Origin: Dehalococcoidia bacterium | GTDB lineage: Bacteria > Chloroflexota > Dehalococcoidia > Bin125 | NCBI GenBank assembly: GCA_034421135.1 | Contig: DAOUKQ010000029.1 | Location: 76,357-140,356, forward strand | DNA length: 64,000 nucleotides | Reading direction: 5' to 3' | Shown: positions 1 through 64,000 of the stretch, piece after piece | How the letters are laid out: each line of letters begins with the position of its first letter | How positions within the stretch are numbered: position 1 is the stretch's first letter | Program-made: the position numbers and the translations under genes | The notes under the pieces: model-generated | The model's input: the letters and a program-made list of their open reading frames with translations, nothing else | Told to the model about the DNA's origin: nothing | Database searches by the model: none

Positions 1-288
1 TGTGAGATCTAGCAGGCTGCTGAACCCCTCCAAACTGCTAGATTCCGTCATTCCAGGCTTGGCCAGGAATCTCGCTCCCCTCCACCGGCGTACACGGTCG
101 GTCGAGATTCCCGGCTGGAGCCGGGAATGACGAGACAGGAAGGGTCGCCGAAATGAGGATCTGTGCAGCGCGCTGCCACGTCCTCAAGGGCGCCGACCAC
201 AACCAGATGTGGTTACCCGCCGACCACAGAAGTCATGGCGGGCAGTCATCCCGAATTCCAGGCCGTGCCGGTCCGCGATAATCTTGAG

Positions 289-364
289 TGGCACGCCCGG
301 AGGGACTCGAACCCCCGACCCCCAGGTCCGAAGCCTGGTGCTCTATCCGCTGAGCTACGGGCGC
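289..364 (-). tRNA. tRNA-Arg (anticodon TCG)
   Basis: Reverse complement reads GCGCCCGTAGCTCAGCGGATAGAGCACCAGGCTTCGGACCTGGGGGTCGGGGGTTCGAGTCCCTCCGGGCGTGCCA: cloverleaf with GTTCGAGTC T-loop and 3' CCA; anticodon loop CTTCGGA gives TCG. Confidence 0.8.
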
Positions 365-401
365 ATGGTCCCAGCTTATCGCGCCGGCAAGAGACTCTCG
401 C

Positions 402-1799
402 ATGGTTCAGCGCACGCCTAGCCAGCACGCCCGCACCACGCGTCGCTTCGACGACATAGACGAGCCGTCGGCGGCGGTCTGGGATGTAGTCGCACGCGTC
501 GATTCGGGCGAACTGGCGACGGCGGCGGCGCTGCTCCACAACCTGCATCCCGCCGATCAGGCCGACGCGCTGGCGGCGCTCGACCGCACGGAGCGCCAGC
601 GCTTGCTCGACCGGATCGATTCGCACACGCTCGCCGAGTTGTTGCCCTTCCTCACGCCCGAGGAACTGGAGCACGTCGCGCCCGATGTCGCGCTGCCGCA
701 ACTGACCGCCGCCCTGGACGAGACGCCGGCCCAGCTCGGCGCTGACGTGTTGCATGCGTTGCCGGTCGGCGACGCGGAGATCGTGCTCGATCGGTTGCCC
801 AAAGCCGGGCTCGTTGAACCGCTGCTCGAACACGACGACGAATCGGCCGGCGGGATCATGGCGCCTGAGCTGATGGTGCTCAATCCGCACCTCGCGGCCG
901 AGCAGGCGTTATCACTGCTGCGCGCCGCCTCGCCCGCTCCGACGGTCCGCGACACGGTCTACATCGTCGACACCGAGGGTGTGCTGCTCGGCTCGATCGG
1001 GCTGCACACGCTGGTCTTCGCGTCGCCGATGACGGCGTTGCGCGACCTGATGAATCCTGTCGGACCGACGGTCGCCACCGACATCGACCAGGAAGACGCG
1101 CTCAAGATTCTCCAGCGCTATGGATTGCACTCGCTGCCGGTCCTGGATGACGACGGCCGGCTGGTCGGTGTGACGACGGCAGACGACCTGCTCGATATTG
1201 CCCAGCAGGAAGCGACCGAGGACATGTACCGCCTGGTCGGTCTGGTCGACGACGAGGCGCTGACCGCGCCGGTGCTGACGGCGCTCCGACGGCGGCTCCC
1301 GTGGCTGCTGCTCAATCTCGCCACCGCATTTGCGGCGGCTGCGGTGGTGGCGGCGTTCGAGAGCACTCTGGCGAGAGTGGCGGCGCTGGCGATCTTCCTG
1401 CCGATCATCGCCGGACAGGGCGGGAACGCCGGCATGCAGGTGACGACGCTCGCCGTCCGCGCGATGGGATTGGGCGAGTTCGACCGGCATTTCACGCGCA
1501 TCGTGCTACCCCGCGAGGTGATGATTGGGATCGTGTCCGGGATTGCATTCGGACTCCTGGTCGGAATCGTCGGCTGGGTTTGGCAGGACAATCCCTGGCT
1601 GGGTGTCGCCGTGGGCGTCGCCATGCTCGGCACCATGGTCGCAGCGGGTCTGTTCGGTCTCCTGATCCCGATTGTCCTGCGGGCGCTCGGCGCCGATCCG
1701 GCGCTGGCTGCCAGCATCTTCGTCACCACGGCGACCGATATGCTGGGCTTCCTCTTCTTCCTCGGCCTGGCTGCGCTCCTGATCAACCAGATTGCGTGA
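402..1799 (+). CDS. mgtE: Magnesium transporter MgtE (N-domain, CBS pair, TM domain)
   Basis: 465 aa; MgtE_N-like region (LHPADQADALAALD), CBS region, C-terminal hallmark FLPIIAGQGGNAGMQVTTLAVRAMGLGE followed by 5 TM helices. Confidence 0.85.
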   Translation: MVQRTPSQHARTTRRFDDIDEPSAAVWDVVARVDSGELATAAALLHNLHPADQADALAALDRTERQRLLDRIDSHTLAELLPFLTPEELEHVAPDVALPQLTAALDETPAQLGADVLHALPVGDAEIVLDRLPKAGLVEPLLEHDDESAGGIMAPELMVLNPHLAAEQALSLLRAASPAPTVRDTVYIVDTEGVLLGSIGLHTLVFASPMTALRDLMNPVGPTVATDIDQEDALKILQRYGLHSLPVLDDDGRLVGVTTADDLLDIAQQEATEDMYRLVGLVDDEALTAPVLTALRRRLPWLLLNLATAFAAAAVVAAFESTLARVAALAIFLPIIAGQGGNAGMQVTTLAVRAMGLGEFDRHFTRIVLPREVMIGIVSGIAFGLLVGIVGWVWQDNPWLGVAVGVAMLGTMVAAGLFGLLIPIVLRALGADPALAASIFVTTATDMLGFLFFLGLAALLINQIA

Positions 1800-1927
1800 G
1801 CCCATGGACAGCACGACGGACATCGCTGTGGACATGGCGGGGAAGTCGCGGTTGACACCGAGGCGATCTGCTCGGTGATACCCTGATCGAACGCGAAGCC
1901 GTGACGCGGCTCGCCCAGTTCGTGCGT

Positions 1928-2005
1928 GGTGGGCGTCGCCTAGAGGCCTAAGGCGCCAGGTTGTGGCCCTGGTATTCGTGGGTTCGAATCCCACCGTCCA
2001 CCCCA
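1928..2005 (+). tRNA. tRNA-His (anticodon GTG) with extra 5' G-1
   Basis: G-GTGGGCG...CCAGGTTGTGGCCCTGG...GTGGGTTCGAATCCCAC CGTCCAC C CCA; anticodon loop TTGTGGC gives GTG; G-1 is typical of tRNA-His. Confidence 0.8.
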
Positions 2006-2057
2006 CCGAATCTTCGCACTCCTCTCTCTCCATCCCGAACGGCAATCGCGGAGAACG

Positions 2058-2576
2058 ATGGTGAACTTCTCAATGGCCCGTCTACCGCTCGCCTTCATGC
2101 TGCTGATCGCGCTGCTCGGCGGTCTGGCGGCCGCCTGCGGCGGCGACGACGATGAGGAGCGGCTGGCCGCACAGCGGATGTTCCGCAACTACCTGATTCA
2201 ATCGGATCGCACCGCGATCGCCGATGTTCGTGTGCAGGGACTCGTCGACGAGTTGCCGCCGAGCTTCCCCGAGCATGAGCAGTTGGAATTGCTCGGCTCG
2301 GCCTTCAGCGACACTGAAACGCGTCGCGAACTCATCGTTGGCTGGCAATCGGACGACGAGCACGCCGACGACATCTTCAGTTGGTTCCGATCCCGTCTCG
2401 ACACCGATCCCTGGCGAGTGACCGCCGATCCACAACGCGCTGGCGTCGATTTCATCACCTTCCGCGACGCTGACAATCCCGCGTTCCGCGGCGAACTGCG
2501 CATCGCCCAGGAGGGCGACCGAGCGATCGTCGTGCTCGTCGCCGTCGAGACGCTCGCAGTTGACGACGGGGCGTAG
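2058..2576 (+). CDS. Hypothetical secreted protein / probable lipoprotein
   Basis: 172 aa; N-terminal signal peptide MARLPLAFMLLIALLGGLAAACGG with Cys after an Ala-rich lipobox-like stretch; acidic mature part. Confidence 0.5.
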   Translation: MVNFSMARLPLAFMLLIALLGGLAAACGGDDDEERLAAQRMFRNYLIQSDRTAIADVRVQGLVDELPPSFPEHEQLELLGSAFSDTETRRELIVGWQSDDEHADDIFSWFRSRLDTDPWRVTADPQRAGVDFITFRDADNPAFRGELRIAQEGDRAIVVLVAVETLAVDDGA

Positions 2577-2863
2577 GCTCACCGATCGTGGTTTGATGCC
2601 GTTCGTCGTTCGTTTGCGACCTGTCTCGTGGACAATCGGTTCCGTCATTGCCTCACTCCGGCGCGGCAATCTCACCTTCGACAAGCGCGGGTATGACGGT
2701 GTGGTGTGTACGTGACCCGCTTCTCCGACTGTGTCCGGCGGCACTGATTCGGCTCTATACAGATCATATGTTCTTGTAGTATTGCTCGCACTCGCTTGCG
2801 TGGCGATGGCGCTGTCGCTGGGCAAGCGTCCGATGCAGTGCAGCAACGAAACAGGGGTGTCCC

Positions 2864-3124
2864 ATGACCGAACACGAAGGAGGCGAACAGATTGAGGTTC
2901 CTCACGGTCCCGCGACTCGTGAGGAGGTGATGGCGGGGATACGCAGGTTGGCCTATGAGGCCAGTTCCGAGACCGTCTGCCTGCGAGCGTGGGAGTTGAT
3001 GGGCAAGGACATCGGCATGTTCAAGGACGCGCCCGGGGAAGGCGGCGCGCCGGTTGTGCGCATGACGCCGTCGCTGGAAGCCGAACCGAGCATCGAAGGG
3101 GCGGACCATGACAACGAGCAGTAG
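2864..3124 (+). CDS. Small hypothetical protein (phage-associated, overlaps terminase start)
   Basis: 86 aa ORF overlapping the terminase start by 17 nt; preceded by an AT-richer promoter-like region; no recognisable domain. Confidence 0.35.
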   Translation: MTEHEGGEQIEVPHGPATREEVMAGIRRLAYEASSETVCLRAWELMGKDIGMFKDAPGEGGAPVVRMTPSLEAEPSIEGADHDNEQ

Positions 3125-4499
3125 CGTCTCCCTTGACCTCCGCGTCTTGCAACCAGGCGACCGCCACTTCAGACCGACCGAGCGCCAGCTCGCTGTCTAT
3201 GAAGCGCTGCGCGGGACGCCGGCGAGTGGTCTCACGCTGGTCGGATACGGCGGCGCGATGGGCGGCGGCAAGACTCGGGCCGTCGCCGAACTGGCGATCG
3301 ATACCGCCCTCTCCTTCCCTGGCACAAACATCCTCGTCGCCAGGCAGCATTACTCCAACCTGCAAACGACGACCATGCGCGAGTTCTTCGATTGCCTGCC
3401 CCAGCGATTGGTCGTGGAACGACATCGGTCGTCGCCGCAGTGGGTGGCGATCCGCGACGCCGCCTGGCCGAGGGGCGAGCGATCCACGATTCACTTCCGC
3501 CACCTGACCGAGTGGTCGGGCTTGGGTTCGGAGCAGTACGGCGCGGTGTTCATCGACGAAGCGGGCGAGGTCGCCGAAGAGGCCGCGCAAATGCTGCTCA
3601 CCCGGCTCCGCCATCCGGCTCAGCCGCAGCGATGGTTTGTCGCTGCGTCGAATCCCTGGCCGGGCTGGTTCGAGCGCTGGTTCACCCGTCGCGAGCTCGA
3701 CGAGGAATCCCTCGCCGCGGCGGGCGGCCGAATCGTCTTCATTCCCGCCAAAGTCGACGACAATCCGCATCTGCCCGCTCACTACGCCGAGCAGCAGCGC
3801 GCGCTGCAGCCGGGCGAGTGGGTCGACCGTTTCATCGACGGCCGCTTCGACGCGTTCGACGGCCAGATCTACCAGCACTTCGACGCGTCGCGGCACTGCT
3901 GGGACGCCCCGCTGCCGCCGTTCGCCCGCTACATCGGTGGTCTCGACTTCGGAGGACAATCGCCGCGCGACCACTACACGGCGGGTGTCGTCGCGGGCAT
4001 CACCGGCGGGAATGCGCCGTGCGGCGCAAACATCCTCATTCGTCTCGGCGAGTTCGAGGATCGCGGCCCCGGCGTCACCGAGCGGCTGGAGCAGTGGCAG
4101 CGATCCTGGCGACATAAGCTGGGTCCGATCCAGTGGTGCGCCGACCGCTCGCAGTCGGCCTGGATCGATCATCAACGCCGCCAGGGACTCAACGTCGTGC
4201 CCAGCAAGGGCGGCCCCGACTCCGTCAATTGGGGCATTTCGCTGGTCCAGCAACGACTCAACGGCGATCCGCCCAGCTCGTACTACGTCCCCGGCATGAC
4301 CCAGTTTCCAACTCGCATTCGCGAGTACCAGTGGGATCGCTCGGCGCACGATCAGTCGCCCAAACCGCGCAAGCGCAACGACGACTTGCTCGACGCCGAC
4401 CGCTATATGCACGAACTCAGCGTCAAGTCGCAGTCGTTCCCTCCGCGAATCATCATCAACCATCCGCCCCGAGGCCAGGATGCCCGCTGGCGGGGATGA
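3108..4499 (+). CDS. Phage terminase large subunit (PBSX/Terminase_6-like ATPase plus nuclease)
   Basis: 463 aa; Walker A GYGGAMGGGKTRA, Walker B VFIDEAGEV, C-terminal RNase-H-like nuclease region (GGLDFGG...); no other phage morphogenesis genes adjacent. Confidence 0.75.
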   Translation: MTTSSSVSLDLRVLQPGDRHFRPTERQLAVYEALRGTPASGLTLVGYGGAMGGGKTRAVAELAIDTALSFPGTNILVARQHYSNLQTTTMREFFDCLPQRLVVERHRSSPQWVAIRDAAWPRGERSTIHFRHLTEWSGLGSEQYGAVFIDEAGEVAEEAAQMLLTRLRHPAQPQRWFVAASNPWPGWFERWFTRRELDEESLAAAGGRIVFIPAKVDDNPHLPAHYAEQQRALQPGEWVDRFIDGRFDAFDGQIYQHFDASRHCWDAPLPPFARYIGGLDFGGQSPRDHYTAGVVAGITGGNAPCGANILIRLGEFEDRGPGVTERLEQWQRSWRHKLGPIQWCADRSQSAWIDHQRRQGLNVVPSKGGPDSVNWGISLVQQRLNGDPPSSYYVPGMTQFPTRIREYQWDRSAHDQSPKPRKRNDDLLDADRYMHELSVKSQSFPPRIIINHPPRGQDARWRG

Positions 4500-4538
4500 C
4501 GGTGCGTCGCGGAGTCGTTCGGCAAGTGCGAACAGACC

Positions 4539-4916
4539 CTAATCGAACACCACTTCGATCAGCGGCGACCCGTCGACCCATTCCTGGACGTTGTCCTCGT
4601 TGATGTACTCGCTGAGCTTCTTCGCTGCGAGGAACACGGCGCGCTTCTCCTCCGCGTCGGTGACGGCTCGCGCGGCGCCTTCGAGATCGGCCTCGGTCGT
4701 TTCTTTGAGGTGAAAGGTGACGGCCGGGTTGGCCAGCACATTGGCGTACCACGAGCGCGGACCGGGGCGGCCGGTGATGTAGTAGCGATCGTCCACGTTA
4801 TGGAACCAGATCTCGATCCGCTTCGGCTCGCCGCTGGCGCGTCCGGTCGTCGTGATGTCGATTACCAGGTCGTTGGCCAACGCCGCGGCGACGGCGGGGT
4901 CGGAGGACGAAGTCAT
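4539..4916 (-). CDS. Deazaflavin(F420)-dependent nitroreductase family protein (DUF385-like)
   Basis: Core MTSSSDPAVAAALANDLVIDITTTGRASGEPKRIEIWFHNVDDRYYITGRPGP...; start trimmed from the ORF-track 5177 to the internal Met at 4916 because upstream 87 codons are Arg-rich junk overlapping ogt. Confidence 0.6.
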   Translation of the reverse strand: MTSSSDPAVAAALANDLVIDITTTGRASGEPKRIEIWFHNVDDRYYITGRPGPRSWYANVLANPAVTFHLKETTEADLEGAARAVTDAEEKRAVFLAAKKLSEYINEDNVQEWVDGSPLIEVVFD

Positions 4917-5434
4917 GCGTTGTGTCCGTTCCCGGAATGTCTGTCGATGTGGGTGCGCTCGTGCTCGAGGAACCACTCCTTGCGATGCAATCCGCCGCCG
5001 TAGCCGCCCAGACCGCCGTCGGAGCGAACGATTCGGTGGCACGGAACGGCAATGCCGACGGGATTGCGTCCCGTCGCGGTTCCCACCGCACGATACGCCG
5101 CTGGTTTGCCGACCGCCCGCGCGATGTCCTGGTACGACACCGTCGTCCCGGCGGGTACCTCGCGGATGGCCTGCCACACCGCTCGCTGGAACTCGGTCCC
5201 CTGGGGATCGATCTCAATCTCATCGATCAGTTCGACATCGCCTTCGAAGTACGCCGCGACCGCGTCGCGAAGACGCTGGGCCTCGCTCGACAGGCCCGAC
5301 TCCTCCGAGTCCGCTTCGGGCTCCAGCACCGGCCGCGCCCAGGTCTCGACGAATCCCGCCTCGCGCAGCGCGCCATCGGCGATCGCCAGGTACATCGTGC
5401 CCAGCGGGGTCTCAATCCAGCAGTGCTCGGTCAT
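4913..5434 (-). CDS. ogt: Methylated-DNA--protein-cysteine methyltransferase
   Basis: 173 aa; active-site PCHRIV motif, AGT C-terminal HTH; 4-nt overlap with the downstream nitroreductase gene. Confidence 0.85.
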   Translation of the reverse strand: MTEHCWIETPLGTMYLAIADGALREAGFVETWARPVLEPEADSEESGLSSEAQRLRDAVAAYFEGDVELIDEIEIDPQGTEFQRAVWQAIREVPAGTTVSYQDIARAVGKPAAYRAVGTATGRNPVGIAVPCHRIVRSDGGLGGYGGGLHRKEWFLEHERTHIDRHSGNGHNA

Positions 5435-5546
5435 GTCGGTGCTCCTCGGTGTTCGCTGCTGCTAGGCTACGCCGCTGTCAAGTAGAACGCAAGTACTGTG
5501 CGCCCTGGTATCCACTGAGTATCATGACCCGCAGGAGGATTGCGAC

Positions 5547-6188
5547 ATGGTGACCACGGCCGCGCCGTCCAGGCAATCCGCAGACCGGTCTCCCGGTTTC
5601 AACCGGTCGGATGAAGTGGTGATCGCCTTCCCCGACGACCTCAGCCTGACCGATGAACTGATCTGCGAACTGTCGCGCCTCAACGATTCGCTCAGGCTGG
5701 AACGGGACGAGCAAGGGAGGCTGCTGGTGTCGCCTGGGCCGGACTATGACAGCGACGATCACGCTGCGGAGTTGATCGAACAGATCAGCGTGTGGAATCG
5801 TACCCAACGCGGTCGCACGTTGATCCCAAGTACCACGTTGCATCTCCCCGACCACAATCTGCGCATGCCGGACGCCGGCTGGCTCAGTCCCGAGACGGCG
5901 GAACAAGCGCGCTCGGGCGAGCGCCCCTATCCGCAGGTCGTGCCGGACTTCGTGGTTGAGGTGCGTTCCTCAAACGACCGGTTGCCGGTTCAACAGGAAA
6001 AGATGGCCATGTGGATGCGCAATGGCGTCCGCCTCGGCTGGCTCGTCGATCCGTCTTCGCGCACGGTCTGGGTCTATCGACCCGACACAGAAGCGCAGGC
6101 TCATCAGGATCCCGGAGAGCTTTCGGCCGATCCTCCCTGCGAGGGCCTGACGATCTCGTTCGAACGCGTTTGGCGGACAGCGGAGTAG
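5547..6188 (+). CDS. Uma2 family (DUF820) restriction-endonuclease-fold protein, copy 1
   Basis: 213 aa; PD-(D/E)xK-like core PDFVVEVRSSNDRL...KMAMWMRNGVRLGWLVDP...VWVYRPD typical of Uma2/DUF820. Confidence 0.75.
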   Translation: MVTTAAPSRQSADRSPGFNRSDEVVIAFPDDLSLTDELICELSRLNDSLRLERDEQGRLLVSPGPDYDSDDHAAELIEQISVWNRTQRGRTLIPSTTLHLPDHNLRMPDAGWLSPETAEQARSGERPYPQVVPDFVVEVRSSNDRLPVQQEKMAMWMRNGVRLGWLVDPSSRTVWVYRPDTEAQAHQDPGELSADPPCEGLTISFERVWRTAE

Positions 6189-6200
6189 GCTCGAACAGCC

Positions 6201-6404
6201 ATGTCCGAATGCGACACCCGCGCCGTGCGTCTGACCGATCTCCTCCGAGTCCGCTTCAAGTTCCAGCACCGGCCGCGCCCAGGTTTCCACGAGTCCCGCC
6301 TCGCGCAGCGCGTCGTCGGCGATCGCCAGGTACATCGTATCCAGCGGCGTCTCGATCCAGTCGTGCTCGTTCGTGTCGCCGCTCCGCCTCTTCGCTGGCA
6401 TTAG
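6201..6404 (+). pseudogene. Chimeric duplication-junction ORF: first 14 codons of selD (MSECDTRAVRLTDL) fused to antisense of a duplicated ogt 5' fragment
   Basis: 6201-6242 is near-identical to selD start 7138-7180; 6240-6400 duplicates ogt 5291-5450 (minus-strand ORF 5970..6401 re-encodes the ogt N-terminus MYLAIADDALREAG). Confidence 0.6.
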
Positions 6405-6485
6405 GCTCAGGCGACATGAACTAGCACGTAAGTACTGTGCTAATCGCGCCTACCTGGGTATCATGGCGCTAAGGAGGATTGCGAC

Positions 6486-7127
6486 ATGGTGACCACGGCA
6501 GCGCCGTCCAGGCAATCCGCATCCCGCTCGTTCGCCTCAGTCTTGCAGGGCGAGGTCGCGATTGCGTTTCCGGACTCGATCAGCCTGACCGATGAGCTGA
6601 TCTGCGAACTGTCGCGCCTCAACGATTCGCTCAGGCTGGAGCGGGACGAGCAAGGGAGGCTGCTGGTGTCGCCTGGGCCGGACTATGACAGCAACCGAGT
6701 GGGCGCTCGCATTTTGGCGCAAATCTTCGCCTGGGATCCGGAATGGCTTGGGGAGCCGCTTGATCCTTCGTCGACGCTGCACCTTCCCGACCACAATCTG
6801 CGCATGCCGGACGCCGGTTGGCTCAGTCCCGAGACGGCGGAACGGGCGCGCTCGGGCGAGCGCCCCTATCCGCAGGTCGTGCCGGACTTCGTGGTTGAGG
6901 TGCGGTCTTCGAACGACCGGCTGTCCGTTCAACAGGAAAAAATGGCCATGTGGATGCGCAATGGCGTCCGCCTCGGCTGGCTCGTCGATCCGCCTTCGCG
7001 CACGGTCTGGGTCTATCGACCCGACACAGAAGCGCAGGCGCATCAGGATCCCGGAGAGCTTGCGGCCGATCCTCCCTGCGAGGGCCTGACGATCTCGTTC
7101 GAGCGCGTTTGGCTGATGGCGGAGTAG
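6486..7127 (+). CDS. Uma2 family (DUF820) protein, copy 2 (tandem duplicate of 5547..6188)
   Basis: 213 aa, identical to copy 1 except two divergent patches (aa 13-24 and 68-98). Confidence 0.75.
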   Translation: MVTTAAPSRQSASRSFASVLQGEVAIAFPDSISLTDELICELSRLNDSLRLERDEQGRLLVSPGPDYDSNRVGARILAQIFAWDPEWLGEPLDPSSTLHLPDHNLRMPDAGWLSPETAERARSGERPYPQVVPDFVVEVRSSNDRLSVQQEKMAMWMRNGVRLGWLVDPPSRTVWVYRPDTEAQAHQDPGELAADPPCEGLTISFERVWLMAE

Positions 7128-7137
7128 GCTCGAAGGC

Positions 7138-8241
7138 ATGTCCGACCGCGACAATCGAGCCGTCCGACTCACCGACCTCGCCCGCTGCGGCGGTTGAGGC
7201 TCGAAGTTTGGCCCCGAGGGGCTGGCGCACGTGCTGCGCCATCTTGGACCACAGTTTCCGCCCGAGCAGCATCCCGAGTTGCTCGTCGGCCTCGACCGGC
7301 CCGACGACGCAGCGGTCTACGCGCTCGACGACGAACGCGCGCTTGTGCAGACGCTCGATTTCTTCGCGCCGTTGGTCGACGACCCATACCAGTTCGGCGC
7401 AATCGCGGCCGCCAACGCCATGTCGGATGTCTACGCAATGGGTGGACGCGTCCTCTTCGCGCTCAACATCGCCGCCTTCCCCGACGACCTCCCGCCCGAC
7501 ATAATCGCGGAAGTCCTGCGCGGAGGCGCAGACAAGGTTCGCGAAGCTGGAGCCGTGATCGCCGGCGGACACACGATCATCGACGAAGAGCCCAAGTACG
7601 GTCTCGCGGTCACTGGCGAAGTCGCACGCGAACTGATTCGCACAACCGGCGGCGCACAGCCGGGCGACACGATCATTCTGACCAAGGAAATCGGCACCGG
7701 CGTCCTGATTGGCGCGAACCAGCAGGGCGCGGTGTCAGCGGAGCACTGGGACGGTGCAGTCTCGCAAATGATGTCGCTGAACCGGGATGCGGCCGAAGTC
7801 TCATCCGCTTCCGACCTGGCGCAGGGCGTCCATGCGATCGCAGACGTGACCGGCTTCGGACTCGCTGGACACCTGCATGAGATGTCGGGGCTGAGCGATG
7901 CCGCGATCGAGATTGACCTCGGCGCGGCGCCGGCGCTGGGCGGCCTTTCGGAGGCCGTGGCGGCAGGATTCGGCAGCGGCGGACAGAGTCGCAATCGCGA
8001 GTACTATGGCGCGCGCCTGACGGTCGAGGGCGACCGCGCACTGACCGCCTTCGAGGAAGCGCTGCTCTACGACCCGCAAACTTCCGGAGGCCTGCTGATC
8101 TCTGCGGGCATCATCGAGGCGCCGCATCTGATCCACGAACTTCAGCAACGCGGCGTCCAGGCGACACCCGTCGCTCGCGTGATTGAATCCGCCGCCGGCG
8201 GGCGACTGAGCGTTATTCCCTCGGAGACGCCGCGTGTCTGA
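7138..8241 (+). CDS. selD: Selenide, water dikinase (selenophosphate synthetase), selenocysteine-containing; in-frame UGA at 7195-7197
   Basis: ORF track starts at GTG 7231, but the in-frame upstream reads ATG(7138) MSDRDNRAVRLTDLARCGG-TGA-GSKFGPEGLAHVL, matching the E. coli SelD N-terminus [30 protein letters not shown] with UGA aligned to catalytic Cys17; downstream has AIAAANAMSDVYAMGG and the AIR-synthase-like fold. Confidence 0.8.
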
Positions 8242-9466
8242 TGCGTCCGGCAGTTGGGACGCCGATATCGCCGTCATCGGCGCGGGCATTCTCGGACTCT
8301 CGACTGCGATGGCCCTCGCCACATCGCACGACGACCTGCGTGTCGTCGCGCTGGAGCAGGAATCCGGCGTCGGACGACACCAGAGCGGCAACAACTCGGG
8401 CGTGATTCACTCCGGGCTGTACTACCGGCCCGGCTCAGCCAAGGCGCGCATGGCCGTGGCCGGCGCCGAGCGGATGTACGCCTTCTGCGACGAACACGGC
8501 ATCGGCGCAGAGCGCTGCGGTAAGGTTGTCGTCGCGACCCATGAGTCCGAACTCGAGCGGATGCGCGAGCTGCACCGTCGCGGCGACGCCAACGGCGTGC
8601 CCGACATCCGCGAGCTCGGACCCGACGAACTGCGCGAGTTTGAGCCCAACGCGGCCGGCGTCGCCGCGCTGCACATCCCGTCGACCGGCATCGCCGACTA
8701 CCGAGGCGTCTGCGAGAAGTACCGCGAGCTGCTGCAATCGGCTGGCGGATCGGTGCGGCTGCGGTCCCGCGTCTCGGGCGTTCGCGTCGACGCCGACGGC
8801 GTCCGGCTCTCGACCTCTACGGGAATCGTCCGCGCCAGGTACGTCGTCAACTGCGCCGGACTGCAGGCAGACCGCATCGCTCGGCGGGCGGGCGCGTCCG
8901 AGGCTCGCGACCTGCGCATCGTCCCGTTTCGCGGCGAGTACTACGACCTCGTGCCCTCGGCGCGGCACATGCTCAAGAACCTGATCTATCCCGTGCCCGA
9001 CCCGGCCTTCCCGTTCCTCGGCGTGCATTTCACGCGGCGGCTGGACGGCACCGTCGAGGCGGGCCCCAACGCCGTCCTGGCGCTCAAGCGCGAGGGCTAC
9101 CGCTGGCGCGACATCTCCGCCCGCGACACGGCGGAATCGCTGACCTGGCCCGGCTTCCTCCGGCTGGCCAGGGGCCACTGGCAGACCGGCCTCGGAGAAA
9201 TCTGGCGCAGCGCCAACAAACCCGCCTTCGTCAACGCCCTCCAACGCCTGATGCCCAACCTCGAACCCGATCAACTCACCCGAGGAGGAGCCGGAGTCAG
9301 AGCCCAAGCCCTCCGCCGAGACGGCACCTTAGCCGACGACTTCGAAATCGCCCACCAGGATCGCCTCATCCACATCCTCAACGCCCCCAGCCCCGGCGCC
9401 ACGGCCAGCCTGCTTATCGGAGAAGAAATCGCAGCGACGGCAGAGTCGGCATGGTTGGGGGGATAA
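8234..9466 (+). CDS. lhgO: L-2-hydroxyglutarate oxidase/dehydrogenase (FAD-dependent)
   Basis: 410 aa; N-terminal FAD Rossmann DIAVIGAGILGLSTAMAL; alignable along its length to E. coli LhgO/YgaF (GNNSGVIHSGLYY, RIVPFRGEYY, AGVRAQA, NAPSPGATAS). Confidence 0.8.
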   Translation: MSDASGSWDADIAVIGAGILGLSTAMALATSHDDLRVVALEQESGVGRHQSGNNSGVIHSGLYYRPGSAKARMAVAGAERMYAFCDEHGIGAERCGKVVVATHESELERMRELHRRGDANGVPDIRELGPDELREFEPNAAGVAALHIPSTGIADYRGVCEKYRELLQSAGGSVRLRSRVSGVRVDADGVRLSTSTGIVRARYVVNCAGLQADRIARRAGASEARDLRIVPFRGEYYDLVPSARHMLKNLIYPVPDPAFPFLGVHFTRRLDGTVEAGPNAVLALKREGYRWRDISARDTAESLTWPGFLRLARGHWQTGLGEIWRSANKPAFVNALQRLMPNLEPDQLTRGGAGVRAQALRRDGTLADDFEIAHQDRLIHILNAPSPGATASLLIGEEIAATAESAWLGG

Positions 9467-9476
9467 CCTATCCGTT

Positions 9477-10808
9477 ATGACGACCTACCGAGCCACCGAG
9501 GAATCGCAGGATCAACAGGTGCGAGAGCAGTTGCTGCTCAAGGGCATGCCGTCCGAGTACGCGGATAGGCGGGCTTCCCGAAACCAGATACTGGACGGCG
9601 ACCGCCCGATCCACGACTGGTATCGCTTCGTCCTGTCCTTTCCACCGCACCTGGTCCGGGAGTACCTCGAACGCTTTGAGGTCGAGGACGGCATGGTCGT
9701 GCTCGATCCGTTCTGCGGCACCGGCACCACAACGGTCGAAGCCAAGAAGCAGGGAATCGAGTCGATCGGCATCGAGGCGGTTCCCCTCTCAGCCTTCGCA
9801 GCCCGAACCAAGGTCGACTGGTCAATCGATCCGGATGAATTGGTACGCAACGCAGAAGCGATCTCTGAAAGAGCGAACACCAGCATTGCTGCTTCCGATG
9901 ATCAATCGCCTCGTCGGCTCTCCCCTGACCAGAACAGGTTGCTTCTAAAGGATTCGATCAGCCCGCGGCCTCTGCACCGAACACTGCTGCTGCTCGACGA
10001 AATCGATCAGTGCGCCGGTCCGAGCACTCCATTTCTGAGGCTGGCCCTGGCGCGAGAGCTTCCAACTAGGATCGGCAATCTCCGCTTTGGCCCGGAAATC
10101 GGTCTCGGCAACATCAAAGAGGATGCGCCGGTCGTCGATGTCTGGTCCGATCAGGTGCGGCGGATGGCCGACCACCTGCGCATGTGGAAGAAGCACGACT
10201 CAGTGCCGTCGCAGGTGATTCATGGCGACGCACGCACGCCCGACGCGCTCTTGGAGCCCGACAGTATCGATCTGGTCATCACCTCACCGCCATACCCAAA
10301 CGAGAAGGACTACACCCGCACCGTTCGGCTCGAATCGGTGCTGCTCGGCTTCATTCACGACCGGGATTCATTGCGAGAAGTCAAGAAGGGCCTGGTCCGC
10401 TCGAACACGCGAAGCGTCTACAAGCACGATGACGACGACGCCTGGCTTGATCAGTTCCCGTTGATCGGCGAACTGGCCGACCAGATCGAAGCGAAGCGCA
10501 TCGAACTGGGCAAAACCTCAGGCTTCGAGCGGATGTATCACCGCGTGACCCGACTCTATTTCGGTGGTATGGCGAGACACCTGGCGTCCCTCAGGACACC
10601 GCTCAAATCAGGTGCGCGGCTCGCCTACGTCGTCGGCGATCAGGCCTCGTACTTCCGAATCATGATCCGAACCGGAACGCTATTGGCCGAGATTGCGGAG
10701 CGCCTCGGCTACCAGGTGGACAGCATCGACCTCTTCCGGACGCGGGCCGCGACCGCCACCCGTGCCCAGATTAATGAAGAGGTCGTCGTGTTGAAGTGGC
10801 CGGGTTGA
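9477..10808 (+). CDS. SAM-dependent DNA methyltransferase (motif I then motif IV; alpha-class-like N6A/N4C MTase), putative R-M modification subunit
   Basis: 443 aa; motif I VLDPFCGTGTTTVEA at ~aa 75, motif IV DLVITSPPY at ~aa 265 with ~190 aa between (TRD-like); start ATG immediately after lhgO stop; 13-nt overlap with the downstream nuclease-fold gene. Confidence 0.6.
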   Translation: MTTYRATEESQDQQVREQLLLKGMPSEYADRRASRNQILDGDRPIHDWYRFVLSFPPHLVREYLERFEVEDGMVVLDPFCGTGTTTVEAKKQGIESIGIEAVPLSAFAARTKVDWSIDPDELVRNAEAISERANTSIAASDDQSPRRLSPDQNRLLLKDSISPRPLHRTLLLLDEIDQCAGPSTPFLRLALARELPTRIGNLRFGPEIGLGNIKEDAPVVDVWSDQVRRMADHLRMWKKHDSVPSQVIHGDARTPDALLEPDSIDLVITSPPYPNEKDYTRTVRLESVLLGFIHDRDSLREVKKGLVRSNTRSVYKHDDDDAWLDQFPLIGELADQIEAKRIELGKTSGFERMYHRVTRLYFGGMARHLASLRTPLKSGARLAYVVGDQASYFRIMIRTGTLLAEIAERLGYQVDSIDLFRTRAATATRAQINEEVVVLKWPG

Positions 10809-11608
10809 TGCCTCGAATCACGAAGTACGACCGAATCATCTCGCAGATATTCAAGACACACGACGACGGCAGCGCTTCCTTCGAGTTTCCCCGAGCAGCT
10901 ATTGCCGAGGCTGCTGATGCGCTCGGTCTGTCTGCTCCGAAGAACGTCGGCGATGTGATCTATACCTACCGCTCTCGCAGGGATCTACCAGCCGACATTC
11001 AGCAACGAGCGGAGTCGGGGCGCGAATGGATCATCCGGACCGTCGGAACCGCGCAGTATGAGTTCGTCCAGGTCCGTTGGGGAGGAGCGCAACCATCCCA
11101 GAGCCTCGCGGAGACACTGATCCCGGACAGCACTCCGGCCTTGATCGAAAAGTACCGTCAGTCTGATGAACAGGCCTTGCTCGCCATCGTCCGCTATAAC
11201 CGGTTGATCGACGTATTCACCAAGCTGAGCTGCTTCTCGGTGCAGAGCCACCTGCGAACCAATCTTGAGGGCATCAGCCAAGTCGAGATCGACGAGCTCT
11301 ACGTCGGCATCGACCGGCGCGGCGCACACTACGTCCTACCGATCGAGGTCAAGTCGCGCACGGATCGTCTCGGCGCGGCGCAGGTATCCAATCTGTTCGC
11401 CCTCGCCGATCAGAAGTTCCCCAGCCTGATCCCGCGCCCAATCGGCGCGCAGTTCGTTACCGACGATCTGATTGCACTGTTCGAGTTCGAACGCGGCGTC
11501 AACAACCTCGACCTCTCAGTCGTCGCCGAGAAACACTATCGCTTGGCGCCAGCAGACGACATCTCCGACGATCTGATTCGCCGCTACGCCCAAAGACCCG
11601 ACGACTGA
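10796..11608 (+). CDS. Putative Type II restriction endonuclease (PD-(D/E)xK fold), no recognisable family
   Basis: 270 aa; candidate catalytic core GIDRRGAHYVLPIEVKSRTD (D...ExK); translationally coupled to the MTase. Confidence 0.45.
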   Translation: MAGLMPRITKYDRIISQIFKTHDDGSASFEFPRAAIAEAADALGLSAPKNVGDVIYTYRSRRDLPADIQQRAESGREWIIRTVGTAQYEFVQVRWGGAQPSQSLAETLIPDSTPALIEKYRQSDEQALLAIVRYNRLIDVFTKLSCFSVQSHLRTNLEGISQVEIDELYVGIDRRGAHYVLPIEVKSRTDRLGAAQVSNLFALADQKFPSLIPRPIGAQFVTDDLIALFEFERGVNNLDLSVVAEKHYRLAPADDISDDLIRRYAQRPDD

Positions 11609-11634
11609 CTCATCCATTTCAGACAGGCGCCGAC

Positions 11635-13305
11635 TTAGTCGCAACACTCCCCGACGTCCAGGCGGCAGAAGCATGAGGACTGCACTGGCAGGTCTGCTCT
11701 TGCCTGGGCTAGGTCCAGGCGTTGCCGTGCTACCGAGGCGAGGTCATCCTGGCCGAGGCGGTCCAGGCACTCGGTGTAGCCGGCGAGGGCCCAGATGTTG
11801 TCGAGGTGCTGGCGGGGGCGGCTGACCTGTGAGTCGTAGCCGAGGTCGGCTCGGTAGACGTCGAGCGCCTGCTCAACCTGGCCCTGCTCCAGCAGCAGCG
11901 CGCCCAGCGCGTGGCGCACAGGCTGCATCCAGCCCCAGGGCTCGTCGTAGTGCAGATGGTCGTCGAGCTCGACCGCGTGGCGCAGATGCGCGAAGGCGGC
12001 GTCGAACTCGCCCTGCCGATAGGCAATCTCGCCGCGCATCATCTCCTGCGCGATGGCGAGGATGTCTCGGCTGGGATTGTTGAACTGATAGCGCGTTTCG
12101 GGCACGGCGTCGTACGCGCGATCGAACTCCGCCGCCTCGGCGATGGCCTCGTCCGTTCGGCCCAGCGTCGCCAGCGCCACAGCCCGTGCGTAGCGCATCG
12201 TCGCGGTGGTCACGCAGTACAACTCGCGATCCTCCGGCAGCTCCTGTGTGAGAATCTCTTCCCACTTGCCAAAGCGGACCATTACGTGTTGCTCGATCGG
12301 GACGAAGGACTCCAGCCAGTCGGCCATGTTCGGTGATTCCATGCGCAGCAGCGCCTCGGGAATCTCCCCTTGCATCGCACGGGCGGTCTCGATCGCCTGT
12401 CCGTACCGACCCAGGAACATCGCGCCGTAGATCTTGAAGTGATAGTTATGGCAGCGGTACATCGTGTAGAAGTTGAATGCTCCGCGCTCCTCGACGAATA
12501 GCCTGTCGGCCTGGATTGCCCGCTCGTTCCAGTCGACGACGCTGCGGTAGTCGCCGCACAGCACGTCAATGTGCGTGCCCATGTGCTGCAAATGGCCCGA
12601 GTCCGGCATCAATCCCTTCAACTGGTCGGCGGCATGCAGCGCCTCCTGCGGGAAGGGCGACATTTCCATCAGGTGGATATACATGTGCAGCATCCCCGCA
12701 TGAGGCGGGTCGCCGCAGTGTTCGCAGTGATTCATCGCCCGCTCGAGCACGTCGCGAGCTTCGACCGTGTCCGCGCCCTCGGCCGGTTCGCCGGTCTCCA
12801 GATTCCAGAGCGACCACGGCGTGCGATTCATCATCGCCTCGGCAAACAGCGACGCCACATCAGGGTCGTCTGAGTGGGTGGCGTAGACCTCGCGCATGGC
12901 ATTGGCGTAGTCGTCGACCCAGGGCATCATGTCGTCGAGCGGCTGGCTCGACGGGTAGCGCCTCAGCAGCGCCGCAGTCAGGTCGCGCTCGGCGTCCGTG
13001 CCCTCTTTCGCCAATTCAGCCGCGCGATTCGCCGAGTCGTAGGCTCGGCCCAGCGCATGCGCCGTCTCCTTGCGGCCAAACGCCTCCCAGGGCTTGTTGT
13101 AGTTGGGCCCAATCGCATAGGCGACGCCCCAGTGCGCCATCGCGCAGTCGGGATCGGCCTCGACCGCTTGCTCGAAGCAGTAGACCGCTTCGTCGTGGTT
13201 GAAACCGTAGGTCCATGCCAGACCGCGGTCGAACCAGCGTTGCGCCTCGGAGGACGTCGTCGTGATCGGTCGGCTGTAGTCGCCGAGGTCGTAGCGGTAG
13301 GTCAT
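11635..13305 (-). CDS. Tetratricopeptide-repeat (TPR) protein
   Basis: 556 aa, repeated TPR-like helical hairpins (AMAHWGVAYAIGPNY..., LGRTDEAIAEAAEFDRAYD...). Confidence 0.6.
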   Translation of the reverse strand: MTYRYDLGDYSRPITTTSSEAQRWFDRGLAWTYGFNHDEAVYCFEQAVEADPDCAMAHWGVAYAIGPNYNKPWEAFGRKETAHALGRAYDSANRAAELAKEGTDAERDLTAALLRRYPSSQPLDDMMPWVDDYANAMREVYATHSDDPDVASLFAEAMMNRTPWSLWNLETGEPAEGADTVEARDVLERAMNHCEHCGDPPHAGMLHMYIHLMEMSPFPQEALHAADQLKGLMPDSGHLQHMGTHIDVLCGDYRSVVDWNERAIQADRLFVEERGAFNFYTMYRCHNYHFKIYGAMFLGRYGQAIETARAMQGEIPEALLRMESPNMADWLESFVPIEQHVMVRFGKWEEILTQELPEDRELYCVTTATMRYARAVALATLGRTDEAIAEAAEFDRAYDAVPETRYQFNNPSRDILAIAQEMMRGEIAYRQGEFDAAFAHLRHAVELDDHLHYDEPWGWMQPVRHALGALLLEQGQVEQALDVYRADLGYDSQVSRPRQHLDNIWALAGYTECLDRLGQDDLASVARQRLDLAQARADLPVQSSCFCRLDVGECCD

Positions 13306-13431
13306 GGCGGTGGTCCCTCAGAAGCGGCGGTCATCCAGTCTCACTCAGAATCGTAATCTGTTGGCGGGTCTGATCCCTCAACCGACCAGCCTGGATCAGC
13401 ATCTTGATACCCTCACGGGGAGGAGGCTGAC

Positions 13432-13731
13432 ATGGCCCTGCAATGCACCGCAGAGATCTACGAAGAGCGCGTGGGTGGGTACTCCTCGGTTTGTCCCGAG
13501 CTGGTCATTGCCAGCCAGGGCGAGACGATCGACGAAGCTCGTGCCATGCTCATCGAGGCAATCGAGCTCACCCTCGAGGACATGACTCCGCAGGAATACG
13601 AGTACCGCGTTAGCGGACAGATGTTGGCCGACAGCCACATCTCAGAAGACGAGCTGCGCGACGAATCGGTGTTGGTCGAGTCCAGCGTGGTCGATGTGAA
13701 TGTCGACCTGCCGTTCGTGTCTGCGCGCTGA
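13432..13731 (+). CDS. hicB: HicB family antitoxin (UPF0150 / RNase-H-like fold)
   Basis: 99 aa; MALQCTAEIYEERVGGYSSVCPELVIASQGETIDEARAMLIEAIEL is characteristic of HicB; immediately upstream of hicA. Confidence 0.7.
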   Translation: MALQCTAEIYEERVGGYSSVCPELVIASQGETIDEARAMLIEAIELTLEDMTPQEYEYRVSGQMLADSHISEDELRDESVLVESSVVDVNVDLPFVSAR

Positions 13732-13733
13732 CG

Positions 13734-13943
13734 GTGCGCGTCCGTACCGCACGGCAGATCAACCGGATTCTTGAACGGCAAGGGTTCGTCCAGGTCAGGC
13801 AACGCGGCAGCCACCGCCGGTACCGGGCCGTCATCAAGGGTATTGAACGAAACGTGACCGTGTCTCAGCATCGTGACATTCCTCCACGAACACTGAAGAC
13901 GATCATCGAACAATCCGGACTCCCGCGAGACCTGTTCGAGTAG
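13734..13943 (+). CDS. hicA: HicA family mRNA interferase toxin
   Basis: 69 aa; conserved GSH(R) motif and C-terminal PRTLKTIIEQSGL characteristic of HicA/YcfA. Confidence 0.75.
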   Translation: MRVRTARQINRILERQGFVQVRQRGSHRRYRAVIKGIERNVTVSQHRDIPPRTLKTIIEQSGLPRDLFE

Positions 13944-13962
13944 CCCGCGTATCCTCCTCTGC

Positions 13963-15150
13963 ATGACTACTGACAACACTCTCCTCCCGCCGCTCGACGG
14001 CATCACCGTCATCAACGCCGGCCAGATTCTCGCCGCTCCTCACTGCGCCACCATGTTGGCCGAGTTTGGGGCGGATGTCATCAAGGTCGAACGGCCTGGA
14101 TCCGGCGAACCCAATCACGGCACCATCTCCTATGTCCAGGAGAACCGTTCGCAGCGCGGGGTGACCTGCAACCTCGCCGATCCGCGCGGCAAGGAGCTGT
14201 TCCGACAACTCTGCGGGCGGGCCGATGTGCTGATCGAGAACTTCCGGCCGGGCACGTTGGAGAAGATGGGGCTATCGCCCGACTCGCTGCGCGAGCTGAA
14301 TCCCGAGCTTGTCGTGACCCGCGTCTCGGGCTACGGTCAGACCGGACCGTATCGCGAGAAGGCCGGTTTCGACCGGGTCGCGCTGGGATTCGCCGGAATG
14401 ACCTACACGACCGGCTGGGCCGACGGTCCGCCGGTGCGACCGGGCTACATGGTCGCCGACTACTCGGCCGGCGTCTTCGCCGCGATGGGCACGCTGATGG
14501 CGCTGCGGGCGCGCGATGTCAACGGCGGCGTGGGACAGGATGTCGATGTCGCGCTCTACGAGGCGATCTGGAAACAGTCGGGCACGCACGCGTCGCAGTT
14601 CTACATGACGGGAGAGAATCGCGAGCGCTCGGGCAACTATTGGCCCGGCGTCGTGCCAGCCGAACAATGGCAGACCGCCGACGGACACCACCTGATCATT
14701 AACGCGACTACGCAGGGCACATTCGTCCGCCTGGTCGAGGCGATGCAGCGTCCCGACCTGCTGACTGACGAGCGCTTCGAGATCCACCGCGACCGTCGTC
14801 GCAACTACGAGTCTCTGCACGAGATCGTGGGCGAGTGGATCGGCTCAATGACGCTGGAACAGGTCCAGCACCTACTGGACAAGCACGGCGTCCCGGCAAC
14901 CAAGGTCTACGCGACATCCGACGTGATGGCGGACGAGCACTACGAGGCTCGCGAGCAAATCGTCACGGTGCCCTCGGAGCAGCACGGCGAGCTGCCCCAG
15001 CCTGGCATCACGCCGAGGCTGTCGAAGACGCCAGGCGCCGTCAAGCATCGAGCGCCGACGCTGGGCGAGCACAATCGCGAAATCTACGGCGGGATGCTCG
15101 GCGTGAGCGACGATGAGCTGGACGCGTTGTCGGCAGACGGTGTGATCTAG
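13963..15150 (+). CDS. CoA-transferase family III (CaiB/BaiF) protein
   Basis: 395 aa; N-terminal LDGITVINAGQILAAPHCATMLAEFGADVIKVE and C-terminal APTLGEHNREI typical of CaiB/BaiF. Confidence 0.8.
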   Translation: MTTDNTLLPPLDGITVINAGQILAAPHCATMLAEFGADVIKVERPGSGEPNHGTISYVQENRSQRGVTCNLADPRGKELFRQLCGRADVLIENFRPGTLEKMGLSPDSLRELNPELVVTRVSGYGQTGPYREKAGFDRVALGFAGMTYTTGWADGPPVRPGYMVADYSAGVFAAMGTLMALRARDVNGGVGQDVDVALYEAIWKQSGTHASQFYMTGENRERSGNYWPGVVPAEQWQTADGHHLIINATTQGTFVRLVEAMQRPDLLTDERFEIHRDRRRNYESLHEIVGEWIGSMTLEQVQHLLDKHGVPATKVYATSDVMADEHYEAREQIVTVPSEQHGELPQPGITPRLSKTPGAVKHRAPTLGEHNREIYGGMLGVSDDELDALSADGVI

Positions 15151-15193
15151 GGACTCACGCATTGCTACGATTTCGGCAACTATTGGAGATGGC

Positions 15194-15841
15194 ATGATCA
15201 CCAGCGCTCCTGCCGACGCACCACCGCTCCCCGGGTTGATCCGCATCGGTTGCGGCCTGAGTGCGATCAGCGACGAAGACCTCGAGCGGATCTGTGACGA
15301 GAACCCAGGTTGGAAGTTCGAGCTCGACGAAGACGGGGAGTTGGTGATCAACGTGTACGCCGGTGATGAGAGTTCGGACGTCGGAGCGGAACTTGGGGGA
15401 CAGCTTCGCAATTGGCGCATCGGCGGCGGCGGTGGACGAGCCCGAGACGCCAGCGCCGGTTACCGCATGACCGACACCGAGGGACGCACGCGGTTGCTGG
15501 AACCGGATGTCTCCTGGGTGAGTCCTGAACGGCTGGCCGCGGCCACACGCGAAGACGTGAAGGGCGCGATGTCGTTCAATCCGGACTTTGTCGTCGAGGT
15601 TCGCTCGCCCAGCGATAGCTTGAGTGATCAACAGACCAAGATGGAAATCTGGATGCACTTCGGCGTGCGCCTCGGCTGGCTCGTCGATCTCGACGCCTGC
15701 AACGTGTGGATCTACCGGCAAGGTCAGGAGCCGCAGCTCCTTGAGCGACCCTCGACGCTGGACGGCGAAGACGTGCTGGTCGGCCTTGAGGTCGACTGCG
15801 CTGAAATCTGGCGTCTGGCCGACGAAGCCAACGCGGACTGA
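15194..15841 (+). CDS. Uma2 family (DUF820) protein, paralog 3
   Basis: 215 aa; PDFVVEVRSPSDSLSDQQTKMEIWMHFGVRLGWLVDLDACNVWIYRQG. Confidence 0.7.
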   Translation: MITSAPADAPPLPGLIRIGCGLSAISDEDLERICDENPGWKFELDEDGELVINVYAGDESSDVGAELGGQLRNWRIGGGGGRARDASAGYRMTDTEGRTRLLEPDVSWVSPERLAAATREDVKGAMSFNPDFVVEVRSPSDSLSDQQTKMEIWMHFGVRLGWLVDLDACNVWIYRQGQEPQLLERPSTLDGEDVLVGLEVDCAEIWRLADEANAD

Positions 15842-15859
15842 ATTGGAGATTGGACAACC

Positions 15860-16675
15860 ATGACCACTGCCATCGTTGAACGAACCATCACCGCCTTCCT
15901 CGACGGTGACGACTCGCTGGAGATCAACAACATCATTCACTCCACGGCGGGCGCGGCGCGCTATGGCTACAGTGGACCGCTGGTCGGCGGCACGACGGTC
16001 TACTCGTGGTCGGTCGCCGCGCTGGTCGAGGCTCTGGGCGACGCCTGGCTGGACGAGGGCTGGGTGGCGTTCCAGTTGCGCAGGCCCGTGTATCCGAATG
16101 AGGTGATCACGACGCGCGTGGAATCAAACGGCGGCGATGTCGCCTTCACCATGACCAAGCACAACGGCGACATCGCCGTCCGGGGAACCGCCGGGCTCGG
16201 CATCGCCGACTTCAACGCCGAGATTTCAGACGCAACCGACCGAACGCCGGTCCCGGAGCCCGAGCATCGTCTCTACATCACCAGGGAACTCGCCCCGCTC
16301 GGCGACGACCTGCCGGCCATGTCGATCGACCTGAGTTCCGGCGAAGCGGAACGGTACGCCGCAGAACTGGCTCGAGATCCCGACCAGCGCTGGTGCGGAG
16401 CGAATGCTCCCGTGCATCCGGGCTGGATCGCCCAGCGAGCGAATGCGCTGCTCGCGCACACCTGGCGCTACACCTCGATCCACGCATCAAGCCAGATTCA
16501 GCACCTGGCGCCCGTCCATGCCGACCAACGGCTGCTCGTCAGCGGCAGGCTCGACTCGGGCTACGAGCGCAAGGGCCACGAGTACGCGATCATCGATCTC
16601 ACGGTGACCTCTGAGGACGGCCGGGACCTGGTGCGGATGCGGCAACCGACGATCTATCAGGTTGGAGCACGCTGA
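15860..16675 (+). CDS. MaoC-like (hotdog fold) dehydratase/hydratase, tandem paralog A
   Basis: 271 aa; HSTAGAARYGYSGPLVGGTTVYSW and a second hotdog half; 40-50% identical to the next gene. Confidence 0.6.
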   Translation: MTTAIVERTITAFLDGDDSLEINNIIHSTAGAARYGYSGPLVGGTTVYSWSVAALVEALGDAWLDEGWVAFQLRRPVYPNEVITTRVESNGGDVAFTMTKHNGDIAVRGTAGLGIADFNAEISDATDRTPVPEPEHRLYITRELAPLGDDLPAMSIDLSSGEAERYAAELARDPDQRWCGANAPVHPGWIAQRANALLAHTWRYTSIHASSQIQHLAPVHADQRLLVSGRLDSGYERKGHEYAIIDLTVTSEDGRDLVRMRQPTIYQVGAR

Positions 16676-16686
16676 CGAGCGGAAGC

Positions 16687-17553
16687 ATGACTACGCCGAC
16701 CATCGAACGCTCGATCACGGCATTCCTCGACGGCGAGGACTCGATCGAGATCGACAACATCATCCACTCGACCGAGGGCGCCGCGAAGTTCGGCTTCACC
16801 GGCGCGCTGGTCGGCGGCGTCACCGTCTACTCCTGGGCCGTACCGGCGTTAATCGAAGCCCTCGGCGAGGAGTGGCTGGACAGCGGCTGGATTGAGTTCC
16901 GCCTGCGCCGTCCCGTCTACCCGGGCGACGAAATCACGACACGCGTGACTCCAACAGCGAATGCCGTCGCTCCCGCGCAGGCGGGAGCCTGGCCGGACGC
17001 CTCCACGTTCGAGTTCTCCATGGCGAAGGAGTCGGGCGAAGTCTGCATCGCCGGGACGGCGGGCCTGGGCGAGGCCGAGTTCTACGCCGACCTGGCAGTG
17101 GCGCAGAATCGGAACGCGGTTCCGCCCGCCGATCCGCCCGCGCTGCTCACGCCCGAGAATCTGCCAATCGGCGAAGACCTGCCGGCGATGTCCGTGCCGA
17201 TGTCGCTCGACGATGCTGCAACCTACGCCGATCAGTTCGCCCGCGACCCGCACCCGCGCTGGCGCGGCGAGGGCGCGCGCTTGCATCCCGGCTGGATCGC
17301 CGGTCGCTGCGTGCGCCTGACCAAGCACACCTACCACTATCCGGCCGGCATCCACGCCGGCAGCCAGATCCAGATGCTCGCCCCTGCGAGAGCCGGCCAA
17401 ACGCTGATCGTTTCCGGCCACGTCACCGACGGCTATCGCCGCAAGCAGCACGAGTACTGCCTCCTGGACGTCACGATCAGCGACGAATCGGGCCGGGACA
17501 TCGCCCGAATCCGCCATCGAACCATCTACCAGGTCGGCGGCGGGGACGACTAG
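16687..17553 (+). CDS. MaoC-like (hotdog fold) dehydratase/hydratase, tandem paralog B
   Basis: 288 aa; HSTEGAAKFGFTGALVGGVTVYSWAVPALIEALGEEWLD, paralog of 15860..16675. Confidence 0.6.
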   Translation: MTTPTIERSITAFLDGEDSIEIDNIIHSTEGAAKFGFTGALVGGVTVYSWAVPALIEALGEEWLDSGWIEFRLRRPVYPGDEITTRVTPTANAVAPAQAGAWPDASTFEFSMAKESGEVCIAGTAGLGEAEFYADLAVAQNRNAVPPADPPALLTPENLPIGEDLPAMSVPMSLDDAATYADQFARDPHPRWRGEGARLHPGWIAGRCVRLTKHTYHYPAGIHAGSQIQMLAPARAGQTLIVSGHVTDGYRRKQHEYCLLDVTISDESGRDIARIRHRTIYQVGGGDD

Positions 17554-18164
17554 CTCATCCAGCGGCGCCAGATGATCAGGGCGATGGCGAAGATCAGGCC
17601 CAGGAAGACGAGGACGTAGAGGAAGATGCGCAGCGTGTCGACGATCGGCTGATGGTAGACGACGCGCACGCTGAGCGGCGGCGAGTAGGTCCAGGTCTCA
17701 CTGCGCACTTGCTCGAGCGTAACCGGATCGTGCGAGGGGAAGCGAGTACTGCCGTAGCGGCGGTTCGGACGGAGGCTCCTGAAGCCCAGGATGATCTCCT
17801 CGTCGCTGAGCCCTCGTTGGGTGATCCGTACCTTGCTGGGCGCGTTGTCGTCGTCGTTCGAGAGCACGATCGGCTCCGAATAAAGCGAACGGGGCCGGTC
17901 GACCAGCGACAGGTCGAGCGGGAACCCCTCGGCTTCGTAGAAGTGCTCGACGCCTTCGTGATCGGTCTCGAGAATGCCCAGTTCGGCTTGCTGATCGCCG
18001 GCGTGGCGCATCGCGATCTGGACCTGGACCGTGCGCGGCGGCTTGTCGACGCCGAACGCCCAGATGCCGAGCGCGATGATCGCTCCAACAACGATGACGA
18101 GGATCCAGCGCTGGAGGCCGAGGTTCGGGAGTGTCACCGGAGTAGCGTATCGAAGGATCTGCAA
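17550..18164 (-). CDS. Hypothetical membrane protein (N- and C-terminal TM helices)
   Basis: 204 aa; TM helix near the N-terminus (WILVIVVGAIIALGIWAF) and at the C-terminus (IFLYVLVFLGLIFAIALII); 4-nt overlap with the MaoC gene end. Confidence 0.45.
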   Translation of the reverse strand: MQILRYATPVTLPNLGLQRWILVIVVGAIIALGIWAFGVDKPPRTVQVQIAMRHAGDQQAELGILETDHEGVEHFYEAEGFPLDLSLVDRPRSLYSEPIVLSNDDDNAPSKVRITQRGLSDEEIILGFRSLRPNRRYGSTRFPSHDPVTLEQVRSETWTYSPPLSVRVVYHQPIVDTLRIFLYVLVFLGLIFAIALIIWRRWMS

Positions 18165-18221
18165 CGTGCCTCAATGCGCCCCAGCGCGCTACGAGGCGGG
18201 CGGCGCTCGTAGACTGTTCGC

Positions 18222-19610
18222 ATGACGCGAAGTATCTCCGCTTTCGCCACATGGCGGCGCCACACGTTCGCAGCGCTCAACGATCGTCACTTCCGCGTGC
18301 TCTTCGCAGGCACGATGTTCGCCACCTTCGGCTACATGATGATGATGATGGTCATGGCGATCGTCGCCTATGACCTGTCTGGCAACAACACGGCGGTGGG
18401 GCTGATTGGGAGCGGGGTCGGACTGGCGATGCTGCTGGCCCCGTTTGGCGGCGTGATCGCCGACCGGGTGAATCGCAAGCGGTTGATTGTCCTGGGACAG
18501 GGCGGCGGAGCGGGGATGCTGATCCTGACGGGTCTGCTGCTCGCCTTCGACCTGATGTCGCTGCCCTTGATGTTCGTCTTGATGATGGTGCTGGGCTTCA
18601 CCTTTGTGCTGATGGGACCGGCCCGCAACGCCTTCACCGCCGATCTCGTGGGTCCGCGGCTGATCGGCAATGCGGTGGTGCTGAACCAGTTGGCCCATAC
18701 CTGGGGAGCGCCGTTCTCACCCTTCATTGCGACCTTCGCGATGGATTCGTTCATCGGTTCCGGCGGCACATACATGTTGATGGGCGCGCTAGTCAGCGTC
18801 GGCGTCTTCACGATGGTCATCATGCCGAATCGCGGCAAAGTGGCGAGGCGCGCCGAGACGACCGATGGGCCGATCCGGAGCGTGCTCAGCGACATCGCCG
18901 ACGGAGCCCGCTACGTGTGGCAACGGCCATCGTTGAGGTTGATGCTCGCCGTGTTCGTCAGCGCGGTCGTGATTGGCTTCCTCTTCCGCACGTTGGCGCC
19001 GGCCCTGCTCGAAGAGCACCTGGGCCGCAAGTCGACCGAGATGGGGCCGCTCCTGTTGGTCTATGGACTCGCATCAGCGGCCGTATCGCTCTTTGTCGCC
19101 GGCGCAGCGACCACGCGCTGGGCCTGGCCGGTCGTGCTCATCATGATCGCGGTGATGGGCGTTGGTTACTTCGTGCTTGCACAGGCTCAAAGCTACGGCG
19201 GCGCGATGATCTCCATGGCTCTGCTCGGTCCCGGCATGATGGGACCGGTCATGATCCTCCAGGCGCGGCTGATGATGCACACCGAGTCGGCCTACTACGG
19301 CCGGGTCATGTCATTCACCATGATGTCGTGGGGCGTGCAGATGCTCTGCGGGCTGCCGGCCGGGATTCTCGCGGACATGATTGGCGAGCGGGAGGTGCTC
19401 GCCGGAGCGGGGCTACTCTCGGTCGTCGTTGCGGTGCTGGCGACGCTCGGTTGGCTAGCGATTCGCAAGCACGACCGTCCGCCGTTGCCGGCGATTCCAT
19501 CTCTGGCGGGCGAAACAAATGGCGGAGGCGCAGTGGCCGTACAAGCCATGCCCCCACCGCCAATGCTCCGCTCGGTGGCGCTGATGTCGGGTCAGAAGCT
19601 CGACAACTGA
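18222..19610 (+). CDS. MFS transporter
   Basis: 462 aa, ~12 predicted TM helices, MFS-type loop motifs (GVIADRVNRKRL). Confidence 0.7.
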   Translation: MTRSISAFATWRRHTFAALNDRHFRVLFAGTMFATFGYMMMMMVMAIVAYDLSGNNTAVGLIGSGVGLAMLLAPFGGVIADRVNRKRLIVLGQGGGAGMLILTGLLLAFDLMSLPLMFVLMMVLGFTFVLMGPARNAFTADLVGPRLIGNAVVLNQLAHTWGAPFSPFIATFAMDSFIGSGGTYMLMGALVSVGVFTMVIMPNRGKVARRAETTDGPIRSVLSDIADGARYVWQRPSLRLMLAVFVSAVVIGFLFRTLAPALLEEHLGRKSTEMGPLLLVYGLASAAVSLFVAGAATTRWAWPVVLIMIAVMGVGYFVLAQAQSYGGAMISMALLGPGMMGPVMILQARLMMHTESAYYGRVMSFTMMSWGVQMLCGLPAGILADMIGEREVLAGAGLLSVVVAVLATLGWLAIRKHDRPPLPAIPSLAGETNGGGAVAVQAMPPPPMLRSVALMSGQKLDN

Positions 19611-19703
19611 GCGGGCGACCCGCCTCTGGTCCATTTTCCTGATGTAGGGGCGATCCTTGTGGTCGCCCTGCCTGCTCTCTGCGGTTGCCTCGCCCCGAGA
19701 AGA

Positions 19704-19874
19704 CTTGCGTGTAAACCGACCCGGTCCAGTCCCCGACTTGTTCGGGGACCCGTTCCCGTTCGGCTCTACCGGGTATCTACCAGGTACGAGACGGGGAGCC
19801 GAGCGGGTCCCCGAACAAGTCGGGGACTGGGCGGAGTGCGCCATCGCTTTGAAGCTCGGGTTCACGCGCAGGCC
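19704..19874. repeat. MITE/REP-like palindromic repeat, family A copy 1 (TIR GAGACYTGCGYGTAAACC; core CAGTCCCCGACTTGTTCGGGGACCCG ... CGGGTCCCCGAACAAGTCGGGGACTGG)
   Basis: Same ~170-bp element recurs at 32188-32362, 33533-33706 and (degenerate, inverted) 51690-51870; strong internal inverted repeat. Confidence 0.75.
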
Positions 19875-19891
19875 TCCAGCGGGAGGGGAGG

Positions 19892-20614
19892 TTACTCCGA
19901 GGTGAAGGCCAGCGCCGGCGGACCGTGCCGATGATCCTCCAGGGCGGAGAGCCGACGTTCGATCGCCTGGAGCCTTGAATCGATATCGCGGATGGACAGC
20001 TCCGCCACGCGAGCGAGCAACGCATCCCAGGGAAAGTCTCGGCCGGGGTCCGACTTCTGCCGCGTCAGTTCGCTGTGGCCGACGTGGTGGCGGCGGTCGA
20101 TGGGGATGCCGTACTTCGCGCAGATGAAGGCCGACCAGGCGGCGACTGTCTCGAACTGACGGCTGCCTGGCTTGAACGTCTCGCCAATCTGGCGGGCGTA
20201 GCCCTCGATCTCGATCGACAACATGCACGCGTTGTAGCTGATGTACTCGTCCCGCCACCAGGCCGGACGCGGGAGGATCAGGTCCTTATTGCGCACGCCC
20301 TGCGCCCAGGCGAAGTCCTCGTCGCGGACCATCTGATAGAGGTCGCCGTCCGAGTCGGCGTAGTAGTTGGTGCTCGCGTTGGCTCGCGGGTCTTCGAACC
20401 AGGCCGGCGTGACCTCGTTGTCGTCCCACGGCTCTTCCGGCGTGTGGTAGCAGATCGCGACGAAGCGGCGTTGCGCCCCCGAGTAAGGACGCGACCCCGC
20501 CGCGTAGTAGTTCGACCGATGCGCCGGACGCCAGATCGTGCGAGCGCCCTCGGGCAATCCCGCGATGCCCGCCAGGTCCGGCGCAGGTTGGTTGGGTGTG
20601 GTTGCGGTGGTCAC
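19892..20614 (-). CDS. N-acetylmuramoyl-L-alanine amidase (Amidase_2/PGRP, T7-lysozyme-like) - phage endolysin
   Basis: 240 aa; zinc-amidase pattern ICYHTPEEP ... SIEIEG ... HHVGHSELTRQKSDPGRDFPW; C-terminal coiled tail. Confidence 0.7.
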   Translation of the reverse strand: MTTATTPNQPAPDLAGIAGLPEGARTIWRPAHRSNYYAAGSRPYSGAQRRFVAICYHTPEEPWDDNEVTPAWFEDPRANASTNYYADSDGDLYQMVRDEDFAWAQGVRNKDLILPRPAWWRDEYISYNACMLSIEIEGYARQIGETFKPGSRQFETVAAWSAFICAKYGIPIDRRHHVGHSELTRQKSDPGRDFPWDALLARVAELSIRDIDSRLQAIERRLSALEDHRHGPPALAFTSE

Positions 20615-20882
20615 TCGGGGTCTCCCGTCCGGTTGTTGCGATCTTCCCGGCTGCGCAGGACGCCGTAGCCGGCAGCCACCGCGACGGCAATCGAGCGCAC
20701 GGCGTCGGACGCGGGAAGCCCGACCAGACCGGTTTCCAACGCGGCCCAGACGCCGATCATGCCAATCGCGATCATCGCCCTGACGCTGCCGCGCGGCAGC
20801 CAGAGCGGGTTGGGATCCGGGCCCGACTCCGGTTCCGGCCGCGCAAACGGACTTGTCTGTCCTGACTGTTCACTCACAATGC
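20611..20882 (-). CDS. Putative holin-like small membrane protein (GTG start)
   Basis: ~90 aa with two TM helices (AMIAIGMIGVWAALETGLVGL; AVRSIAVAVAAGYGVL) immediately upstream of and overlapping the amidase start; the longer Arg-rich 191-aa ORF-track version is rejected. Confidence 0.4.
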
Positions 20883-20908
20883 GTTCCTTTCCGGTTGCGG
20901 CGGCGGAC

Positions 20909-21211
20909 TCAGCCGCCGCGCACGATGAATGCCGAGGCCAGGCCGATCGCGGCCAGCAGCACCGTGCCGCCGCCGAGGGCGACGTAGAGCCGGTCGATGC
21001 GGGCGTCGATCTGGTCGAGTCCGCTCTCGATCCGGCGCAGGTACTGCCAGAGCGCGTCGGTCTGACTCTCGTGTACAGGCTCGGAGCGCGAAGTCGGGCA
21101 GCCGTCCGGCGCCGACTCGTTGACGGCGCCGGACGGCTTCGAGCTTCTTCGCGCGAAGTGTGGAATGGACATGATGCTCCTCTCATTCGGTTGTTGACCC
21201 AGTCCCCGCAT
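20909..21211 (-). CDS. Hypothetical small protein with C-terminal TM anchor (phage lysis-module associated)
   Basis: 100 aa (or 87 aa from MSIPHF); C-terminal TM LYVALGGGTVLLAAIGLASAFIV. Confidence 0.35.
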   Translation of the reverse strand: MRGLGQQPNERSIMSIPHFARRSSKPSGAVNESAPDGCPTSRSEPVHESQTDALWQYLRRIESGLDQIDARIDRLYVALGGGTVLLAAIGLASAFIVRGG

Positions 21212-21229
21212 GACGTGGGGACTGGGTCA
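21195..21229. repeat. Perfect 12-bp-stem hairpin TGACCCAGTCCCC-N9-GGGGACTGGGTCA sharing the CAGTCCCCG motif of repeat family A
   Basis: Seen directly; lies between two minus-strand genes. Confidence 0.6.
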
Positions 21230-21244
21230 GGGATGAGCGCCGCG

Positions 21245-21664
21245 CTAGGCGGGCGCAGCCGGGAACGGGTCCCGTCCCGCCGCCGACTCCCGCCAGCGCT
21301 CGGGGAGTTCGTCCAGCGACTCGGCCTCGCGCCACTCGATGGCGCGGTGCTTGAGGTACTTGACGGCCGGGACGGGCATCCAGCGTTCCTCCTCGCTCAG
21401 TTCGCGGCCCGTCGAGTCGACATCCTCCGGGTTGCGCATGAGGATGTCGTACTCCTGTAGACCCTGGCCTCGGGCCCGGACGAGCTGGTACTCGTGGTGG
21501 CTGAGCAGGATCCGCTGTTCGCGCGGAGCGATCGTCGGCGGACCCTCCGGCTGTCGCTTCTTGGTTCTGGGTGCCATCGGTCGGTTCCTTTCGGTCGTCC
21601 CCGTGGACTCACAGGGGTCCCACAGGGGAAGTGTGGTGGTGGGTAGGTGGTCAGCTCGGACCAA
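21245..21664 (-). CDS. Hypothetical protein (phage module)
   Basis: 139 aa ORF, no recognisable domain; the real start is possibly the internal MAPRTKKRQ. Confidence 0.3.
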   Translation of the reverse strand: MVRADHLPTTTLPLWDPCESTGTTERNRPMAPRTKKRQPEGPPTIAPREQRILLSHHEYQLVRARGQGLQEYDILMRNPEDVDSTGRELSEEERWMPVPAVKYLKHRAIEWREAESLDELPERWRESAAGRDPFPAAPA

Positions 21665-21968
21665 AACCGGCGTTGATCTCGGTTGCCAGCCATGGCTGGG
21701 CCTCGATCGCCAGCGAATCGTGCGGCAGACCTTGCGCCGCCGCCGTTTCCAGCAGCAGACGCTCGGCCTCGCGCAGATCGTGGAAACCGTGACCCAGTAG
21801 CGCGTGATCGCGGCCGAGATACTCCCGGCCGTGACGGTCGCGCCTGGGCGTCTTCAGATACGCCCGCTGCGCTCGGAGGCCGCCTCCCAGACGCGGCGCC
21901 GAGTAGCGCTCGGACCGCGTCTGGGAGAAATCGGCCGGCGACCAGAGGCCGCGTTCGTCAAGCGGCAT
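21651..21968 (-). CDS. Hypothetical protein (phage module)
   Basis: 105 aa ORF between the capsid and downstream genes; no recognisable domain. Confidence 0.3.
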   Translation of the reverse strand: MPLDERGLWSPADFSQTRSERYSAPRLGGGLRAQRAYLKTPRRDRHGREYLGRDHALLGHGFHDLREAERLLLETAAAQGLPHDSLAIEAQPWLATEINAGFGPS

Positions 21969-21970
21969 GG

Positions 21971-22861
21971 CTAGACTCCGTCCGCGGTGATCTGGCAGCC
22001 GTGATGGGAGAATCCGGCAATGCCCGTGTCGTAGTCAGCCATCGAGCGCAAGGTGACGCCGGGCCACTCGGCTTCCTCGAAGATCGACATCTCCCAATCC
22101 ATCGAGCAGGCCCAGACCAGCGCCTCGGTGCCAAACATCGAGCAGATGTAGTCGCCGGCGCCGTCCGGGGCCATGTAGCCGTCGACGAACACCGCCGTGC
22201 CCATCAGCGGAATCTCGGACACGTGGAAACGGCGGATCAGCCGCTCGGAAATCCCCGCCGGGATCCAGTTCGAGTTGCTGCCGACGCCCGACACGCCAAG
22301 GTCCTCAAGCACGTGCTCGGCGACGACCGGCGAGAGCACGGTGACGACGTCGCCGCGCGGCGGGCCGCCCTTGGAGCGCTTGACCGACTGCAGCACGCGG
22401 CGCGCCTCGCGCAGCTTGGCCAGCGTCAGCTTCTTGCCGGTCGCGCCGATGTCGTTGTCGGTGTGCCAGTTGGCGAACTCGCCGGTCAGGTCGGTGTCGA
22501 TGTCCTGGCCCTGCGAGAGCGCCATCTCGTCCGAGACGAGCCGGACCAGGTCCTGTTGCGAGTAGTTGATCGCGCGCACGTGGATGCGCACGTAGATCGC
22601 GCGGAACGTGGGCGAGATCGTGGTGCTCGCCAGGGTGAAGCGCGAGGTGGTCGAGAGCTCGTTGCCCTCGCTCGGCTTCTGCACGGTCGAAACGCTCGAC
22701 ACGCGCGGAATCTGGGCGCTGTTCGAGCCCTTGGGCACAATCAGCTTGCGCGCCAGCGAGAGCATCGGCGCCGACTGCGGCATCTGCGCAATCGTCCGCT
22801 CGACCATCGCCGCGTAGGACGCTGAAATGTTGGTGGAGAGAGTGTCGGCCATGTGGGGCAT
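21971..22861 (-). CDS. Putative phage major capsid protein (HK97-fold-like)
   Basis: 296 aa, size and position directly after a scaffold-like acidic protein; mixed alpha/beta composition; assignment by context and length, not a verified motif. Confidence 0.45.
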   Translation of the reverse strand: MPHMADTLSTNISASYAAMVERTIAQMPQSAPMLSLARKLIVPKGSNSAQIPRVSSVSTVQKPSEGNELSTTSRFTLASTTISPTFRAIYVRIHVRAINYSQQDLVRLVSDEMALSQGQDIDTDLTGEFANWHTDNDIGATGKKLTLAKLREARRVLQSVKRSKGGPPRGDVVTVLSPVVAEHVLEDLGVSGVGSNSNWIPAGISERLIRRFHVSEIPLMGTAVFVDGYMAPDGAGDYICSMFGTEALVWACSMDWEMSIFEEAEWPGVTLRSMADYDTGIAGFSHHGCQITADGV

Positions 22862-22948
22862 TCCTTTCTGTGCGGTCCGTCATTCCCGCGGGCGCGGGAA
22901 TCGACGTGTACAAATGCGTTCGCGCGTGCGGGCGCGTTCGCGTGCGGT

Positions 22949-23392
22949 TCAGGCTTCGGGGTGCGCCGCCAACCAGTTGGCGAACTGAGCCCGGCGCTGC
23001 TGCCGCAGGTCGTGCCCTTCCGCCGAGCGGATGAACTCGGTCCACTCGTTGACCGAACCGGGCTGCGGCGCCGGAGCGCCGCCCTGCAGTCCGGATGTGG
23101 GACGCTGGCGAGCCGAGCGGACTTGAGACTCGAACTCGCGCGTCAACTCGGCGCGGACGGTCTGCTCCCGCTCACGTGCCGCGCGCTCCGCGATCAGATC
23201 GCGCCAGGCGTTGGCGACATCGCCGGGCTGCTCCGACGACGCGAGCCGTTCGCGCTCATCCGGAGAGAGCTCGCCAATCGCCGAGAGCATCGCCTCACGC
23301 AGGGCCGTATCGCCGTCGGCGGGTCGATCGTCCGGCTCCGGCAGATCGCCGGGCGGCGCTTCCATCGTGACCGTGGTCGGTGCTGCATCCAT
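22949..23392 (-). CDS. Putative phage scaffolding / head-assembly protein
   Basis: 147 aa, acidic N-terminus, Arg/Glu-rich predicted coiled-coil (ERAAREREQTVRAELTREFESQVRSARQ); directly upstream of the capsid-like gene. Confidence 0.35.
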   Translation of the reverse strand: MDAAPTTVTMEAPPGDLPEPDDRPADGDTALREAMLSAIGELSPDERERLASSEQPGDVANAWRDLIAERAAREREQTVRAELTREFESQVRSARQRPTSGLQGGAPAPQPGSVNEWTEFIRSAEGHDLRQQRRAQFANWLAAHPEA

Positions 23393-23476
23393 CGCATGCC
23401 TCCAAACAAACTGAGCGCCGACGGCTGGTGTCCGTCCGGCGCTCGGAGGCGCGCATTGGTGTCGACGCGATGTATC

Positions 23477-23490
23477 TGAACATATGTTCG
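23477..23490. promoter_or_regulatory. LexA (Cheo-type SOS box) TGAACATATGTTCG
   Basis: 13/14 match to the Gram-positive/Chloroflexi/Actinobacteria LexA consensus CGAACATATGTTCG (GAAC-N4-GTTC perfect); in the 250-bp divergent intergenic region between the scaffold/capsid/lysis operon (-) and the fused CoA-transferase (+). Confidence 0.6.
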
Positions 23491-23640
23491 TTCCAAGCGC
23501 ATTGCAAGCGCTTCGTTGTGACGCGAGTTACTGTTCGCTACTGCGAACGCAGACCCTCAGCGCGGGCGGATCCGCCCAGCCTCCGCGCCGCATGATCCTC
23601 TCCGACGCCGGTCTGGCGGGTCTTCGCTTATCCTCCGCTC

Positions 23641-26070
23641 ATGCTGACCGAAACCAGAATTCTCGACCTGACCGACGAACCGTTGGCGCTGGGCGCGCGA
23701 CTCCTGGCCGACCTGGGCGCGGAGGTGGTTCGCGTCGAAGACGCCGCGGGCGACCATCTACGCATGAGGGAACCGGCGATTGATGGCCACGCACCTCGCT
23801 GCGAGCGCGGCTGGGCGCACCTGCTCTACAACGCCGGTAAGCGTTCCGTCGCGGTCGACGTCGCCGATCCTCAGACGTGGTCCCGGATCGAATCGCTGTT
23901 GCCGGAGTTCGATGCGCTCCTCGCTCCGCTCGCGCCCCGGGATGTGTCCGACGCGCTGGCCGAGTGGCTCGAACGCGGACGGCGCGGGGAATGGGCGTCT
24001 GAGATTCCGGTCGTCGACGCCGTGTTCCGCTTCGGCGCCGACGAGCCGATGACCGACCTGACCGCGATGGCCGCGGGCGGGCATGTCGTGCTCAACGGTC
24101 ACCCCGAGGACCCGCCGGTCTGGCCAGGCGGCAATCTCTCGCACAAGCAAGGTTCGATCTCAATGGCCGAGGCCGCCATGGCGCTCATCCTGCAACGCCG
24201 ACGAGGCGGAGGGTGCGGGCGTATCACGGTCGGGATGCAGGAGGCGGTCGCCTTCACCACGTTGCAGACCGCCAGCGGCAACTTCTGGACCTGGCACGGC
24301 ATGTCGCCCGACCGTCACATCCCGATCGGCTCCGGCGCCACCTTCCAGGCCGGCGACGGCCATTGGCTCTCGTTCACGATCCATCCGCCGCACTGGTACC
24401 GATTCGTCAACTGGGTCGACGAGGTGCTCGGCCTTGAGCCGGGCGAGTTGCGCGGCGAGCACTGGGACGACGAGTTCTGGCGCGAGCAGCAGCAGGACGA
24501 GATCAGAACGTACATCGACCGGCTCTGCAAGGCGCTCAGCATCGGCGAACTCCACGATCGAGGCCAGGAGCTTGGCCTGCTGGTGCTGCCTATCAACACC
24601 GTCGAGGAGGTCGCCGAGGACCCGCACCTCTGGGCTCGCGGCTACTACCAGGAGACCGAACACCCTCAGCTCAACCGGGCGCTGATCCTCCCACGCCCCG
24701 CCGTCCGCACTCGAGGCGAGCAACCCCAGGCCGTACGAGCTCCACACCTCGGCGAACACAACGACGAAGTCCTCCCAAGCTCCCCCTCCGATCCCCTCTC
24801 CCTGCGGGAGAGGGCTAGGGTGAGGGTCCCCTCCGCCACGCTCTACGACACCCAACCCCCACCCCGACGCCCGCTCGACGGCGTCCGCGTGATGGACTTC
24901 ACCTGGGCAATCGCCGGATCTCTCGGCACTCGGCTGCTTGCCGACCTCGGCGCCGAGGTGATCAAGATCGAGTCCGAATCACGTATCGATCCGATCCGCT
25001 ACCGCGGCGTGCAGCCGCCCGATCACTTCTCGATCAACACCAACGGCACGTTCAACGACTGCGCCGGCGGCAAGAAATCGGTCACGCTCAATCTCAAGAC
25101 CGAAGAGGGCATTGAGGCCGTCCGCCGCCTGGCTGAACAGGCCGACGTGGTCACCTCCAACTACACGCCATACCGGCTCGACCGCTGGGGCATCGGCTAC
25201 GACGACCTGCGCAAGATCAAGGACGACATCATCGTCTGCAACGTCGCTGTGATGGGCATCGAGGGACCGCGAGCCGAATGGCGCTCCTATGGCAACGGCA
25301 TCATTGCGATGTGCGGTCTGGCCCATCGTTCGGGCTTCCCTGGTCGCGCGCCGATCGGTCTGGGCACGTTGCACTCCGACTTCACGGTCCCCTACTACCT
25401 GTCGATGTCGGTCATGGCCGCGCTCGATGAGCGAGAGCGCACCGGCAACGGTCGATACCTCGAAATCGCGCAGTACGAGACCGCCGTGCAACTGCTCGAC
25501 ACCGAGCTGATCGAGGCGCTCAACGGCGCCGGCGAGCGTCCGCGCATGGGTAACCGCTCGCCGTTCATGTCCCCGCACGGCGTCTTTCCCGCCATCGGCG
25601 ACGACCGCTGGGTCGCCATCGCCTGCCGCGACGACGCCGACTGGCGCAACCTGTGCCGCGTCATCGGCCGTGCCGACCTGGCCTCGCGGGACGACCTCTC
25701 AACCGTCGCCGGTCGTAAGGCCAGCGAGGACGAGTTGGAAGCGATCCTTTCAGGGTGGACGCAATCGCAGGACGAGTGGACGTCCTACCGCTTGCTGATC
25801 AACGCCGGCGTTCCAGCCAGTCCGGTCGAGCGTCTTGAGGATTTCTTCGTCGGTCAGGACCCGGCGATGAATGACCACTTCAACCCGGCCGAGTCGCCCG
25901 AGGGCTGCACCTTCCAGATTCAGCAAGAACCGATCCTCTGGGACGGCCATCGCCTACCCGCCGTCCGAGCCCCGATCTGGGGAGAGCACAACGACGACAT
26001 CCTGCGAAACCTCCTCGGCTACTCCGAAGAAGACATGATCCAACTCGCCGCCTCAGGCGCGATTGGCTAA
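23641..26070 (+). CDS. Tandem-fused double CoA-transferase family III (CaiB/BaiF) protein
   Basis: 809 aa; domain 1 starts LDLTDEPLALGARLLADLGAEVVRVE and ends with the canonical C-terminal APHLGEHNDEVLP; domain 2 starts LDGVRVMDFTWAIAGSLGTRLLADLGAEVIKIE and ends APIWGEHNDDIL; the ~30-aa linker (SPSDPLSLRERARVRVPSATLYDTQPPP) is encoded by a family-B repeat (24786-24836). Confidence 0.75.
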   Translation: MLTETRILDLTDEPLALGARLLADLGAEVVRVEDAAGDHLRMREPAIDGHAPRCERGWAHLLYNAGKRSVAVDVADPQTWSRIESLLPEFDALLAPLAPRDVSDALAEWLERGRRGEWASEIPVVDAVFRFGADEPMTDLTAMAAGGHVVLNGHPEDPPVWPGGNLSHKQGSISMAEAAMALILQRRRGGGCGRITVGMQEAVAFTTLQTASGNFWTWHGMSPDRHIPIGSGATFQAGDGHWLSFTIHPPHWYRFVNWVDEVLGLEPGELRGEHWDDEFWREQQQDEIRTYIDRLCKALSIGELHDRGQELGLLVLPINTVEEVAEDPHLWARGYYQETEHPQLNRALILPRPAVRTRGEQPQAVRAPHLGEHNDEVLPSSPSDPLSLRERARVRVPSATLYDTQPPPRRPLDGVRVMDFTWAIAGSLGTRLLADLGAEVIKIESESRIDPIRYRGVQPPDHFSINTNGTFNDCAGGKKSVTLNLKTEEGIEAVRRLAEQADVVTSNYTPYRLDRWGIGYDDLRKIKDDIIVCNVAVMGIEGPRAEWRSYGNGIIAMCGLAHRSGFPGRAPIGLGTLHSDFTVPYYLSMSVMAALDERERTGNGRYLEIAQYETAVQLLDTELIEALNGAGERPRMGNRSPFMSPHGVFPAIGDDRWVAIACRDDADWRNLCRVIGRADLASRDDLSTVAGRKASEDELEAILSGWTQSQDEWTSYRLLINAGVPASPVERLEDFFVGQDPAMNDHFNPAESPEGCTFQIQQEPILWDGHRLPAVRAPIWGEHNDDILRNLLGYSEEDMIQLAASGAIG
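24786..24836. repeat. Family-B REP-like hairpin repeat (CCCTCTCCCTGCGGGAGAGGGCTAGGGTGAGGGTCC) inside the CoA-transferase linker
   Basis: Near-identical motif at 29455-29500; CTCTCCC-N3-GGGAGAG palindrome. Confidence 0.65.
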
Positions 26071-26122
26071 CCATTGCACCCGCCCAGCTCGGACTTCAAA
26101 CCCTCGACATGCGATGAGCTGG

Positions 26123-27448
26123 TCAGGGAATGTCAGGGTCGTAATCCATGCCGATGTGACCCCGCTCGACCAGGCCGGCGATCTCAGCGTCTGAGAAACC
26201 GAGCACCTCGCGATAGACGTACTCGTTGTCCTCACCCAGCGCGACGGGCGGCTTGCGGATGCTGAGCGGCGTCTCGGAGAACTTCATGAACGGAGTGTTG
26301 AAGCGGAATCTGCCGACGCCGTCGTGCAAATCGTGCGCTTCATTCAGGCCGCGGAACTGAACGTGCGGATCGTCGTAGATGCGCGCCGCTTCCAGGACCG
26401 GCGCAGCAGGAACGCCGTGGGACTGCAGCAAGTGCATCAGCTCGTAGTCGTCTCGTGACGAAGTCCACTCGCCGATTCGCTGGTCTAGCTCGTCGTGCCG
26501 CGCCATCCGGCCCTCGTTGTAGCGCAATTCCGGATCACGAGCCCACTCAGGATCGCCCATCGCCTCGCGCAGGCCGAACCACTGCTCGTCGTCCATCACC
26601 GAGATCGAAATCCAGCGGTCGCCGCCATCCGATCCATCGCCGTCGGACTTCGCCGGATACAGGTTGTACGGCGCATATCCGTCCACCGAGCGATTGCCCC
26701 GACGCTCCTGCACGACTCCGTTGAAGGAGTAGTCCATGAAGGCCTGGGCGAGCATGCCTCCTGCGCACTCGGCTTGCGCGAGTTCGATGAACTGACCCTC
26801 GCCGGTGCGCCGACGATGCCGCAGCGCGGACATGACCGCGAATGCGCCATGAGCGCCGGCCACATAATCCCCGGAGAAGATCGACGTGATGTACGACGGG
26901 TCGAGATCGGGATATCCGCGCAGGAGTGTGTGTCCCATCACCGATTCGAGATGTACGCCCAGCGCTCGGGCGTAGAGGTACGGACCGCTCGCGCCGTAGG
27001 CCGGCATCCGCACGGCGACCAGGTCCTCGCGCGCCTCGCGGAGGAAGTCGGGGCCAATGCCAATCTTCTCCAGCGTGCCGGTCGCGTTGTTCTCGACCAG
27101 CGCATCGGACTCGGCCACGAGTCGCGCGAAGATCTCGCGGCCCTCGTCGGAGACCAGGTCAACCGTCATTGAGTGCTTGTTGCGGTACTGCTGCACGAAC
27201 GTGGGGCAGTAGTTCCACGGTCGAGGCCCGGGCTCGGCGTTGGGATACCCCATCGCCCAGCCTGCGCCGGCGCTCACCAACGCCGGCGAAGGACGCGCCT
27301 GACCGCCGCGCGTCATCGGCTGCCAGACGTGCATGTTCTCGACCTTGATCACCTCCGCGCCAAGATCGGCGAGCAACGTCGTGGCAAACGTCCCCGCCCA
27401 GACGACGGTGAGGTCAATCACCCGGATTCCCGACAGCGGTAAGGTCAT
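26123..27448 (-). CDS. CoA-transferase family III (CaiB/BaiF) protein
   Basis: 441 aa; LSGIRVIDLTVVWAGTFATTLLADLGAEVIKVE. Confidence 0.75.
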   Translation of the reverse strand: MTLPLSGIRVIDLTVVWAGTFATTLLADLGAEVIKVENMHVWQPMTRGGQARPSPALVSAGAGWAMGYPNAEPGPRPWNYCPTFVQQYRNKHSMTVDLVSDEGREIFARLVAESDALVENNATGTLEKIGIGPDFLREAREDLVAVRMPAYGASGPYLYARALGVHLESVMGHTLLRGYPDLDPSYITSIFSGDYVAGAHGAFAVMSALRHRRRTGEGQFIELAQAECAGGMLAQAFMDYSFNGVVQERRGNRSVDGYAPYNLYPAKSDGDGSDGGDRWISISVMDDEQWFGLREAMGDPEWARDPELRYNEGRMARHDELDQRIGEWTSSRDDYELMHLLQSHGVPAAPVLEAARIYDDPHVQFRGLNEAHDLHDGVGRFRFNTPFMKFSETPLSIRKPPVALGEDNEYVYREVLGFSDAEIAGLVERGHIGMDYDPDIP

Positions 27449-27465
27449 AGACGCAATCCTAGTCC

Positions 27466-27684
27466 CTACTCGAACAACGAACGCGGCAGGCCGGAACGTC
27501 GGATGATCGCGGCGAGGGTGCCACGACGCAGCGTGCGGTGCAGCGGTACGGTAAGCGGCCGATTGAGATCGCCGTCGGGTGACACGAAATTCACATGGCT
27601 GCCGCGTTGGCTGAGTTCTTCGATGCCATTCCGCGAGAGTGTCTCGCAGACTTGCCGCCCCGACAGCGCTCGTAGCTTAGCCAA
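27466..27684 (-). CDS. hicA: HicA family toxin (second copy)
   Basis: 72 aa; SQRGSHVNF...TLAAIIRRSGL. Confidence 0.7.
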   Translation of the reverse strand: MAKLRALSGRQVCETLSRNGIEELSQRGSHVNFVSPDGDLNRPLTVPLHRTLRRGTLAAIIRRSGLPRSLFE

Positions 27685-27982
27685 CGGCGATCTCGCTCAC
27701 CGGCGTCTCCATGGCAAACGAGAACCGGCCCACTTCCACGATCGATACTTCATCTTCATCCTCAAACTGCTCCGGCAGAGATGAGAACGGTCCACTCAAG
27801 CGCTGTTCGATCTCATTCCCCGACAGGGTCTTCAAGACACTCTCCACCGCGTCTCGAATCATCTCCTCTGCATCCTCGACTGAGTCACCCTGCGTCAACA
27901 CGTCGAACTGCGGGCAATAGACGAGGTAGCCCGGCGGCGGCTCTCCATCGTCGTAAAGGATTCCGGTCAGCTCGTGCCTCAT
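27677..27982 (-). CDS. hicB: HicB family antitoxin (second copy)
   Basis: 101 aa; GYLVYCPQFDVLTQGDSVEDAEEMIRDAVESVL; 8-nt overlap with hicA. Confidence 0.65.
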   Translation of the reverse strand: MRHELTGILYDDGEPPPGYLVYCPQFDVLTQGDSVEDAEEMIRDAVESVLKTLSGNEIEQRLSGPFSSLPEQFEDEDEVSIVEVGRFSFAMETPVSEIAVG

Positions 27983-28003
27983 ACGAACTCCACATCCCTG
28001 CTG

Positions 28004-28017
28004 CGAACGAGTGTTCC
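28004..28017. promoter_or_regulatory. LexA (Cheo) box CGAACGAGTGTTCC upstream of hicBA
   Basis: Perfect match to CGAACRNRYGTTYC; centred 28 nt upstream of the hicB start codon (27982). Confidence 0.55.
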
Positions 28018-28025
28018 GTAGATGT

Positions 28026-29237
28026 TCATCCTACCACTCCGGAACTCCGCATTGCTGCAATCTCTCCAGCCCCAAACCCGCACTCCCCCAGCACTTCATC
28101 CGTGTGCTGACCAAGCAGGGGCGGCGGACGACGCATTGTCCACGGCGACTTCGGCATGATCAACGGACGTCCGGGGATCCGCACTTCGCCCAGCTCGGCG
28201 TGCTCCACGGTCGACCAGAAGCCACGGTCGCTGAAATGGCTGTCCTCGAACAGCTCGTCGACTGAGAACAGCGGACCGCACAGCACCTTCGCCTCGCGTG
28301 CGGCCTCCCAGATTTCGCGCTTGGTCCGCTCCAACGCCCAGGGCAGGAACAGACCGTTGAACTCTTCGACCAGGTCGGGGATCAGATTGACGCCTGGCTG
28401 CCACCACTTCTCGTCCTGCAACCACTCAGGGCGACCCAGCATCTCATTCAGCCGCGGGATGCGGATCGCCGCTCCCGAGAACTCCACATAACCGTCGGCG
28501 CAGGGATAGACCCCGGCGAGCATCCCGGCGGCTGGACCCGGCGCTCGCAAGGAGCGGCGACCGGCGAACTCGAACCCAATTGTGGCCGCATGGCGACGGT
28601 CGACCCCGTTGAACTGGGCGTCGGCCATGGAAAAGTCGACATGCTGTCCCGCACCCTGCAACTCGGCGGCCGTCAGCGCAGCCATCGCGCCCGAGGCCGC
28701 GGCCGCCCCGCACTCCACCAGCGAGGCGGTCCCGTACATCTTCACCGGCTCGCGATCCTGCACGCCAATCGAGTACATCTCGCCGGCGAACCCATAGAGC
28801 ACGAGGTCGGAGATCCGGTAGTCGCGATACGGCGATTCCTGGCCGAACGGGGTGATCGAGACCATCGGCAGATCGTCCCGCAGTGACGCCACGCGCTCCC
28901 AACCAAAGCCCAACGAGTCGAGACGCCCCGGCGCTTGCGACTCAATCACGATGTCGGCACGTTCCAGCAGCCGTTCAAGAATCGGTGCCGCCTCAGGTCG
29001 CTCGATATCGAGCGCCAGCGAGCGCTTATTGGTGTTGAAGTAGAAGAACGTGCCCGACCGCTCCGGTCCCTCGACGCCCTGGTACCAGGGACCGACCGAG
29101 CGCGACGGATCGCCGCCCGGGGGTTCGATCTTGATCACATCTGCGCCGAAGTCGGCGAAGAGCTTGGTGCAATACGGCCCGGCGATGTGCTCGGTCAGGT
29201 CGAGGACGGTCACGCCGTCAAGCGGTCCAGAAGTCAT
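28026..29237 (-). CDS. CoA-transferase family III (CaiB/BaiF) protein
   Basis: 403 aa; LDGVTVLDLTEHIAGPYCTKLFADFGADVIKIE ... C-terminal LLGQHTDEVL. Confidence 0.8.
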   Translation of the reverse strand: MTSGPLDGVTVLDLTEHIAGPYCTKLFADFGADVIKIEPPGGDPSRSVGPWYQGVEGPERSGTFFYFNTNKRSLALDIERPEAAPILERLLERADIVIESQAPGRLDSLGFGWERVASLRDDLPMVSITPFGQESPYRDYRISDLVLYGFAGEMYSIGVQDREPVKMYGTASLVECGAAAASGAMAALTAAELQGAGQHVDFSMADAQFNGVDRRHAATIGFEFAGRRSLRAPGPAAGMLAGVYPCADGYVEFSGAAIRIPRLNEMLGRPEWLQDEKWWQPGVNLIPDLVEEFNGLFLPWALERTKREIWEAAREAKVLCGPLFSVDELFEDSHFSDRGFWSTVEHAELGEVRIPGRPLIMPKSPWTMRRPPPLLGQHTDEVLGECGFGAGEIAAMRSSGVVG

Positions 29238-29261
29238 GTCGCGATTCTACGTCGTGGCCTG

Positions 29262-29650
29262 TTGGAGAGATGTGCGTACCGTCTGCGCCTTCCCCTTGCA
29301 GGGGGAGGCGCAGACGGCGGAGGGGGTCCCGCTCGGCCGCTCCTGATCTGGTGGCGATGCCGGAGCCCCCCAGTCCCTACGGAGGGCTGTTCGTATTGCG
29401 ACGGGTCTCACTCCCTATCCCTCAGGAGACCTGCGCGTCAACCGCTGGGACGTTACTCCCTCTCCCTCTGGGAGAGGGCTGGGGTGAGGGTCCGGCGCGG
29501 CGATCGAGTCTGGTAGGGACCGCATCCATCGGCACAGAGGGCCCTCACCCTAACCCCCCTGCCTTCGCAGGGGCAGGCTTCTCCCGCCGGGAGAGGGGAC
29601 CGGAAGGGGTCTACGCGCAGGTCTGCGTTGGGGACGCCGTCTCTAGGCGT
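29262..29650. repeat. Cluster of family-B palindromic repeats (CTCTCCC-N3-GGGAGAG hairpins; GAGACCTGCGCGTCAACC ... GGTCTACGCGCAGGTCTGCG inverted termini)
   Basis: Shares a 33-nt block GCAGGGGCAGGCTTCTCCCGCCGGGAGAGGGGA with 43366-43398 and the GGGCTGGGGTGAGGGTCC block with 24812-24835. Confidence 0.7.
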
Positions 29651-29696
29651 CGCCCCTACATTTGTCGTTGCGATGTCCGACCTTTGCACATAAGTG

Positions 29697-30515
29697 TCAG
29701 CGGGCGGCCAGCACCGCGATCTGGGTAAACATGAAGAACGGCTCGCGCGACTCCGACCAGGTTGCCCAGCCGTGAGAGATGCGTTCCAACTGCGACTGAT
29801 TCGCCAGGCCGTACTCCAAAGCCTGATCGGCGATGCCGCTGTAGAGAATGCGTTGCGACCACGTCCGACCCCAGATTCTGGCTTCCTCGCCATCCATGGC
29901 GACGACGTTGGGGTGAATCTCGATTTCGGTGAGTCCAGCCGCTCGGACCCAGGCCGGCAGGGTGCGACCGGCGTCGGGTTCGGCGTGGTTCCGATACGCG
30001 ACCTCGTGGTAGAGCCGGTTCCAGTCCAGGAACTCCGGGAACTTGGGATGCGGGCACATCGTGGCGTAGTCTGCGTCGCGCACCGCGAGCAGGCCGCCGG
30101 GTTTGAGCACGCGGCGCATCTCCTGAATGGCTCGCACGGGGTCCGTCAAGTGCTGGAGAAGCTGGTTGGCGTAGACCACATCGAAGTGCGAATCCGGGAA
30201 ATCGAGTGCATAGACGTCGCCGGCGACGAACGTGACGTTGCCGATTCCCTCCTCGGCGGCGTGTGCGCGGGCGTGGTCCAGCACCTCCGACGCCGCGTCG
30301 ATGCCGATGACTTCACCGGGAGATACCGCTCGAGCGAGCCCCGCGGTCACAGTCCCCGGACCACAACCCGCGTCCAGTAGTCGCATATCCGGCCCAAGAC
30401 GGGGCAATAGAAACCACGCCTCGACCTCTGCTCGCCGGCGCGCGTGCGATTGCACCACCGACTCATGGTGGCCGTGCGTGTAGCGATCTTGCGGCGCCTG
30501 CGGAGTCTCAGTCAT
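29697..30515 (-). CDS. Class I SAM-dependent methyltransferase (Methyltransf_11/25-like)
   Basis: 272 aa from MTETPQAPQ; motif I LLDAGCGPGTVT, motif post-I VIGIDAASEVL, LKPGGLLAV; the ORF-track N-terminal 46 codons are rejected (Arg-rich, overlap neighbour). Confidence 0.7.
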   Translation of the reverse strand: MTETPQAPQDRYTHGHHESVVQSHARRRAEVEAWFLLPRLGPDMRLLDAGCGPGTVTAGLARAVSPGEVIGIDAASEVLDHARAHAAEEGIGNVTFVAGDVYALDFPDSHFDVVYANQLLQHLTDPVRAIQEMRRVLKPGGLLAVRDADYATMCPHPKFPEFLDWNRLYHEVAYRNHAEPDAGRTLPAWVRAAGLTEIEIHPNVVAMDGEEARIWGRTWSQRILYSGIADQALEYGLANQSQLERISHGWATWSESREPFFMFTQIAVLAAR

Positions 30516-31119
30516 CCGGGAATCCGTCCACGAGACGGGTGAGCGTCTCGACCGCGCGGTCCGAGAGCGCCAGACCCTTCGCGGCGGCTTGGCCTCGCGG
30601 CGACATCTTACGCCATGTCCGTCCGAGCGCCCGCCGCAGTTGACGGTCGTCAAGGTCGTCTAGCAGCGGCTCAAGCTGGGTATCGAGGAACACCAGCGAG
30701 AGCGCGTCTTCCAGCGTCTGCGCATCGGCATCGCCGGCTTGCAGCAGATCGGCCTTGGCGACCAGCGCCGCAACTCGCTCGACCGAGCCTCGCGGGTACC
30801 CGCAGTCCTCCAGAATCGCCGCCGTCAGTTCAGCATGAACCGCGTGCAGCGCCCGCCGCCAGCGCAGATAGGATGTCCGTCCTGCCGGAAACGACGATCG
30901 AGGCACCATCCAGCGGCGAACGTGGTGCGCTCGAGCCGCCAGCAGCAGTTCCTCCGACGCATCCGGTTCCAACTCCCGGACCCAACGAGTCATCATCTCG
31001 GCGTGGGTTTGTTCCTTGGGCAACGACTCGCCGTTGACGGTGAGCGTGAAGGGATCGTCGGCGTTGGCCGCGTCAATGGCGGCGATCGCGTCGTTGAAGC
31101 GGTCGGACGTGGTGCTCAC
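30508..31119 (-). CDS. DUF4202-like hypothetical protein
   Basis: 203 aa; helical, conserved ...HHVRRW...LRWRRALH... pattern of the DUF4202 family (recalled, not verified). Confidence 0.4.
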   Translation of the reverse strand: MSTTSDRFNDAIAAIDAANADDPFTLTVNGESLPKEQTHAEMMTRWVRELEPDASEELLLAARAHHVRRWMVPRSSFPAGRTSYLRWRRALHAVHAELTAAILEDCGYPRGSVERVAALVAKADLLQAGDADAQTLEDALSLVFLDTQLEPLLDDLDDRQLRRALGRTWRKMSPRGQAAAKGLALSDRAVETLTRLVDGFPDD

Positions 31120-31203
31120 GGTCGCAGCTTATCCGGCGCTGTGCCGTACCCGGCGAGATACGCGCGACGAGCGCGGGTATGACGAGTGAACGGAATGCTG
31201 AAA

Positions 31204-32106
31204 CTACTGTGGTTGCGCCGAGTCCCACTCCGACGCAAACTCGTCGCAGACGTCGATCGCCCTGCCGAATCTGACGCCCGACTTTGAGCGCATGTATTGG
31301 ATCAGCCGCTCCAACATCGCTACGCGGCCGGGCCGGCCGATGATGTAGGGGTGCATCGTCAGCGTAAAGACGCCGCCCCGTCGCCGGATCTCGTCGAAGG
31401 CGGCTTTCCAGGTCGATTCCACCTGCTCGGGCGCCGCTTGCAGGCGCCGACCGTCGGTGGGGGCGAAGACGAAGTAGGGATAGTCGTCCAGCGCCCAATG
31501 GATCGGAAGCTCAACCAGCCTCGAGTCGCCGGCCGCGACCCAGTACGGCGCGTCCGATCCCATCAGCGATGAGTCGTAGCGGAAGCCGCGCTCGGCCATC
31601 AGGTCCAATGAGACATCACTCAGCTCCCACGACGGCGAACGATAGCCGGCCACCGGTTCGCCGGTGATGCCTTGCAGAATCTCGCTGCCTTTGTCCAGCA
31701 CTTCCGCCTCTTCCTCGGGCGAGAGCGTGGCAGGCGGTTCGTGCAGGTAGCCGTGATGTCCGATCTCATGTCCGGCGGCGGCGATGCGCTCGACCGTCGC
31801 CGGATTGCGCTCGGCCACCCAGCCGGGAATGTAGAACGAGGCGGGCACGTTCGCCCGAGCCAGGGCCGTCAGAATGTGCGGCACGGCAACCGTGGGTCCA
31901 TAGTCCCCGAACGACCGCGCCGAGGGTCGTTGCTCAACACGAGGATCGCGGTTGATCATGCCCGAGGAGCCGTCGACGTCGAATGAGAGCACCACGACGC
32001 ACTCGCCCGCGCCTTCCTCGGAATCAGGAGACCACAGCGCCGCCCCGCAAGCAGGGCAAAACCGGCGCTCGCCGATCCATGCGCAGTGAGGACAGTCGTT
32101 CGGCAT
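31204..32106 (-). CDS. Polysaccharide deacetylase (NodB-homology) family protein with N-terminal zinc-ribbon
   Basis: 300 aa from MPNDCPHCAWIGERRFCPACGAALW (CxxC...CxxC); NodB-like motifs FDVD, HGYLHE, RSPSWE; the first 55 codons of the ORF-track version translate repeat A copy 2 and are rejected. Confidence 0.65.
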   Translation of the reverse strand: MPNDCPHCAWIGERRFCPACGAALWSPDSEEGAGECVVVLSFDVDGSSGMINRDPRVEQRPSARSFGDYGPTVAVPHILTALARANVPASFYIPGWVAERNPATVERIAAAGHEIGHHGYLHEPPATLSPEEEAEVLDKGSEILQGITGEPVAGYRSPSWELSDVSLDLMAERGFRYDSSLMGSDAPYWVAAGDSRLVELPIHWALDDYPYFVFAPTDGRRLQAAPEQVESTWKAAFDEIRRRGGVFTLTMHPYIIGRPGRVAMLERLIQYMRSKSGVRFGRAIDVCDEFASEWDSAQPQ

Positions 32107-32168
32107 GGCTGTGTCTCCCGGACTTAACTCAGCCTCCCAATGGGATCTGAGAGTAGCGCTCGTTGCTG

Positions 32169-32362
32169 TCCCCTCTCCCAGAGGAGACTGGCGCGTAAAC
32201 CCGACTTTCGTCGCACGCGGGCTCTGGCTCCCAGTCCCCGACTTGTTCGGGGACCCGTTCCCGTTCGGCACTACCGGAGATCTAGCAGGTACGAGACGGG
32301 CAGCCGAGCGGGTCCCCGAACAAGTCGGGGACTGGATCGGGTCGGTTTACGCGAAGGTCTCC
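32169..32362. repeat. MITE/REP-like repeat family A copy 2 (with a family-B-like CCCTCTCCCAGAGGAGAC leader)
   Basis: TIRs GCGCGTAAACCCGAC ... GTCGGTTTACGCGAAGGTCTCC flanking the shared core palindrome. Confidence 0.75.
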
Positions 32363-32384
32363 TGTCTTGGGGATTCCCGACTGC

Positions 32385-33428
32385 CTAGGCGAAGTCCGTG
32401 ATCGTGACGAATCCAGTGGTCTGGAAGGTCGTCATCGATTCCACGACCTCGGGTACCTGGTCGATGGAGATGGTGTCGCTGACGATCGTCTCCGGCTGCA
32501 GCTTGCCCGAGGCGACCATGTTCAGCATCGACGGGTAGTTCTGGTTCGGCAGACCCAGCGAGCCGCGGAACTCAATCTCGGACATCGTGATGAAGTCGAT
32601 CGGCAGGCCGACTTCGCCGGCCTCGTCGGCCGAGGTGATGCCGATCTGCACATGGACGCCGCCCTTGCGCAGCGAGTTGACCGAGTTGAGCATCGTCGCC
32701 CTAATCCCCAGCGCATCGACCGAAACGTCGGCGCCGCCCTCGGTGATCTGGCGGACCTTCGTAGGCACATCGTCTTCGAGCGCGTTGATTGTTTCCACCG
32801 CGCCCTGCGAGCGGGCCAGCGAGAGCTTGCCCTCTTCCAGGTCGACGGCGATCACCTGCGCGCCCAGCGAAGCGGCGACTTGCACCGCCGACAGACCGAT
32901 GCCGCCGCAGCCGTTGACGACGACCCAATCGCCGCCCGAGACTTCGCCGCGGTCGGCCACCCCGTGGTACGAGGTCATGAAGCGGCAGCCCATCGCCGCG
33001 CCCGCCTCGAACGAGACATTGTCGGGCAGCGGGATGGCGTTGAAATCGGCGTTGTAGATCGCCGCCTTCTGCGCGAAGCCACCGGCGAATCCGCCCTGCG
33101 TGTCGCAGATGTTCGGCAGGCCGGATCGGCAGATGTTGCAGTTGCCGCAACCATTGTGGAACGGCGTCAACACACGCATTCCGGGACGGATGTGTTCGAC
33201 GTCGTCGCCGACAGCCTCCACCGTTCCAGCCCACTCATGGCCGAGCACGCAGGGAATCGGCAGCTCGAAGCCGACCCACGAGAGGTCGCCCTGCCACAGG
33301 TGCCAGTCCGAGCGGCAGACGCCGCAGGCCTCGACGCGGACCAACGCATCCTTCGGTCCGATCACCGGCTCGGGAAAATCCCGGACCACCAGCGGCTGGC
33401 GGACGCCTTCCATCACAACGGCTTTCAT
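32385..33428 (-). CDS. Zinc-dependent alcohol dehydrogenase (MDR family)
   Basis: 347 aa; catalytic Zn GHEWAGTVEAVGDDV, structural Zn GCGNCNICRSG, NAD-binding VNGCGGIGLSAVQVA. Confidence 0.8.
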   Translation of the reverse strand: MKAVVMEGVRQPLVVRDFPEPVIGPKDALVRVEACGVCRSDWHLWQGDLSWVGFELPIPCVLGHEWAGTVEAVGDDVEHIRPGMRVLTPFHNGCGNCNICRSGLPNICDTQGGFAGGFAQKAAIYNADFNAIPLPDNVSFEAGAAMGCRFMTSYHGVADRGEVSGGDWVVVNGCGGIGLSAVQVAASLGAQVIAVDLEEGKLSLARSQGAVETINALEDDVPTKVRQITEGGADVSVDALGIRATMLNSVNSLRKGGVHVQIGITSADEAGEVGLPIDFITMSEIEFRGSLGLPNQNYPSMLNMVASGKLQPETIVSDTISIDQVPEVVESMTTFQTTGFVTITDFA

Positions 33429-33532
33429 GTCCGATTCCTTTCTAGTGCCTCAGCTCCAAGTGCTCGACAGCGGTTTGCTGCCTGACATGCTACTCGCCGC
33501 CAACAACCATTGCCGCTGCATCCAGGGAAGCC

Positions 33533-33706
33533 CTGCGCGCAAACCGAACGGGTCCAGTCCCCGACTTGTTCGGGGACCCGTTCCCTGACTGCACTGCGGG
33601 GGCTCTACCAGTGTCGAGACGGTGAGCCGAGCGGGTCCCCGAACAAGTCGGGGACTGGAACACAGGGTGCGTTTGTGACGACGATCGGGTTTACACGCAG
33701 GTCTGC
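33533..33706. repeat. MITE/REP-like repeat family A copy 3
   Basis: CTGCGCGCAAACCGAACGG + core palindrome + CGGGTTTACACGCAGGTCTGCG. Confidence 0.75.
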
Positions 33707-33749
33707 GGAAGGGGTGCCGGCGTTGGACGGCGGCGAACCGACCGCACAC

Positions 33750-34157
33750 CTACCCCGACCGATGCAACTGCAACGGACCGACATCGATCGATTCGGATAC
33801 GACGTACACGTTCAGCGTCTCGTTGAGCCTCACCCGACGCCGGACGTCGCTGACCGGTAATCCGATCACCTCCGAGTCTCCAACAGCCTGCGACCTCGTC
33901 CACTCGGCGATCTGGTCCGCCACAGGTTGTTGAGCCGACCTTGCCCGTTCTCGATCCAGCGGCAGCACATAACGTCGGCCTCGTTCGACCTCTTGCCAGG
34001 TGTAGCGGTAGGTCCAGTTGAAGGTCCGCGACTCGCTGTGATGCGCTCCCAGTGGAACAACGGGAACGCCGAGGCGCTCCTGCAAACCGACATCCTCCTC
34101 GATCTGCGCGAGTTCGCGAGCGAGGTACTCCATCAGCGGATCGTCGGCGTCGGTCAT
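33750..34157 (-). CDS. Hypothetical protein
   Basis: 135 aa ORF, acidic, no recognisable domain. Confidence 0.35.
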   Translation of the reverse strand: MTDADDPLMEYLARELAQIEEDVGLQERLGVPVVPLGAHHSESRTFNWTYRYTWQEVERGRRYVLPLDRERARSAQQPVADQIAEWTRSQAVGDSEVIGLPVSDVRRRVRLNETLNVYVVSESIDVGPLQLHRSG

Positions 34158-34208
34158 CGCATATCCCGGGTGCGGTTTGAGGATGGAAGCATCGTGGGCC
34201 GGACCCGG

Positions 34209-34991
34209 TTAGCGGAACACCGGATCGCGCTTCTCGAAGAATGCTGCCAGGCCTTCTTTCGTCTCCGGCCGCCGCGCCGCGTCGCTGATGGCGCGGGTTT
34301 CCCACTCCATCTGCGTCTCCAGACCCTCGTTCCACGACAGGTGATAGAGCCGCTTGGCTGCGCCGATCGACTCGGTTGGTCCGGCAGCGAGCTGGGCGGC
34401 CAGCTCATGCGCTGCGCTGTGCAGTTCGTCGTCGGGGACGACTCGGTTGATCATGCCCCAGTCCAGCGCCTCCTGCGACGAGAGCATGCGATTCGTCAGG
34501 CAGAGCTCGATCGCTCGGCGCAAGCCGACCAGGCGCGGCAAGAAGTAAGTCGACGATCCGTCGGGCGTCAGGCCGATGCGCGAGTAGGCCATGGTGAAGC
34601 GCGACGACTCGCCCGCCAGGGCGAGGTCGCCGATCAGGGCGAGGCTCATCCCCGCGCCGGCGCAGGTGCCGTTGATCGCGGTGATCATCGGCGCGTCCAT
34701 CCGCGTGAAGCGAGATACGGCGGCGTGCAGATAGGTGGTCATGTCCTTGATGTACGTTGCCATCTCAGGACCAGCGGGCGGAAAGCCGCGCAGGTCTGCG
34801 CCGGTGCAGAAGAACCGGCCCGAGCCGCGAAACACGACCGCGCGCACATCCGGATCGTCATCGACGCGGATCGAGGCTTCCATCAGTTCCTTGCACATCT
34901 CCAACGAGAGCGAGTTGGCCGCTTCGGGGCGGTCAATCGTGATCGTCGCTACGCTGTCCGCCACCTCGTAACCGAGCGTCTCGTACGTCAT
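34209..34991 (-). CDS. Enoyl-CoA hydratase/isomerase (crotonase family)
   Basis: 260 aa; ITIDRPEAANSL ... AVVFRGSGRFFCTGADL oxyanion-hole motifs. Confidence 0.8.
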   Translation of the reverse strand: MTYETLGYEVADSVATITIDRPEAANSLSLEMCKELMEASIRVDDDPDVRAVVFRGSGRFFCTGADLRGFPPAGPEMATYIKDMTTYLHAAVSRFTRMDAPMITAINGTCAGAGMSLALIGDLALAGESSRFTMAYSRIGLTPDGSSTYFLPRLVGLRRAIELCLTNRMLSSQEALDWGMINRVVPDDELHSAAHELAAQLAAGPTESIGAAKRLYHLSWNEGLETQMEWETRAISDAARRPETKEGLAAFFEKRDPVFR

Positions 34992-35011
34992 CAGTCAGCC
35001 TTTCGATACTG

Positions 35012-35821
35012 TTGGCACATTCGCAGGCTACCCCTACAGCGGAGATGACCATGCACAACGACCCTGCCCATATCGCGCAACCCATCGTGGACGTGCGCAT
35101 CCCAACGACTCACGGCGAACTGAAGGCGGCATTGGCGCGTCCTGCCGACAGCACGGAGCCCGTGCCTGGGGTGATTGTGCTGCACGAGCTGTTTGGCTTG
35201 AACAACGACATCCGCCGCATCGCCGAGCAGTTCTCGGACCATGGCTACGCGGCGCTGGCGCCCGATCTCTACTCCGTCGGACCGGCGCTCAAGCCGATCT
35301 GCATACGCCAGACGATGAACAGCCTGCGACAAGGCTCCGGACGGCCATTCGATCTGATTGAAGCCGGTCGCGCCTGGCTCGCTGATCGGGACGATGTCGA
35401 CCAGTCGCGCCTGGCTGTCGCCGGGTTCTGCATGGGCGGCGGCTTCGCAATGCTGTTCGCGGCCCGCGCTCCGCTGGGAGCGGCTGCCGTCTTCTACGGT
35501 CAAGCGCCGAGATCGCCCGAGCGGTTACAAGGCATTTGCCCCACATTTGGCGCATACGGGGAAGAAGACCACCTGGCGCCGGGCCACGGCGACATCCTGC
35601 GCGGGCATCTCGAGGAACTCAACGTCGAGCACGAGGTCATCGTCTACCCCGGGACCGGCCACTCCTTCATGAATCGGCACGACGGGTTGATGGGCTTCAT
35701 GGTCCGCCGTCAACGGCGAACCGTCGGCTATCAGGCGGAGTCCGCCGAATCAGCCTGGAATGCCATGCTCGACTTCTTCGACACACATCTCGATGGAACC
35801 ACGAAGCCGTTCCGGTCGTAA
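35012..35821 (+). CDS. Dienelactone hydrolase family protein
   Basis: 269 aa (start could be the internal Met at 35045/35051); VIVLHELFGLN, GFCMGGGFA nucleophile elbow, GTGHSF. Confidence 0.65.
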   Translation: MAHSQATPTAEMTMHNDPAHIAQPIVDVRIPTTHGELKAALARPADSTEPVPGVIVLHELFGLNNDIRRIAEQFSDHGYAALAPDLYSVGPALKPICIRQTMNSLRQGSGRPFDLIEAGRAWLADRDDVDQSRLAVAGFCMGGGFAMLFAARAPLGAAAVFYGQAPRSPERLQGICPTFGAYGEEDHLAPGHGDILRGHLEELNVEHEVIVYPGTGHSFMNRHDGLMGFMVRRQRRTVGYQAESAESAWNAMLDFFDTHLDGTTKPFRS

Positions 35822-35869
35822 GGTAGGTAAGGGTCCGCAACAAGCGGCGGACCATGAGAGGAACCGGGT

Positions 35870-36694
35870 ATGAAGTTCAGGGCATTACATGCGACATCGG
35901 GCCGGCTGCTGGCGCTGTTGACGTTGGCGGCGGCGCTGTTGATCGTCGCCGCGCTCACTGTGAGAGCGGACCAGGAGTACGATCTCAAACTGGTTCCCAG
36001 CCAGGACGAGCAGTTGACCACACTGACGATTGAAGGCGTCAAGTCGCGGCCGGTTGCGTACGACGGAACAGAGGTCCGCTTCAGAGTCAGCGTGCTGGAC
36101 GAGTCGGTGCTGGCGGCGGTATCAACGGGCAACTCCGCCCTTACTGACGTACACACTGCTCTTGAGATGGGTTGCAACGACGACGACCCCGACCAGCTAT
36201 GCGTTACGACTGATCAGTTGCAGACGCGGTCGATCCGCATCTATGAACAGACCGATTGGCGCGATGGACAGCGAGTAACGCTCGGCTTCCGCTACGAAAA
36301 CGAACTGCTCGCGCGAATCGACGGCGTCGATCAGGCTGGCGTGTTGATCGACGTCATCTTGACCGCAGGCGGCGATCATGTCCGATTTGATGGGATCAAC
36401 TTCACGGCCTCGGGCCGGGCCGAGGCGGAGCGCCTGGCGCTGCTCGACGCGATCGACGATGCGCAAGCGACCGCCGACTCAATCGCCGATCACATGGGTT
36501 ACGAGATCGTGCGCGTCGTGGAGCTCAGCCCGATTGGCAGCTTGACGGCGTCGCGTGTCGTTGAGGAATCGGCAGAGGCCGCCATTGCCGATGAAGCCTT
36601 CGAGCCAACCCCGGTCTTCGGCGGCAGCGAGTCGGTGACGTCGAGGGTGCGCATGGTCTTCGAACTGCGACCAATGCCGAACCCAGCCGAGTAG
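35870..36694 (+). CDS. SIMPL (DUF541) domain secreted protein
   Basis: 274 aa; signal peptide, SIMPL-like C-terminal region (LALLDAIDDAQATADSIADHMGYEIVRVVELS ... VTSRVRMVFEL). Confidence 0.55.
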   Translation: MKFRALHATSGRLLALLTLAAALLIVAALTVRADQEYDLKLVPSQDEQLTTLTIEGVKSRPVAYDGTEVRFRVSVLDESVLAAVSTGNSALTDVHTALEMGCNDDDPDQLCVTTDQLQTRSIRIYEQTDWRDGQRVTLGFRYENELLARIDGVDQAGVLIDVILTAGGDHVRFDGINFTASGRAEAERLALLDAIDDAQATADSIADHMGYEIVRVVELSPIGSLTASRVVEESAEAAIADEAFEPTPVFGGSESVTSRVRMVFELRPMPNPAE

Positions 36695-36716
36695 GTCGGC
36701 ACTGACTTGGTGCGCC

Positions 36717-37406
36717 TTACTCGGCGGCGTCCGCAGGACCGCGGGCCGCGTCGAGATCCCAGACGTGCTCGAAGCTGATCGTGAGTCCCTGGCAGACCGG
36801 CTCCGCGGACAACTCCTGGGGACGCTCAGCCAGATCAACCGTCCCATCGGCGCGATAGATGTAGACGGCCTCGCGCTCGGGAACGACGAGCCATCCGAGT
36901 TGAGTCCCGCCGGCGATCCAGGCGGCCATCTTCCGTTGCTGACTGGCGATTGTGTCGCTGCCCGAGCGGACCTCGATCACGAAATCGGGACAGATCGGCT
37001 GATAGATCTCGCGTCGCTCGGCATCGGTCATTGAGGCCCGGCGCTCAGGACTGGTCCAGGCGGCGTCGGGCGCGGCGGTGTTGCCGTCCCCGCGCCGGTA
37101 ACCGCCGCTCGATCCGGTGGTCACGCCTCCGACTCCGCCCCGGACCCACGTCATCAGTTGGTAGGCGAGTTCCAGACTGATCTCATCGGCGTCGTATCCG
37201 GCAGGCGCCATAATCAGCAACTCTCCACTCCCGGTTCGCTCGAACTGCCAGGGCTTGTTCAGCCGACTGATCTGCTCAAGCAGCTTGTCCGACAACGGGA
37301 CATCGTCCGGCAACCGGAGCAGCATCGGCAATCCGTCCGGAGAACAGGCGATCTCCTCCAGCAGCGTGGACGGCTCTACCAAGGGCTTGGCTGGTGTCGA
37401 GACCAT
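36717..37406 (-). CDS. Uma2 family (DUF820) protein, paralog 4
   Basis: 229 aa; PDFVIEVRSGSDTIASQQRKMAAWIAGGTQLGWLVVPEREAVYIYR. Confidence 0.7.
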   Translation of the reverse strand: MVSTPAKPLVEPSTLLEEIACSPDGLPMLLRLPDDVPLSDKLLEQISRLNKPWQFERTGSGELLIMAPAGYDADEISLELAYQLMTWVRGGVGGVTTGSSGGYRRGDGNTAAPDAAWTSPERRASMTDAERREIYQPICPDFVIEVRSGSDTIASQQRKMAAWIAGGTQLGWLVVPEREAVYIYRADGTVDLAERPQELSAEPVCQGLTISFEHVWDLDAARGPADAAE

Positions 37407-37451
37407 CGCAGCGGGCCTTCTCTCGTTGGCAGCGCCCAGCCAGCAGCGGCC

Positions 37452-39422
37452 CTAGCCAGCAGCGGCCGCAGTGGCGTCCTGGCGGACCTTCTGCGCCACG
37501 TGCTCGGGAACCTGATCGTAGCGATCGAACTGCCAGGTGAACGTGCCGCGACCGCCGGTCATCGAGCGGAGGTCGGTGGCGTAGTGCAGGAACTCCGCCA
37601 TCGGACCCTCGGCGATTACGACCGAGGAACCCGGCGGTTCATCGGCAGGCTCCATACCCAGCACACGCGCGCGACGCGAGTTGAGGTCGCTAATGATGTC
37701 GCCGGTCGACGACTCCGGCGCCGTGATCCGGAACGTCTGGATGGGCTCGAGCAGGATCGGCCTTGCCGAAGACACGCCCTCCTTGAGCGCCTGAGCGGCG
37801 GCCAGCTTGAACGCCATCTCCGACGAGTCCACATCATGGTGCTTGCCGTCGAAGAGCACCACCCGAAGGTCGGTGAGCGGGAAGATACCGCGAGGCAGGG
37901 ATTCCACCACGCCCTTCTCGACTGCGGGAATGTAGTTGCGAGGCACCGCGCCGCCGACAATCTCGTCTGCGAACTCGAAGCCCTCGCCCCGGCCCCTCGG
38001 CTCGACGCGCAGCGCGACGCGGGCGTACTGCCCGCTGCCGCCCGTTTGCTTCTTGTGCAGATACTCGGCCTGGCCGGTCGAGGTCACGGTCTCGCGATAA
38101 GGCACGCTGCGATCCTTGATCTCGACCTCAACGTGGTACTTGCTGAACAGGCGTCCGGCCGAGAGCTGGACGTGCGACTCGCTCAGTCCGCTCAGAATCG
38201 TCTGGCCTGAATCCCGGTCGCGCTCGATCTGCAGCGTCGGGTCGCTCTCAACCAGCCGCGTCAGCGATGGACCCAGCTTGTCCACATCGGCCTTGGTCTT
38301 GGGCTCGACCGCCGCCGCGAAGATCGGCAGCGGCATCTCCGGGACCGGAACTAGCAGGCTTGAACCCTTCGTGCGCAGCGTGTTGAATGTGGTCGTCCGC
38401 TGCAGCTTGGTCACCACGCCGATATCGCCGGTCGCAAGCTCGCGCACGGTACTCAGCGTCTTGCCGGTCGCGCGCGACAGGCCGACCAGCCGCTCGTCGT
38501 CGCCGCTCTGCGCATTGTCCAGGTGAGCGTCGCTGCTAATCGAACCGGCCACGACGCGCAAGTACGAGAGCCGACCCACGAATTCGTCGGCCGTGGTCTT
38601 GAACACGAACGCCGCGGGCTCCCCGTCACCGTCGATGCCTTCGGCAATGGGAGGCGCTTCGGACGGATCGGGCAGTGCTTCATCGATCAGCCGCAAGAGC
38701 TCGGCGGAACCGATGCCGCCGACTGCCGAGTTCGGCAGTACCGGCGCGAGCGATCCGGCGAGCACCGCCGACTTGAGCGCCGCGCGCAGGTCGTCTTCCT
38801 CGATCTCCTCGTCTTCGAGGTACAGCATCATCAGGTCTTCGTCGGCCTCGACGATCTGCTCGATCAGTCCTTCGCGCCCTTCCGCGTCTTCGTCGCCGAT
38901 CACGTCGATCAGCTCGGTGAATGACGATTCTGAGCCGTTGGGCAGATAGAGCGGCTGGCACTCGGATCCGAGCACCGACTGGACAGAGGCCAGCGCTTCC
39001 TCGAAGGACGAATTGTCCCGGTCGAGCCGGGCAATCACCACGGCTCGAGGAATCCCGCGTTTGCCGGCCATTCGCCATGCCGTTTCGGTCCCGACTTGCA
39101 CGCCCGACGACGCATCCACCACCACGATCACCGCGTCGACCACGGAAATCGCCGCCACGAGTTCGCCGACGAAATCGGCGTAGCCAGGCGTGTCGAGCAG
39201 ATTGATCCGCGTGCCGTTGTGTTCCAGCGAAACCAGCGAAGTCGAGATCGACATCCCTCGCTGCTGTTCCTCCGGGTCGTAGTCGGCGATCGTGTTGCCG
39301 TCTTCCACGCGTCCCAGGCGCGTCGTCACCCCCAGGGAAAAGGCCAGCGACTCAACCAGCGTCGTCTTCCCTGCACTCTGGTGTCCCACCACTCCAACAT
39401 TGCGAACAGCCATAGCGAACAC
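37452..39422 (-). CDS. Elongation factor G-like GTPase (EF-G paralog)
   Basis: 656 aa; G1 GHQSAGKTT, G3 DTPGYADF, EF-G domains II-V recognisable; shorter than canonical FusA. Confidence 0.7.
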   Translation of the reverse strand: MFAMAVRNVGVVGHQSAGKTTLVESLAFSLGVTTRLGRVEDGNTIADYDPEEQQRGMSISTSLVSLEHNGTRINLLDTPGYADFVGELVAAISVVDAVIVVVDASSGVQVGTETAWRMAGKRGIPRAVVIARLDRDNSSFEEALASVQSVLGSECQPLYLPNGSESSFTELIDVIGDEDAEGREGLIEQIVEADEDLMMLYLEDEEIEEDDLRAALKSAVLAGSLAPVLPNSAVGGIGSAELLRLIDEALPDPSEAPPIAEGIDGDGEPAAFVFKTTADEFVGRLSYLRVVAGSISSDAHLDNAQSGDDERLVGLSRATGKTLSTVRELATGDIGVVTKLQRTTTFNTLRTKGSSLLVPVPEMPLPIFAAAVEPKTKADVDKLGPSLTRLVESDPTLQIERDRDSGQTILSGLSESHVQLSAGRLFSKYHVEVEIKDRSVPYRETVTSTGQAEYLHKKQTGGSGQYARVALRVEPRGRGEGFEFADEIVGGAVPRNYIPAVEKGVVESLPRGIFPLTDLRVVLFDGKHHDVDSSEMAFKLAAAQALKEGVSSARPILLEPIQTFRITAPESSTGDIISDLNSRRARVLGMEPADEPPGSSVVIAEGPMAEFLHYATDLRSMTGGRGTFTWQFDRYDQVPEHVAQKVRQDATAAAAG

Positions 39423-39543
39423 CCTCTCAGTCGGCTCTCAGCCAGCGTGCCGGATTCGACTCAGGTTAACGGATGCATCCGCCCGCGCCGCGATGGGACG
39501 CGGACCTGGCGAGGTTGCAATCCTTGAATGGTCGGCTAGTCGG

Positions 39544-40233
39544 CTACTCGTCCGGTCGCCGAAGTCGGCGCAACTCGGCTTCAAGCGCCTGCACCCGCGA
39601 TTCAGCCCAGATGCGCGCGTTGCGTTCATCCTCGAACGTTGCGATGTGGCGACCGGTCTGCGGGTCGTACCAACCGAGCTGGCCCGCTTCCCAACGGATG
39701 TAGAGGTTCAGCACCTCGCAGAACCCCTGGAGGTCGCCGTTGGGCAACTCTTCGAGATCGACCGGCACGTAGCGGCCATTGACCAGTCGGTCGCCTCCAA
39801 GACGCGCGCCGTGAAACCGGCCGGTCTCGTCGAAGCGCCAGAACTCCGGCACGCCAACGGATTCGTAGTAGACCCGCTTCGGCCCGATGTCCCTGCGTCC
39901 GGTGCTGGCCGAGGCGACTTCCATGACGAAGTCCGGCGGCTTGCCCTGTTCGCTGATCACGTAGGCATTCGTGAGCTTGAACGCCACGGGGTCCACATCG
40001 AACGCGACCAACAGGTCTGGAATTCGCAGACCCCTGGTGCTTCGCCTGAACTCGGGGCTGAGAAAGTGCTCTCCGGTCACGAGCGTCGTGTCCCGGCGTC
40101 CGAAGTGTTGGATCAAATGGTGCGCGCTCCCGGTCGCGGCCAGGTGATCGAACGTCGTCATGTCGTCCGCACTCCGATCAGGGTCGGGAAACGTGATGCG
40201 TTCGAGCGACTGCTTGTGCTTCGCGGTGGTCAT
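39544..40233 (-). CDS. Uma2 family (DUF820) protein, paralog 5
   Basis: 229 aa; PDFVMEVASASTGRRDIGPKRVYYESVGVPEFWRFD. Confidence 0.7.
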   Translation of the reverse strand: MTTAKHKQSLERITFPDPDRSADDMTTFDHLAATGSAHHLIQHFGRRDTTLVTGEHFLSPEFRRSTRGLRIPDLLVAFDVDPVAFKLTNAYVISEQGKPPDFVMEVASASTGRRDIGPKRVYYESVGVPEFWRFDETGRFHGARLGGDRLVNGRYVPVDLEELPNGDLQGFCEVLNLYIRWEAGQLGWYDPQTGRHIATFEDERNARIWAESRVQALEAELRRLRRPDE

Positions 40234-41954
40234 GCGTCCAGTCTACTCACCGAGAGATCAGCGATCTCCAACTCCGGACGGCCCCTGAGCCCTCGACGCA
40301 AGCGCCAGACCAGGTCGACCGACGAGCCGATCTCCGGCGCTGCCTTGCCCAATCGCCAGCCGATCGCCGACCAGCCTTCCACATCAAGACGCAAGTGATC
40401 GCCGTCCTGGCCGACGGTCTTGACGCTGCTCACCGCCACATCCTTGCTCAGGAACACCGGCGCGGGATTGCCCTCGCCGAACGGCGCCATGCGTTCGATC
40501 CAATGCACGACCTGGGGAGAGACCGACGGCAGCGGAACCTGCGCGTCGATTTCCATCTGTCCCTCAAGCGCCGCCCACGCGCCCGCCTCACCGGCGTCGA
40601 GCTGCTCCTGCGCCGACGCGTTGAACCGAGCCATGAGCGCCCCCAGGTGCTGCGGCGATGCTGAAAATCCTGCCGCCATGGCGTGTCCGCCTCCGCGAGT
40701 CAGCAGGTCGCGCGATCCATCAAGCATCCGGACCAGGTCGAACCCGGCCGCGCTCCGGCCCGACCCGCGCGCTTCACCGTCGACGACCGACCAGGCGAAT
40801 GCCGGCCGCGACCACTCGTCGGCGAGCCGTCCGGCGACAATGCCGACGATTCCGTGGTGCAACTCCTCGCCGCCGACGAACAGCACAAGCGGCGCCTGAC
40901 CCGCCGAGTCGAGCTGGCGGCGAATCTGTTCCTGCGCTTCGGTCATCGCTTCCGCAGTCAGCCTGCGACGCTCGTTATTCAGCCGCTCGAGCTGCGCGGC
41001 CAGTTCAAGCGCAGCCTCGCGCCCACGTTCCATCAGCATCCGCAGGGCCAGCGTCGCATCGTCGAGCCGGCCGGCGGCATTGATCTTGGGCGCGATCTGA
41101 AATCCAATCGTCTCCGTATCGACAGGACCGTTACTGCGCCTCGCTTGTAGCAACCGACGCAACCCGGGCCGCTCCGTCGCTTCCAGCGCTCGCAGCCCCT
41201 GGTGGACAATCCAGCGGTTCTCGCCACGTAGTGGGACCACATCGGCGACGGTCGACATCGCAGCCAGTTCGAGCCAGCGCCCTTGATCCGCCTCGACGCT
41301 CATGTGCTGCGCGACCGCATGCGCGAACCGGTATGCGATCCCGCCTGTGGACAAGTCGGCGAGCGGATGTCCGTTCGGCGCCAGCTTGGGCGTCACAATC
41401 GCAGTCGCCTTCGGCAAGTCATCGGCGGGTTCGTGGTGATCGAGGACGACGACATCCATGCCGTGTTGGTCCCGAGCCGCCGCGATCTCCGTCAGCGCCG
41501 TGATCCCGCAATCGGCCGTGATCAGCAAGCGAGCGCCGTCCCCCGCAAGCTGGGCCAGCGCCGCATTCTGGATGCCGTAGCCCTCACGCTCTCGATGGGG
41601 AATGAACGGCCTGGCATCGATTCCGATCTCGTCAAGCGCCTCGGTCAGGATCGCTGTGCTGGTGATGCCGTCGACGTCGTAGTCGCCATAGATCGCGACC
41701 GGTTCGCCGCGATGGGCCGCCAACGCGACTCGTTCGATCGCCTCGCGCCATTGGCCCAGGACCGATGCGTCGGCGGGTTGATACCACTGGGGATTGAGAA
41801 ATTCCTGCGCCGCCGGGACGGTGTCGATTCCCCGCCGTCTCAGCAGACGCCCGACGAATGACGGCGCATCCAGACCCTCGATTGGAGGAGCGTCGTGGGG
41901 CTCGGTGATCTGCCATGTCCGACCGAGCCAGCCGTCGGATCGCTCGCGCACCAC
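40230..41954 (-). CDS. recJ: Single-stranded-DNA-specific exonuclease RecJ
   Basis: 574 aa; DHH motifs (YGDYDVDGITSTAIL, ADCG, VLDHH), DHHA1 domain, C-terminal OB. Confidence 0.8.
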   Translation of the reverse strand: MVRERSDGWLGRTWQITEPHDAPPIEGLDAPSFVGRLLRRRGIDTVPAAQEFLNPQWYQPADASVLGQWREAIERVALAAHRGEPVAIYGDYDVDGITSTAILTEALDEIGIDARPFIPHREREGYGIQNAALAQLAGDGARLLITADCGITALTEIAAARDQHGMDVVVLDHHEPADDLPKATAIVTPKLAPNGHPLADLSTGGIAYRFAHAVAQHMSVEADQGRWLELAAMSTVADVVPLRGENRWIVHQGLRALEATERPGLRRLLQARRSNGPVDTETIGFQIAPKINAAGRLDDATLALRMLMERGREAALELAAQLERLNNERRRLTAEAMTEAQEQIRRQLDSAGQAPLVLFVGGEELHHGIVGIVAGRLADEWSRPAFAWSVVDGEARGSGRSAAGFDLVRMLDGSRDLLTRGGGHAMAAGFSASPQHLGALMARFNASAQEQLDAGEAGAWAALEGQMEIDAQVPLPSVSPQVVHWIERMAPFGEGNPAPVFLSKDVAVSSVKTVGQDGDHLRLDVEGWSAIGWRLGKAAPEIGSSVDLVWRLRRGLRGRPELEIADLSVSRLDA

Positions 41955-41993
41955 GATTCCGATACTCGTCCGATATCCCGCAGGCTCCGCGCC

Positions 41994-43235
41994 TCAGCCT
42001 TCCCAGCGCTTGAACACCAGACAGGCATTGTGCCCGCCGAATCCCATCGAGTTCGAGATTGCCACTCGCACCTCGCGTTCGCGGCTGACGTTGGGCGTGT
42101 AGTCGAGGTCGCAATCCGGGTCCGGGTTCTCAAGGTTGATCGTGGGCGGAATCACGCCTTCGACAATCGCTCCGACGGTCGCGACCGCTTCCACCGCTCC
42201 CGCCGCGCCGAGCAGGTGGCCGGTCATCGATTTGGTTGAGGAGATCGACAGACCGAATGCCGATTCACCGAACACGGTCTTGATCGCCATCGTCTCGAAC
42301 TTGTCGTTGAGCGGAGTCGAAGTCCCGTGCGCGTTGACGTAGTCGACCTCGGACGGAGAAATCCCCGATCGCTCCAGCGCCAGCGACATCGCGCGGACTC
42401 CGCCGTCGCCGCCTTCGGCCGGCTGCGTGATGTGGTACGCATCGCCGACCGAGCCGTAGCCGCAGAGTTCAGCCAGGATCTCAGCGCCGCGAGCAACGGC
42501 GTGCTCGGCGCGCTCGATGACCAGCACCGCCGCGCCCTCGCCCATCACGAATCCGTCCCGCTCGGCGTCAAACGGACGGGACGCCGCCGCGGGATCCTCG
42601 TTGCGTCCGGACAGCGCGCGCGCTGAGGCGAAGCCGGCCACGGCCATCTCACACAGTGGCGCTTCGGCTCCGCCGACAACCATCACGTCGGCCTCATTGC
42701 GCCGGATCGTCTCCGCAGCAAGCCCAAAGGCGTCGGCGGCCGAGGAACAGGCCGACATCGGCGCCAGGTTCGGTCCCCGAGCCTGCAGCGAGATCGAGAC
42801 CTGGCCGGAGCCCATGTTGGGCAGCATCATCGGCACCGCAAAGGGCGACACGCGGTCGGGACCGCGCGAATCGAGAATGCGGAACTGCTCCTGGGTCGTC
42901 GTGATCCCGCCGATACCGGTGCCGATCATCACGCCCACCCGGTCCGAGCCGCCGAATCCGTCGCCGTACCCGGCGCTGGAGGCCGCCTCCTGCGAGGCGA
43001 CAATCGCGAACTGCGAGTACCGGTCCATTCGCCGCGCATCCTTGCGCGCCATATAGTCCTCGGGCTTCCAGTCGCTCACCTCCGCCGCGATCCGAACCGA
43101 CAAGCGCGACGGATCGAAGATCGAGATCGTCTTCACACCGGACTGCCCGGCAATCAGCGACTCCCAGGTCGTCGCGGCAGTCGGACCCACTGCAGTGACC
43201 GCCCCCATCCCCGTCACGACAATGCGCTCGTCCAT
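41994..43235 (-). CDS. fabF: 3-oxoacyl-[ACP] synthase II
   Basis: 413 aa; active-site Cys (SACSSAA), HGTST, NSMGFGGHNACLVF. Confidence 0.85.
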   Translation of the reverse strand: MDERIVVTGMGAVTAVGPTAATTWESLIAGQSGVKTISIFDPSRLSVRIAAEVSDWKPEDYMARKDARRMDRYSQFAIVASQEAASSAGYGDGFGGSDRVGVMIGTGIGGITTTQEQFRILDSRGPDRVSPFAVPMMLPNMGSGQVSISLQARGPNLAPMSACSSAADAFGLAAETIRRNEADVMVVGGAEAPLCEMAVAGFASARALSGRNEDPAAASRPFDAERDGFVMGEGAAVLVIERAEHAVARGAEILAELCGYGSVGDAYHITQPAEGGDGGVRAMSLALERSGISPSEVDYVNAHGTSTPLNDKFETMAIKTVFGESAFGLSISSTKSMTGHLLGAAGAVEAVATVGAIVEGVIPPTINLENPDPDCDLDYTPNVSREREVRVAISNSMGFGGHNACLVFKRWEG

Positions 43236-43335
43236 AAGATCCCCCGTATGTTGTGCAAGCTCAGCCTACCCCGTCGGGGCGTTCAACATCATCGCCTCGC
43301 AGGAGTGCAACCTGAGTGGAACCCGAAGTCCAGTC

Positions 43336-43460
43336 GCCTCTCCCAGAGGAGACCTGCGCGTAAATCGCAGGGGCAGGCTTCTCCCGCCGGGAGAGGGGAT
43401 CAGAAAGAGACCTCGCGCAAGCCTCCTCTGAGCGAGGGGGCCGGTAGGGGTTACAGGCCA
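43336..43460. repeat. Family-B REP-like repeat copy (shares GCAGGGGCAGGCTTCTCCCGCCGGGAGAGGGGA with 29566-29600)
   Basis: Direct sequence comparison. Confidence 0.7.
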
Positions 43461-43478
43461 ACTCTCACACGGGCGATA

Positions 43479-43892
43479 TCAGCCGCCGGCGGCGGCTTGG
43501 CCCTGGAGATCGTGCTCGTACCACTCGGCGGTTTCTTCGCCGGGCTCGGGCAGGACCATCCCGCCCTCCATCGTCCAGCTCGCCGGTCCCTCGGTGATCC
43601 GACCGCCGAACTCGTCCGACGTAACCCCGGTGATGTCGCGGAACGCCGACATCAGGTCGTTCAGCAACTGTGCCTTGACTTCCTCCGAGCGTCCGGCGCG
43701 GTTACCGCCGTCGAGGAAGTAGGGAGTCTCGAACCGGTCATCCTGCTCGTCGAACACGACATGCACGAAGCTGCGCGGCGCGCCAGTCGATCCGCAGTGA
43801 ATGTCGGTGAACGCCTTCGCGACCTCGGCTCGCTGCTCGTAGGGCACCGAGTCTTTCGGTACGACACATCGGTAAAACGGCATCTTGGACAT
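43479..43892 (-). CDS. Tautomerase family protein (Tautomerase_3-like, Pro-1 after Met)
   Basis: 137 aa; N-terminal MPFYRC and ITxIHCxxTGAPRSFVHVVF pattern. Confidence 0.5.
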   Translation of the reverse strand: MSKMPFYRCVVPKDSVPYEQRAEVAKAFTDIHCGSTGAPRSFVHVVFDEQDDRFETPYFLDGGNRAGRSEEVKAQLLNDLMSAFRDITGVTSDEFGGRITEGPASWTMEGGMVLPEPGEETAEWYEHDLQGQAAAGG

Positions 43893-43937
43893 CCTCTCGC
43901 GCTCCGCTGAGCTACTGCCTCATGCTAACGGCCGGTC

Positions 43938-44264
43938 TCAGGCGTCGCGAGCCGAGACGACCAACTCGTCGACCGTGCAGCCGCTGGTCTCCATCCACAT
44001 ATCGCAGATGCGGCGCATCAGGTCTTCTCGCACATCCTGGGCGACCCCGCCGACAATGCTGCCGTTAACCAACGACGTGGTCGACGGCTCACCGCCGCGG
44101 AAGCCGAAGCCGGTTGGGATGTCTCTGAAGCTCACCGGCACATCGTCCGCCGATTCGCCGAGCACTTCTTCCGAAACTCGTCGGAGTCCATCGGCGAGCA
44201 ACGCCCGCGTCTCTTCAGGAATCTGCCCCTCCTGCATCGTGCAGCGGAAACTCACACGGGACAT
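43938..44264 (-). CDS. Hypothetical small protein (possible divergent tautomerase-like paralog)
   Basis: 108 aa; weak similarity in layout to the adjacent gene. Confidence 0.3.
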   Translation of the reverse strand: MSRVSFRCTMQEGQIPEETRALLADGLRRVSEEVLGESADDVPVSFRDIPTGFGFRGGEPSTTSLVNGSIVGGVAQDVREDLMRRICDMWMETSGCTVDELVVSARDA

Positions 44265-44280
44265 GGCGCCACTCCGTTCG

Positions 44281-44919
44281 TCACTTCCAGATACGTCTCA
44301 GGCTGACTTCAAGACCCTGACAGACATCTTCGCCACTGAGGGTATCGGGACGCTGAGCCTGCTCCGGTTCCTCATCTGGCCGGTAGATCGTGACGGTGTC
44401 CCGGAACGGGTCAATCAGCCAGCCCAGCAGCGCGCCGTACCGGAGCCATGCTTCCATCTTCGTTTGCTGTTCCTCAGGAATGTCGGTGGCCGAGACGATC
44501 TCGACAATCAACTCGGGACAGGCATCGAGCAATCCCTCATCGTCGAGGCTGCGGTCGCCCCAGCGTTCATCGCTGATCCACGCGACATCGGGCATCTGCA
44601 TCGATCCGTCGTCATGTCGGACTCCGAGTTGAGGTCCAAAGACCTGGCCCAATGAGGTCGACTCGCTCCAACCTTCGATCTGGAAGGCCGGTCGTATGCC
44701 GCGCCTGCTGCTGCCCGGACCGTCCGGCGACACAAACACCAATTCTCTGTCTGCAGTCAGCTCGAAATCCCAGGGCTCGTTGAGCCGCGCGAGTTCGATC
44801 AACGCCTGATCGGTCGGCTCCCAATCCGCCGGCAGCTTCAAGCGGTTCGAGACTGGCGGCGTATGCGGTTCGGGGAGCTGCAGGGCGTCAGTCCTGGGTT
44901 TGACAGGGGACGTGACCAT
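44281..44919 (-). CDS. Uma2 family (DUF820) protein, paralog 6
   Basis: 212 aa; PELIVEIVSATDIPEEQQTKMEAWLRYGALLGWLIDPFRDTVTIYRPD. Confidence 0.7.
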   Translation of the reverse strand: MVTSPVKPRTDALQLPEPHTPPVSNRLKLPADWEPTDQALIELARLNEPWDFELTADRELVFVSPDGPGSSRRGIRPAFQIEGWSESTSLGQVFGPQLGVRHDDGSMQMPDVAWISDERWGDRSLDDEGLLDACPELIVEIVSATDIPEEQQTKMEAWLRYGALLGWLIDPFRDTVTIYRPDEEPEQAQRPDTLSGEDVCQGLEVSLRRIWK

Positions 44920-44976
44920 TCGGAAGCCTCCTCGATCAAGGCTACAGATCGGGCCGGATCACGGACGAGTCCGCTG

Positions 44977-46668
44977 TCACTGCTGACCGCCGAGCAGTCC
45001 TTCCAGTCCGCCCCCCATTCCGGCGCCTCCCATCTGTCCGAGACCGCCCATGTCGCCCATTCCGCCGCCCAGACCTGCGCCGAAGCCGCCCAGCGATGGC
45101 GACTCGACCGGCTCCTCGCCCGCCAACGAGCGTGATGCCATGGCGATCTGCTCCGCTACGTCGCCGGCCGTGACGCCAATCGAGCCGTGCGCCCGCGCCG
45201 CCCGATTTCCGGCGTCGCCGTGCAGGTAGACGCCCAGGGTCGCCGCGTCGAAGGGCGACAGGCCTTGCGCAATCAACGCGCCGATCGCACCGCTGAGCAC
45301 GTCGCCGGTTCCGGCCGTCGCCAGAGCCGGCTGCGCAACCTCGGAGACTCGCGCGCGATGATCGGGCGTGGCGACAATCGTGTTCGCGCCCTTGAGCACG
45401 ACGTGGCAACCCCACTCGGCAGCCCGATCACGCGCGAGGGTGAGCCGCTGACCCTGCACGTCGTCGGTGGACAGGCCGGTCATTCGAGCCATCTCGCCCG
45501 GATGCGGCGTGACCACGACCGGTGCGACCGCGTTCGGCAACACCGACAGGTCTTCGCTCAACAGGTTGAGCGCATCGGCGTCGACGACGACGCCGTTCAC
45601 CGCCGCCACCTCTTCCGAGATCAAGAATCGGCGCACGAAGACGCCGCTGTGATCGTGCGTGCCGAACCCGCAGCCCAACACCACCGCATCGACGCTCGGG
45701 AGTTCGTCGCGGACCACTTCCCAGGCCGCGTGTCCGGAGATCACGCCCGGATCGTGCTCGGGAAGCGGGAGCAGCGTCGCTTCCGGCACGGCGGCGATCA
45801 GGTGCATCGCAATCGACTGCGGGGTGGCGATTGTGACGAGTCCCGCGCCGGCTCGGTACGCGCTGCGCGCCGCCAGCACCGCCGCGCCGGGATAGCGGGA
45901 CGAGCCGGCAATCACGAGCACTCGGCCGAACGTGCCCTTGTGCCCGTCCGACGGCCGGTCCGGCAACAGCGCTTTGGCCGCGCGCCGTTCCAACACCTCG
46001 GTCTGCAAGTCATCATCGAGCCCGGAGGGAATGCCGATCTCGACATGCTGCACCGACCCGGCAGCCGCGGCTCCGGGCTGCATGTACAGTCCAACCTTCG
46101 GTGCGTGGAAGGTCACCGTCTCGTCCGCCGCGACCGCCAGCGGATCGATCCGCCCGCTGTCTGCGTCCAGACCGCTGGGCAGATCGACGGCGACCAGCTT
46201 CGGCTTGACCGTGCGCGATCGCACCGCCGCCAGTCGTTGCATGATCTCGGCAAGATCACCGGTAATCGGACGCGACGATCCGGTCCCCAACAGCGCGTCG
46301 ATGATCGCCTCGGCCCCGGACAGCAGCGCCTCCAGCGCCTCGAAGTGCTCGTCCTCAGCCACCGTTCCGCAAGGCACGCCGAGCTCGACTGTCTGCGTCC
46401 ACTGCGCGTCCGAGCGTTCGCGCAGCGCGTAGACGCGCACTTGCGCGCCCCACTCGTAGAGATGCCGCGCCGCGACCAGACCGTCGCCGCCGTTGTTGCC
46501 GGGACCCACCAGCACGGCGATCCGCCGGTCTTCCAGCGAGCCAAGCTGCATCCAGATTTCCTGCGCCACGGCCAGACCGGCGTTTTCCATCAAGGTCTCG
46601 GTCGAGACGCCCGCCGCCTCCGCCCGCTGCTCCAGTTCGCGCATCTCCGCCGAGGTCAGCAGTTTCAT
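44977..46668 (-). CDS. nnr: Bifunctional NAD(P)H-hydrate epimerase / ADP-dependent dehydratase Nnr, with an unusual ~50-aa Gly/Met-rich C-terminal tail
   Basis: 563 aa; YjeF_N (VLVGPGNNGGDGLVAARHL) plus YjeF_C/carbohydrate-kinase (GTGDVLSGAIGALIAQG); tail GGFGAGLGGGMGDMGGLGQMGGAGMGGGLEGLLGGQQ. Confidence 0.8.
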   Translation of the reverse strand: MKLLTSAEMRELEQRAEAAGVSTETLMENAGLAVAQEIWMQLGSLEDRRIAVLVGPGNNGGDGLVAARHLYEWGAQVRVYALRERSDAQWTQTVELGVPCGTVAEDEHFEALEALLSGAEAIIDALLGTGSSRPITGDLAEIMQRLAAVRSRTVKPKLVAVDLPSGLDADSGRIDPLAVAADETVTFHAPKVGLYMQPGAAAAGSVQHVEIGIPSGLDDDLQTEVLERRAAKALLPDRPSDGHKGTFGRVLVIAGSSRYPGAAVLAARSAYRAGAGLVTIATPQSIAMHLIAAVPEATLLPLPEHDPGVISGHAAWEVVRDELPSVDAVVLGCGFGTHDHSGVFVRRFLISEEVAAVNGVVVDADALNLLSEDLSVLPNAVAPVVVTPHPGEMARMTGLSTDDVQGQRLTLARDRAAEWGCHVVLKGANTIVATPDHRARVSEVAQPALATAGTGDVLSGAIGALIAQGLSPFDAATLGVYLHGDAGNRAARAHGSIGVTAGDVAEQIAMASRSLAGEEPVESPSLGGFGAGLGGGMGDMGGLGQMGGAGMGGGLEGLLGGQQ

Positions 46669-46695
46669 CGTCTATCTCCAGGGATGTTCATCGGG

Positions 46696-47124
46696 CTACG
46701 GTCGTGGTCGCGGTTGACCCACCGCGAACGCGCACACCATGTTCTTCTCGTGGGTCAGGCTAATCTCGATCCGTTCGAGGCCGATCTCATGCGCGCGTTC
46801 CCGCGCTCCGCCGTGCAGGATCACGACCGGCTTGCCGCGCGCATTGGCCAGAATCTCGATCTCTTTCCACTTCACCCCGCGCACGCCGGTGCCCAGGCAC
46901 TTCATCACCGCCTCTTTGCCGGCGAAGCGAACCGCCATCTCCGCCAGCCGATCGCCGCAGTAGTCGCGTTCGCGGTCGGTCAGGATGCGCCGGGGAAACC
47001 GCTCGGGATGCCGCGAGAGCACGCTCTCGAACCGCTCCAGCAGCAACAGGTCTACGCCGCAAGTCAGGTCGCCGAACATCGAGATGCAGCCTATCAACGT
47101 CCGGCCCACAGCTCGCCTCTGCAT
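46696..47124 (-). CDS. acpS: Holo-[acyl-carrier-protein] synthase (4'-phosphopantetheinyl transferase)
   Basis: Core GVDLLLLERFE...AGKEAVMKCLGTG...ISLTHEKNMVCAFAV; start chosen at the internal Met (47124), the ORF-track 5' extension overlaps folD. Confidence 0.65.
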   Translation of the reverse strand: MQRRAVGRTLIGCISMFGDLTCGVDLLLLERFESVLSRHPERFPRRILTDRERDYCGDRLAEMAVRFAGKEAVMKCLGTGVRGVKWKEIEILANARGKPVVILHGGARERAHEIGLERIEISLTHEKNMVCAFAVGQPRPRP

Positions 47125-47176
47125 CGTGGGCAACCAATGCACACTCGCCCGGCCATGCCTGCCATACCCTGACCGC

Positions 47177-48073
47177 ATGACGGCGACCACCATTGACGGC
47201 GCGGCAGTTGCCGCCGGCATCCGCGAGGCGTTGACCCGCCAGGTCGAAGACATGATCGCCGGGGGTCTGCTGCCGCATCTCGCCGTCTTGCTGGTCGGCG
47301 ACGATCCGGCGTCCGCTTCCTACGTCAAGGGCAAGGAACGCGCCGGTCGGCAGACCGGCATCAAGGTCGTCATTCACCGGATCGAAGCGGATTTCGACCC
47401 GCGCCAGACCGAGCGCCGGATCCGGGACCGGATCGACCTGCTCAACGCCGACCCGGATGTCCACGGCATCATCCTCCAGCTTCCGGCGCCAGAAGGCGTC
47501 GATTCCGACGCCTTGCTCGATCGCATCGACCCGCTCAAGGACGTCGACGGACTCCATCCCGTCAACCAGGGACGCATCCTGCAGGGTCGCGAGCGATTCC
47601 TGCCGGCCACCCCGCACGGCGTGCAACAGTTGCTCGTCCGCAGCGGCGCCGATCCGGGCGGCAAGCACGTCGTGATCGTCGGACGCAGCCGGCTCGTCGG
47701 CATGCCGCTCGCCGCCATGCTCGCTCAGAAGCGGCAGGGCGCCAACGCCACTGTGACCGTCTGCCACACCAACACCGCCAACCTGCCCGCGATCACCCGC
47801 AATGCCGACATCCTCGTCGCCGCCACCGGGCGTCCCAACACGATCACGGCCGAAATGGTCCGTCCCGGCGCGACCGTGATCGATGTCGGAGTGAATCGGG
47901 TCGACGATGCGACTCGCAAGCGTGGCTACCGGCTGGTCGGCGACGTCGACTTCGAGGCCGTCAGCGAAGTCGCCTCGGCGATCACGCCGGTGCCCGGCGG
48001 AGTCGGCCCAATGACGGTCGCCATGCTGCTCAACAACGTGACCCGCGCGGCCCGAATCTCGCAACAGCGTTAG
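47177..48073 (+). CDS. folD: Bifunctional 5,10-methylene-THF dehydrogenase / methenyl-THF cyclohydrolase
   Basis: 298 aa from MTATTIDG; YVKGKERAG, VVGRSRLVGMPLAAML, GVGPMTVAMLL; upstream 64 ORF-track codons rejected. Confidence 0.85.
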   Translation: MTATTIDGAAVAAGIREALTRQVEDMIAGGLLPHLAVLLVGDDPASASYVKGKERAGRQTGIKVVIHRIEADFDPRQTERRIRDRIDLLNADPDVHGIILQLPAPEGVDSDALLDRIDPLKDVDGLHPVNQGRILQGRERFLPATPHGVQQLLVRSGADPGGKHVVIVGRSRLVGMPLAAMLAQKRQGANATVTVCHTNTANLPAITRNADILVAATGRPNTITAEMVRPGATVIDVGVNRVDDATRKRGYRLVGDVDFEAVSEVASAITPVPGGVGPMTVAMLLNNVTRAARISQQR

Positions 48074-49579
48074 CTAATCGCGGCGCGGCGACAGGATTCT
48101 CGCCAGCAGCAGCCCGCTCACAAGTACCAGCGCTCCGGCAACGCCGATGAGCGGGTACTCCCAGGGGAACGGTTCCGAGGCTTCGAAGAACGGGCGTTGT
48201 CGGCGCTCATCCTGACGCCGCTCGATCTCAGCCACCCGTTCGGCGATCTCTTCGTCGGAGCGCCCTGCCGAGACCTGCTCCGACTCGTCCGAGTCGTCGC
48301 CCTCCGAGGTTGACTCGGACGCCTCCTGTGTTTCCTCCTCCGGTTCCGGCTGCTCGCTCTGCGACGGCTCGGATTGGGACTGTTGCTCAAGTTCCGACTG
48401 CGACGATTGTTCGTCGTCGGCCACTTCCGGACCGCCGATCACGTCATCCTCGATCACGGTCGAGCGGTCTTCCTCCTGCTCGCGCGGCGGGAGACCGACG
48501 GACGCGCGCCAGGCGTTGTCGAGCCCTTCACGGTCAAGCTCGTACACCGACATCAATGCGTCGTCGACCGATTTGCCCTCCTTGAAGGCGAGGAACAGGT
48601 CGTTCATCTTGGCCTGTCCATACTCGTCGAGCAGGAACAGCACGACGGCGGCGGACTGTCCGTAGAAGATGTCGACGAACCCCGGTCGATTGGAGGGAGA
48701 CTCCATGCTCCGTAACGAGAGCACCAGATCGTTGTTGATCGCGTACTGCAGTGCGCCCCCGCGTCGGTCGAGCCAGTCGCCCTCGGCGATGGTCGCCATG
48801 CCCTCGTCCAACCAGGCCGGTAGATCGCCGTAGGGACCTTCGCCGGCCAGCTTGGTCAGCACATGGGTCAACTCGTGCCGCACGACCCAGCGCGACGGCG
48901 TGTAGATGTGGACGAGGTCGGCCAGGACTCTGGTACCGCCGGTAATCACCGACTCCTCGAACGCCTCCGACTCGATCCGCTCCACCTCGCGCGCGTCGTC
49001 CGAGTTCGCCCAGACGTAGACTTTCATCGGAATCAGTTCGTCCAGACCCAGGAACGGCGAGATCTCCGCCAACGCTTCGAGTCCTTCGCTCAGCATCGAC
49101 TCGGCTACGCCCCGATCGTCGTAGAACACGACCTCCAGCACGCCCTCCTTGAGCGACTCCCACTCAAAGCGTGGATCCTCGTAGCGCCAGACCTGCGAGT
49201 CGGTCTCGACGGTCTCGCCCGACTCGTACTTGAACTCCCAGCGCCACTCGAAATCGGCGCCGGCGGGAATCCAGATCATCGGCGCGCGCGTCGGGAACTC
49301 AGCCGTGACGCGGGTCACGTCGCCCGCCTGGATTTCGGCCGGCTCGCGAGTCGCCGCGCCTTCCGGCAGCACGGTGTAGAGGAAGGTTGCCGACTCAATC
49401 TCGTCGGCGCTGTCGACTAGCGCGGTCACGGTGACCGAGTCGGGCCAGTTGTTTTCGAATCGCATCCCTTGCACCGTCGGCGTCTCCGCCGATTGGGCGT
49501 CAACCGCGGCCCACGCGACCAGCGACGCAACCAGCGCCGCGAGCGCCACTATGCCGGGCCGGATCCTTGCTCGTCTCAT
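48074..49579 (-). CDS. Secreted HExxH zinc-metallopeptidase-like protein with acidic Ser/Glu/Gln-rich region and C-terminal TM anchor
   Basis: 501 aa; signal peptide, HELTHVLTKL...EGMATIAEG (HExxH...E), low-complexity EQQSQSEPSQSEQPEPEEETQEASESTSEGDDSDESEQ, C-terminal helix LIGVAGALVLVSGLLLARIL; 4-nt overlap with prfB. Confidence 0.5.
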   Translation of the reverse strand: MRRARIRPGIVALAALVASLVAWAAVDAQSAETPTVQGMRFENNWPDSVTVTALVDSADEIESATFLYTVLPEGAATREPAEIQAGDVTRVTAEFPTRAPMIWIPAGADFEWRWEFKYESGETVETDSQVWRYEDPRFEWESLKEGVLEVVFYDDRGVAESMLSEGLEALAEISPFLGLDELIPMKVYVWANSDDAREVERIESEAFEESVITGGTRVLADLVHIYTPSRWVVRHELTHVLTKLAGEGPYGDLPAWLDEGMATIAEGDWLDRRGGALQYAINNDLVLSLRSMESPSNRPGFVDIFYGQSAAVVLFLLDEYGQAKMNDLFLAFKEGKSVDDALMSVYELDREGLDNAWRASVGLPPREQEEDRSTVIEDDVIGGPEVADDEQSSQSELEQQSQSEPSQSEQPEPEEETQEASESTSEGDDSDESEQVSAGRSDEEIAERVAEIERRQDERRQRPFFEASEPFPWEYPLIGVAGALVLVSGLLLARILSPRRD

Positions 49580-50713
49580 GCCACGGCCTCCGCATTGCGA
49601 GCCTGTTGGCCAATCTGATGCTCCAGCGAAGCGCGCAGAAAGTCGCCGATCTCGCCGTCGAGCACACTGTCAGTGTCCGATGTTTCGTGCTGCGTCCGCA
49701 AGTCCTTGACCATGCGGTAGGGCTGCAGCACGTACGAGCGAATCTGGTTGCCCCAGCCCGCCTCGATGTGCTCGCCGCGGATCGCCAGGCGCTCCTCTTC
49801 CCGCTTCTGTTCCTCCAACATCAGCAGGCGCGCCTCAAGCACGCGCATCGCCGACTCGCGATTGCGCCGCAGCGAGCGCTCGTTCTGGCAGCTGACCACG
49901 AATCCGGTCGGCACGTGCGTGATCCGCACGGCCGTGGAGTTCTTCTGCACATTCTGCCCGCCGTTGCCCGATGCTCGGTAGACGTCGATCTTCAGATCGT
50001 CCTCGTTGATCGCCACCTCGGCCGCGCCCTCGGTCTCGGGCATGATTTCGACTCGCGCGAACGAAGTATGACGGGCGTGATTCTGGTCGAACGGCGAGAT
50101 GCGGACCAGGCGATGCACTCCGTGTTCGGCGCGCAGCCAACCGTAGGCGCCGCCGCCCTCGGCCTCTCCGCGCACTTCCAGCATCGCCGACTTCAGGCCG
50201 GCCTCGTCGCCGTCGACGATGTCGACCAGGTCCACGTCGAAGCCCGAGCGCTCGGCCCAGCGCTGGTACATGCGCAAGAGCATCTCGGTCCAGTCCTGCG
50301 AATCGACCCCGCCCGACCCGGCGTAAATCGAGATCACGGCGGAGCGGGAATCGTACGGACCCGAGAACGCCAGCTCGAACGAGCGGCGCTCAATCTCATC
50401 CTCAATCGCCAGCGCCTCCGCCGCCAGATCGTCGGCCAGCTCCTCATCCTCAGCCAACTCGAGCAGCTCCACCGCGTCGAGCAGACGCGACTCCAGGCCG
50501 CGCCAGACTTCGACGGTCCGTTGACGCGAGGCGAGCTGTTTCATGGTCGAACGGGCGCGATCGGAGTCGTCCCAGAATCCGGGAGCAGTCGATCGAGTTT
50601 CCAACTTTGCCACTTCGGCCTCGACACCAGCGAGGTCAAAGACGCTCCAGGATGTCGTTTAGCCGGCCCGAGAGGGCCTGTAGCGAGTCGTCCAGTTCAG
50701 TCACGTCTGCCAC
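49576..50713 (-). CDS. prfB: Peptide chain release factor 2, with programmed +1 ribosomal frameshift at CUU-UGA-C (plus coordinates 50635-50641)
   Basis: Frame-0 leader GTG(50713) MADVTELDDSLQALSGRLNDILERL then UGA; +1 frame continues DLAGVEAEVAKLETRSTAPGFWDD... to GGQ motif (RASGNGGQNVQKNSTAVRITH) and stop at 49576; SD-like GGAG 3 nt upstream of CUU exactly as in E. coli prfB. Confidence 0.8.
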
Positions 50714-50786
50714 GTCACAACTCCGGAGTCGCCTGATGAAGCGATGCGCAGTGATGTCAAGCGATCAATCGTTCATCTTGAGCGTA

Positions 50787-51653
50787 CTACCGATTGGGAA
50801 CGATCAACCCGCCCTCGGTGCGGCGCATGCCTTCGGGCGTTGCCCCAGCTTCACGCGCCGAGCCTGCGGCGGCGGCGATGGGATCGATGGGTCGTGGTCC
50901 CGAGTGGTCATGGACCGGCTGCGGCGGTCGCCACGCGGTCGCTGTTCCAGGCTGCGTCTTAGGCGGATTGAGCTGCGCCTGCTCCGGCCGCGCCTGCCAG
51001 AGTCCGATGAACTCGACCAACGACATCGGCTCGACCAGTCCGGCCGCGAACAGCCGGTCGTCGATGAACAGCGCCGGCAACGCATCCACGCCCGAGCGCG
51101 CCCCGATCTCGGAGAACTCCTCAATCGCGAAGACGTCCGTCTGCAGCTTCGGCGACAACAGAGTCGCTGCGCAGGCCGCTAGCGCCGCCTGACCGGAATT
51201 GGGATCCATCGCCGATCCGAGAAGCCGTAGCCGCGTCGGACGTCGCAACTTGCCCAACGCGCGTTTCATCTGCACCGAGGGCTTGGCCTGCCGAGCCGTG
51301 CTGAGCACCATCGCGCGGATCATGGCGACCAGCAGGTGACCGTTCGGCGCTCCGTAGAAGCGCAGCGGCCGGTTCAGCTCGCCGCGAATCAGCACGCAGG
51401 GCACATCGACGATGTCGCGCCGCTCGACCTGCTCGGGCGAGTCTTCGTGTTCGTAGATCGTCAAGGAGATGTGATCCGAGAGCGCCGCGATCTCCTCGTA
51501 CAGTTCTTTCGCCACTTCGCATGACGGTTTGTTCGGCCTCCCCGGCACGACCACACGTCGCGGACTCTGATGAAAGTACTCAAGCTTGAGCGGTCCTTCA
51601 ATCGCCTCGAACTGCTGCTTGATCTGAGCCCGCTCCACGCCTGCCAACGCCAT
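50787..51653 (-). CDS. Thioredoxin-like fold protein (glutaredoxin/DsbA-like, two Trx-like halves)
   Basis: 289 aa from MALAGVERAQIKQQF; PSCEVAKELYEEI and DALPALFIDDRLF Trx-like elements; ORF-track N-terminal 39 codons translate repeat A copy 4 and are rejected. Confidence 0.45.
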   Translation of the reverse strand: MALAGVERAQIKQQFEAIEGPLKLEYFHQSPRRVVVPGRPNKPSCEVAKELYEEIAALSDHISLTIYEHEDSPEQVERRDIVDVPCVLIRGELNRPLRFYGAPNGHLLVAMIRAMVLSTARQAKPSVQMKRALGKLRRPTRLRLLGSAMDPNSGQAALAACAATLLSPKLQTDVFAIEEFSEIGARSGVDALPALFIDDRLFAAGLVEPMSLVEFIGLWQARPEQAQLNPPKTQPGTATAWRPPQPVHDHSGPRPIDPIAAAAGSAREAGATPEGMRRTEGGLIVPNR

Positions 51654-51689
51654 ACCGCTCCTCGCTCTCGGTAGCCAGAATAGCCGCCC

Positions 51690-51870
51690 GACGAGCCTTC
51701 TCCCATACGAGACTTGCGCGTAAGCCTGATCTTCATCGCCTGGGCGCGCATTTCCCATTCCGCGCTTCATGCGGGGACCCGCTCGGCTTGCCTTCGCGTA
51801 CCTGGTTAGGTCCTGGTAGCGCCGACAGGGAACGGGTCCCCGAATAAATCGGGGACTGGGACTGGGATGA
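51690..51870. repeat. MITE/REP-like repeat family A copy 4 (degenerate, inverted orientation)
   Basis: GAGACTTGCGCGTAAGCC ... GGGGACCCGCTCGGC ... GGGAACGGGTCCCCGAATAAATCGGGGACTGGG. Confidence 0.6.
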
Positions 51871-51950
51871 AGCGGGCGAGGGCATGGAGAGCGGGTTCGC
51901 TCCCGCTAGAGAAGACTGGATTGGTACGCTGTCACCGGAGGAGGGAGCTG

Positions 51951-52322
51951 ATGAACGCAGCAGCGGCTCAATACGCCGCCCGAGGGCGAAAGTACCTCGC
52001 ACGGGCCTCAGACGAACTTGCCAGGGATGACCTGGAGCAGGCTTCGGAGAAAGGCTGGGGCGCGGCAGCCCAGTTCGCGAAAGCGGCGGCGGAGCAGCGC
52101 GACTGGCCGCATGGACAGCATCGGCAATTGTTTGGCGTCGTGCGGCGGCTGTCGGACGAGGTTGGCGAGCGCGATCTTCAGGTTCACTTCGGCCTCGCCA
52201 GCGATCTCCACGCCAACTTTTGCGAGGGATTCCTCGAGCAGGAGGATGTGCTGTTTCACCTGGAACACGTCACCCTGTTTGTCGACCGCATCGAGGAGAT
52301 GCTCTCCAACGGCGCCGCGTGA
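51951..52322 (+). CDS. PaREP1-like / HEPN-like helical domain protein
   Basis: ~124 aa from MNAAAAQYAARGRKYL; SEKGWGAAAQFAKAAAE pattern reminiscent of the PaREP1 family, possible R-x4-H (RDLQVH); assignment tentative. Confidence 0.3.
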   Translation: MNAAAAQYAARGRKYLARASDELARDDLEQASEKGWGAAAQFAKAAAEQRDWPHGQHRQLFGVVRRLSDEVGERDLQVHFGLASDLHANFCEGFLEQEDVLFHLEHVTLFVDRIEEMLSNGAA

Positions 52323-52336
52323 CTGGGAACTGCCGC

Positions 52337-53359
52337 TTAACCCTCATCCTGCACGACCCACTCGATAGCGGAGCGCAGCTCGGCTTCGGTCACCGCGCCT
52401 TCGAAGGCGTAGCGGATCACGCCTGCTCCGTCGACCACGAAGACCCACGGTTCCGACGGCAGCCGCCAGGCGGCGAACGCCTCCGACTCAATCAACCGAG
52501 ACGGATTCTCGGGATTCTCGAACACCTCAACGTGAATGCCGGTGATGCGGTCCGAGAAGTCTCGCCAGACCGCCTTCACCGTATCGAGCACCGGCGCGCA
52601 GGTCCGCGAGTGGCAGAACGCCGGTGTGGCGAACGCCAGCAGCAGCGGACGGTCCAGCGCCAGCGCTTCGGCAATCGACATTGCGTAGAGCCCCGGCTCC
52701 GGATCGGGGTCCGACGTCAGCTCGGCGAAGGATGCGACATTGGCTCGCGTTCTTGACGCAACCGACGGCGCACGTTCGCCGACGCCGGGCGCCGCCTGCC
52801 GTTCGCGCACCGAGAAACGGACTCGAATGGTGTCAGCCGTTTGCTCCGAGGTCATCTCCAACAACATGCCCCACAGGCCGGCCGATTCCAGTTGGACGGG
52901 CGTCACGTAGACCCCGCGGCCGATGGGCAGCGATCGGTCGGACACGCTGGCGTTCGCATGACCATGCGCGGCAATGCGAGTGTCCGGGTCGTACGGAATG
53001 AACCGCGCGTACTGCACCGAGCGCGGAACCGCTCGCTCTTCGTCAAGCGCAAACAGGGAGACTCGCACCGTCGGCGGCTCATCAATGGGCCCCAGACCGT
53101 CCAGACTGAACGCGATCCGCTTGACGCCGACGGCCAGGTCCTGCGTCGCCAGAACCGGCAGCCAGGGCGCATCGGGATCGACGCTGGCGACGTCCCACTC
53201 GTCGCCGTTGGCTATATCGCTGGGTCGCTCCGACTGGTCAGACTGTGGCACATCTCCGCAGGCTGAGCCAAGCAAGGCAAGGACGACGACCAACAGGGCC
53301 ATGGCTGTCAACAGGTGGTCAACACTCGACGTAACGAGCGAGCGAGCCGTGTTTGACAT
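52337..53359 (-). CDS. Lipoprotein with C-terminal thioredoxin-like domain
   Basis: 340 aa from MSNTARS; lipoprotein signal LLVVVLALLGSAC; C-terminal FATPAFCHSRTCAP Cys pair in a Trx-like context. Confidence 0.45.
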   Translation of the reverse strand: MSNTARSLVTSSVDHLLTAMALLVVVLALLGSACGDVPQSDQSERPSDIANGDEWDVASVDPDAPWLPVLATQDLAVGVKRIAFSLDGLGPIDEPPTVRVSLFALDEERAVPRSVQYARFIPYDPDTRIAAHGHANASVSDRSLPIGRGVYVTPVQLESAGLWGMLLEMTSEQTADTIRVRFSVRERQAAPGVGERAPSVASRTRANVASFAELTSDPDPEPGLYAMSIAEALALDRPLLLAFATPAFCHSRTCAPVLDTVKAVWRDFSDRITGIHVEVFENPENPSRLIESEAFAAWRLPSEPWVFVVDGAGVIRYAFEGAVTEAELRSAIEWVVQDEG

Positions 53360-53432
53360 TTGGTGGAATGGTCGCTTATACATAAGACGTAAGTGCATAG
53401 GCGCCTGAACAATTGTCCGGAGGCTGGCAGCC

Positions 53433-53654
53433 ATGGCCTATTCCACCACCAACCGTCGCCAGGAGACCTACTTCCTGCACGCGCGGGACATTGAGTTGCG
53501 GAATCACCACTCGCAGCGCATCTACTTCTTCGCCAAGTCCGAAAAGCCGGGCGCGATCGATGAGATACCGGACGGCTACGAGGTCGTCGAGAACAGCCGC
53601 ACCGGATTGCCCGTGCTGCGCAAGATCAAGTCCCCGGCCGACGCCGCCGCATAG
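53433..53654 (+). CDS. Small hypothetical protein
   Basis: 73 aa ORF in the ino1-side intergenic area, no domain recognised. Confidence 0.3.
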   Translation: MAYSTTNRRQETYFLHARDIELRNHHSQRIYFFAKSEKPGAIDEIPDGYEVVENSRTGLPVLRKIKSPADAAA

Positions 53655-53769
53655 GTCGCCCGGAATCGTGGCGAAGCCTCGGCGACTTCTGTCCTGCCAT
53701 GCTTCGTACGCGTCGATCAATGTCACTCTGCCGTGCATTCATGTGCTGGCGTCACACTCTGGTACAGGG

Positions 53770-54579
53770 TCAGCGGGATGATTCTTGAAGCCGTTCGATC
53801 CCCTGACGGTGCAGGCCGCTGTTTGCGGTCGCCAGGACTTGCGAACCCGACTCGATAGAAAGCGAACAGCCCGACCAGTCCGTCATTTGCCCGCCTGCGC
53901 CACGCACAATCGGGGCCAACGCAAGATAGTCCCAGCGCTTGAGCGACGCCTCGCAGACAACTTCCAGGAACCCGGAGGCCAACAGGCCGTAGGCATAGCA
54001 ATCGGCGCCGTAGCGAACCCGCTGTAAGGCTCCCGACAGCCGCGACCATGCCGATTGTTCCGCTCCGGAGAACATCTCAGGCGTGGTTGCGAAGCCGACA
54101 GCCTGCGCGAGATCCGACGTTGAAGAGCTGTGGACAACCTGTGAATTGTGTGTAGTTCGTGCCATGACACCGGGATAGTCAACGCCGGACCAGCGGTCCA
54201 TCAATATCGGTTGGTCAAGTACCCCGACCAGCGGTATGCCGTCTCTGAGTAGCCCGATCAGGGTCCCGAACGTCGGCAAACCAGACACAAACGCGCCTGT
54301 ACCGTCGATGGGATCGATCACCCAGACCCACTCCGCATCGACCCGATCGGAGCCGAACTCCTCGCCGATGATGCCGTGCTCGGGATACCGGTCCGCAATG
54401 CGCTCGCGAATCGCCAGCTCGGCTCCGCGGTCGGCGCGTGTCACCGGCGACCCGTCATCCTTCCGATCGATCTGCATCGGGCTGCGGAACCAGGGTCGGA
54501 TCGCATCGCCCGCAGCGTCCGCGAGCTCACCTGCGAACTGCAGGTACATGTCTGCGACTAACTCACGCGGGTCCGGCAT
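53770..54579 (-). CDS. Inositol monophosphatase family protein (SuhB/HisN-like)
   Basis: 269 aa; metal-binding motifs EEFG, WVIDPIDGT, and C-terminal WDxxA region. Confidence 0.8.
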   Translation of the reverse strand: MPDPRELVADMYLQFAGELADAAGDAIRPWFRSPMQIDRKDDGSPVTRADRGAELAIRERIADRYPEHGIIGEEFGSDRVDAEWVWVIDPIDGTGAFVSGLPTFGTLIGLLRDGIPLVGVLDQPILMDRWSGVDYPGVMARTTHNSQVVHSSSTSDLAQAVGFATTPEMFSGAEQSAWSRLSGALQRVRYGADCYAYGLLASGFLEVVCEASLKRWDYLALAPIVRGAGGQMTDWSGCSLSIESGSQVLATANSGLHRQGIERLQESSR

Positions 54580-54766
54580 GTCTCAAGCCTACCGCGCGCG
54601 TCCTCGGCGTCGCGGTTGGCGGGGTATGTAGCCAGCGACAGCGCCAGGCTCAGGCTGCTGATACATTGCAGTACTCGCAGGTGGACGACGCGGTCGCCAA
54701 CGTGCGGGATTCCGATCCACGTCGGCACATCATGCTTGACCGCAACACTCGCGGAAGGATTGACTC

Positions 54767-55867
<1,101 letters not shown>

Positions 55868-55960
55868 CCGACTGATTGCGTCAGCGCTTCTTCTTGACGA
55901 TGTCATTCCCGCACAGGCGGGAAGCCTTCCAGGATCAGCTCCATCAGAGAGTCCCAAGCC

Positions 55961-56827
55961 ATGCACTGGCTCGCGGCCGGATACTGGACGCTGGGCCGAG
56001 CGGCCCGCGCGCTGCCTCGGCCACTCGCATATGCCGCCGCCAGGCGGCTCATGGACGCCGTCTACCTGGGTTGGCCGCGCGGACGCGACGCCGCCGGTCG
56101 AAACGCCGAGTTTCTGCTGCCGCACATTAACTGGAGCGAAGACGCGACCTCGCTCGCACGAGCCCAGTTCCGTCGCTACGGCGAGTACCTGGTCGACGCC
56201 GTCCGCCTGGACGAGCTATCGCCCGCCGACTGCTTCGAGGCGGTCGGCGGCGACGATCTCGCATGGACCGACCACTGGCGACAACTCGAACAGTGGCACG
56301 GACGACGCCCGATCCTCTTCGCAGTCATCCATTTCGGCAACTGGGACATCCTCGGCGGCGCCCACACGTACCGCATCGGCCCATCGATGGTCCTTGTCGA
56401 CGACCTCGGGCATCCCGCGCTCAACCGAGCCATCCAGGATCAACGAGCCAGACTCGGGATGACTCCCGCGAGCGGACGCGGCGGCCTCAGGCAGGTCATC
56501 AATCACCTCGACGCCAACGGCACGGCCGCCATCCTCTTCGATCGCCCCTTTAGACCCGGCGAGCAAACGACAACCGACACGCTCTTCACCCGCCCGCTTC
56601 GGCTTCCAAACGAGATTCACCGCATCGCCGAGCGAACCGGCGCCAAGGTCGTACCCCTCACCTGCACCCGCCTCGGACACATCTTCCGCTTCCGCCCCCA
56701 CATCGACCTCGACTATCACCCTGGCCAAGCACTGCTCCCCGCCTTCGAGCCCGCAATCCGCTCCGCCCCCGATCAGTGGTACCAGTTTCGGCCCCTCTTC
56801 GACCTGCCTGGATCCGATGCTGACTGA
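55961..56827 (+). CDS. Lysophospholipid acyltransferase (LPLAT; HtrB/PatA-like)
   Basis: 288 aa; HFGNWD acyltransferase H(x)4D motif; context with ino1 and a CDP-alcohol phosphatidyltransferase suggests phosphatidylinositol(-mannoside) acylation. Confidence 0.65.
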   Translation: MHWLAAGYWTLGRAARALPRPLAYAAARRLMDAVYLGWPRGRDAAGRNAEFLLPHINWSEDATSLARAQFRRYGEYLVDAVRLDELSPADCFEAVGGDDLAWTDHWRQLEQWHGRRPILFAVIHFGNWDILGGAHTYRIGPSMVLVDDLGHPALNRAIQDQRARLGMTPASGRGGLRQVINHLDANGTAAILFDRPFRPGEQTTTDTLFTRPLRLPNEIHRIAERTGAKVVPLTCTRLGHIFRFRPHIDLDYHPGQALLPAFEPAIRSAPDQWYQFRPLFDLPGSDAD

Positions 56828-56851
56828 CCGATGGCTGTGCTCGCTTCGCGC

Positions 56852-57346
56852 TTAGGCCTCGGAAGGATCGCGTTGATGGACAACTCGCTCTACCCGATCG
56901 AGACGTCGATGCATCGCACTGATGAACGCGAGCCATTCCATGGCCTCGATCTGGCTGACCGGTAGATCATCCTCGTGGGTGTACGGATTCCGTACGGCGA
57001 CAGCCAAGCCAACGGCGAGAAATCGAAACCCATTATGAAGATCTTGTTTGGTCAGAGAGTCCCGGTGCTCGTGAAAGGCCAGAATCGGTCTGTCTTCTGA
57101 GAACACGTGATTCATTAAGGAGCGGTTATTCAAGTCTGGCCGATCGGCCTGCTCTGCGACCCGGTTCTTGAACCGCTCGGCCGCTTTCCGGACGGCCTCT
57201 TGCGGCTCTCCGACCTCGTAGAGGGACCGTGCAAGCTGCACCTCGTGATGCAGTTGGTCGAACGACAGATGCGAATCGTGGCGCGAGTATTCATCCGCCA
57301 TTGGAAACCAGATCTTGTGCAAGCCCCTGCGCTGCTTCAGCGCCAA
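56852..57346 (-). CDS. HEPN domain protein, Ymh/TIGR02391 family (putative RNase toxin / abortive-infection effector)
   Basis: 164 aa; C-terminal R-x4-H motif VAVRNPYTHEDD in an all-helical domain matching the Hypoth_Ymh (HEPN) family from memory; overlaps the upstream partner gene. Confidence 0.5.
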   Translation of the reverse strand: MALKQRRGLHKIWFPMADEYSRHDSHLSFDQLHHEVQLARSLYEVGEPQEAVRKAAERFKNRVAEQADRPDLNNRSLMNHVFSEDRPILAFHEHRDSLTKQDLHNGFRFLAVGLAVAVRNPYTHEDDLPVSQIEAMEWLAFISAMHRRLDRVERVVHQRDPSEA

Positions 57347-57896
57347 TCACCCGCATCCGCACCAGTCGGTTCTGTGAGCCCGGCTTGCCCCGCACCGCGA
57401 TCAAATCGAGTTTGGTCAGAGTGGTCATGAAGTTCGAGTCGAACTTCCCGTATGCCTCCACCGCCTCGCGAATCTGCTTGGTTCCTGTTTCTATCCCAAG
57501 CGCTGTGCGCGAACCGCACACGAGCAGAGCGATCTGTCGAACCGCTTCCGCTTTCGATCCAGCGAGCTTGCTCGACGGAATCGCCAGGGTCGGAGCCTCT
57601 TGTTCTAGGACGAAGAGGTCAGCCGCCAGTTCCGCGTCAATCCCGAAGTAGCGACCAATCGCCTGGGCCCGTGCCTGTGGCGTGGCGTAACCGGTATCAA
57701 GGTCGGTCATGCCTCGCTCGCTAGAGGACTGCAGCGCCCCGTTCGACTCTCCATTCGTGGACGGGGTCCCAGCAAGTTCATGCTCTAGCAGTTTCTCGAA
57801 CGCGATTTCCCGCAGGCGAAACTCATCGCCGCTGAGCGACTTGGTCGCCTCGCGGACGCGCTCGACGATGGCTGAGAGTTGCTCGGTCGTGGACAC
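57291..57896 (-). CDS. Hypothetical protein, upstream partner of the Ymh-HEPN gene (candidate antitoxin/sensor)
   Basis: 201 aa; helical N- and C-terminal parts separated by low-complexity linker; no recognised domain. Confidence 0.35.
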   Translation of the reverse strand: MSTTEQLSAIVERVREATKSLSGDEFRLREIAFEKLLEHELAGTPSTNGESNGALQSSSERGMTDLDTGYATPQARAQAIGRYFGIDAELAADLFVLEQEAPTLAIPSSKLAGSKAEAVRQIALLVCGSRTALGIETGTKQIREAVEAYGKFDSNFMTTLTKLDLIAVRGKPGSQNRLVRMRVIGAEAAQGLAQDLVSNGG

Positions 57897-58002
57897 GCTA
57901 AGTCTCCTTCTTGGCCAGATTATCAGAAGCGAACAGATGTCTCTGTATCTCGCGTCGCGTGCTCGTTCGTCTAGTTTGCCAATCTCATGCGAACATAGCT
58001 GT

Positions 58003-58935
58003 ATGCCAACTGCCCTTGCGATTCGCGCACTGGCCTGCCTCGCCCGCTTCGTGCCCAGGGCGTGGCTCTACATCTTCGCCGAGGCTTCCGCTTCGCTTGC
58101 GATTCCATTCCTTGAGCGCCGTCGACTCCGCATTCGCAACAACCTGCAACGCATCCGACCCGATGACTCGGTCCGCCAACTGAACCGGGCGACCGCCGAG
58201 GTCATCGCCGAGACCGCCCGTTACTACGTCGACCTGGCGATCCTGCCTTCACTGACGCCGCAACAGGTGCTGGACGGCCACCTGCATGTCGCTGGTCTCG
58301 ACCACTTGCTCGATGCGCACCGAGCCGGACGCGGGGTTGTTCTGACCACGGCGCACATCTCCAATCCCGAGGTCGCGGTCAAGGCGCTGGCCGCCCTCGG
58401 CATCCCCGCTGTCGCGCTGGTCGAGCGGCTCGACGATCCGCGACATCTCGAAGCGGTCAACGCCGCTCGCACAGCCGTTGGGATTGAGTTCCTCACGGCT
58501 TCGCAGACCGGCGTAGCGTCCGCGTTGCGGTCCCTGCGAGACGGCGGCGTCGTCTGCATCCTCTGGGACCGAGACCGACAGGGCGGCGGCGCATGCGTAC
58601 CATTCTTCGGTCGCCAGGCGCGATTTCCCGTCGGCGCAATCGACCTCGCCATTCGCGCCGACGCCGATGTCCTGCCGCTCTACGCCGTCCGACGTCCCGG
58701 CCCCGACCGGCTGCAGTTCGATGTCACCTTTCTGCCGCCGCTGGAGCTGTTACTCAAAGGCAACCGAGCGCTCGACACCCGCACCAACATCGCCAACCTC
58801 GCTCGGATCTTCGAGCCGATCATCGCCCAATACGCCCATCTCTGGCGAGTTCCCGAGTCTCCCTGGGCGCCTTGCCGCGACACGCCATGGGACGATCCGC
58901 ATCCCCGCGATCAGCCTGCCAGAGTTGAGACATGA
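58003..58935 (+). CDS. Lysophospholipid acyltransferase (LPLAT; HtrB/PatA-like), second copy
   Basis: 310 aa from MPTALAIRAL; HISNPE H(x)4E/D motif, paralog of 55961..56827; ORF-track upstream 98 codons rejected. Confidence 0.6.
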   Translation: MPTALAIRALACLARFVPRAWLYIFAEASASLAIPFLERRRLRIRNNLQRIRPDDSVRQLNRATAEVIAETARYYVDLAILPSLTPQQVLDGHLHVAGLDHLLDAHRAGRGVVLTTAHISNPEVAVKALAALGIPAVALVERLDDPRHLEAVNAARTAVGIEFLTASQTGVASALRSLRDGGVVCILWDRDRQGGGACVPFFGRQARFPVGAIDLAIRADADVLPLYAVRRPGPDRLQFDVTFLPPLELLLKGNRALDTRTNIANLARIFEPIIAQYAHLWRVPESPWAPCRDTPWDDPHPRDQPARVET

Positions 58936-59684
58936 ATGAACCCAACCAGCCGCCGGGACGGGCCGATCTCCAGATTCACACTGAAGAATCGGACGGCATG
59001 GACGACGCGCTGACCATCCTCGACGCGGCGCACCGGCGAGGCGTCGACGTCATCGCGATCACCGATCACGACCAGACCCGAGGCGCGCACATCGCGCGCG
59101 AGGCGGCGGCCCGGGCCAATCATCCCGTCGAGGTGATCGTCGGCAGCGAGGTCACCAGCCGTCACGGGCACATCCTCGCGCTTTGGATCGAGGAACCGAT
59201 TCCCTTCTTTCGCAGCGCCGCGGCGACGGTCGAAGCGATCTGGAAGCAGGGCGGCATAGCGGTCATCGCCCATCCGGCCGCCGTGTTCCCGCTCGCACTG
59301 AGCATTGGCGACATCGACCGCCTCGTCCGAGACCTCTCTCCCGAACGAAGCGGCGACACGCCGCCGATCCTGGGCATCGAGACGGCGAACCCAATCCCCT
59401 CCGCCCGCTGGCGACGCAACTCCGTCATCCAGTCCAACCAACGCTGGCGCCTCGTCACCACCGGCGGCTCCGACGCGCATTTCCACGAGCAGGTCGGCTC
59501 TGCCGTGACAACCTTCGCCGGCCGAGACCAGTCCGCACTCCGAGCCGCGCTGACTCAGGGGTCGACCGCCGCCGAGTTCAACAGCTATCCCAGTCTGCGC
59601 GACGTAGGCGCAAGCCGGCTCATCCGTCAGCAGTGGCGAGGTCTCACCGCCACACCCAAAGCCCTCCTCCGGCGGCTCCGCTAG
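58932..59684 (+). CDS. PHP-domain metal-dependent phosphoesterase
   Basis: 250 aa; PHP motifs DLQIHTEESDG, ITDHD, IAHP, GGSDAH. Confidence 0.65.
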   Translation: MNEPNQPPGRADLQIHTEESDGMDDALTILDAAHRRGVDVIAITDHDQTRGAHIAREAAARANHPVEVIVGSEVTSRHGHILALWIEEPIPFFRSAAATVEAIWKQGGIAVIAHPAAVFPLALSIGDIDRLVRDLSPERSGDTPPILGIETANPIPSARWRRNSVIQSNQRWRLVTTGGSDAHFHEQVGSAVTTFAGRDQSALRAALTQGSTAAEFNSYPSLRDVGASRLIRQQWRGLTATPKALLRRLR

Positions 59685-59712
59685 GGCTCGTTCGCTTGAC
59701 CCTGTTGTTCCG

Positions 59713-60738
59713 TTGCCTGTCAAGCCGGCCAGGTACGTCCCCCGGCTGGCGCAGCCATCCTGGACCGATATACTGCGTGCATTGGTTCTAAGTTGGAGGT
59801 TGGCCGTGACGAGTCGGCGGGTCGAAGGACAAGCTCGCTTCGCCTCCTTGGCGGATGTTCAGCCTCCGTTTCGCTTCGGCAATCAGGTTCTGTACCTACA
59901 AGACTGTCGAGATTGGCTCCGAACCGCCGCGCGCGACAGCGTGCATGCAGTCGTTACTGACCCTCCATACGGCTTGCACGAGTACCAGCCGGTGCAGGTA
60001 TCGAAACTGCGGAATGGTCGAGGCGGAGTCTGGCGAATTCCCCCTTCCTTCGACGGCGCGCAGCGTCAACCCCTGCCGCGATTCACGGTCAACTCTCCTG
60101 CCGACCGGGCGGAGTTGCGTTCGTTCTTCCGCGAGTGGGCTGAACTGCTGCTGCCTGTGCTGCGACCGGGCGGGCATGTGTTCATCGCGAGCAATCAGCT
60201 CATGTCTCCGCTGGTGGCGTCGGCTCTGGAATCGGCTGGCTTCGAGCGGAGAGGAGAGATCGTGCGGCTCGTGAGGACCCTGCGGGGCGGCGATCGACCG
60301 AAGGGCGCCCACGAAGAGTTCGCCGATGTGAGCACGATGCCGCGATCATGTTGGGAACCGTGGGGCCTGTACCGGCGACCCCTGTCCGAGTCGACGGTCG
60401 CAGGCAATCTCCGGCGTTGGGGTGTGGGAGGACTGCGCAGGGTCTCCGAACAAACTCCATTCCTTGACGTGATCGACAGTGGCAAGACCCCGGCGGCGGA
60501 ACGAGCCATAGCGACACACCTTTCGGCCAAGCCTCAGCGGTTCTTGCGCCAGATCATCAGAGCCTCATTACCCACTGGTGAGGGTGTCGTACTTGATCCC
60601 TTCGCAGGTTGCGCCACCACGCTGGCTGCCGCCGAAGCCGTTGGCGTCCACGGCATCGGAGTTGAGATCGACCCCGACTACTGGGCGCGGGCGTGTGAAG
60701 CGATCGCCCCGCTCTCCGAGCTCCGGGTCGACCAATGA
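59713..60738 (+). CDS. DNA methyltransferase, beta-class N4-cytosine/N6-adenine (N6_N4_Mtase: motif IV before motif I), putative R-M modification subunit
   Basis: 341 aa (true start may be the internal GTG near 59806); motif IV VVTDPPYG then motif I VLDPFAGCATTLAAAEAVG near the C-terminus; ATGA overlap with the downstream gene. Confidence 0.65.
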   Translation: MPVKPARYVPRLAQPSWTDILRALVLSWRLAVTSRRVEGQARFASLADVQPPFRFGNQVLYLQDCRDWLRTAARDSVHAVVTDPPYGLHEYQPVQVSKLRNGRGGVWRIPPSFDGAQRQPLPRFTVNSPADRAELRSFFREWAELLLPVLRPGGHVFIASNQLMSPLVASALESAGFERRGEIVRLVRTLRGGDRPKGAHEEFADVSTMPRSCWEPWGLYRRPLSESTVAGNLRRWGVGGLRRVSEQTPFLDVIDSGKTPAAERAIATHLSAKPQRFLRQIIRASLPTGEGVVLDPFAGCATTLAAAEAVGVHGIGVEIDPDYWARACEAIAPLSELRVDQ

Positions 60739-61640
60739 CCAACGCGGAGTTCCGGTTCCTGCAGCCCATCGTTCCGGACCCTGCAGGACTAATCGATCCG
60801 ACCTCATTGCCCGAGCCTCTGCCCTACGGTCTGGCCCCAAGGCACATTCTCAGGACGGTGGAAGACGTACAAGATCTGATTCACCAACTGAACAGCGTGC
60901 TGCAGCAGTCATCCCACGAGCCCCTGGAGGACCTGCTGGACCGGGCGGCGTTCTCAGGGTTGATCAGCCGGACAGTCGCCGCTCGTCTGGCCGAGTCGCG
61001 ACCTGGGAGCCTCGTTGTCAACCGCTATCACAACGGTTATCCAGATCTGATCCCGAAGGGGCAATACCCAGGCGACGCCATTCAACGAGGCATCGGGCTG
61101 GAGGTCAAGGCCAGTCGCAGCGAGGGTAGCTGGCAGTCACATGGTCCGAGACCAGGCTGGTTCGTCGTGGTCCAGTTCGCAATCGACGAGTCGGAGGCAG
61201 TGGCTCGTCTTCAACGACTACCGACTGTTGTTCAAGCAGTGATGATGGCGAGGTTGACCGAAGCAGACTGGTCCTGGACGCCCGCGCGGGCCAATCGAAT
61301 CCGCAGCGGCACGGCCTCGGTCAAACCAAGCGGCAAGCTGAAACTGCGAAGAGGCGCGGTCTGGGTCGCACCTTCGTTTCGGGAGCGACATGACTATCTG
61401 CGGCAATCCCTCGTCGCCTCCGAGTTCAGACGAGATCTGTCACCGAGAGTGCTGGAACTGCTCGACACCGCTAATGAGGTACTCAACGCAGCATTGATCC
61501 GCGACCAGATTGAACTGCCCAGCGAACTGGACGAAGCCAAGGCTCTGGCAGCAGTCAAGTCGGTGCTCGCGAAGCTGCGACAGGAAGGCCGCGTCGAGTC
61601 CTCCGGCAACAGAGGCTTCTATCGCAGGTCGCGGAGCTGA
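60735..61640 (+). CDS. Putative Type II restriction endonuclease (PD-(D/E)xK fold), no recognisable family
   Basis: 301 aa; candidate core GYPDLIPKGQYPGDAIQRGIGLEVKAS (PD...ExK); translationally coupled (ATGA) to the MTase. Confidence 0.45.
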   Translation: MTNAEFRFLQPIVPDPAGLIDPTSLPEPLPYGLAPRHILRTVEDVQDLIHQLNSVLQQSSHEPLEDLLDRAAFSGLISRTVAARLAESRPGSLVVNRYHNGYPDLIPKGQYPGDAIQRGIGLEVKASRSEGSWQSHGPRPGWFVVVQFAIDESEAVARLQRLPTVVQAVMMARLTEADWSWTPARANRIRSGTASVKPSGKLKLRRGAVWVAPSFRERHDYLRQSLVASEFRRDLSPRVLELLDTANEVLNAALIRDQIELPSELDEAKALAAVKSVLAKLRQEGRVESSGNRGFYRRSRS

Positions 61641-61664
61641 CGAAAGGCGCGCCGGCCAACCCTC

Positions 61665-62696
61665 ATGCGCATTGCCCACTTGCTTCCTTACGACCTCCGG
61701 CAGCCGGGTGGGGTTCAGACGCACACGCTGGCGTTGTCCGAGGGGTTGCGACGGTTGGGGCACGAGTCGGTGGTGTTTGGGCCTGAACGGGCGTTTCGGG
61801 TCTCGCTCGGCGGGACTCGGGCTGATTTGGCGTTCCACCCTGGCGACCTGCTGAAGCTTCGGGAGTTTCTGCGCCGACCTCACGACATCCTCCACATCCA
61901 GGAACCGATGCTGCCGATGCTTGGGCCACTGGGGCTGTTGCATCCGGGCGGTGCGCCGGTGGTGGTCACGTTGCACTCCGCCGAGGCGCTCGCGGGGCGG
62001 TTCTACCGCTCGACGGCTACGCTGACCCGATTCTTGCTTCGCCGCGCCGACGCCATCATCTGCGCCACTGCGGTATCGCGAGACGTCGCGGCGGCCTCCT
62101 TGCCGCGCGCCCCCGAGCTGATCCCTCCATGCCTCGACCTGTCGGCGTTTCGCGCAGTAAGCGAGCAGCGGGAGCCGGGGTTGGTGTTGTTCGTCGGACG
62201 CGACGAACCGCGTAAGGGACTCTCGGTGATCGTGAGCGCGATGAAGCGCCTTCCACACGCTCGCCTGGTCGTCGCAGGTCCGGTGCGGGAATCAACCCGG
62301 CGCAGTGCCGGGGCGCAGACCACCTTTCTCGGAGCCGTACCTCATGAGCAGATTCCCCAACTGTTGGCGACAGCGTCGTGCGCAGTCTTCCCCGCTACCG
62401 GCGGCGAGGCGCTCGGCCTGGTGCTGATCGAGGCGATGGCCTCGGGATTGCCGGTGATCGCATCCGACATTCCCGGCTACCGGATCGCTTCCGACGACGG
62501 CCGATCCGCCGTGCTCACGCCTGCCAACGACCCGGCCGCGTTGGCGCAGCATATTGAAGCGCTTCTCAACAATGATCCAAGACGAGCCGAGCTTGCGGCA
62601 CTCGGCCGCTGCAATGCCCGACGATTCGATGCCGATACGGTCGCGCAGCAGCACCTGGACCTGTATCACTCCCTCGTTCAGCCCTACTCTGGGTGA
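61665..62696 (+). CDS. Glycosyltransferase family 4 (PimA/PimB-like mannosyltransferase candidate)
   Basis: 343 aa; GT-B fold, N-terminal MRIAHLLPYDLRQPGGVQTH, C-terminal EALGLVLIEAMASGLPVIASD (E-x7-E region). Confidence 0.65.
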   Translation: MRIAHLLPYDLRQPGGVQTHTLALSEGLRRLGHESVVFGPERAFRVSLGGTRADLAFHPGDLLKLREFLRRPHDILHIQEPMLPMLGPLGLLHPGGAPVVVTLHSAEALAGRFYRSTATLTRFLLRRADAIICATAVSRDVAAASLPRAPELIPPCLDLSAFRAVSEQREPGLVLFVGRDEPRKGLSVIVSAMKRLPHARLVVAGPVRESTRRSAGAQTTFLGAVPHEQIPQLLATASCAVFPATGGEALGLVLIEAMASGLPVIASDIPGYRIASDDGRSAVLTPANDPAALAQHIEALLNNDPRRAELAALGRCNARRFDADTVAQQHLDLYHSLVQPYSG

Positions 62697-63593
62697 GTGA
62701 AGCTTCTCCGCTGCTCCGTCGTATTGGCTGCTATCGCAGTGCTGGGACTGTTTGTCGTCCTCACACCAAGTCTGTCCGCTCAAGCGCCGTCGCATGAATG
62801 GGTCGCGGCCGAGACCAACGACCTGACCCTCTGGCACACGCAGGGGGAGATTCGGGCGGAGGACCTCGCCAATCATGGACAAGGCGCGTACGACCTCGTC
62901 AGCGACCTGATCGACACCTCGATTGACCAGCGCCTCGCATTGATCGTCTGGCCGCAGGGCGGCGATCCGTCCGACGCTTCCGCCTGGCCCGAGGGCATCG
63001 AGGACGATTGGCTGGTCCTGCATGTCATGCGCAACGCATCGGGCGACGTGCGCAACGCGGTCACCAATGCGCTGATCAGCGCAGCCGCAGCGCCTCACGC
63101 CGATCAGGTGCCGCTCTGGATGCGTTCGGCGATGGGCTTCTGGTCGCAGGGCCCACTGCCCGGCTTCTACCTCAGGCGCGCCGGATCGGTGATTCTCTTC
63201 GACCATGAGGATTACTACAGCTTCGAGCAGCTTGAGACGACTCCAACCACCTGGCAGTTCCAGGCCAAGTACTTCGGACAGGCCGGCGGCATGTTGGCCT
63301 GGATGATTCAGGACTGGGGCACCGAAGCGCTGGCCGAACTGTTCCGCCTGACGGGATCAGGCGTGCCCTTCTACGACGCCCTGGAGCAGGTGTACGGCAT
63401 TCCGCAGGAGAAGTTCATCGACGAGTTCACCGGCAACGCCGAGCGTGCGCTGCTGCTGCTCTGGCCCTACATCGAGCCGCAGGATCGGCCGTTCTACGAG
63501 ACGCTGAACCTCAACCACGTGATCATGATCGCCGCCGCCATTCCCCTGGCCATCCTGTTCTTCTTTATCGGTAAACGGCTGTTTTACGACTGA
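62697..63593 (+). CDS. Secreted/membrane-anchored hypothetical protein
   Basis: 298 aa; signal peptide, C-terminal TM helix IMIAAAIPLAILFFFIG. Confidence 0.4.
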   Translation: MKLLRCSVVLAAIAVLGLFVVLTPSLSAQAPSHEWVAAETNDLTLWHTQGEIRAEDLANHGQGAYDLVSDLIDTSIDQRLALIVWPQGGDPSDASAWPEGIEDDWLVLHVMRNASGDVRNAVTNALISAAAAPHADQVPLWMRSAMGFWSQGPLPGFYLRRAGSVILFDHEDYYSFEQLETTPTTWQFQAKYFGQAGGMLAWMIQDWGTEALAELFRLTGSGVPFYDALEQVYGIPQEKFIDEFTGNAERALLLLWPYIEPQDRPFYETLNLNHVIMIAAAIPLAILFFFIGKRLFYD

Positions 63594-63670
63594 ATTCAAT
63601 ACCCGGCTCAGTGCGTCGCCATGTCTGTGTAGAGTGAATCGACGGCGGCTGGGACTTCTCAGAGATCAAC

Positions 63671-64000
63671 GTGTCTCTTCTTCCCCACTCGATATCTCGC
63701 GACTTCTCCGAGCGACTCGGCCGGACTGTCGCGCGCACCGGTCTGACCCCGAATGCGCTCACGGTCATCGGCTTGCTCGGCATGGGCGGCGCTGCGACGC
63801 TCGCCGCCTTCGGGATGTTCTGGCAGGCGGGAATCGTCATGCTCGCCGCCGCCGCGTTCGACATGCTTGACGGCGCCGTCGCGCGTGCGACTGATCGCGC
63901 CACCGATTGGGGCGCGGTCTTCGACGCCGTCTCCGATCGGCTCGCCGACTTCGCCCTGCTCTTTGGCCTGTTGATCTGGTACAGCGACGGCGATCGTTAC
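63671..64000 (+). CDS. CDP-alcohol phosphatidyltransferase (phosphatidylinositol-phosphate synthase-like), truncated at window end
   Basis: GTG start; D-G-x2-A-R...G-x3-D-x3-D motif DMLDGAVARATDRATDWGAVFDAVSDRLAD; runs off the window, so absent from the ORF track. Confidence 0.65.
   Translation, partial: MSLLPHSISRDFSERLGRTVARTGLTPNALTVIGLLGMGGAATLAAFGMFWQAGIVMLAAAAFDMLDGAVARATDRATDWGAVFDAVSDRLADFALLFGLLIWYSDGDRY

Follow-up and report, generated by a model that had tools for sequence, protein, structure and literature searches.

Why does a Dehalococcoidia genome carry two Uma2 genes between ogt and selD, and why are the differences between these genes concentrated in two short patches? We examined these questions in the window (i.e., the whole 64,000-nucleotide stretch of DNA that was analyzed). 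The explanation that we favor, with a probability of roughly 80%, combines a tandem duplication at a microhomology with a mosaic of alleles from different strains, and includes a presumed order of events and a presumed role of one patch in specificity.

The genes of the locus are arranged in the order ogt, Uma2A, codons 1 to 13 of selD, the 45 N-terminal codons of ogt, Uma2B, and an intact selD. The intact ogt (4913 to 5434, minus strand), an ORF for a 173-aa O6-alkylguanine-DNA alkyltransferase (PF01035, E = 3e-34), was syntenic in all of the related loci. Between it and Uma2A (5547 to 6188, plus strand; 213 aa; PF05685, E = 6e-29) lies a divergent intergenic region (5435 to 5546), for which alignments and a box search revealed a conserved box, AGAACGCAAGTACT (5484 to 5497), a TATCAT element, and an AGGAGG ribosome-binding site. 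This region was duplicated along with the unit. Its second copy (6375 to 6485; box search and alignment) precedes Uma2B (6486 to 7127, plus strand; 213 aa; PF05685, E = 5e-27), retains a degenerate box (6423 to 6436), TATCAT, and AGGAGG, and is the most diverged part outside the patches. The intact selD (7138 to 8241, plus strand) was identified as a selenophosphate synthetase gene by its translation and its AIRS/AIRS_C domains, and has an in-frame TGA (selenocysteine) codon at 7195 to 7197; an FAD oxidase gene (8234 to 9466) lies downstream of it. RNA folding 3' of this UGA was no better than that of shuffles. A scan of positions 5200 to 7300 for sigma-70 promoters and terminators gave no match, and an Rfam scan of positions 4800 to 7600 gave no credible match.

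These genes form a direct head-to-tail repeat with a period of 939 to 940 nt, copy A spanning positions 5300 to 6239 and copy B positions 6240 to 7179. The 940-bp unit runs from the middle of ogt through Uma2 to selD codon 13 and comprises ogt codons 1 to 45 (5300 to 5434 in copy A), an intergenic region of 112 nt, the Uma2 gene, and selD codons 1 to 13; the first 42 nt of the intact selD form the end of copy B. The copies abut without a spacer, and both flanking genes, ogt and selD, are truncated at the join. A three-way comparison of the junction with its two parental sites placed the change from selD to ogt at 6239 to 6242, with a microhomology of CTC, or of 7 of 8 nt when read as CCGA-x-CTC. 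The selD 5' stub (6201 to 6239, plus strand; 13 codons, MSECDTRAVRLTD), recognized by comparison with selD alleles, opens a chimeric ORF of 67 aa (6201 to 6404, plus strand), and a new ATG upstream of the ogt remnant, at 6399 to 6401, opens another of 143 aa (5970 to 6401, minus strand). The original prediction had described a tandem duplication whose breakpoints lie within ogt and selD, as well as both chimeric ORFs, and was borne out on these points; the repeat that it placed at about 5291 to 6240 and 6240 to 7190 exists, with the limits measured above. The novel junction, the truncated flanks, the single-copy relatives, and the recurrence of the junction elsewhere (the last two described below) confirm a tandem segmental duplication.

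Comparison with sister strains, a check that had been proposed along with the duplication, was informative. In about eleven related Dehalococcoidia loci (listed as L003 to L006, L011, L015, L016, L019, L020, L021, L022, and L023), a single Uma2 gene stands between ogt and selD, with no remnants of a second copy. The duplication therefore belongs to the lineage of the window, and the distribution of these loci indicates that a single copy is the ancestral state at the ogt/selD locus. One further locus, L018, contains a tandem Uma2 pair that arose independently: its period is 709 nt, its breakpoints differ from those in the window, and its genes belong to two cassette classes (see below).

Uma2A and Uma2B differ at 81 of 153 bases in the patches and at 22 of 489 bases in the backbone (Fisher P = 2e-39), and six of the backbone differences are amino acid changes. 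The claim that the copies were identical outside two patches was thus incorrect. The existence of two patches was correctly recognized, and their limits, given as aa 13 to 24 and 68 to 98, are revised here to aa 13 to 32 (patch 1; 5583 to 5640 in A and 6522 to 6579 in B) and aa 70 to 97 (patch 2; 5754 to 5846 in A and 6693 to 6785 in B). Nor are the patches completely different at the DNA level, as had been stated: the two versions are equally long, align in register, and are 42 to 50% identical, versus 25 to 27% for shuffled sequences. They also tested negative for inversion and for a compensated frameshift. A diversity-generating retroelement target was rejected as well, given that the substitutions involve all bases rather than being adenine specific and that the window contains no template-like second copy. 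In the backbone, 15 synonymous and 4 nonsynonymous differences correspond to a dS of 0.14 and a dN of 0.011 (dN/dS of ~0.08), and both copies are under purifying selection. In the patches, synonymous sites are saturated (pS of 0.72 to 0.81), next to adjacent backbone with a dS of 0.07 to 0.17. Because of this saturation against a backbone dS of 0.14, the mosaic cannot be point drift, and the original prediction was right to discount it.

The patch variants also occur in the orthologs of other strains, in a small allele sample of ~26 proteins and 14 loci, all metagenomic. Patch 2 of copy A matched the single-copy gene of L022 at 89 of 90 positions and that of L011 at 87 of 90, and patch 2 of copy B matched the single-copy gene of L021 at 84 of 90 (L005 was 82% identical). 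The second half of patch 1 in copy B matched L021 at 28 of 30 positions. Among the sampled loci, no source was found for the first half of this patch (aa 12 to 22), for the intergenic copy of copy B, or for the 12 changes that are private to the ogt remnant. Similarity to L022 is itself segmental, with ~1% differences from copy A over positions 5250 to 5950 and ~11% beyond.

The block at aa 70 to 97 (here called the cassette) falls into discrete classes whose distribution disagrees with the backbone phylogeny; Uma2A carries class I and Uma2B class II. Twelve protein pairs had a backbone identity of at least 88% but different cassette classes; in the single-copy orthologs of L005 and L020, the backbones are 94 to 100% identical and patch 2 is 44% identical. 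The divergent block covered ~aa 70 to 97 in each of the five different-class pairs for which boundaries were plotted (5/5). Additionally, the cassette was less diverged than the backbone between Uma2B and L005 (pS of 0.47 versus 0.73, P = 0.04). In relatives, the patch variants occur as alleles of this same orthologous gene; the underlying process is therefore interstrain recombination at a single locus. Together with the incongruence of segments, the same tract variants in other strains identify Uma2A and Uma2B as interstrain mosaic alleles of one gene, and not as products of drift or of conversion from other paralogs.

Other explanations of this pattern were weighed against that reading. The cassette classes might be old paralogs, i.e., an ancient tandem array whose backbones were homogenized by conversion while the cassettes were protected, with later loss of copies. 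Tandem pairs of different classes in two lineages (the window and L018), the constancy of cassette boundaries wherever they were plotted, and the near-identical backbones of L005 and L020 with their different classes would all suit such a history, but we consider it improbable. The array in the window contains ogt and selD fragments and is thus a discrete recent event, the L018 array has a different period and different breakpoints, and the single-copy loci lack remnants. Moreover, the remnants have diverged about as far (0.09 to 0.12) as the A and B backbones (dS of 0.14), so no homogenization is needed.

Gene conversion from Uma2 paralogs of the same genome, which would have overwritten short tracts after duplication in situ and which the original prediction preferred to drift, is very unlikely. 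The edges of the mosaic are sharp and the window contains five Uma2 genes, as such conversion would lead one to expect; however, only three of these, and not four as previously counted, are additional to Uma2A and Uma2B, and they share 35 to 42% protein identity with the pair. Alignment of the patches with these genes had been suggested as a check, and tblastn and short-word blastn searches of the whole window yielded only chance words of 9 to 14 nt. As far as the 64-kb sequence goes, then, it appears to hold no donor paralog. A protein database search found no further member of the Uma2A/B subfamily from the source genome, and the pattern is sufficiently explained by the exact or nearly exact counterparts of the patches that other strains have in their single-copy orthologs. 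The patch searches also returned one 19-nt identity to selD. A candidate sixth Uma2 gene, a weak tblastn match at ~63500 near the end of the window, was discarded because it had no supporting ORF, and a subfamily profile scan of JGI metagenome contigs gave no match.

Even smaller is the chance that metagenome assembly concatenated class-I and class-II haplotypes of co-occurring strains. Such an error is conceivable in a short-read metagenome scaffold like the window, and single-copy strains of both classes do exist. However, the identical junction is present in the L024 contig from another sample (SAMN17524319), which was assembled independently and is 95.9% identical to the window (~4.1% diverged, 52 mismatches). 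The repeat is therefore not an assembly artifact, which answers a concern raised with the original prediction. The parents of the junction share only 3 to 8 nt, too little for a k-mer graph error, and the ogt fragment adjoining the junction lacks a start codon as well as residues that are otherwise invariant, so that it does not derive from an intact gene of a second strain. Least credible of all is that, once the duplication had occurred, strong positive selection on point mutations made the patches diverge in situ, a history that would account for their high dN (0.5 to 0.85) but not for saturated synonymous sites beside a little-diverged backbone or for the near-identical versions of both patches already present in other genomes.

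The pieces of the flanking genes bear on the interstrain mosaic that we favor. The selD stub is identical to the intact selD of L021 at 36 of 39 positions but to the window's own selD at only 30 of 39; the 5' end of the latter is 38/39 identical to L022, L015, and L011. In an early reading, the stub and the ogt remnant were both attributed to decay after the duplication. For selD this was wrong: because the intact L021 gene carries the sequence of the stub, the stub is an L021-type allele rather than a decayed copy. Junction stubs of flanking genes can thus be alleles from another strain. The ogt N-terminal remnant (codons 1 to 45; 6240 to 6374, minus strand), compared with ogt orthologs, has its start ATG changed to ACG, and C5, G12, and G21, invariant in the orthologs, are all replaced by Asp. 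It differs from ogt at 16 positions (8 synonymous and 8 nonsynonymous), 12 of which are derived on the remnant side. There is a hint that part of this divergence is older than the pseudogenization, which would mean an unsampled donor lineage.

The ancestral locus consisted of ogt, a single Uma2 gene, and selD, and illegitimate recombination at a 3- to 8-nt microhomology produced the duplication in one Dehalococcoidia lineage. Each Uma2 copy has a complete upstream control region, which forms part of the unit, so that both may be independently expressible; selection on both has remained strongly purifying. In the population, the Uma2 gene is a recombination mosaic, its aa 70 to 97 block existing in discrete, anciently diverged classes that strains exchange through homologous recombination in the conserved flanks. 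Several hundred base pairs of one copy would have been replaced, after the duplication, with DNA of a strain that carried the other allele. From ogt to ~aa 135, copy A is ~99% identical to the L022 type, and the selD stub and the copy B cassette are of the L021 type. Alternatively, the tandem array itself may have spread between strains by recombination; several orders of events would fit, none of them uniquely.

The duplication resembles microhomology-mediated tandem duplications of bacteria, such as those known from Salmonella and E. coli, in being head to tail, without a spacer, based on few shared bases, flanked by truncated genes, and polymorphic among strains. It is ordinary in mechanism, a textbook structural variant, and its modest interest lies in the biology of Uma2. 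Tandem duplications in bacteria are usually lost fast without selection. The array in the window, unlike these, has persisted to ~0.14 synonymous substitutions per site and in strains 4% apart. Cassette alleles that spread by homologous recombination are familiar from the target-recognition domains of type I hsdS genes and from the mosaic pbp genes of pneumococci. The Uma2 alleles share with them diverged blocks in conserved flanks, incongruence between block and backbone, and sharp, recurrent breakpoints; in contrast, the Uma2 block is only ~28 residues long and forms part of the catalytic core fold rather than of a separate recognition domain. In the "permanent heterozygosity" model, a duplication fixes two alleles of a polymorphic gene. 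Similarly, two alleles that segregate as single copies were placed side by side twice independently (in the window and in L018), although here the host is haploid, its recombination depending on the uptake or transfer of DNA. Two alleles of one gene can thus be retained in an uncultured, recombining lineage with a haploid genome.

Profile matches and predicted structure assign Uma2A and Uma2B to the Uma2 (PF05685/COG4636) family of the PD-(D/E)xK fold, whose members are putative nucleases. Pfam Uma2 scores were 101 bits for copy A and 95 bits for copy B (cutoff, 27), and a profile search matched 1WDJ (E = 1e-25). The AF2 model of Uma2A had a pLDDT of 88 with 57 sequences (44 with 23 close homologs) and matched TT1808 (1WDJ_A) with an E value of 2e-19, TM scores of 0.79/0.90, and an rmsd of 1.8 Å. 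In the sets of 23 and 57 sequences, S69, P108-D109, E138-x-R140, and K152 show no or almost no variation. The fold and the S-PD-EXR-K residues are common to both copies and to family (COG4636/DUF820) members such as TT1808 (PDB 1WDJ), for which the S-PD-EXR-K/PD-EX(K/R)-K active-site layout was described (PMC551604). Secondary structure in the modeled cassette consists of a helix (aa 67 to 84) and a strand (aa 90 to 92); the block begins directly after the active-site Ser69 and is predicted to comprise helix α1 and strand β1.

Because its classes are exchangeable and two duplications each pair two of them, this block beside the active site is where determinants of substrate or partner specificity should be sought. 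Its position in the predicted structure and the population pattern suggest that the cassette may set such specificity in a nuclease-like protein, that the tandem array may persist because it provides a single genome with two specificities, and that carrying both Uma2 alleles would presumably be advantageous. Discrete, shuffled classes are typical of self/non-self or target-recognition modules, as in toxin/immunity specificity or DNA-target choice. We put forward as a tentative and rather doubtful extension that the cassette is a modular specificity element beside the catalytic serine, with ancient classes under balancing or frequency-dependent selection that are shuffled between strains, and with two specificities repeatedly fixed by independent tandem duplications (the 940-nt unit of the window and the 709-nt unit of L018). 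To our knowledge, Uma2 is an abundant nuclease-like family without a known function; if the cassette does determine specificity, it would provide a first functional handle on this large family.

Two studies of the family (PMC551604 and PMC3424549) contain no published activity for any Uma2 member, and the family has been described as one that forms paralogous gene cassettes and that may act as a solo toxin (PMC2701414). We found nothing in the literature on an exchangeable allelic block in helix α1 and strand β1 of Uma2. Expansions of Uma2 have been described in cyanobacteria, whereas in Dehalococcoidia the gene occurs as one copy in conserved synteny with ogt and selD, between which it lies.

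The duplicated region is a direct head-to-tail repeat with a period of 939-940 nt, in which copy A (5300-6239) is followed by copy B (6240-7179). Its gene content, established from open reading frames (ORFs), Pfam matches, and translation, consists of ogt (4913-5434, minus strand; PF01035), Uma2A (5547-6188; PF05685), a selD stub of 13 codons (6201-6239), the first 45 codons of ogt (6240-6374, minus strand), Uma2B (6486-7127; PF05685), and an intact selD (7138-8241), whose codon 20 is an in-frame TGA (selenocysteine). The junction reads ...CTGACCGAT up to the breakpoint and CTCCTCCGAG... after it. CTC is an exact match between both parental sites (7 of 8 nt as CCGA-x-CTC), and the junction bears the signature of illegitimate, microhomology-mediated joining.

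The window derives from a metagenome scaffold (NGUY21-1_SAMN17524320 scaffold_72), and its relatives carry the names of Dehalococcoidia MAGs. Another sample yielded a 1,313-nt contig (L024; SAMN17524319) that aligns colinearly with window positions 5911-7221 and contains the junction exactly as in the window, yet differs at 52 positions; this shows the array to be real and inherited, present in strains about 4% apart. The piece of ogt at the junction is a true remnant. Its former ATG is now ACG, and C5, G12, and G21, which are invariant in the orthologues encoding the same stretch, have all been replaced by Asp. An intact ogt of a second strain, concatenated in error, would not show such changes. 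The tandem duplication of the original prediction was thus confirmed by repeat geometry, gene content, junction, and an independent contig as a real event formed at microhomology, and ORF analysis recovered both of the predicted chimeric ORFs.

The gene order at this locus is F420-dependent reductase, ogt, Uma2, selD, and FAD oxidase. Uma2 is single copy there in related Dehalococcoidia loci (L003-L006, L011, L015, L016, and L019-L023); L003-L006 represent species and include two megabase-scale assemblies. It follows that the duplication is confined to the window's lineage and that the single-copy state is ancestral. A lone gene resembling the large subunit of a phage terminase (PF04466, PF03237) lies immediately upstream of the locus (3108-4499), and its position is conserved in L015 and L022.

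Uma2A and Uma2B align codon for codon without indels. In two patches (about amino acids [aa] 12-32 and 69-98), 81 of 153 nt differ, compared with 22 of the 489 nt outside them (Fisher p = 2e-39). The remainder of the gene, the backbone, shows 15 synonymous and 4 nonsynonymous differences (dS, 0.14; dN, 0.011; ratio, ~0.08); both copies have been kept functional under purifying selection. Synonymous sites in the patches are saturated, and the patches remain homologous (42-50% identity versus 25-27% for shuffles). Comparison of the patches between the two genes for inversion, frameshift, and adenine-specific bias revealed none of these. Between the patches, the DNA of positions 5643-5753 (aa 33-68) is nearly invariant in both copies, L011, L015, L021, and L022 (94-100% identity; dS, 0.07-0.16 across the clade), with adjacent segments far less conserved; a recent sweep or nucleotide-level constraint could account for this.

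The original prediction attributed the mosaic to conversion from Uma2 paralogs. The three other Uma2 genes in the window (15194-15841, 36717-37406, and 44281-44919) show 35-42% protein identity and share nothing with the patches beyond chance words. A database search delineated a subfamily of ~23 proteins (209-214 aa), and cluster-mates of Uma2A and Uma2B led to three further contigs, from strains with one A-like gene (L022 and L023) or one B-like gene (L021), in which Uma2 is flanked by intact ogt and intact selD. Patch 2 of Uma2A matched that of L022 at 89 of 90 positions and that of L011 at 87 of 90, and patch 2 of Uma2B matched L021 at 84 of 90. For patch 1 of Uma2B, the second half matched L021 (28/30) and L015 (26/30), and the first half, in the predicted disordered tail, reached 20/33 with its best sampled match. 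The variant patches are alleles of one and the same locus and have been exchanged between strains; recombination was thus correctly predicted, but paralogs as donors were not.

The selD stub behind copy A looks decayed but in fact matches the intact selD of L021 at 36 of 39 positions and the window's own selD at only 30 of 39. Copy A and ogt diverge from L022 by ~1% over 5250-5950 and by ~11% beyond, where copy A is closest to copy B (~5%). The genome around the locus is also mosaic: in most of the flanks the window differs from L022 by 1-3%, but over 7400-9000 (the 3' part of selD and its FAD oxidase neighbour) by 10-23%, a second recombination block adjoining the duplication. Among the sampled sequences, no source was found for the ogt remnant (with 8 synonymous and 8 nonsynonymous differences), for the intergenic region of copy B, or for the first half of patch 1. 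Patch 1 of Uma2A (5624-5642) and the selD body (7473-7491) share 19 identical nt (CGCCTTCCCCGACGACCTC) that specify AFPDDL in each gene (E = 1e-5 in blastn-short); either chance, given strong codon bias, or micro-conversion could explain this match. One copy would have been overwritten after the duplication by DNA of a strain that carried the alternative allele; alternatively, the array itself may have spread by recombination.

The patch 2 block, or cassette (aa 70-97), exists across the subfamily in discrete classes that do not track the backbone. Twelve protein pairs combine a backbone identity of at least 88% with different cassette classes, and in the five of these with plotted boundaries the divergent block runs from about aa 70 to about aa 97. 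The single-copy orthologues of L005 (5938-6567) and L020 (5001-5630) are 94-100% identical in the backbone and 44% identical in the cassette (aa 69-98), a clean natural cassette swap; their genomes are near-identical. Between Uma2B and L005, the cassette (82% identical) is less diverged than the backbones (65-71% identical) at both kinds of site (synonymous, p = 0.04; nonsynonymous, p = 0.03), suggesting that the cassette has moved laterally. In a different Dehalococcoidia lineage, L018 (4990-6400; ERZ21830300 ctg696792l) carries a tandem Uma2 pair with two cassette classes between ogt and selD. Its unit covers a ribosome-binding site, the ORF, and roughly 60 additional nt, and the copies are 85-90% identical outside the nonmatching cassette. 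The 709-nt period and lack of ogt or selD fragments indicate an event independent of the window's duplication.

A confident AlphaFold model of Uma2 built from 57 sequences (pLDDT, 88; pTM, 0.83) superposed on TT1808 (1WDJ) with TM scores of 0.79/0.90; residues 1-21 are disordered. S69, P108-D109, E138-x-R140, and K152 correspond to the variant active site "S-PD-EXR-K" reported for TT1808 (PMC551604). The cassette starts directly after the invariant S69 and forms a helix (67-84), a loop, and a strand (90-92). Uma2 proteins, a family without demonstrated activity, have been described as possible solo toxins whose paralogous genes form cassettes in cyanobacteria (PMC2701414; PMC3424549). The cassette may set a specificity, and the array might be kept because it holds two specificities together. 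The mechanism is ordinary; the polymorphism of the cassette next to the active site of Uma2, which two independent duplications have captured, offers a modestly novel and testable lead.

The breakpoint falls within an unannotated part of selD, a selenoprotein gene (motif ...ARCGGUGSKFG; TGA at 7195-7197). Gene callers place its start at GTG 7231 (336 aa) in every locus, leaving a conserved 31-codon N terminus (7138-7230) unannotated. The region after the UGA folded no better than shuffles, and the selD region had no match to SECIS in Rfam. The divergent ogt/Uma2 intergenic region contains an imperfect palindrome, AGAAC-N4-GTACT (5484-5497), that is conserved in all lineages at the same position (L003-L006, L011, L015, L021, and L022); the copy before Uma2B (6423-6436) is degenerate (AGCAC...). 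With at most one mismatch, it has nine matches in the window versus 2.6 expected, and it resembles the Gram-positive LexA (Cheo) box, GAAC-N4-GTTC.

Follow-up and report, generated by a model that had tools for sequence, protein, structure and literature searches.

A Chloroflexota selD gene with a conserved in-frame UGA codon and a downstream hairpin specific to UGA-type selenophosphate synthetase genes

The stretch of DNA analysed here (64,000 nucleotides, hereafter the window) carries a gene, located at 7138–8241, whose predicted product is a full-length selenophosphate synthetase (SelD; selenide, water dikinase) and which contains an in-frame UGA codon near its 5′ end. The UGA falls on a residue of the catalytic N-terminal loop, and we propose that this residue is very probably selenocysteine (Sec). 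An earlier note on this DNA had taken selD for a UGA-containing selenoprotein gene. Three features of the sequence support this designation: the same UGA is found in 63 of 87 homologous genes, the codons that precede it are under purifying selection, and a hairpin specific to Sec-type genes follows it. The coordinates of the gene and of its elements are collected in Table 1.

Table 1. The selD gene of the window and the elements discussed in the text
Feature	Positions	Strand	Description
Full-length selD	7138..8241	+	367 codons including the proposed Sec20; stop TGA 8239–8241; from translation, HMM matches and the 3U0O alignment
ATG start codon of selD	7138..7140	+	Stop codon of the upstream Uma2 gene lies 10 nt before
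In-frame UGA, proposed to be read as selenocysteine (residue 20)	7195..7197	+	Equivalent to E. coli SelD Cys17
Hairpin 1, GGCCC-CGAG-GGGCU, −8.1 kcal/mol	7210..7223	+	Arms 7210–7214 / 7219–7223; from the fold and the clade consensus
Hairpin 2, GGCGCA-CGUGC-UGCGCC, −9.1 kcal/mol	7224..7240	+	6-bp stem, arms 7224–7229 / 7235–7240; proposed SelB-binding SECIS
GTG (Val32), false start picked by ORF finders	7231..7233	+	Inside the apical loop of hairpin 2

Reading frame of selD and conservation of its UGA codon

The selD frame begins with ATG 7138, reads MSDRDNRAVRLTDLARCGG up to the TGA at 7195–7197, resumes as GSKFGPEGLAHVL... and is then open until the TGA at 8239–8241. The six-frame ORF list gives the gene as 7231..8241 and starts it from a GTG, 93 nt downstream of ATG 7138; translation and ORF list agree with the start, the TGA and the offset that the earlier note had read from the sequence. 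The aligned ATG and the following MS[DEAQ]RD are conserved in six clade genomes, and an in-frame stop is located 7 codons upstream of the ATG.

For profile searches, the TGA codon of the product was replaced by Cys. The resulting 367-residue protein scores 354.2 bits against TIGR00476 (NCBIfam, selD; cutoff 125), in a match that begins at residue 10, i.e. upstream of the TGA, and 321.5 bits against NF002098 (cutoff 299). The curated equivalog models are thus above cutoff, in line with the earlier identification of the gene as selD. The PurM-like two-domain architecture, AIRS (PF00586) followed by AIRS_C (PF02769), is also recorded on the product. A phmmer comparison with E. coli SelD (3U0O) aligns residues 7–358 of the query with residues 4–343 of the chain (E = 2.4e-64) and pairs residue 20 (TGA) with Cys17, Ser22 with Cys19 and Lys23 with Lys20. 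Because this direct alignment places residue 20 there, the TGA takes the position of the catalytic Cys17, as had been claimed before, and Cys-type homologs carry Cys in the same place.

SelD loci were fetched from 80 species-level genomes and from relatives belonging to the clade, and the codon in the UGA column was read in 87 genes. This codon is TGA in 63 genes (Sec-type), TGC or TGT in 24 genes (Cys-type) and never anything else; such an alternation, restricted to UGA and Cys codons, is the signature of Sec/Cys pairs. Sec-type selD genes occur in Chloroflexota, Bacillota, Acidobacteriota, Gammaproteobacteria (among them Photobacterium) and other groups, and the Cys-type SelD homologs display the motif CxGCxxK at the same columns.

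Protein identity within the ten-member clade ranges from 59 to 100%. When the codons flanking the UGA are compared between the ten clade genomes and the window sequence, 80 synonymous and 22 non-synonymous differences are found, and third codon positions make up 10 of the 15 variable columns upstream of the UGA. The peptide conserved in the clade across the UGA is RLTDLARCGG-U-[GA]SK[FY]GP. This pattern of substitutions indicates that the 19 codons before the UGA are under protein-level purifying selection, and the bias toward synonymous change means that the stretch is translated in the selD frame and selected as protein.

Hairpins downstream of the UGA

When the window sequence is folded by itself, two hairpins form next to each other downstream of the UGA. 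Single-sequence folds of the 51–71 nt that follow the UGA are no stabler than those of shuffled sequences (z = 0.11 and −0.25), but these z-scores are uninformative because the DNA is 65% GC, and comparative analysis was used instead. The RNAalifold consensus of ten clade genes consists of exactly hairpins 1 and 2, with compensatory pairs at columns 18/27 (GC, CG, AU), 30/46 (GC, CG) and 33/43 (GC, UA). In the clade, the three variants of the 18/27 pair, which is part of hairpin 1, are at synonymous sites. An outer helix between 7198–7206 and 7243–7252 is present in the single-sequence fold only; it is absent from the clade consensus and was dropped. RNAalifold finds no consensus structure for all 63 Sec-type genes taken together because the lineages use different registers.

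Sec-type and Cys-type genes (63 and 24, respectively) were compared over gapless alignments that cover 63 nt from the UGA onward, and all values derived from this comparison are uncorrected for phylogeny. With this qualification, 78% of the hairpin 2 cells are paired in the 63 Sec-type genes versus 37.5% in the 24 Cys-type genes, and all six pairs are formed in 35 of the 63 Sec-type genes versus none of the 24 Cys-type genes (Fisher p = 2.8e-7, likewise phylogeny-uncorrected). Five of the six pairs have changes on both sides. The arms occur in 12 different combinations (e.g. GGCGCA/UGCGCC, GACUCA/UGAGUC, CGCACA/UGUGCG and GGUUCA/UGAGCC), several of which entail coupled amino-acid changes (Ala-Arg, Thr-Ser, Ala-Cys, Val-Ser), and in another gene group the hairpin 2 helix carries a one-base bulge. 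Loop columns 37–38 are occupied by GU in 56 of 63 Sec-type genes and in 8 of 24 Cys-type genes. Some of the signal at hairpin 2 overlaps with a conserved peptide, L-A-x-V-L-R. As judged from these alignments, hairpin 2 exists as a predicted structure, covaries and is specific to UGA-type selD.

Hairpin 1 behaves differently. In a fixed register, 59.5% of its cells are paired in Sec-type genes and 54.2% in Cys-type genes, so its pairing is not Sec-specific, and the register shifts among close relatives. Its region is nevertheless stabler in Sec-type genes (−5.4 versus −3.0 kcal/mol, p = 7e-4). The higher local stability of Sec-type genes extends to the hairpin 2 region and is lacking in a control region located further downstream. 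Within the SECIS region, hairpin 1 probably serves as a spacer or as an accessory helix.

The bacterial SECIS (bSECIS) model, in the form of the bSECISearch consensus given in PMC13188914, comprises a loop of 3–9 nt with a stem of 4–16 bp, a G in the first two loop positions, a UGA-to-loop distance of 16–37 nt and a free energy no higher than −7.5 kcal/mol. Hairpin 2 falls within all four constraints of this model, with a 5-nt CGUGC loop, a 6-bp stem, a spacing of 32 nt and a free energy of −9.1 kcal/mol. Hairpin 1 also agrees with the generic model (5-bp stem, CGAG loop with G in the second position, 17 nt, −8.1 kcal/mol). In Rfam, no family matches the window at gathering score, and none matches 7100–7320 at E values up to 10. 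The earlier note had expected a SECIS hairpin within 7198–7245 and had named two candidate stems. Both emerge from folding, as GGCCC/GGGCU (7210–7223) and GGCGCA/UGCGCC (7224–7240), and it is the latter, UGA-type-specific hairpin that corresponds to the expected SECIS.

Decoding of the UGA and the selenocysteine apparatus

In the mechanism that we propose, translation would start at ATG 7138, and at the UGA (7195–7197) SelB with Sec-tRNA(Sec) would be tethered by mRNA structure located just downstream. This structure would consist of two stacked hairpins, the second of which (7224–7240, loop CGUGC with the typical G-U) is the one specific to Sec-type selD. SelB would outcompete release factor 2 (RF2), Sec would be inserted, and translation would run to the stop at 8239–8241, so that residue 20 is the predicted site of selenium incorporation. 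Hairpin 2 is the putative SelB-binding element and is favoured over hairpin 1 because it is the Sec-specific one; since hairpin 1 also conforms to the generic model, the identity of the hairpin contacted by SelB is something that we infer.

No tRNA-Sec, selA or selB was found in the 64-kb window, in a further 10 kb upstream on the scaffold, or in the flanking sequences of nine relatives from the clade. According to motif scans of all fetched loci, selA and selB stand beside selD only in other phyla. A database search with one Chloroflexota SelB returned only Limnocylindria-like matches, none of them on clade contigs. A GTPase gene of the window (37452–39437) was considered as selB and rejected, its product being an EF-G paralog. 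The conservation of the UGA suggests that selA, selB and selC are located elsewhere in the genome. In the closest complete relative (L002), ARAGORN reports three overlapping tRNA-Arg(TCT) at 19436–19593, offset by 40 nt, which are either an artefact of assembly or an unusual periodic repeat resembling tRNA.

Reassignment of the UGA codon was rejected: selD itself ends in TGA, and prfB, the RF2 gene of the window (49576–50760, − strand; 445 bits, cutoff 370), has a +1 frameshift site of the classical programmed kind, CTT TGA C, at 50641–50636. That the RF2 gene itself has a UGA frameshift site means that UGA is otherwise a stop in this host. The prfB frame has about 25 codons before the UGA (…LQALSGRLNDILERL), after which the main ORF goes on in the +1 frame (DLAGVEAEV…); the stop-to-stop ORF list omits this first exon. 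To look for other selenoprotein genes in the window, ORF pairs joined by a TGA were listed if GC3 was coding-like both before and after it. Where the halves had been scanned against Pfam, the pairs proved to be ordinary neighbouring genes that share a frame, e.g. those for a ketoacyl synthase and RecJ at 40230–43265. A thioredoxin-like ORF at 50787–51905, which has a weak match to PDO_seleno_TRX, was also discarded as it contains neither a UGA nor a CxxC or CxxU motif.

It is extremely improbable that the UGA is a real stop, in which case either a functional gene would start from GTG 7231 or selD would be a pseudogene created by a nonsense mutation. The ORF list and all database predictions do start at this GTG, a GAGG motif is found ~11 nt upstream of it, RF2 is encoded in the window, and the Sec machinery was not found in the window or in the scaffold sequence searched. 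However, a product begun at the GTG would be devoid of the loop bearing the equivalents of Cys17 and Lys20, both of which are essential in E. coli SelD. Furthermore, the 19 codons before the UGA are conserved as protein, change mostly synonymously and align to the SelD models and to 3U0O; such protein-level selection excludes both GTG 7231 as the start and a nonsense mutation of recent origin. The same TGA has been kept in 63 genomes across phyla, which is incompatible with a recent nonsense mutation. Decoding of the UGA by a near-cognate or suppressor tRNA (e.g. Cys or Trp), with the hairpins doing nothing but stimulating read-through, is very improbable as well. It would agree with the finding of neither SelB nor tRNA-Sec in the window or in the flanks of the relatives, and UGA-adjacent stem-loops that promote such read-through have been discussed for insect SPS1 genes (PMC4561486). 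Yet in 87 genes the column holds only UGA or Cys codons, the hairpin agrees with the bacterial SECIS model in its spacing and its G-U loop, and UGA is an ordinary stop in the host.

If Sec is inserted, SelB might bind hairpin 1 (7210–7223), or both hairpins as a composite, and not hairpin 2 alone, a variant that we consider rather unlikely. Hairpin 1 is closer in its spacing to the E. coli fdhF element than hairpin 2 is, it agrees with the generic model (17 nt, −8.1 kcal/mol), it covaries within the clade (GC, CG, AU) at synonymous sites, and its region is stabler in Sec-type genes. Some Sec-type selD genes, e.g. those of Acidobacteriota, have the early hairpin only. On the other hand, the nearly equal fixed-register pairing of hairpin 1 in Sec-type and Cys-type genes (59.5% versus 54.2%) and its shifts of register among relatives speak against such a role, and it is hairpin 2 that discriminates between Sec-type and Cys-type genes and bears the conserved GU loop. 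Binding of SelB to hairpin 2 is the reading adopted below.

Genomic surroundings, annotation and relation to known systems

Downstream of selD, on the same strand, is a gene for L-2-hydroxyglutarate oxidase (lhgO, 8234–9466, + strand; NF008726, 528 bits, cutoff 299), with an overlap of 8 nt between its GTG start and the stop of selD. Nine of the ten clade genomes keep the two genes next to each other, one of them with an inserted gene, and no other fetched locus has this arrangement. The pair was considered as a selenium system, but this was rejected as the adjacency is confined to the clade; it is probably a matter of lineage synteny or co-transcription. We know of no link between lhgO and selenium. 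In a more distant Sec-type relative (L088), a second gene with AIRS/AIRS_C (PurM-like) domains is located 8 kb from selD (18666–19673, − strand), with ThiL, HypE or a SelD-like protein as candidates for its product.

The window contains five Uma2-family (putative restriction endonuclease-like) genes: 5466–6188, 6444–7127 and 15146–15841 on the + strand, and 36717–37451 and 39544–40242 on the − strand. Two tandem copies are directly upstream of selD. They are absent from this place in relatives L082–L086, where a methyltransferase gene (MGMT) abuts selD. The segment downstream of lhgO (9477–11608, + strand) holds an N6_N4 methylase gene and an unknown ORF. In each of the relatives L082, L084 and L086, the slot beside selD–lhgO is occupied by different restriction-modification-like genes: Eco57I/MmeI-type genes downstream of lhgO in L082 and L084, and XhoI plus a methylase upstream of selD in L086. 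The slot looks like a variable defence islet. Further upstream, small ORFs and a gene resembling those for the phage terminase large subunit (3066–4499) come after a tRNA-His gene (1929–2005, + strand), and the region 1929–4499 may be a prophage remnant integrated at tRNA-His. Four family III CoA-transferase genes are found within 16 kb (13897–15150 and 23596–26070 on the + strand, 26123–27676 and 28026–29246 on the − strand). One of the four encodes a protein of 825 aa with two matched stretches, possibly a duplicated domain.

The truncated SelD protein is present in identical form in public collections (scaffold_72, MAG ENA ERZ23495175, BioSample SAMN17524320), and the nearest species-level genome is a Dehalococcoidia-labelled MAG (OZ219765.1, 88% identity). 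In the protein database, every close homolog has a length of 336 aa and begins at the equivalent of GTG 7231. This uniformity indicates that gene callers systematically truncate this gene, which in the window loses its first 31 codons, as the earlier note had anticipated. Every public SelD prediction in the clade is consequently without the catalytic N-terminal loop, and the main value of the present analysis is in annotation. Owing to the truncated predictions, metabolic reconstructions would carry an apparently inactive enzyme and could miss the use of selenocysteine by these soil and sediment Chloroflexota. A signature for Sec-type selD that can be reused is the hairpin GGCGCA-NGUNN-UGCGCC at codons 10–16 after the UGA. 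No concept is changed by these results: the gene is of a well-known kind of bacterial selenoprotein gene that is routinely mis-annotated, and its host belongs to an uncultured Chloroflexota lineage. Sec-containing SelD and bacterial SECIS elements in coding regions have been known for decades.

FdhA and SelD have been reported as the most broadly distributed bacterial selenoproteins, with SelD in second place (PMC1794560, PMC5029168, PMC13188914). The SelD selenoprotein family has been treated by Zhang et al. 2006 and Peng et al. 2016, and bacterial SECIS elements in SelD genes were described by Mariotti et al. 2015 (PMC4561486). A broader reading of the present data is that SelD would be the main or only selenoprotein of the clade, the Sec apparatus being kept largely for SelD (the self-sustaining loop discussed by Zhang et al. 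2006), and that the SECIS of SelD, which has two hairpins (the second, Sec-specific one 26 nt away from the UGA) and occurs in several phyla, would be an ancient family-specific class distinct from the fdhF type. We regard this reading as distinctly unlikely.

Hairpin 2 resembles the bSECIS model in having G and then U at loop positions 2–3. It differs in that its spacing is near the upper limit of 16–37 nt, with another hairpin filling the spacer, and in that the loop of this gene has a C at either end, so that the common N1–N2 loop pair cannot form; in Gln-type relatives, the hairpin 2 loop closes to GUN. In E. coli fdhF, the minimal SECIS hairpin contains a bulged U and begins 11 nt behind the UGA. 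Like this element, hairpin 2 is a stem-loop located in the coding region on the 3′ side of the UGA and has G-U in its apical loop, but it lacks a bulge and begins only 26 nt behind the UGA. No search detected sequence similarity between the hairpin region and the fdhF SECIS. Hairpin 2 is thus bSECIS-like but outside the fdhF type, with only the loop G-U common to both.

With the Cys-type SelD of E. coli (3U0O), the predicted protein shares the glycine-rich loop, Lys20 and the AIRS fold. The E. coli enzyme differs in having Cys17 where Sec is proposed here and Cys19 in the place of Ser22, and its gene has neither a UGA nor a SECIS. The known Sec-containing bacterial SelD proteins, e.g. those of Haemophilus influenzae and Aquifex aeolicus, have in common with the window gene the enzyme family, the UGA at the Cys17 position and a coding-region stem-loop directly downstream, and the alignment with the structure of A. 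aeolicus SelD (2YYE, 2ZOD) covers the same N-terminal loop. Most other Sec-type SelD sequences in our set have CAGUA[AS]K in this loop, whereas the SelD of the window has CGGUGSK. What sets the latter apart from them is the details of its N-terminal peptide and its host lineage, an uncultured, ~65% GC, Dehalococcoidia-labelled clade of Chloroflexota.

What the first reader, a model, noticed from the sequence alone, without database searches (positions are those of the whole stretch)
9477..11608. Second candidate Type II R-M pair: alpha-like methyltransferase with overlapping PD-(D/E)xK gene
A 443-aa methyltransferase has motif I (FCGTGTT) followed about 190 residues later by motif IV (SPPY), which leaves room for a target-recognition domain. 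It overlaps by 13 nt a 270-aa protein with a D...EVK core (GIDRRGAHYVLPIEVKS) and no recognisable family. Together with 59713-61640 this gives two independent methyltransferase plus PD-(D/E)xK-protein pairs in 64 kb. This pair sits immediately after lhgO with no intergenic spacer.
Basis: partly seen in the sequence, partly recalled or inferred. Interest (0 to 1): 0.58.

Follow-up and report, generated by a model that had tools for sequence, protein, structure and literature searches.

The report
Ordinary mobile Type II restriction-modification cassette
This is a two-gene bacterial restriction-modification unit, a DNA methyltransferase followed by a DNA-cutting enzyme from an already catalogued family; it is real and probably active, but it is an ordinary member of a very common kind of system.

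Summary
Both ORFs exist as described. The 443-aa protein is an alpha-permuted amino-methyltransferase: motif I LDPFCGTGTT, then about 190 residues, then an invariant TSPPYP motif IV. It has no THUMP domain. The downstream protein does belong to a known family. It matches the PADLOC Type II restriction-enzyme model PDLC03404 end to end (E 1.5e-89), has more than 6,000 homologs of about 265 aa, and gives a confident model with a PD-(D/E)xK-type core (E164, D166, E184, K186).

The two genes travel together across phyla and in unrelated neighbourhoods. They form a low-GC island (0.60 against 0.65-0.70) and are under purifying selection (dN/dS 0.05-0.11). The nuclease most likely starts at the ATG at 10808 (266 aa), overlapping the methyltransferase stop by one base rather than 13.

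About half of the related loci, including small ColE1 plasmids of Klebsiella, Salmonella and E. coli, pair the same nuclease family with a C5-cytosine methyltransferase, often with Vsr. With SPPY, that makes the window's enzyme most likely an N4-cytosine methyltransferase (about 0.7).

The recognition site could not be determined. GGNCC is a weak lead whose depletion signal failed its controls. Verdict: new member of a known kind, low interest.

The parts
9477..10808 (+). Methyltransferase gene (443 aa), alpha-permuted exocyclic-amino DNA methyltransferase, probably N4-cytosine
   Evidence: ORF. Pfam N6_N4_Mtase 47.2 bits against a cutoff of 26.7. PADLOC MTase_II PDLC03224 E 1.2e-36 and many others. 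8000+ homologs. AF2 model with pLDDT 83.9.
9702..9731 (+). Motif I / SAM-binding loop (residues 76-85, LDPFCGTGTT)
   Evidence: L76, D77, P78, F79, G81, T84 and T85 are invariant in 39 sequences; C80, T82 and G83 are at least 90% conserved. This is the region matched by Pfam N6_N4_Mtase and by PDB 2zie.
9792..10226 (+). Insert between motifs I and IV (residues 106-250), all-helical, putative target-recognition domain
   Evidence: Helices 119-140, 150-155, 163-179, 184-199 and 219-240 in the model. It is the least conserved folded part: 59-66% identity to close relatives against 83-88% in the catalytic parts. No PADLOC gold-standard MTase profile matches it.
10281..10298 (+). Motif IV catalytic loop (residues 269-274, TSPPYP)
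   Evidence: T269 S270 P271 P272 Y273 P274 are invariant in 39 sequences.
10806..10810 (+). TGATG junction: the methyltransferase stop (TGA) overlaps the probable nuclease start (ATG) by one base, suggesting translational coupling
   Evidence: Sequence. Homologs start at MPRITKY. The gene call on the source contig is 266 aa and abuts the MTase.
10808..11608 (+). Restriction endonuclease gene (266 aa from the ATG; the ORF is open from the GTG at 10796, 270 aa)
   Evidence: PADLOC REase_II PDLC03404 E 1.5e-89, residues 9-264 against 4-258 of 260. 6114+ homologs of about 265 aa. AF2 pLDDT 92.6. dN/dS 0.05 against L001.
11285..11353 (+). Predicted active-site hairpin: E164, D166 ... E184-V-K186 (numbering from the GTG ORF)
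   Evidence: E164, D166 and K186 are invariant and position 184 is E or Q in 45 sequences. They lie on the adjacent strands 161-172 and 178-186, which are preceded by helix 124-134 carrying the invariant E125 and followed by helix 194-207.
9477..11608 (.). Low-GC island that coincides exactly with the two genes (horizontally acquired cassette)
   Evidence: GC is 0.60 across the cassette, 0.70 in lhgO and 0.65-0.67 downstream. The cassette has lower GC than its flanks in 11 of 12 loci.

Best explanation
A horizontally acquired, probably active Type II restriction-modification cassette. Shown: the first gene encodes an alpha-permuted SAM-dependent amino-methyltransferase with the motif order X/I, helical insert, IV. 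The second encodes a member of a large, catalogued Type II restriction-endonuclease family. The two genes are linked across phyla. Inferred: the methyltransferase marks a short, probably palindromic DNA site on the host chromosome, most likely by N4-methylation of a cytosine (about 0.7; N6-adenine about 0.25). The nuclease uses a PD-(D/E)xK-type metal site (E164/D166/E184/K186) to cut the same site when it is unmethylated, for example in incoming phage or plasmid DNA. The M-then-R order with a TGATG stop/start overlap would make nuclease synthesis depend on translation of the methyltransferase. No controller gene or own promoter was found, so the pair is probably read through from lhgO. The recognition sequence is unknown; GGNCC is a weak lead (about 0.3).
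For: REase family membership: PDLC03404, E 1.5e-89, full length. Relatives on plasmids score 450 bits on the same model. MTase: Pfam N6_N4_Mtase above cutoff, dozens of PADLOC MTase_II hits, and invariant motif I and TSPPYP. Linkage: a same-family MTase lies immediately upstream of the nuclease in about 27 of 55 genome loci from Chloroflexota, Cyanobacteria, Verrucomicrobiota, Planctomycetota and Acidobacteriota. Starting from the MTase instead, 2 of 3 distant homologs are followed by this nuclease family. Mobility: L002 and L003 carry the pair (82-84% identical nuclease) in unrelated neighbourhoods, whereas L001 shares the selD-lhgO-M-R-TPR order. The cassette is a low-GC island, and relatives sit on 4-5 kb mobilizable ColE1 plasmids. 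Function retained: dN/dS 0.05-0.11, and every family-invariant residue is present. Nuclease fold: pLDDT 92.6 with an alpha-beta-beta-beta-alpha core; the best PDB fold matches are all PD-(D/E)xK nucleases, namely Cas4-family ACE1 (prob 0.97), NucS/EndoMS, HincII and MspJI. Cytosine target: 26 loci pair this nuclease family with a C5-cytosine MTase, 10 of them with Vsr. Precedent for alpha-class m4C enzymes: M.TpsD3V (GGNCC), M.TpsD3VI (CCWGG) (PMC5578853).
Against: No activity, methylation or cleavage data exist for this locus or any close relative. Foldseek matches for the nuclease are weak (best E 4e-3, TM about 0.24), so the PD-(D/E)xK assignment rests on motif, topology and the nature of the top hits rather than a significant superposition. 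The argument for a cytosine target transfers information from nucleases only 41-48% identical to the window's, and specificity may differ between clades. SPPY is typical of N4-cytosine enzymes (established knowledge from the motif literature) but is not absolute proof. No promoter, terminator or controller protein was detected, and the scan is tuned to sigma-70 promoters, so regulation is unknown.
Confidence: 0.88

Rival explanations
1. The methyltransferase is an N6-adenine rather than an N4-cytosine DNA methyltransferase. It is still a Type II R-M system, but it protects by m6A.
For: Pfam N6_N4_Mtase does not separate the two chemistries. The weak NCBIfam and PDB sequence matches around motif I are mostly to adenine methyltransferases such as CcrM. 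Nuclease specificity could differ between the alpha-partnered and m5C-partnered clades, which are only 41-48% identical.
Against: Motif IV is an invariant S-P-P-Y in all 39 family members; adenine enzymes typically have D/N-P-P-Y/F/W (established knowledge). The same nuclease family is protected by C5-cytosine methylation in the sister clade. Alpha-class m4C enzymes are documented experimentally.
Confidence: 0.22
2. The first gene is an RNA (tRNA/rRNA m2G) methyltransferase of the Trm11/Trm14/RlmL type, and its position next to a nuclease is incidental.
For: The best PDB fold matches of the model are archaeal Trm11 (E 3e-5) and Trm14. Pfam UPF0020 (RMKL-like) scores 25.8 bits, just above its cutoff of 22.3. 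There are weak NCBIfam hits to Trm14 and RlmD.
Against: All of these matches are confined to the shared Rossmann/motif-I core: the UPF0020 match covers 35 residues, and the Trm11 match has TM about 0.3 and 10% identity. There is no THUMP domain. Residues 1-33 are disordered and poorly conserved, motif I begins at residue 74, and the only large insert is all-helical. Motif IV is SPPY, not D/NPPY. The gene is linked to a Type II REase across phyla, and where it is absent a DNA C5-methyltransferase takes its place. It lies in a low-GC mobile cassette rather than a translation-related neighbourhood.
Confidence: 0.02
3. The cassette is a decaying or domesticated remnant, for example a solitary methyltransferase used for regulation with an inactive nuclease.
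For: Solitary copies of this methyltransferase family exist: a cyanobacterial locus has no nuclease or remnant. Truncated nuclease copies exist in some loci (L039, L047, L049, L053, L054). The pair has no promoter of its own that could be detected.
Against: The window's nuclease is full length and keeps all 38 family-invariant residues, including E125, E164, D166 and K186. dN/dS is 0.05 against L001. The gene is conserved in the syntenic relative L001.
Confidence: 0.06

Closest known systems
Type II R-M systems of the PADLOC REase_II PDLC03404 / MTase_II PDLC03326 type, e.g. on ColE1 plasmids such as Klebsiella pneumoniae pB1019 (NC_019988) and on Paracoccus seriniphilus p12374
   Same: Same nuclease family (43% identity over 257 residues to the plasmid enzyme; same PADLOC model). 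Same M-then-R gene order with overlapping or abutting genes. Same size of about 265 aa.
   Different: Those systems use a C5-cytosine methyltransferase of about 416-441 aa, often with an upstream Vsr repair gene. The window uses an unrelated alpha-class amino-methyltransferase and has no Vsr. In a midpoint-rooted NJ tree without bootstrap support, the m5C-partnered nucleases form one clade nested among the alpha-partnered ones.
M.TpsD3V of Thioflexothrix psekupsii D3 (GGNCC, m4C, Type II alpha; PMC5578853)
   Same: Same enzyme class as inferred here: alpha-permuted N4-cytosine methyltransferase of a Type II system acting on a short GC-rich palindrome.
   Different: The same paper lists alpha-class m4C enzymes for CCWGG and GGCC as well, so the class does not fix the site.
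Sau96I system (GGNCC), from my own memory: m5C methyltransferase of about 430 aa and nuclease of about 261 aa
   Same: The sizes match the m5C-partnered relatives (416-450 aa and about 265 aa) and the 260-position PADLOC model. Orlowski and Bujnicki predicted a PD-(D/E)XK fold for Sau96I (PMC2441816).
   Different: No sequence comparison was possible, the original paper is not held, and no source names any family member. This is a lead, not a finding.
AvaII / HgiCII (GGWCC) systems
   Same: Short GC-rich palindrome and cytosine methylation (M.AvaII is m5C; PMC8112702).
   Different: R.AvaII has solved structures (PMC7337904), yet neither the protein nor the family profile finds any PDB sequence, so this is not the AvaII nuclease family. 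HgiCII could not be tested.
Archaeal Trm11 / Trm14 tRNA m2G methyltransferases
   Same: Shared Rossmann-fold amino-methyltransferase core with the same linear order of motif I then xPPY motif IV. These are the best PDB fold matches of the MTase model.
   Different: They carry an N-terminal THUMP RNA-binding domain and D/NPPY. The window protein has neither, and it is genetically tied to a restriction endonuclease.

Membership tests
Type II restriction-modification system | A DNA methyltransferase with a SAM-binding motif I and a catalytic motif IV | tested here: met
   LDPFCGTGTT and TSPPYP are invariant or nearly so. Pfam N6_N4_Mtase is above its cutoff. PADLOC MTase_II hits reach 1.2e-36.
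Type II restriction-modification system | An adjacent, separately encoded endonuclease of a recognised restriction-enzyme family | tested here: met
   PADLOC REase_II PDLC03404, E 1.5e-89, covering 255 of 260 profile positions.
Type II restriction-modification system | Conserved co-occurrence of the two genes in unrelated genomes and contexts | tested here: met
   About 27 loci have the same MTase family and 26 have an m5C MTase directly upstream of the nuclease. The reverse test gives 2 of 3. Flanks differ in L002 and L003.
Type II restriction-modification system | Site-specific cleavage that is blocked by the cognate methylation | not testable with these tools
   Requires expression, digestion and methylome experiments.
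Alpha-class N4-cytosine DNA methyltransferase | Linear order motif X/I, then target-recognition insert, then motif IV | tested here: met
   Motif I at 76-85, a 145-residue helical insert, motif IV at 269-274. The Pfam match places residues 52-101 on the C-terminal part of the beta-ordered profile (163-211 of 221), as expected for a circular permutation.
Alpha-class N4-cytosine DNA methyltransferase | Motif IV S-P-P-Y/F rather than D/N-P-P-Y/F/W | tested here: met
   S270-P-P-Y273 is invariant in 39 sequences.
Alpha-class N4-cytosine DNA methyltransferase | The product is N4-methylcytosine | not testable with these tools
   Indirect support only: the sister nuclease clade is protected by C5-cytosine methyltransferases.
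PD-(D/E)xK nuclease superfamily | Alpha-beta-beta-beta-alpha-beta core with an acidic residue on the second strand and (D/E/Q)xK on the third | tested here: met
   Helix 124-134 (E125), strands 145-157, 161-172 (E164, D166) and 178-186 (E184, K186), helix 194-207. These residues are invariant except that position 184 is E or Q.
PD-(D/E)xK nuclease superfamily | Significant structural superposition on solved members | tested here: inconclusive
THUMP-type RNA m2G methyltransferases (Trm11, Trm14, RlmL) | N-terminal THUMP RNA-binding domain | tested here: not met
   No Pfam THUMP hit. Only 73 residues precede motif I, and the first 33 are disordered and variable.
THUMP-type RNA m2G methyltransferases (Trm11, Trm14, RlmL) | Full-length similarity of the catalytic domain, with D/NPPY | tested here: not met
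   The UPF0020 match covers 35 residues. NCBIfam Trm14 scores 17 bits against a cutoff of 280. Fold match has TM 0.3 and 10% identity. The motif is SPPY.
AvaII restriction endonuclease family | Sequence similarity to R.AvaII (solved structure) | tested here: not met
   No PDB sequence hit at E up to 10 with either the protein or the family profile.
Sau96I-like (GGNCC) systems | Sequence similarity to R.Sau96I / M.Sau96I | not testable with these tools
   No Sau96I sequence is reachable, the paper is not held, and no named homolog appeared in three protein searches.
Sau96I-like (GGNCC) systems | Depletion of GGNCC specific to genomes or genes that carry the system | tested here: inconclusive
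   GGNCC obs/exp is 0.81 in carrier loci and 0.61 in the R genes. It is also 0.66 in flanking genes and 0.69-0.82 (shuffle) or 0.87-0.99 (Markov) in three replicons without the nuclease.

The most novel reading that the evidence does not exclude
The window's methyltransferase represents an uncharacterised alpha-class m4C lineage whose target-recognition insert matches no gold-standard enzyme. On this reading it is the ancestral partner of the nuclease family. One large clade, mainly Proteobacteria and including clinical ColE1 plasmids, later replaced it with an m5C methyltransferase plus Vsr. The same nuclease would then be blocked by either N4- or C5-methylation of one site, which would make the family a natural system for studying how R-M systems swap their modification chemistry and why m4C partners are kept in these mostly non-proteobacterial lineages, possibly because m5C carries a deamination cost.
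Probability: 0.3. Interest if true: 0.35.

Novelty: new member of a known kind. Interest (0 to 1): 0.2.

Why it matters
It matters mainly for annotation. A protein family with thousands of members, labelled only 'endonuclease' or 'hypothetical protein' in public records and absent from Pfam and NCBIfam, can be annotated as a Type II restriction endonuclease with a PD-(D/E)xK-type active site. Its upstream partner can be annotated as a DNA methyltransferase, not an RNA one.

For the organism, an uncultured Chloroflexota/Dehalococcoidia-like bacterium, the cassette adds one barrier to foreign DNA. It also predicts a short methylated motif that would help methylome-based binning and any future genetic work.

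The pairing of one nuclease family with two unrelated methyltransferase classes is a tidy example of modular R-M evolution, but the phenomenon is already known.

Tried and rejected
1. Naming the prototype enzyme failed. Pfam, NCBIfam and PDB sequence and profile searches found nothing for the nuclease. Three large protein searches and a cluster look-up returned only 'endonuclease' or 'hypothetical protein'. Plasmid annotations were no better, and accession and plasmid-name literature searches gave no specificity.

2. AvaII was rejected. It has solved structures but shows no sequence match, and M.AvaII is an m5C enzyme.

3. McaTI was considered and set aside. Its gene order is M-R-V rather than V-M-R, and no sequence was available.

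4. I tried to infer the recognition site from avoidance. Markov obs/exp over 550 kb of carrier loci put GGNCC near the top. Scoring the R genes against the locus background was confounded by their lower GC. A synonymous-codon shuffle still ranked GGNCC as the most depleted GC-containing palindrome in R genes. The controls undid this: flanking genes and three replicons without the nuclease show similar depletion. I therefore do not claim a site.

5. I compared the m5C partner with solved m5C methyltransferases. The best match is an E. coli O157 prophage enzyme of unknown specificity (3g7u), and M.HaeIII aligns only outside the recognition region.

6. The E. coli genome search found only short matches to prophage methyltransferases.

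8. The promoter and terminator scan found nothing.

9. The Sau96I paper and the supplements of two other papers are not held.
Full report
OBSERVATION. FCGTGTT occupies residues 79-85 and SPPY residues 270-273, and the quoted string GIDRRGAHYVLPIEVKS is at residues 171-187 of the second protein. The upstream gene is L-2-hydroxyglutarate oxidase (NF008726, 528 bits against a cutoff of 299). It ends 10 nt before the methyltransferase start. One detail needs correcting. The closest homologs of the second protein begin MPRITKY, and the gene caller on the source contig (ENA ERZ23495175, scaffold_72, 150 kb) reports 266 aa abutting the methyltransferase. The likely start is therefore the ATG at 10808, which shares one base with the TGA stop (TGATG). 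The overlap is 1 nt, not 13.

THE METHYLTRANSFERASE. Pfam N6_N4_Mtase is above its gathering score, but the match covers only residues 52-101 and maps to the C-terminal part of the profile (163-211 of 221). That is what a circular permutation of the beta-ordered Pfam model would give. PADLOC returns 58 methyltransferase models. The best, PDLC03224 (E 1.2e-36), covers the regions around motif I and after motif IV but not the segment between them. In an alignment of 39 family members (57-79% identical to the window protein), motif I LDPFCGTGTT and motif IV TSPPYPNEKDY are invariant or nearly so. The first 35 or so residues are variable. The AlphaFold model (pLDDT 83.9) shows residues 1-33 disordered, a Rossmann core, and an all-helical insert at about 105-245. 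This insert is the least conserved folded part, at 59-66% identity to close relatives against 83-88% in the catalytic parts. It is the natural candidate for the target-recognition domain. This is the alpha architecture.

THE NUCLEASE. Pfam, NCBIfam and PDB sequence and profile searches find nothing. PADLOC's Type II restriction-enzyme model PDLC03404 matches end to end (E 1.5e-89; residues 9-264 on positions 4-258 of 260). So 'no recognisable family' was wrong. The family is large: more than 6,114 hits, nearly all 262-270 aa. In 45 aligned members E125, E164, D166 and K186 are invariant, and position 184 is E or Q. The model is confident (pLDDT 92.6, pTM 0.87). It places E164/D166 and E184/K186 on adjacent antiparallel strands (161-172 and 178-186), flanked by helices 124-134 and 194-207. 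That is the PD-(D/E)xK core topology. Foldseek against the PDB gives no strong match, but the best hits are all PD-(D/E)xK nucleases: Cas4-family ACE1 (E 4e-3, prob 0.97), NucS/EndoMS, HincII and MspJI. The fold class is supported, and there is no close solved relative.

LINKAGE AND MOBILITY. A scan of species-representative genomes returned 55 loci encoding the nuclease family. In about 27 of them a homolog of the window's methyltransferase lies immediately upstream. The hosts include Chloroflexota, Cyanobacteria, Verrucomicrobiota, Planctomycetota and Acidobacteriota. The nearest relative (L001, a Chloroflexota MAG, 89%) shares the selD-lhgO-M-R-TPR order. L002 and L003 (Dehalococcoidia, 82-84%) carry the pair in unrelated surroundings. 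Starting instead from distant methyltransferase homologs, two of three are followed by this nuclease family (59% and 46% identity). The third, from a cyanobacterium, is solitary. In the window, GC falls from 0.70 in lhgO to 0.60 exactly across 9477-11608 and then recovers. The cassette has lower GC than its flanks in 11 of 12 loci. Both genes are under purifying selection (dN/dS 0.05-0.11).

THE PARTNER SWAP. In 26 loci the nuclease is preceded by a C5-cytosine methyltransferase of about 416-450 aa (FAGxGG, PCQGFS, ENV), and in 10 of these a Vsr-like gene lies upstream. The same arrangement is annotated on Paracoccus seriniphilus p12374 (vsr, DNA cytosine methyltransferase, endonuclease). It also occurs on 4-5 kb mobilizable ColE1 plasmids of Klebsiella, Salmonella, E. 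coli and Citrobacter, such as pB1019. One paper notes in passing that pB1019 carries an R-M system (PMC5864857). These nucleases score about 450 bits on PDLC03404, and their partners score about 580 bits, full length, on one model, PDLC03326. The characterised prototype behind the PADLOC model is therefore an m5C-type system, and the window holds a variant with a different methyltransferase class. In a midpoint-rooted neighbour-joining tree without bootstrap support, the m5C-partnered nucleases form one clade nested among alpha-partnered ones, with one possible second swap at L014. Cytosine methylation protects against the sister clade, and motif IV is an invariant SPPY, which is typical of N4-cytosine enzymes (established motif knowledge). 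I therefore infer N4-cytosine methylation (about 0.7). Alpha-class m4C enzymes are documented: M.TpsD3V (GGNCC) and M.TpsD3VI (CCWGG) in Thioflexothrix psekupsii (PMC5578853).

THE RNA-METHYLTRANSFERASE RIVAL. The finding named this as its refutation test. Three things point that way. The best PDB fold matches of the methyltransferase model are archaeal Trm11 and Trm14 (E 3e-5). Pfam UPF0020 is marginally above its cutoff. There are weak NCBIfam hits to Trm14 and RlmD. All are confined to the shared Rossmann/motif-I core: the UPF0020 match covers 35 residues, the Trm11 match has TM about 0.3 and 10% identity, and the NCBIfam Trm14 score is 17 bits against a cutoff of 280. There is no THUMP hit and no room for one before motif I, the only insert is all-helical, and motif IV is SPPY. 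The genetic context also argues against it, because the gene is tied to a restriction enzyme and is replaceable by a DNA C5-methyltransferase. I put this rival at about 0.02.

RECOGNITION SITE. I could not determine it. No source names any member. AvaII is excluded: it has solved structures but gives no sequence match. From memory, the Sau96I system (GGNCC; M about 430 aa, R about 261 aa) fits the sizes, but I could not obtain its sequence or the paper. Site-avoidance statistics first looked promising. GGNCC had obs/exp 0.81 over 550 kb of carrier loci, second only to CTAG. It was also the most depleted GC-containing palindrome in 51 nuclease genes under a synonymous-codon shuffle (81 observed against 133 expected, z -5.3). 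The controls removed most of that weight. The same test gives 0.66 in flanking non-R-M genes, and 0.69-0.82 (shuffle) or 0.87-0.99 (Markov) in three replicons without the nuclease. GGNCC remains only a weak lead (about 0.3).

MECHANISM. Shown: the gene content, motifs, family membership, linkage and selection. Inferred: the methyltransferase modifies a short site on host DNA, probably by N4-methylation of cytosine, and the nuclease cuts the unmodified site through a metal-dependent PD-(D/E)xK centre. The M-then-R order with a TGATG overlap couples nuclease synthesis to methyltransferase translation, which would delay restriction on entry into a new host. No controller protein, promoter or terminator was found, so transcription probably reads through from lhgO. 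That scan is built for sigma-70 promoters and may not apply to this organism. The presence of relatives on tiny mobilizable plasmids fits the selfish, addictive behaviour known for Type II systems.

VERDICT. This is a real, intact, horizontally acquired Type II R-M cassette and a new member of a known kind. The companion claim of two independent pairs in the window is plausible. The second methyltransferase is a strong beta-class Type II match, and the two putative nucleases are unrelated, but the second nuclease has only a weak profile hit. Interest is low (0.2). The only mildly unusual feature is the clean partner swap between alpha-m4C-type and m5C-plus-Vsr methyltransferases within one nuclease family.

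Noticed in passing
window 13432-13943: A HicB-like (99 aa; weak Pfam hit, E 0.003, below cutoff) and HicA toxin (69 aa; PF07927, E 6e-15) pair on the + strand, about 1.8 kb downstream of the cassette, just beyond the TPR gene.
   Followed up: partly
window 6486-7127; also L062 3465-4112, 12179-12820 and 13118-13671: Several Uma2-family ('putative restriction endonuclease', PF05685) genes lie within about 13 kb of the cassette on the source contig. They are unrelated to the R-M pair.
   Followed up: no
whole window; possibly related to 59713-61640: CAGCTG is almost absent from the window: 1 observed against 16.9 expected by a Markov model. It is also depleted across the alpha-partner loci (32 against 113), and CTCGAG is low too (20 against 48.6). 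The second R-M pair has a beta-class N6_N4 methyltransferase (PDLC03215, E 2e-104). Whether it targets CAGCTG was not tested.
   Followed up: no
window 9477-11608 compared with L001 4682-6810: Between the window and its syntenic relative L001, the methyltransferase is 77% identical while the nuclease is 90% and lhgO 91%. Synonymous divergence of the cassette (dS 1.2-1.4) is about twice that of lhgO (0.67). The extra methyltransferase divergence is in the N-terminal tail and the motif I-IV insert. This could reflect weaker codon bias, recombination with another allele, or drift in the recognition domain.
   Followed up: partly
L068 3001-4317 (Logan SRR29904084; protein P0245, named from Neosynechococcus sphagnicola): A solitary copy of this methyltransferase family (59% identical) is followed by glycosyltransferase genes, with no nuclease or remnant in 7 kb. 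It is a candidate orphan methyltransferase.
   Followed up: partly
L061 3495-4697 and L066 (Bosea sp. RAC05 plasmid pBSY19_1): A solitary homolog (54% identical) of the m5C partner methyltransferase sits next to a DUF262 gene, with no nuclease of this family. A 50-kb stretch of the same replicon shows marked GGWCC depletion: 0.58 by shuffle and 0.69 by Markov. This is a single case and its meaning is unclear.
   Followed up: no
L058 2728-3978 (E. coli plasmid p11A17045A_B_KPC) and E. coli O157 prophages: The closest solved relative of the m5C partner methyltransferase is PDB 3g7u (E 5e-75, aligned through the variable region). Short DNA matches to the plasmid M-R query fall in methyltransferase genes on 174 E. 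coli chromosomes, including O157 strains and one annotated in Sakai prophage Sp10. On that plasmid the R-M cassette sits beside a Tn4401 (KPC) transposon.
   Followed up: no
L014 4535-6765: This is the one locus where an m5C methyltransferase partners a nuclease that groups with the alpha-partnered clade in the NJ tree. It suggests a second, independent partner swap. The tree has no support values.
   Followed up: no
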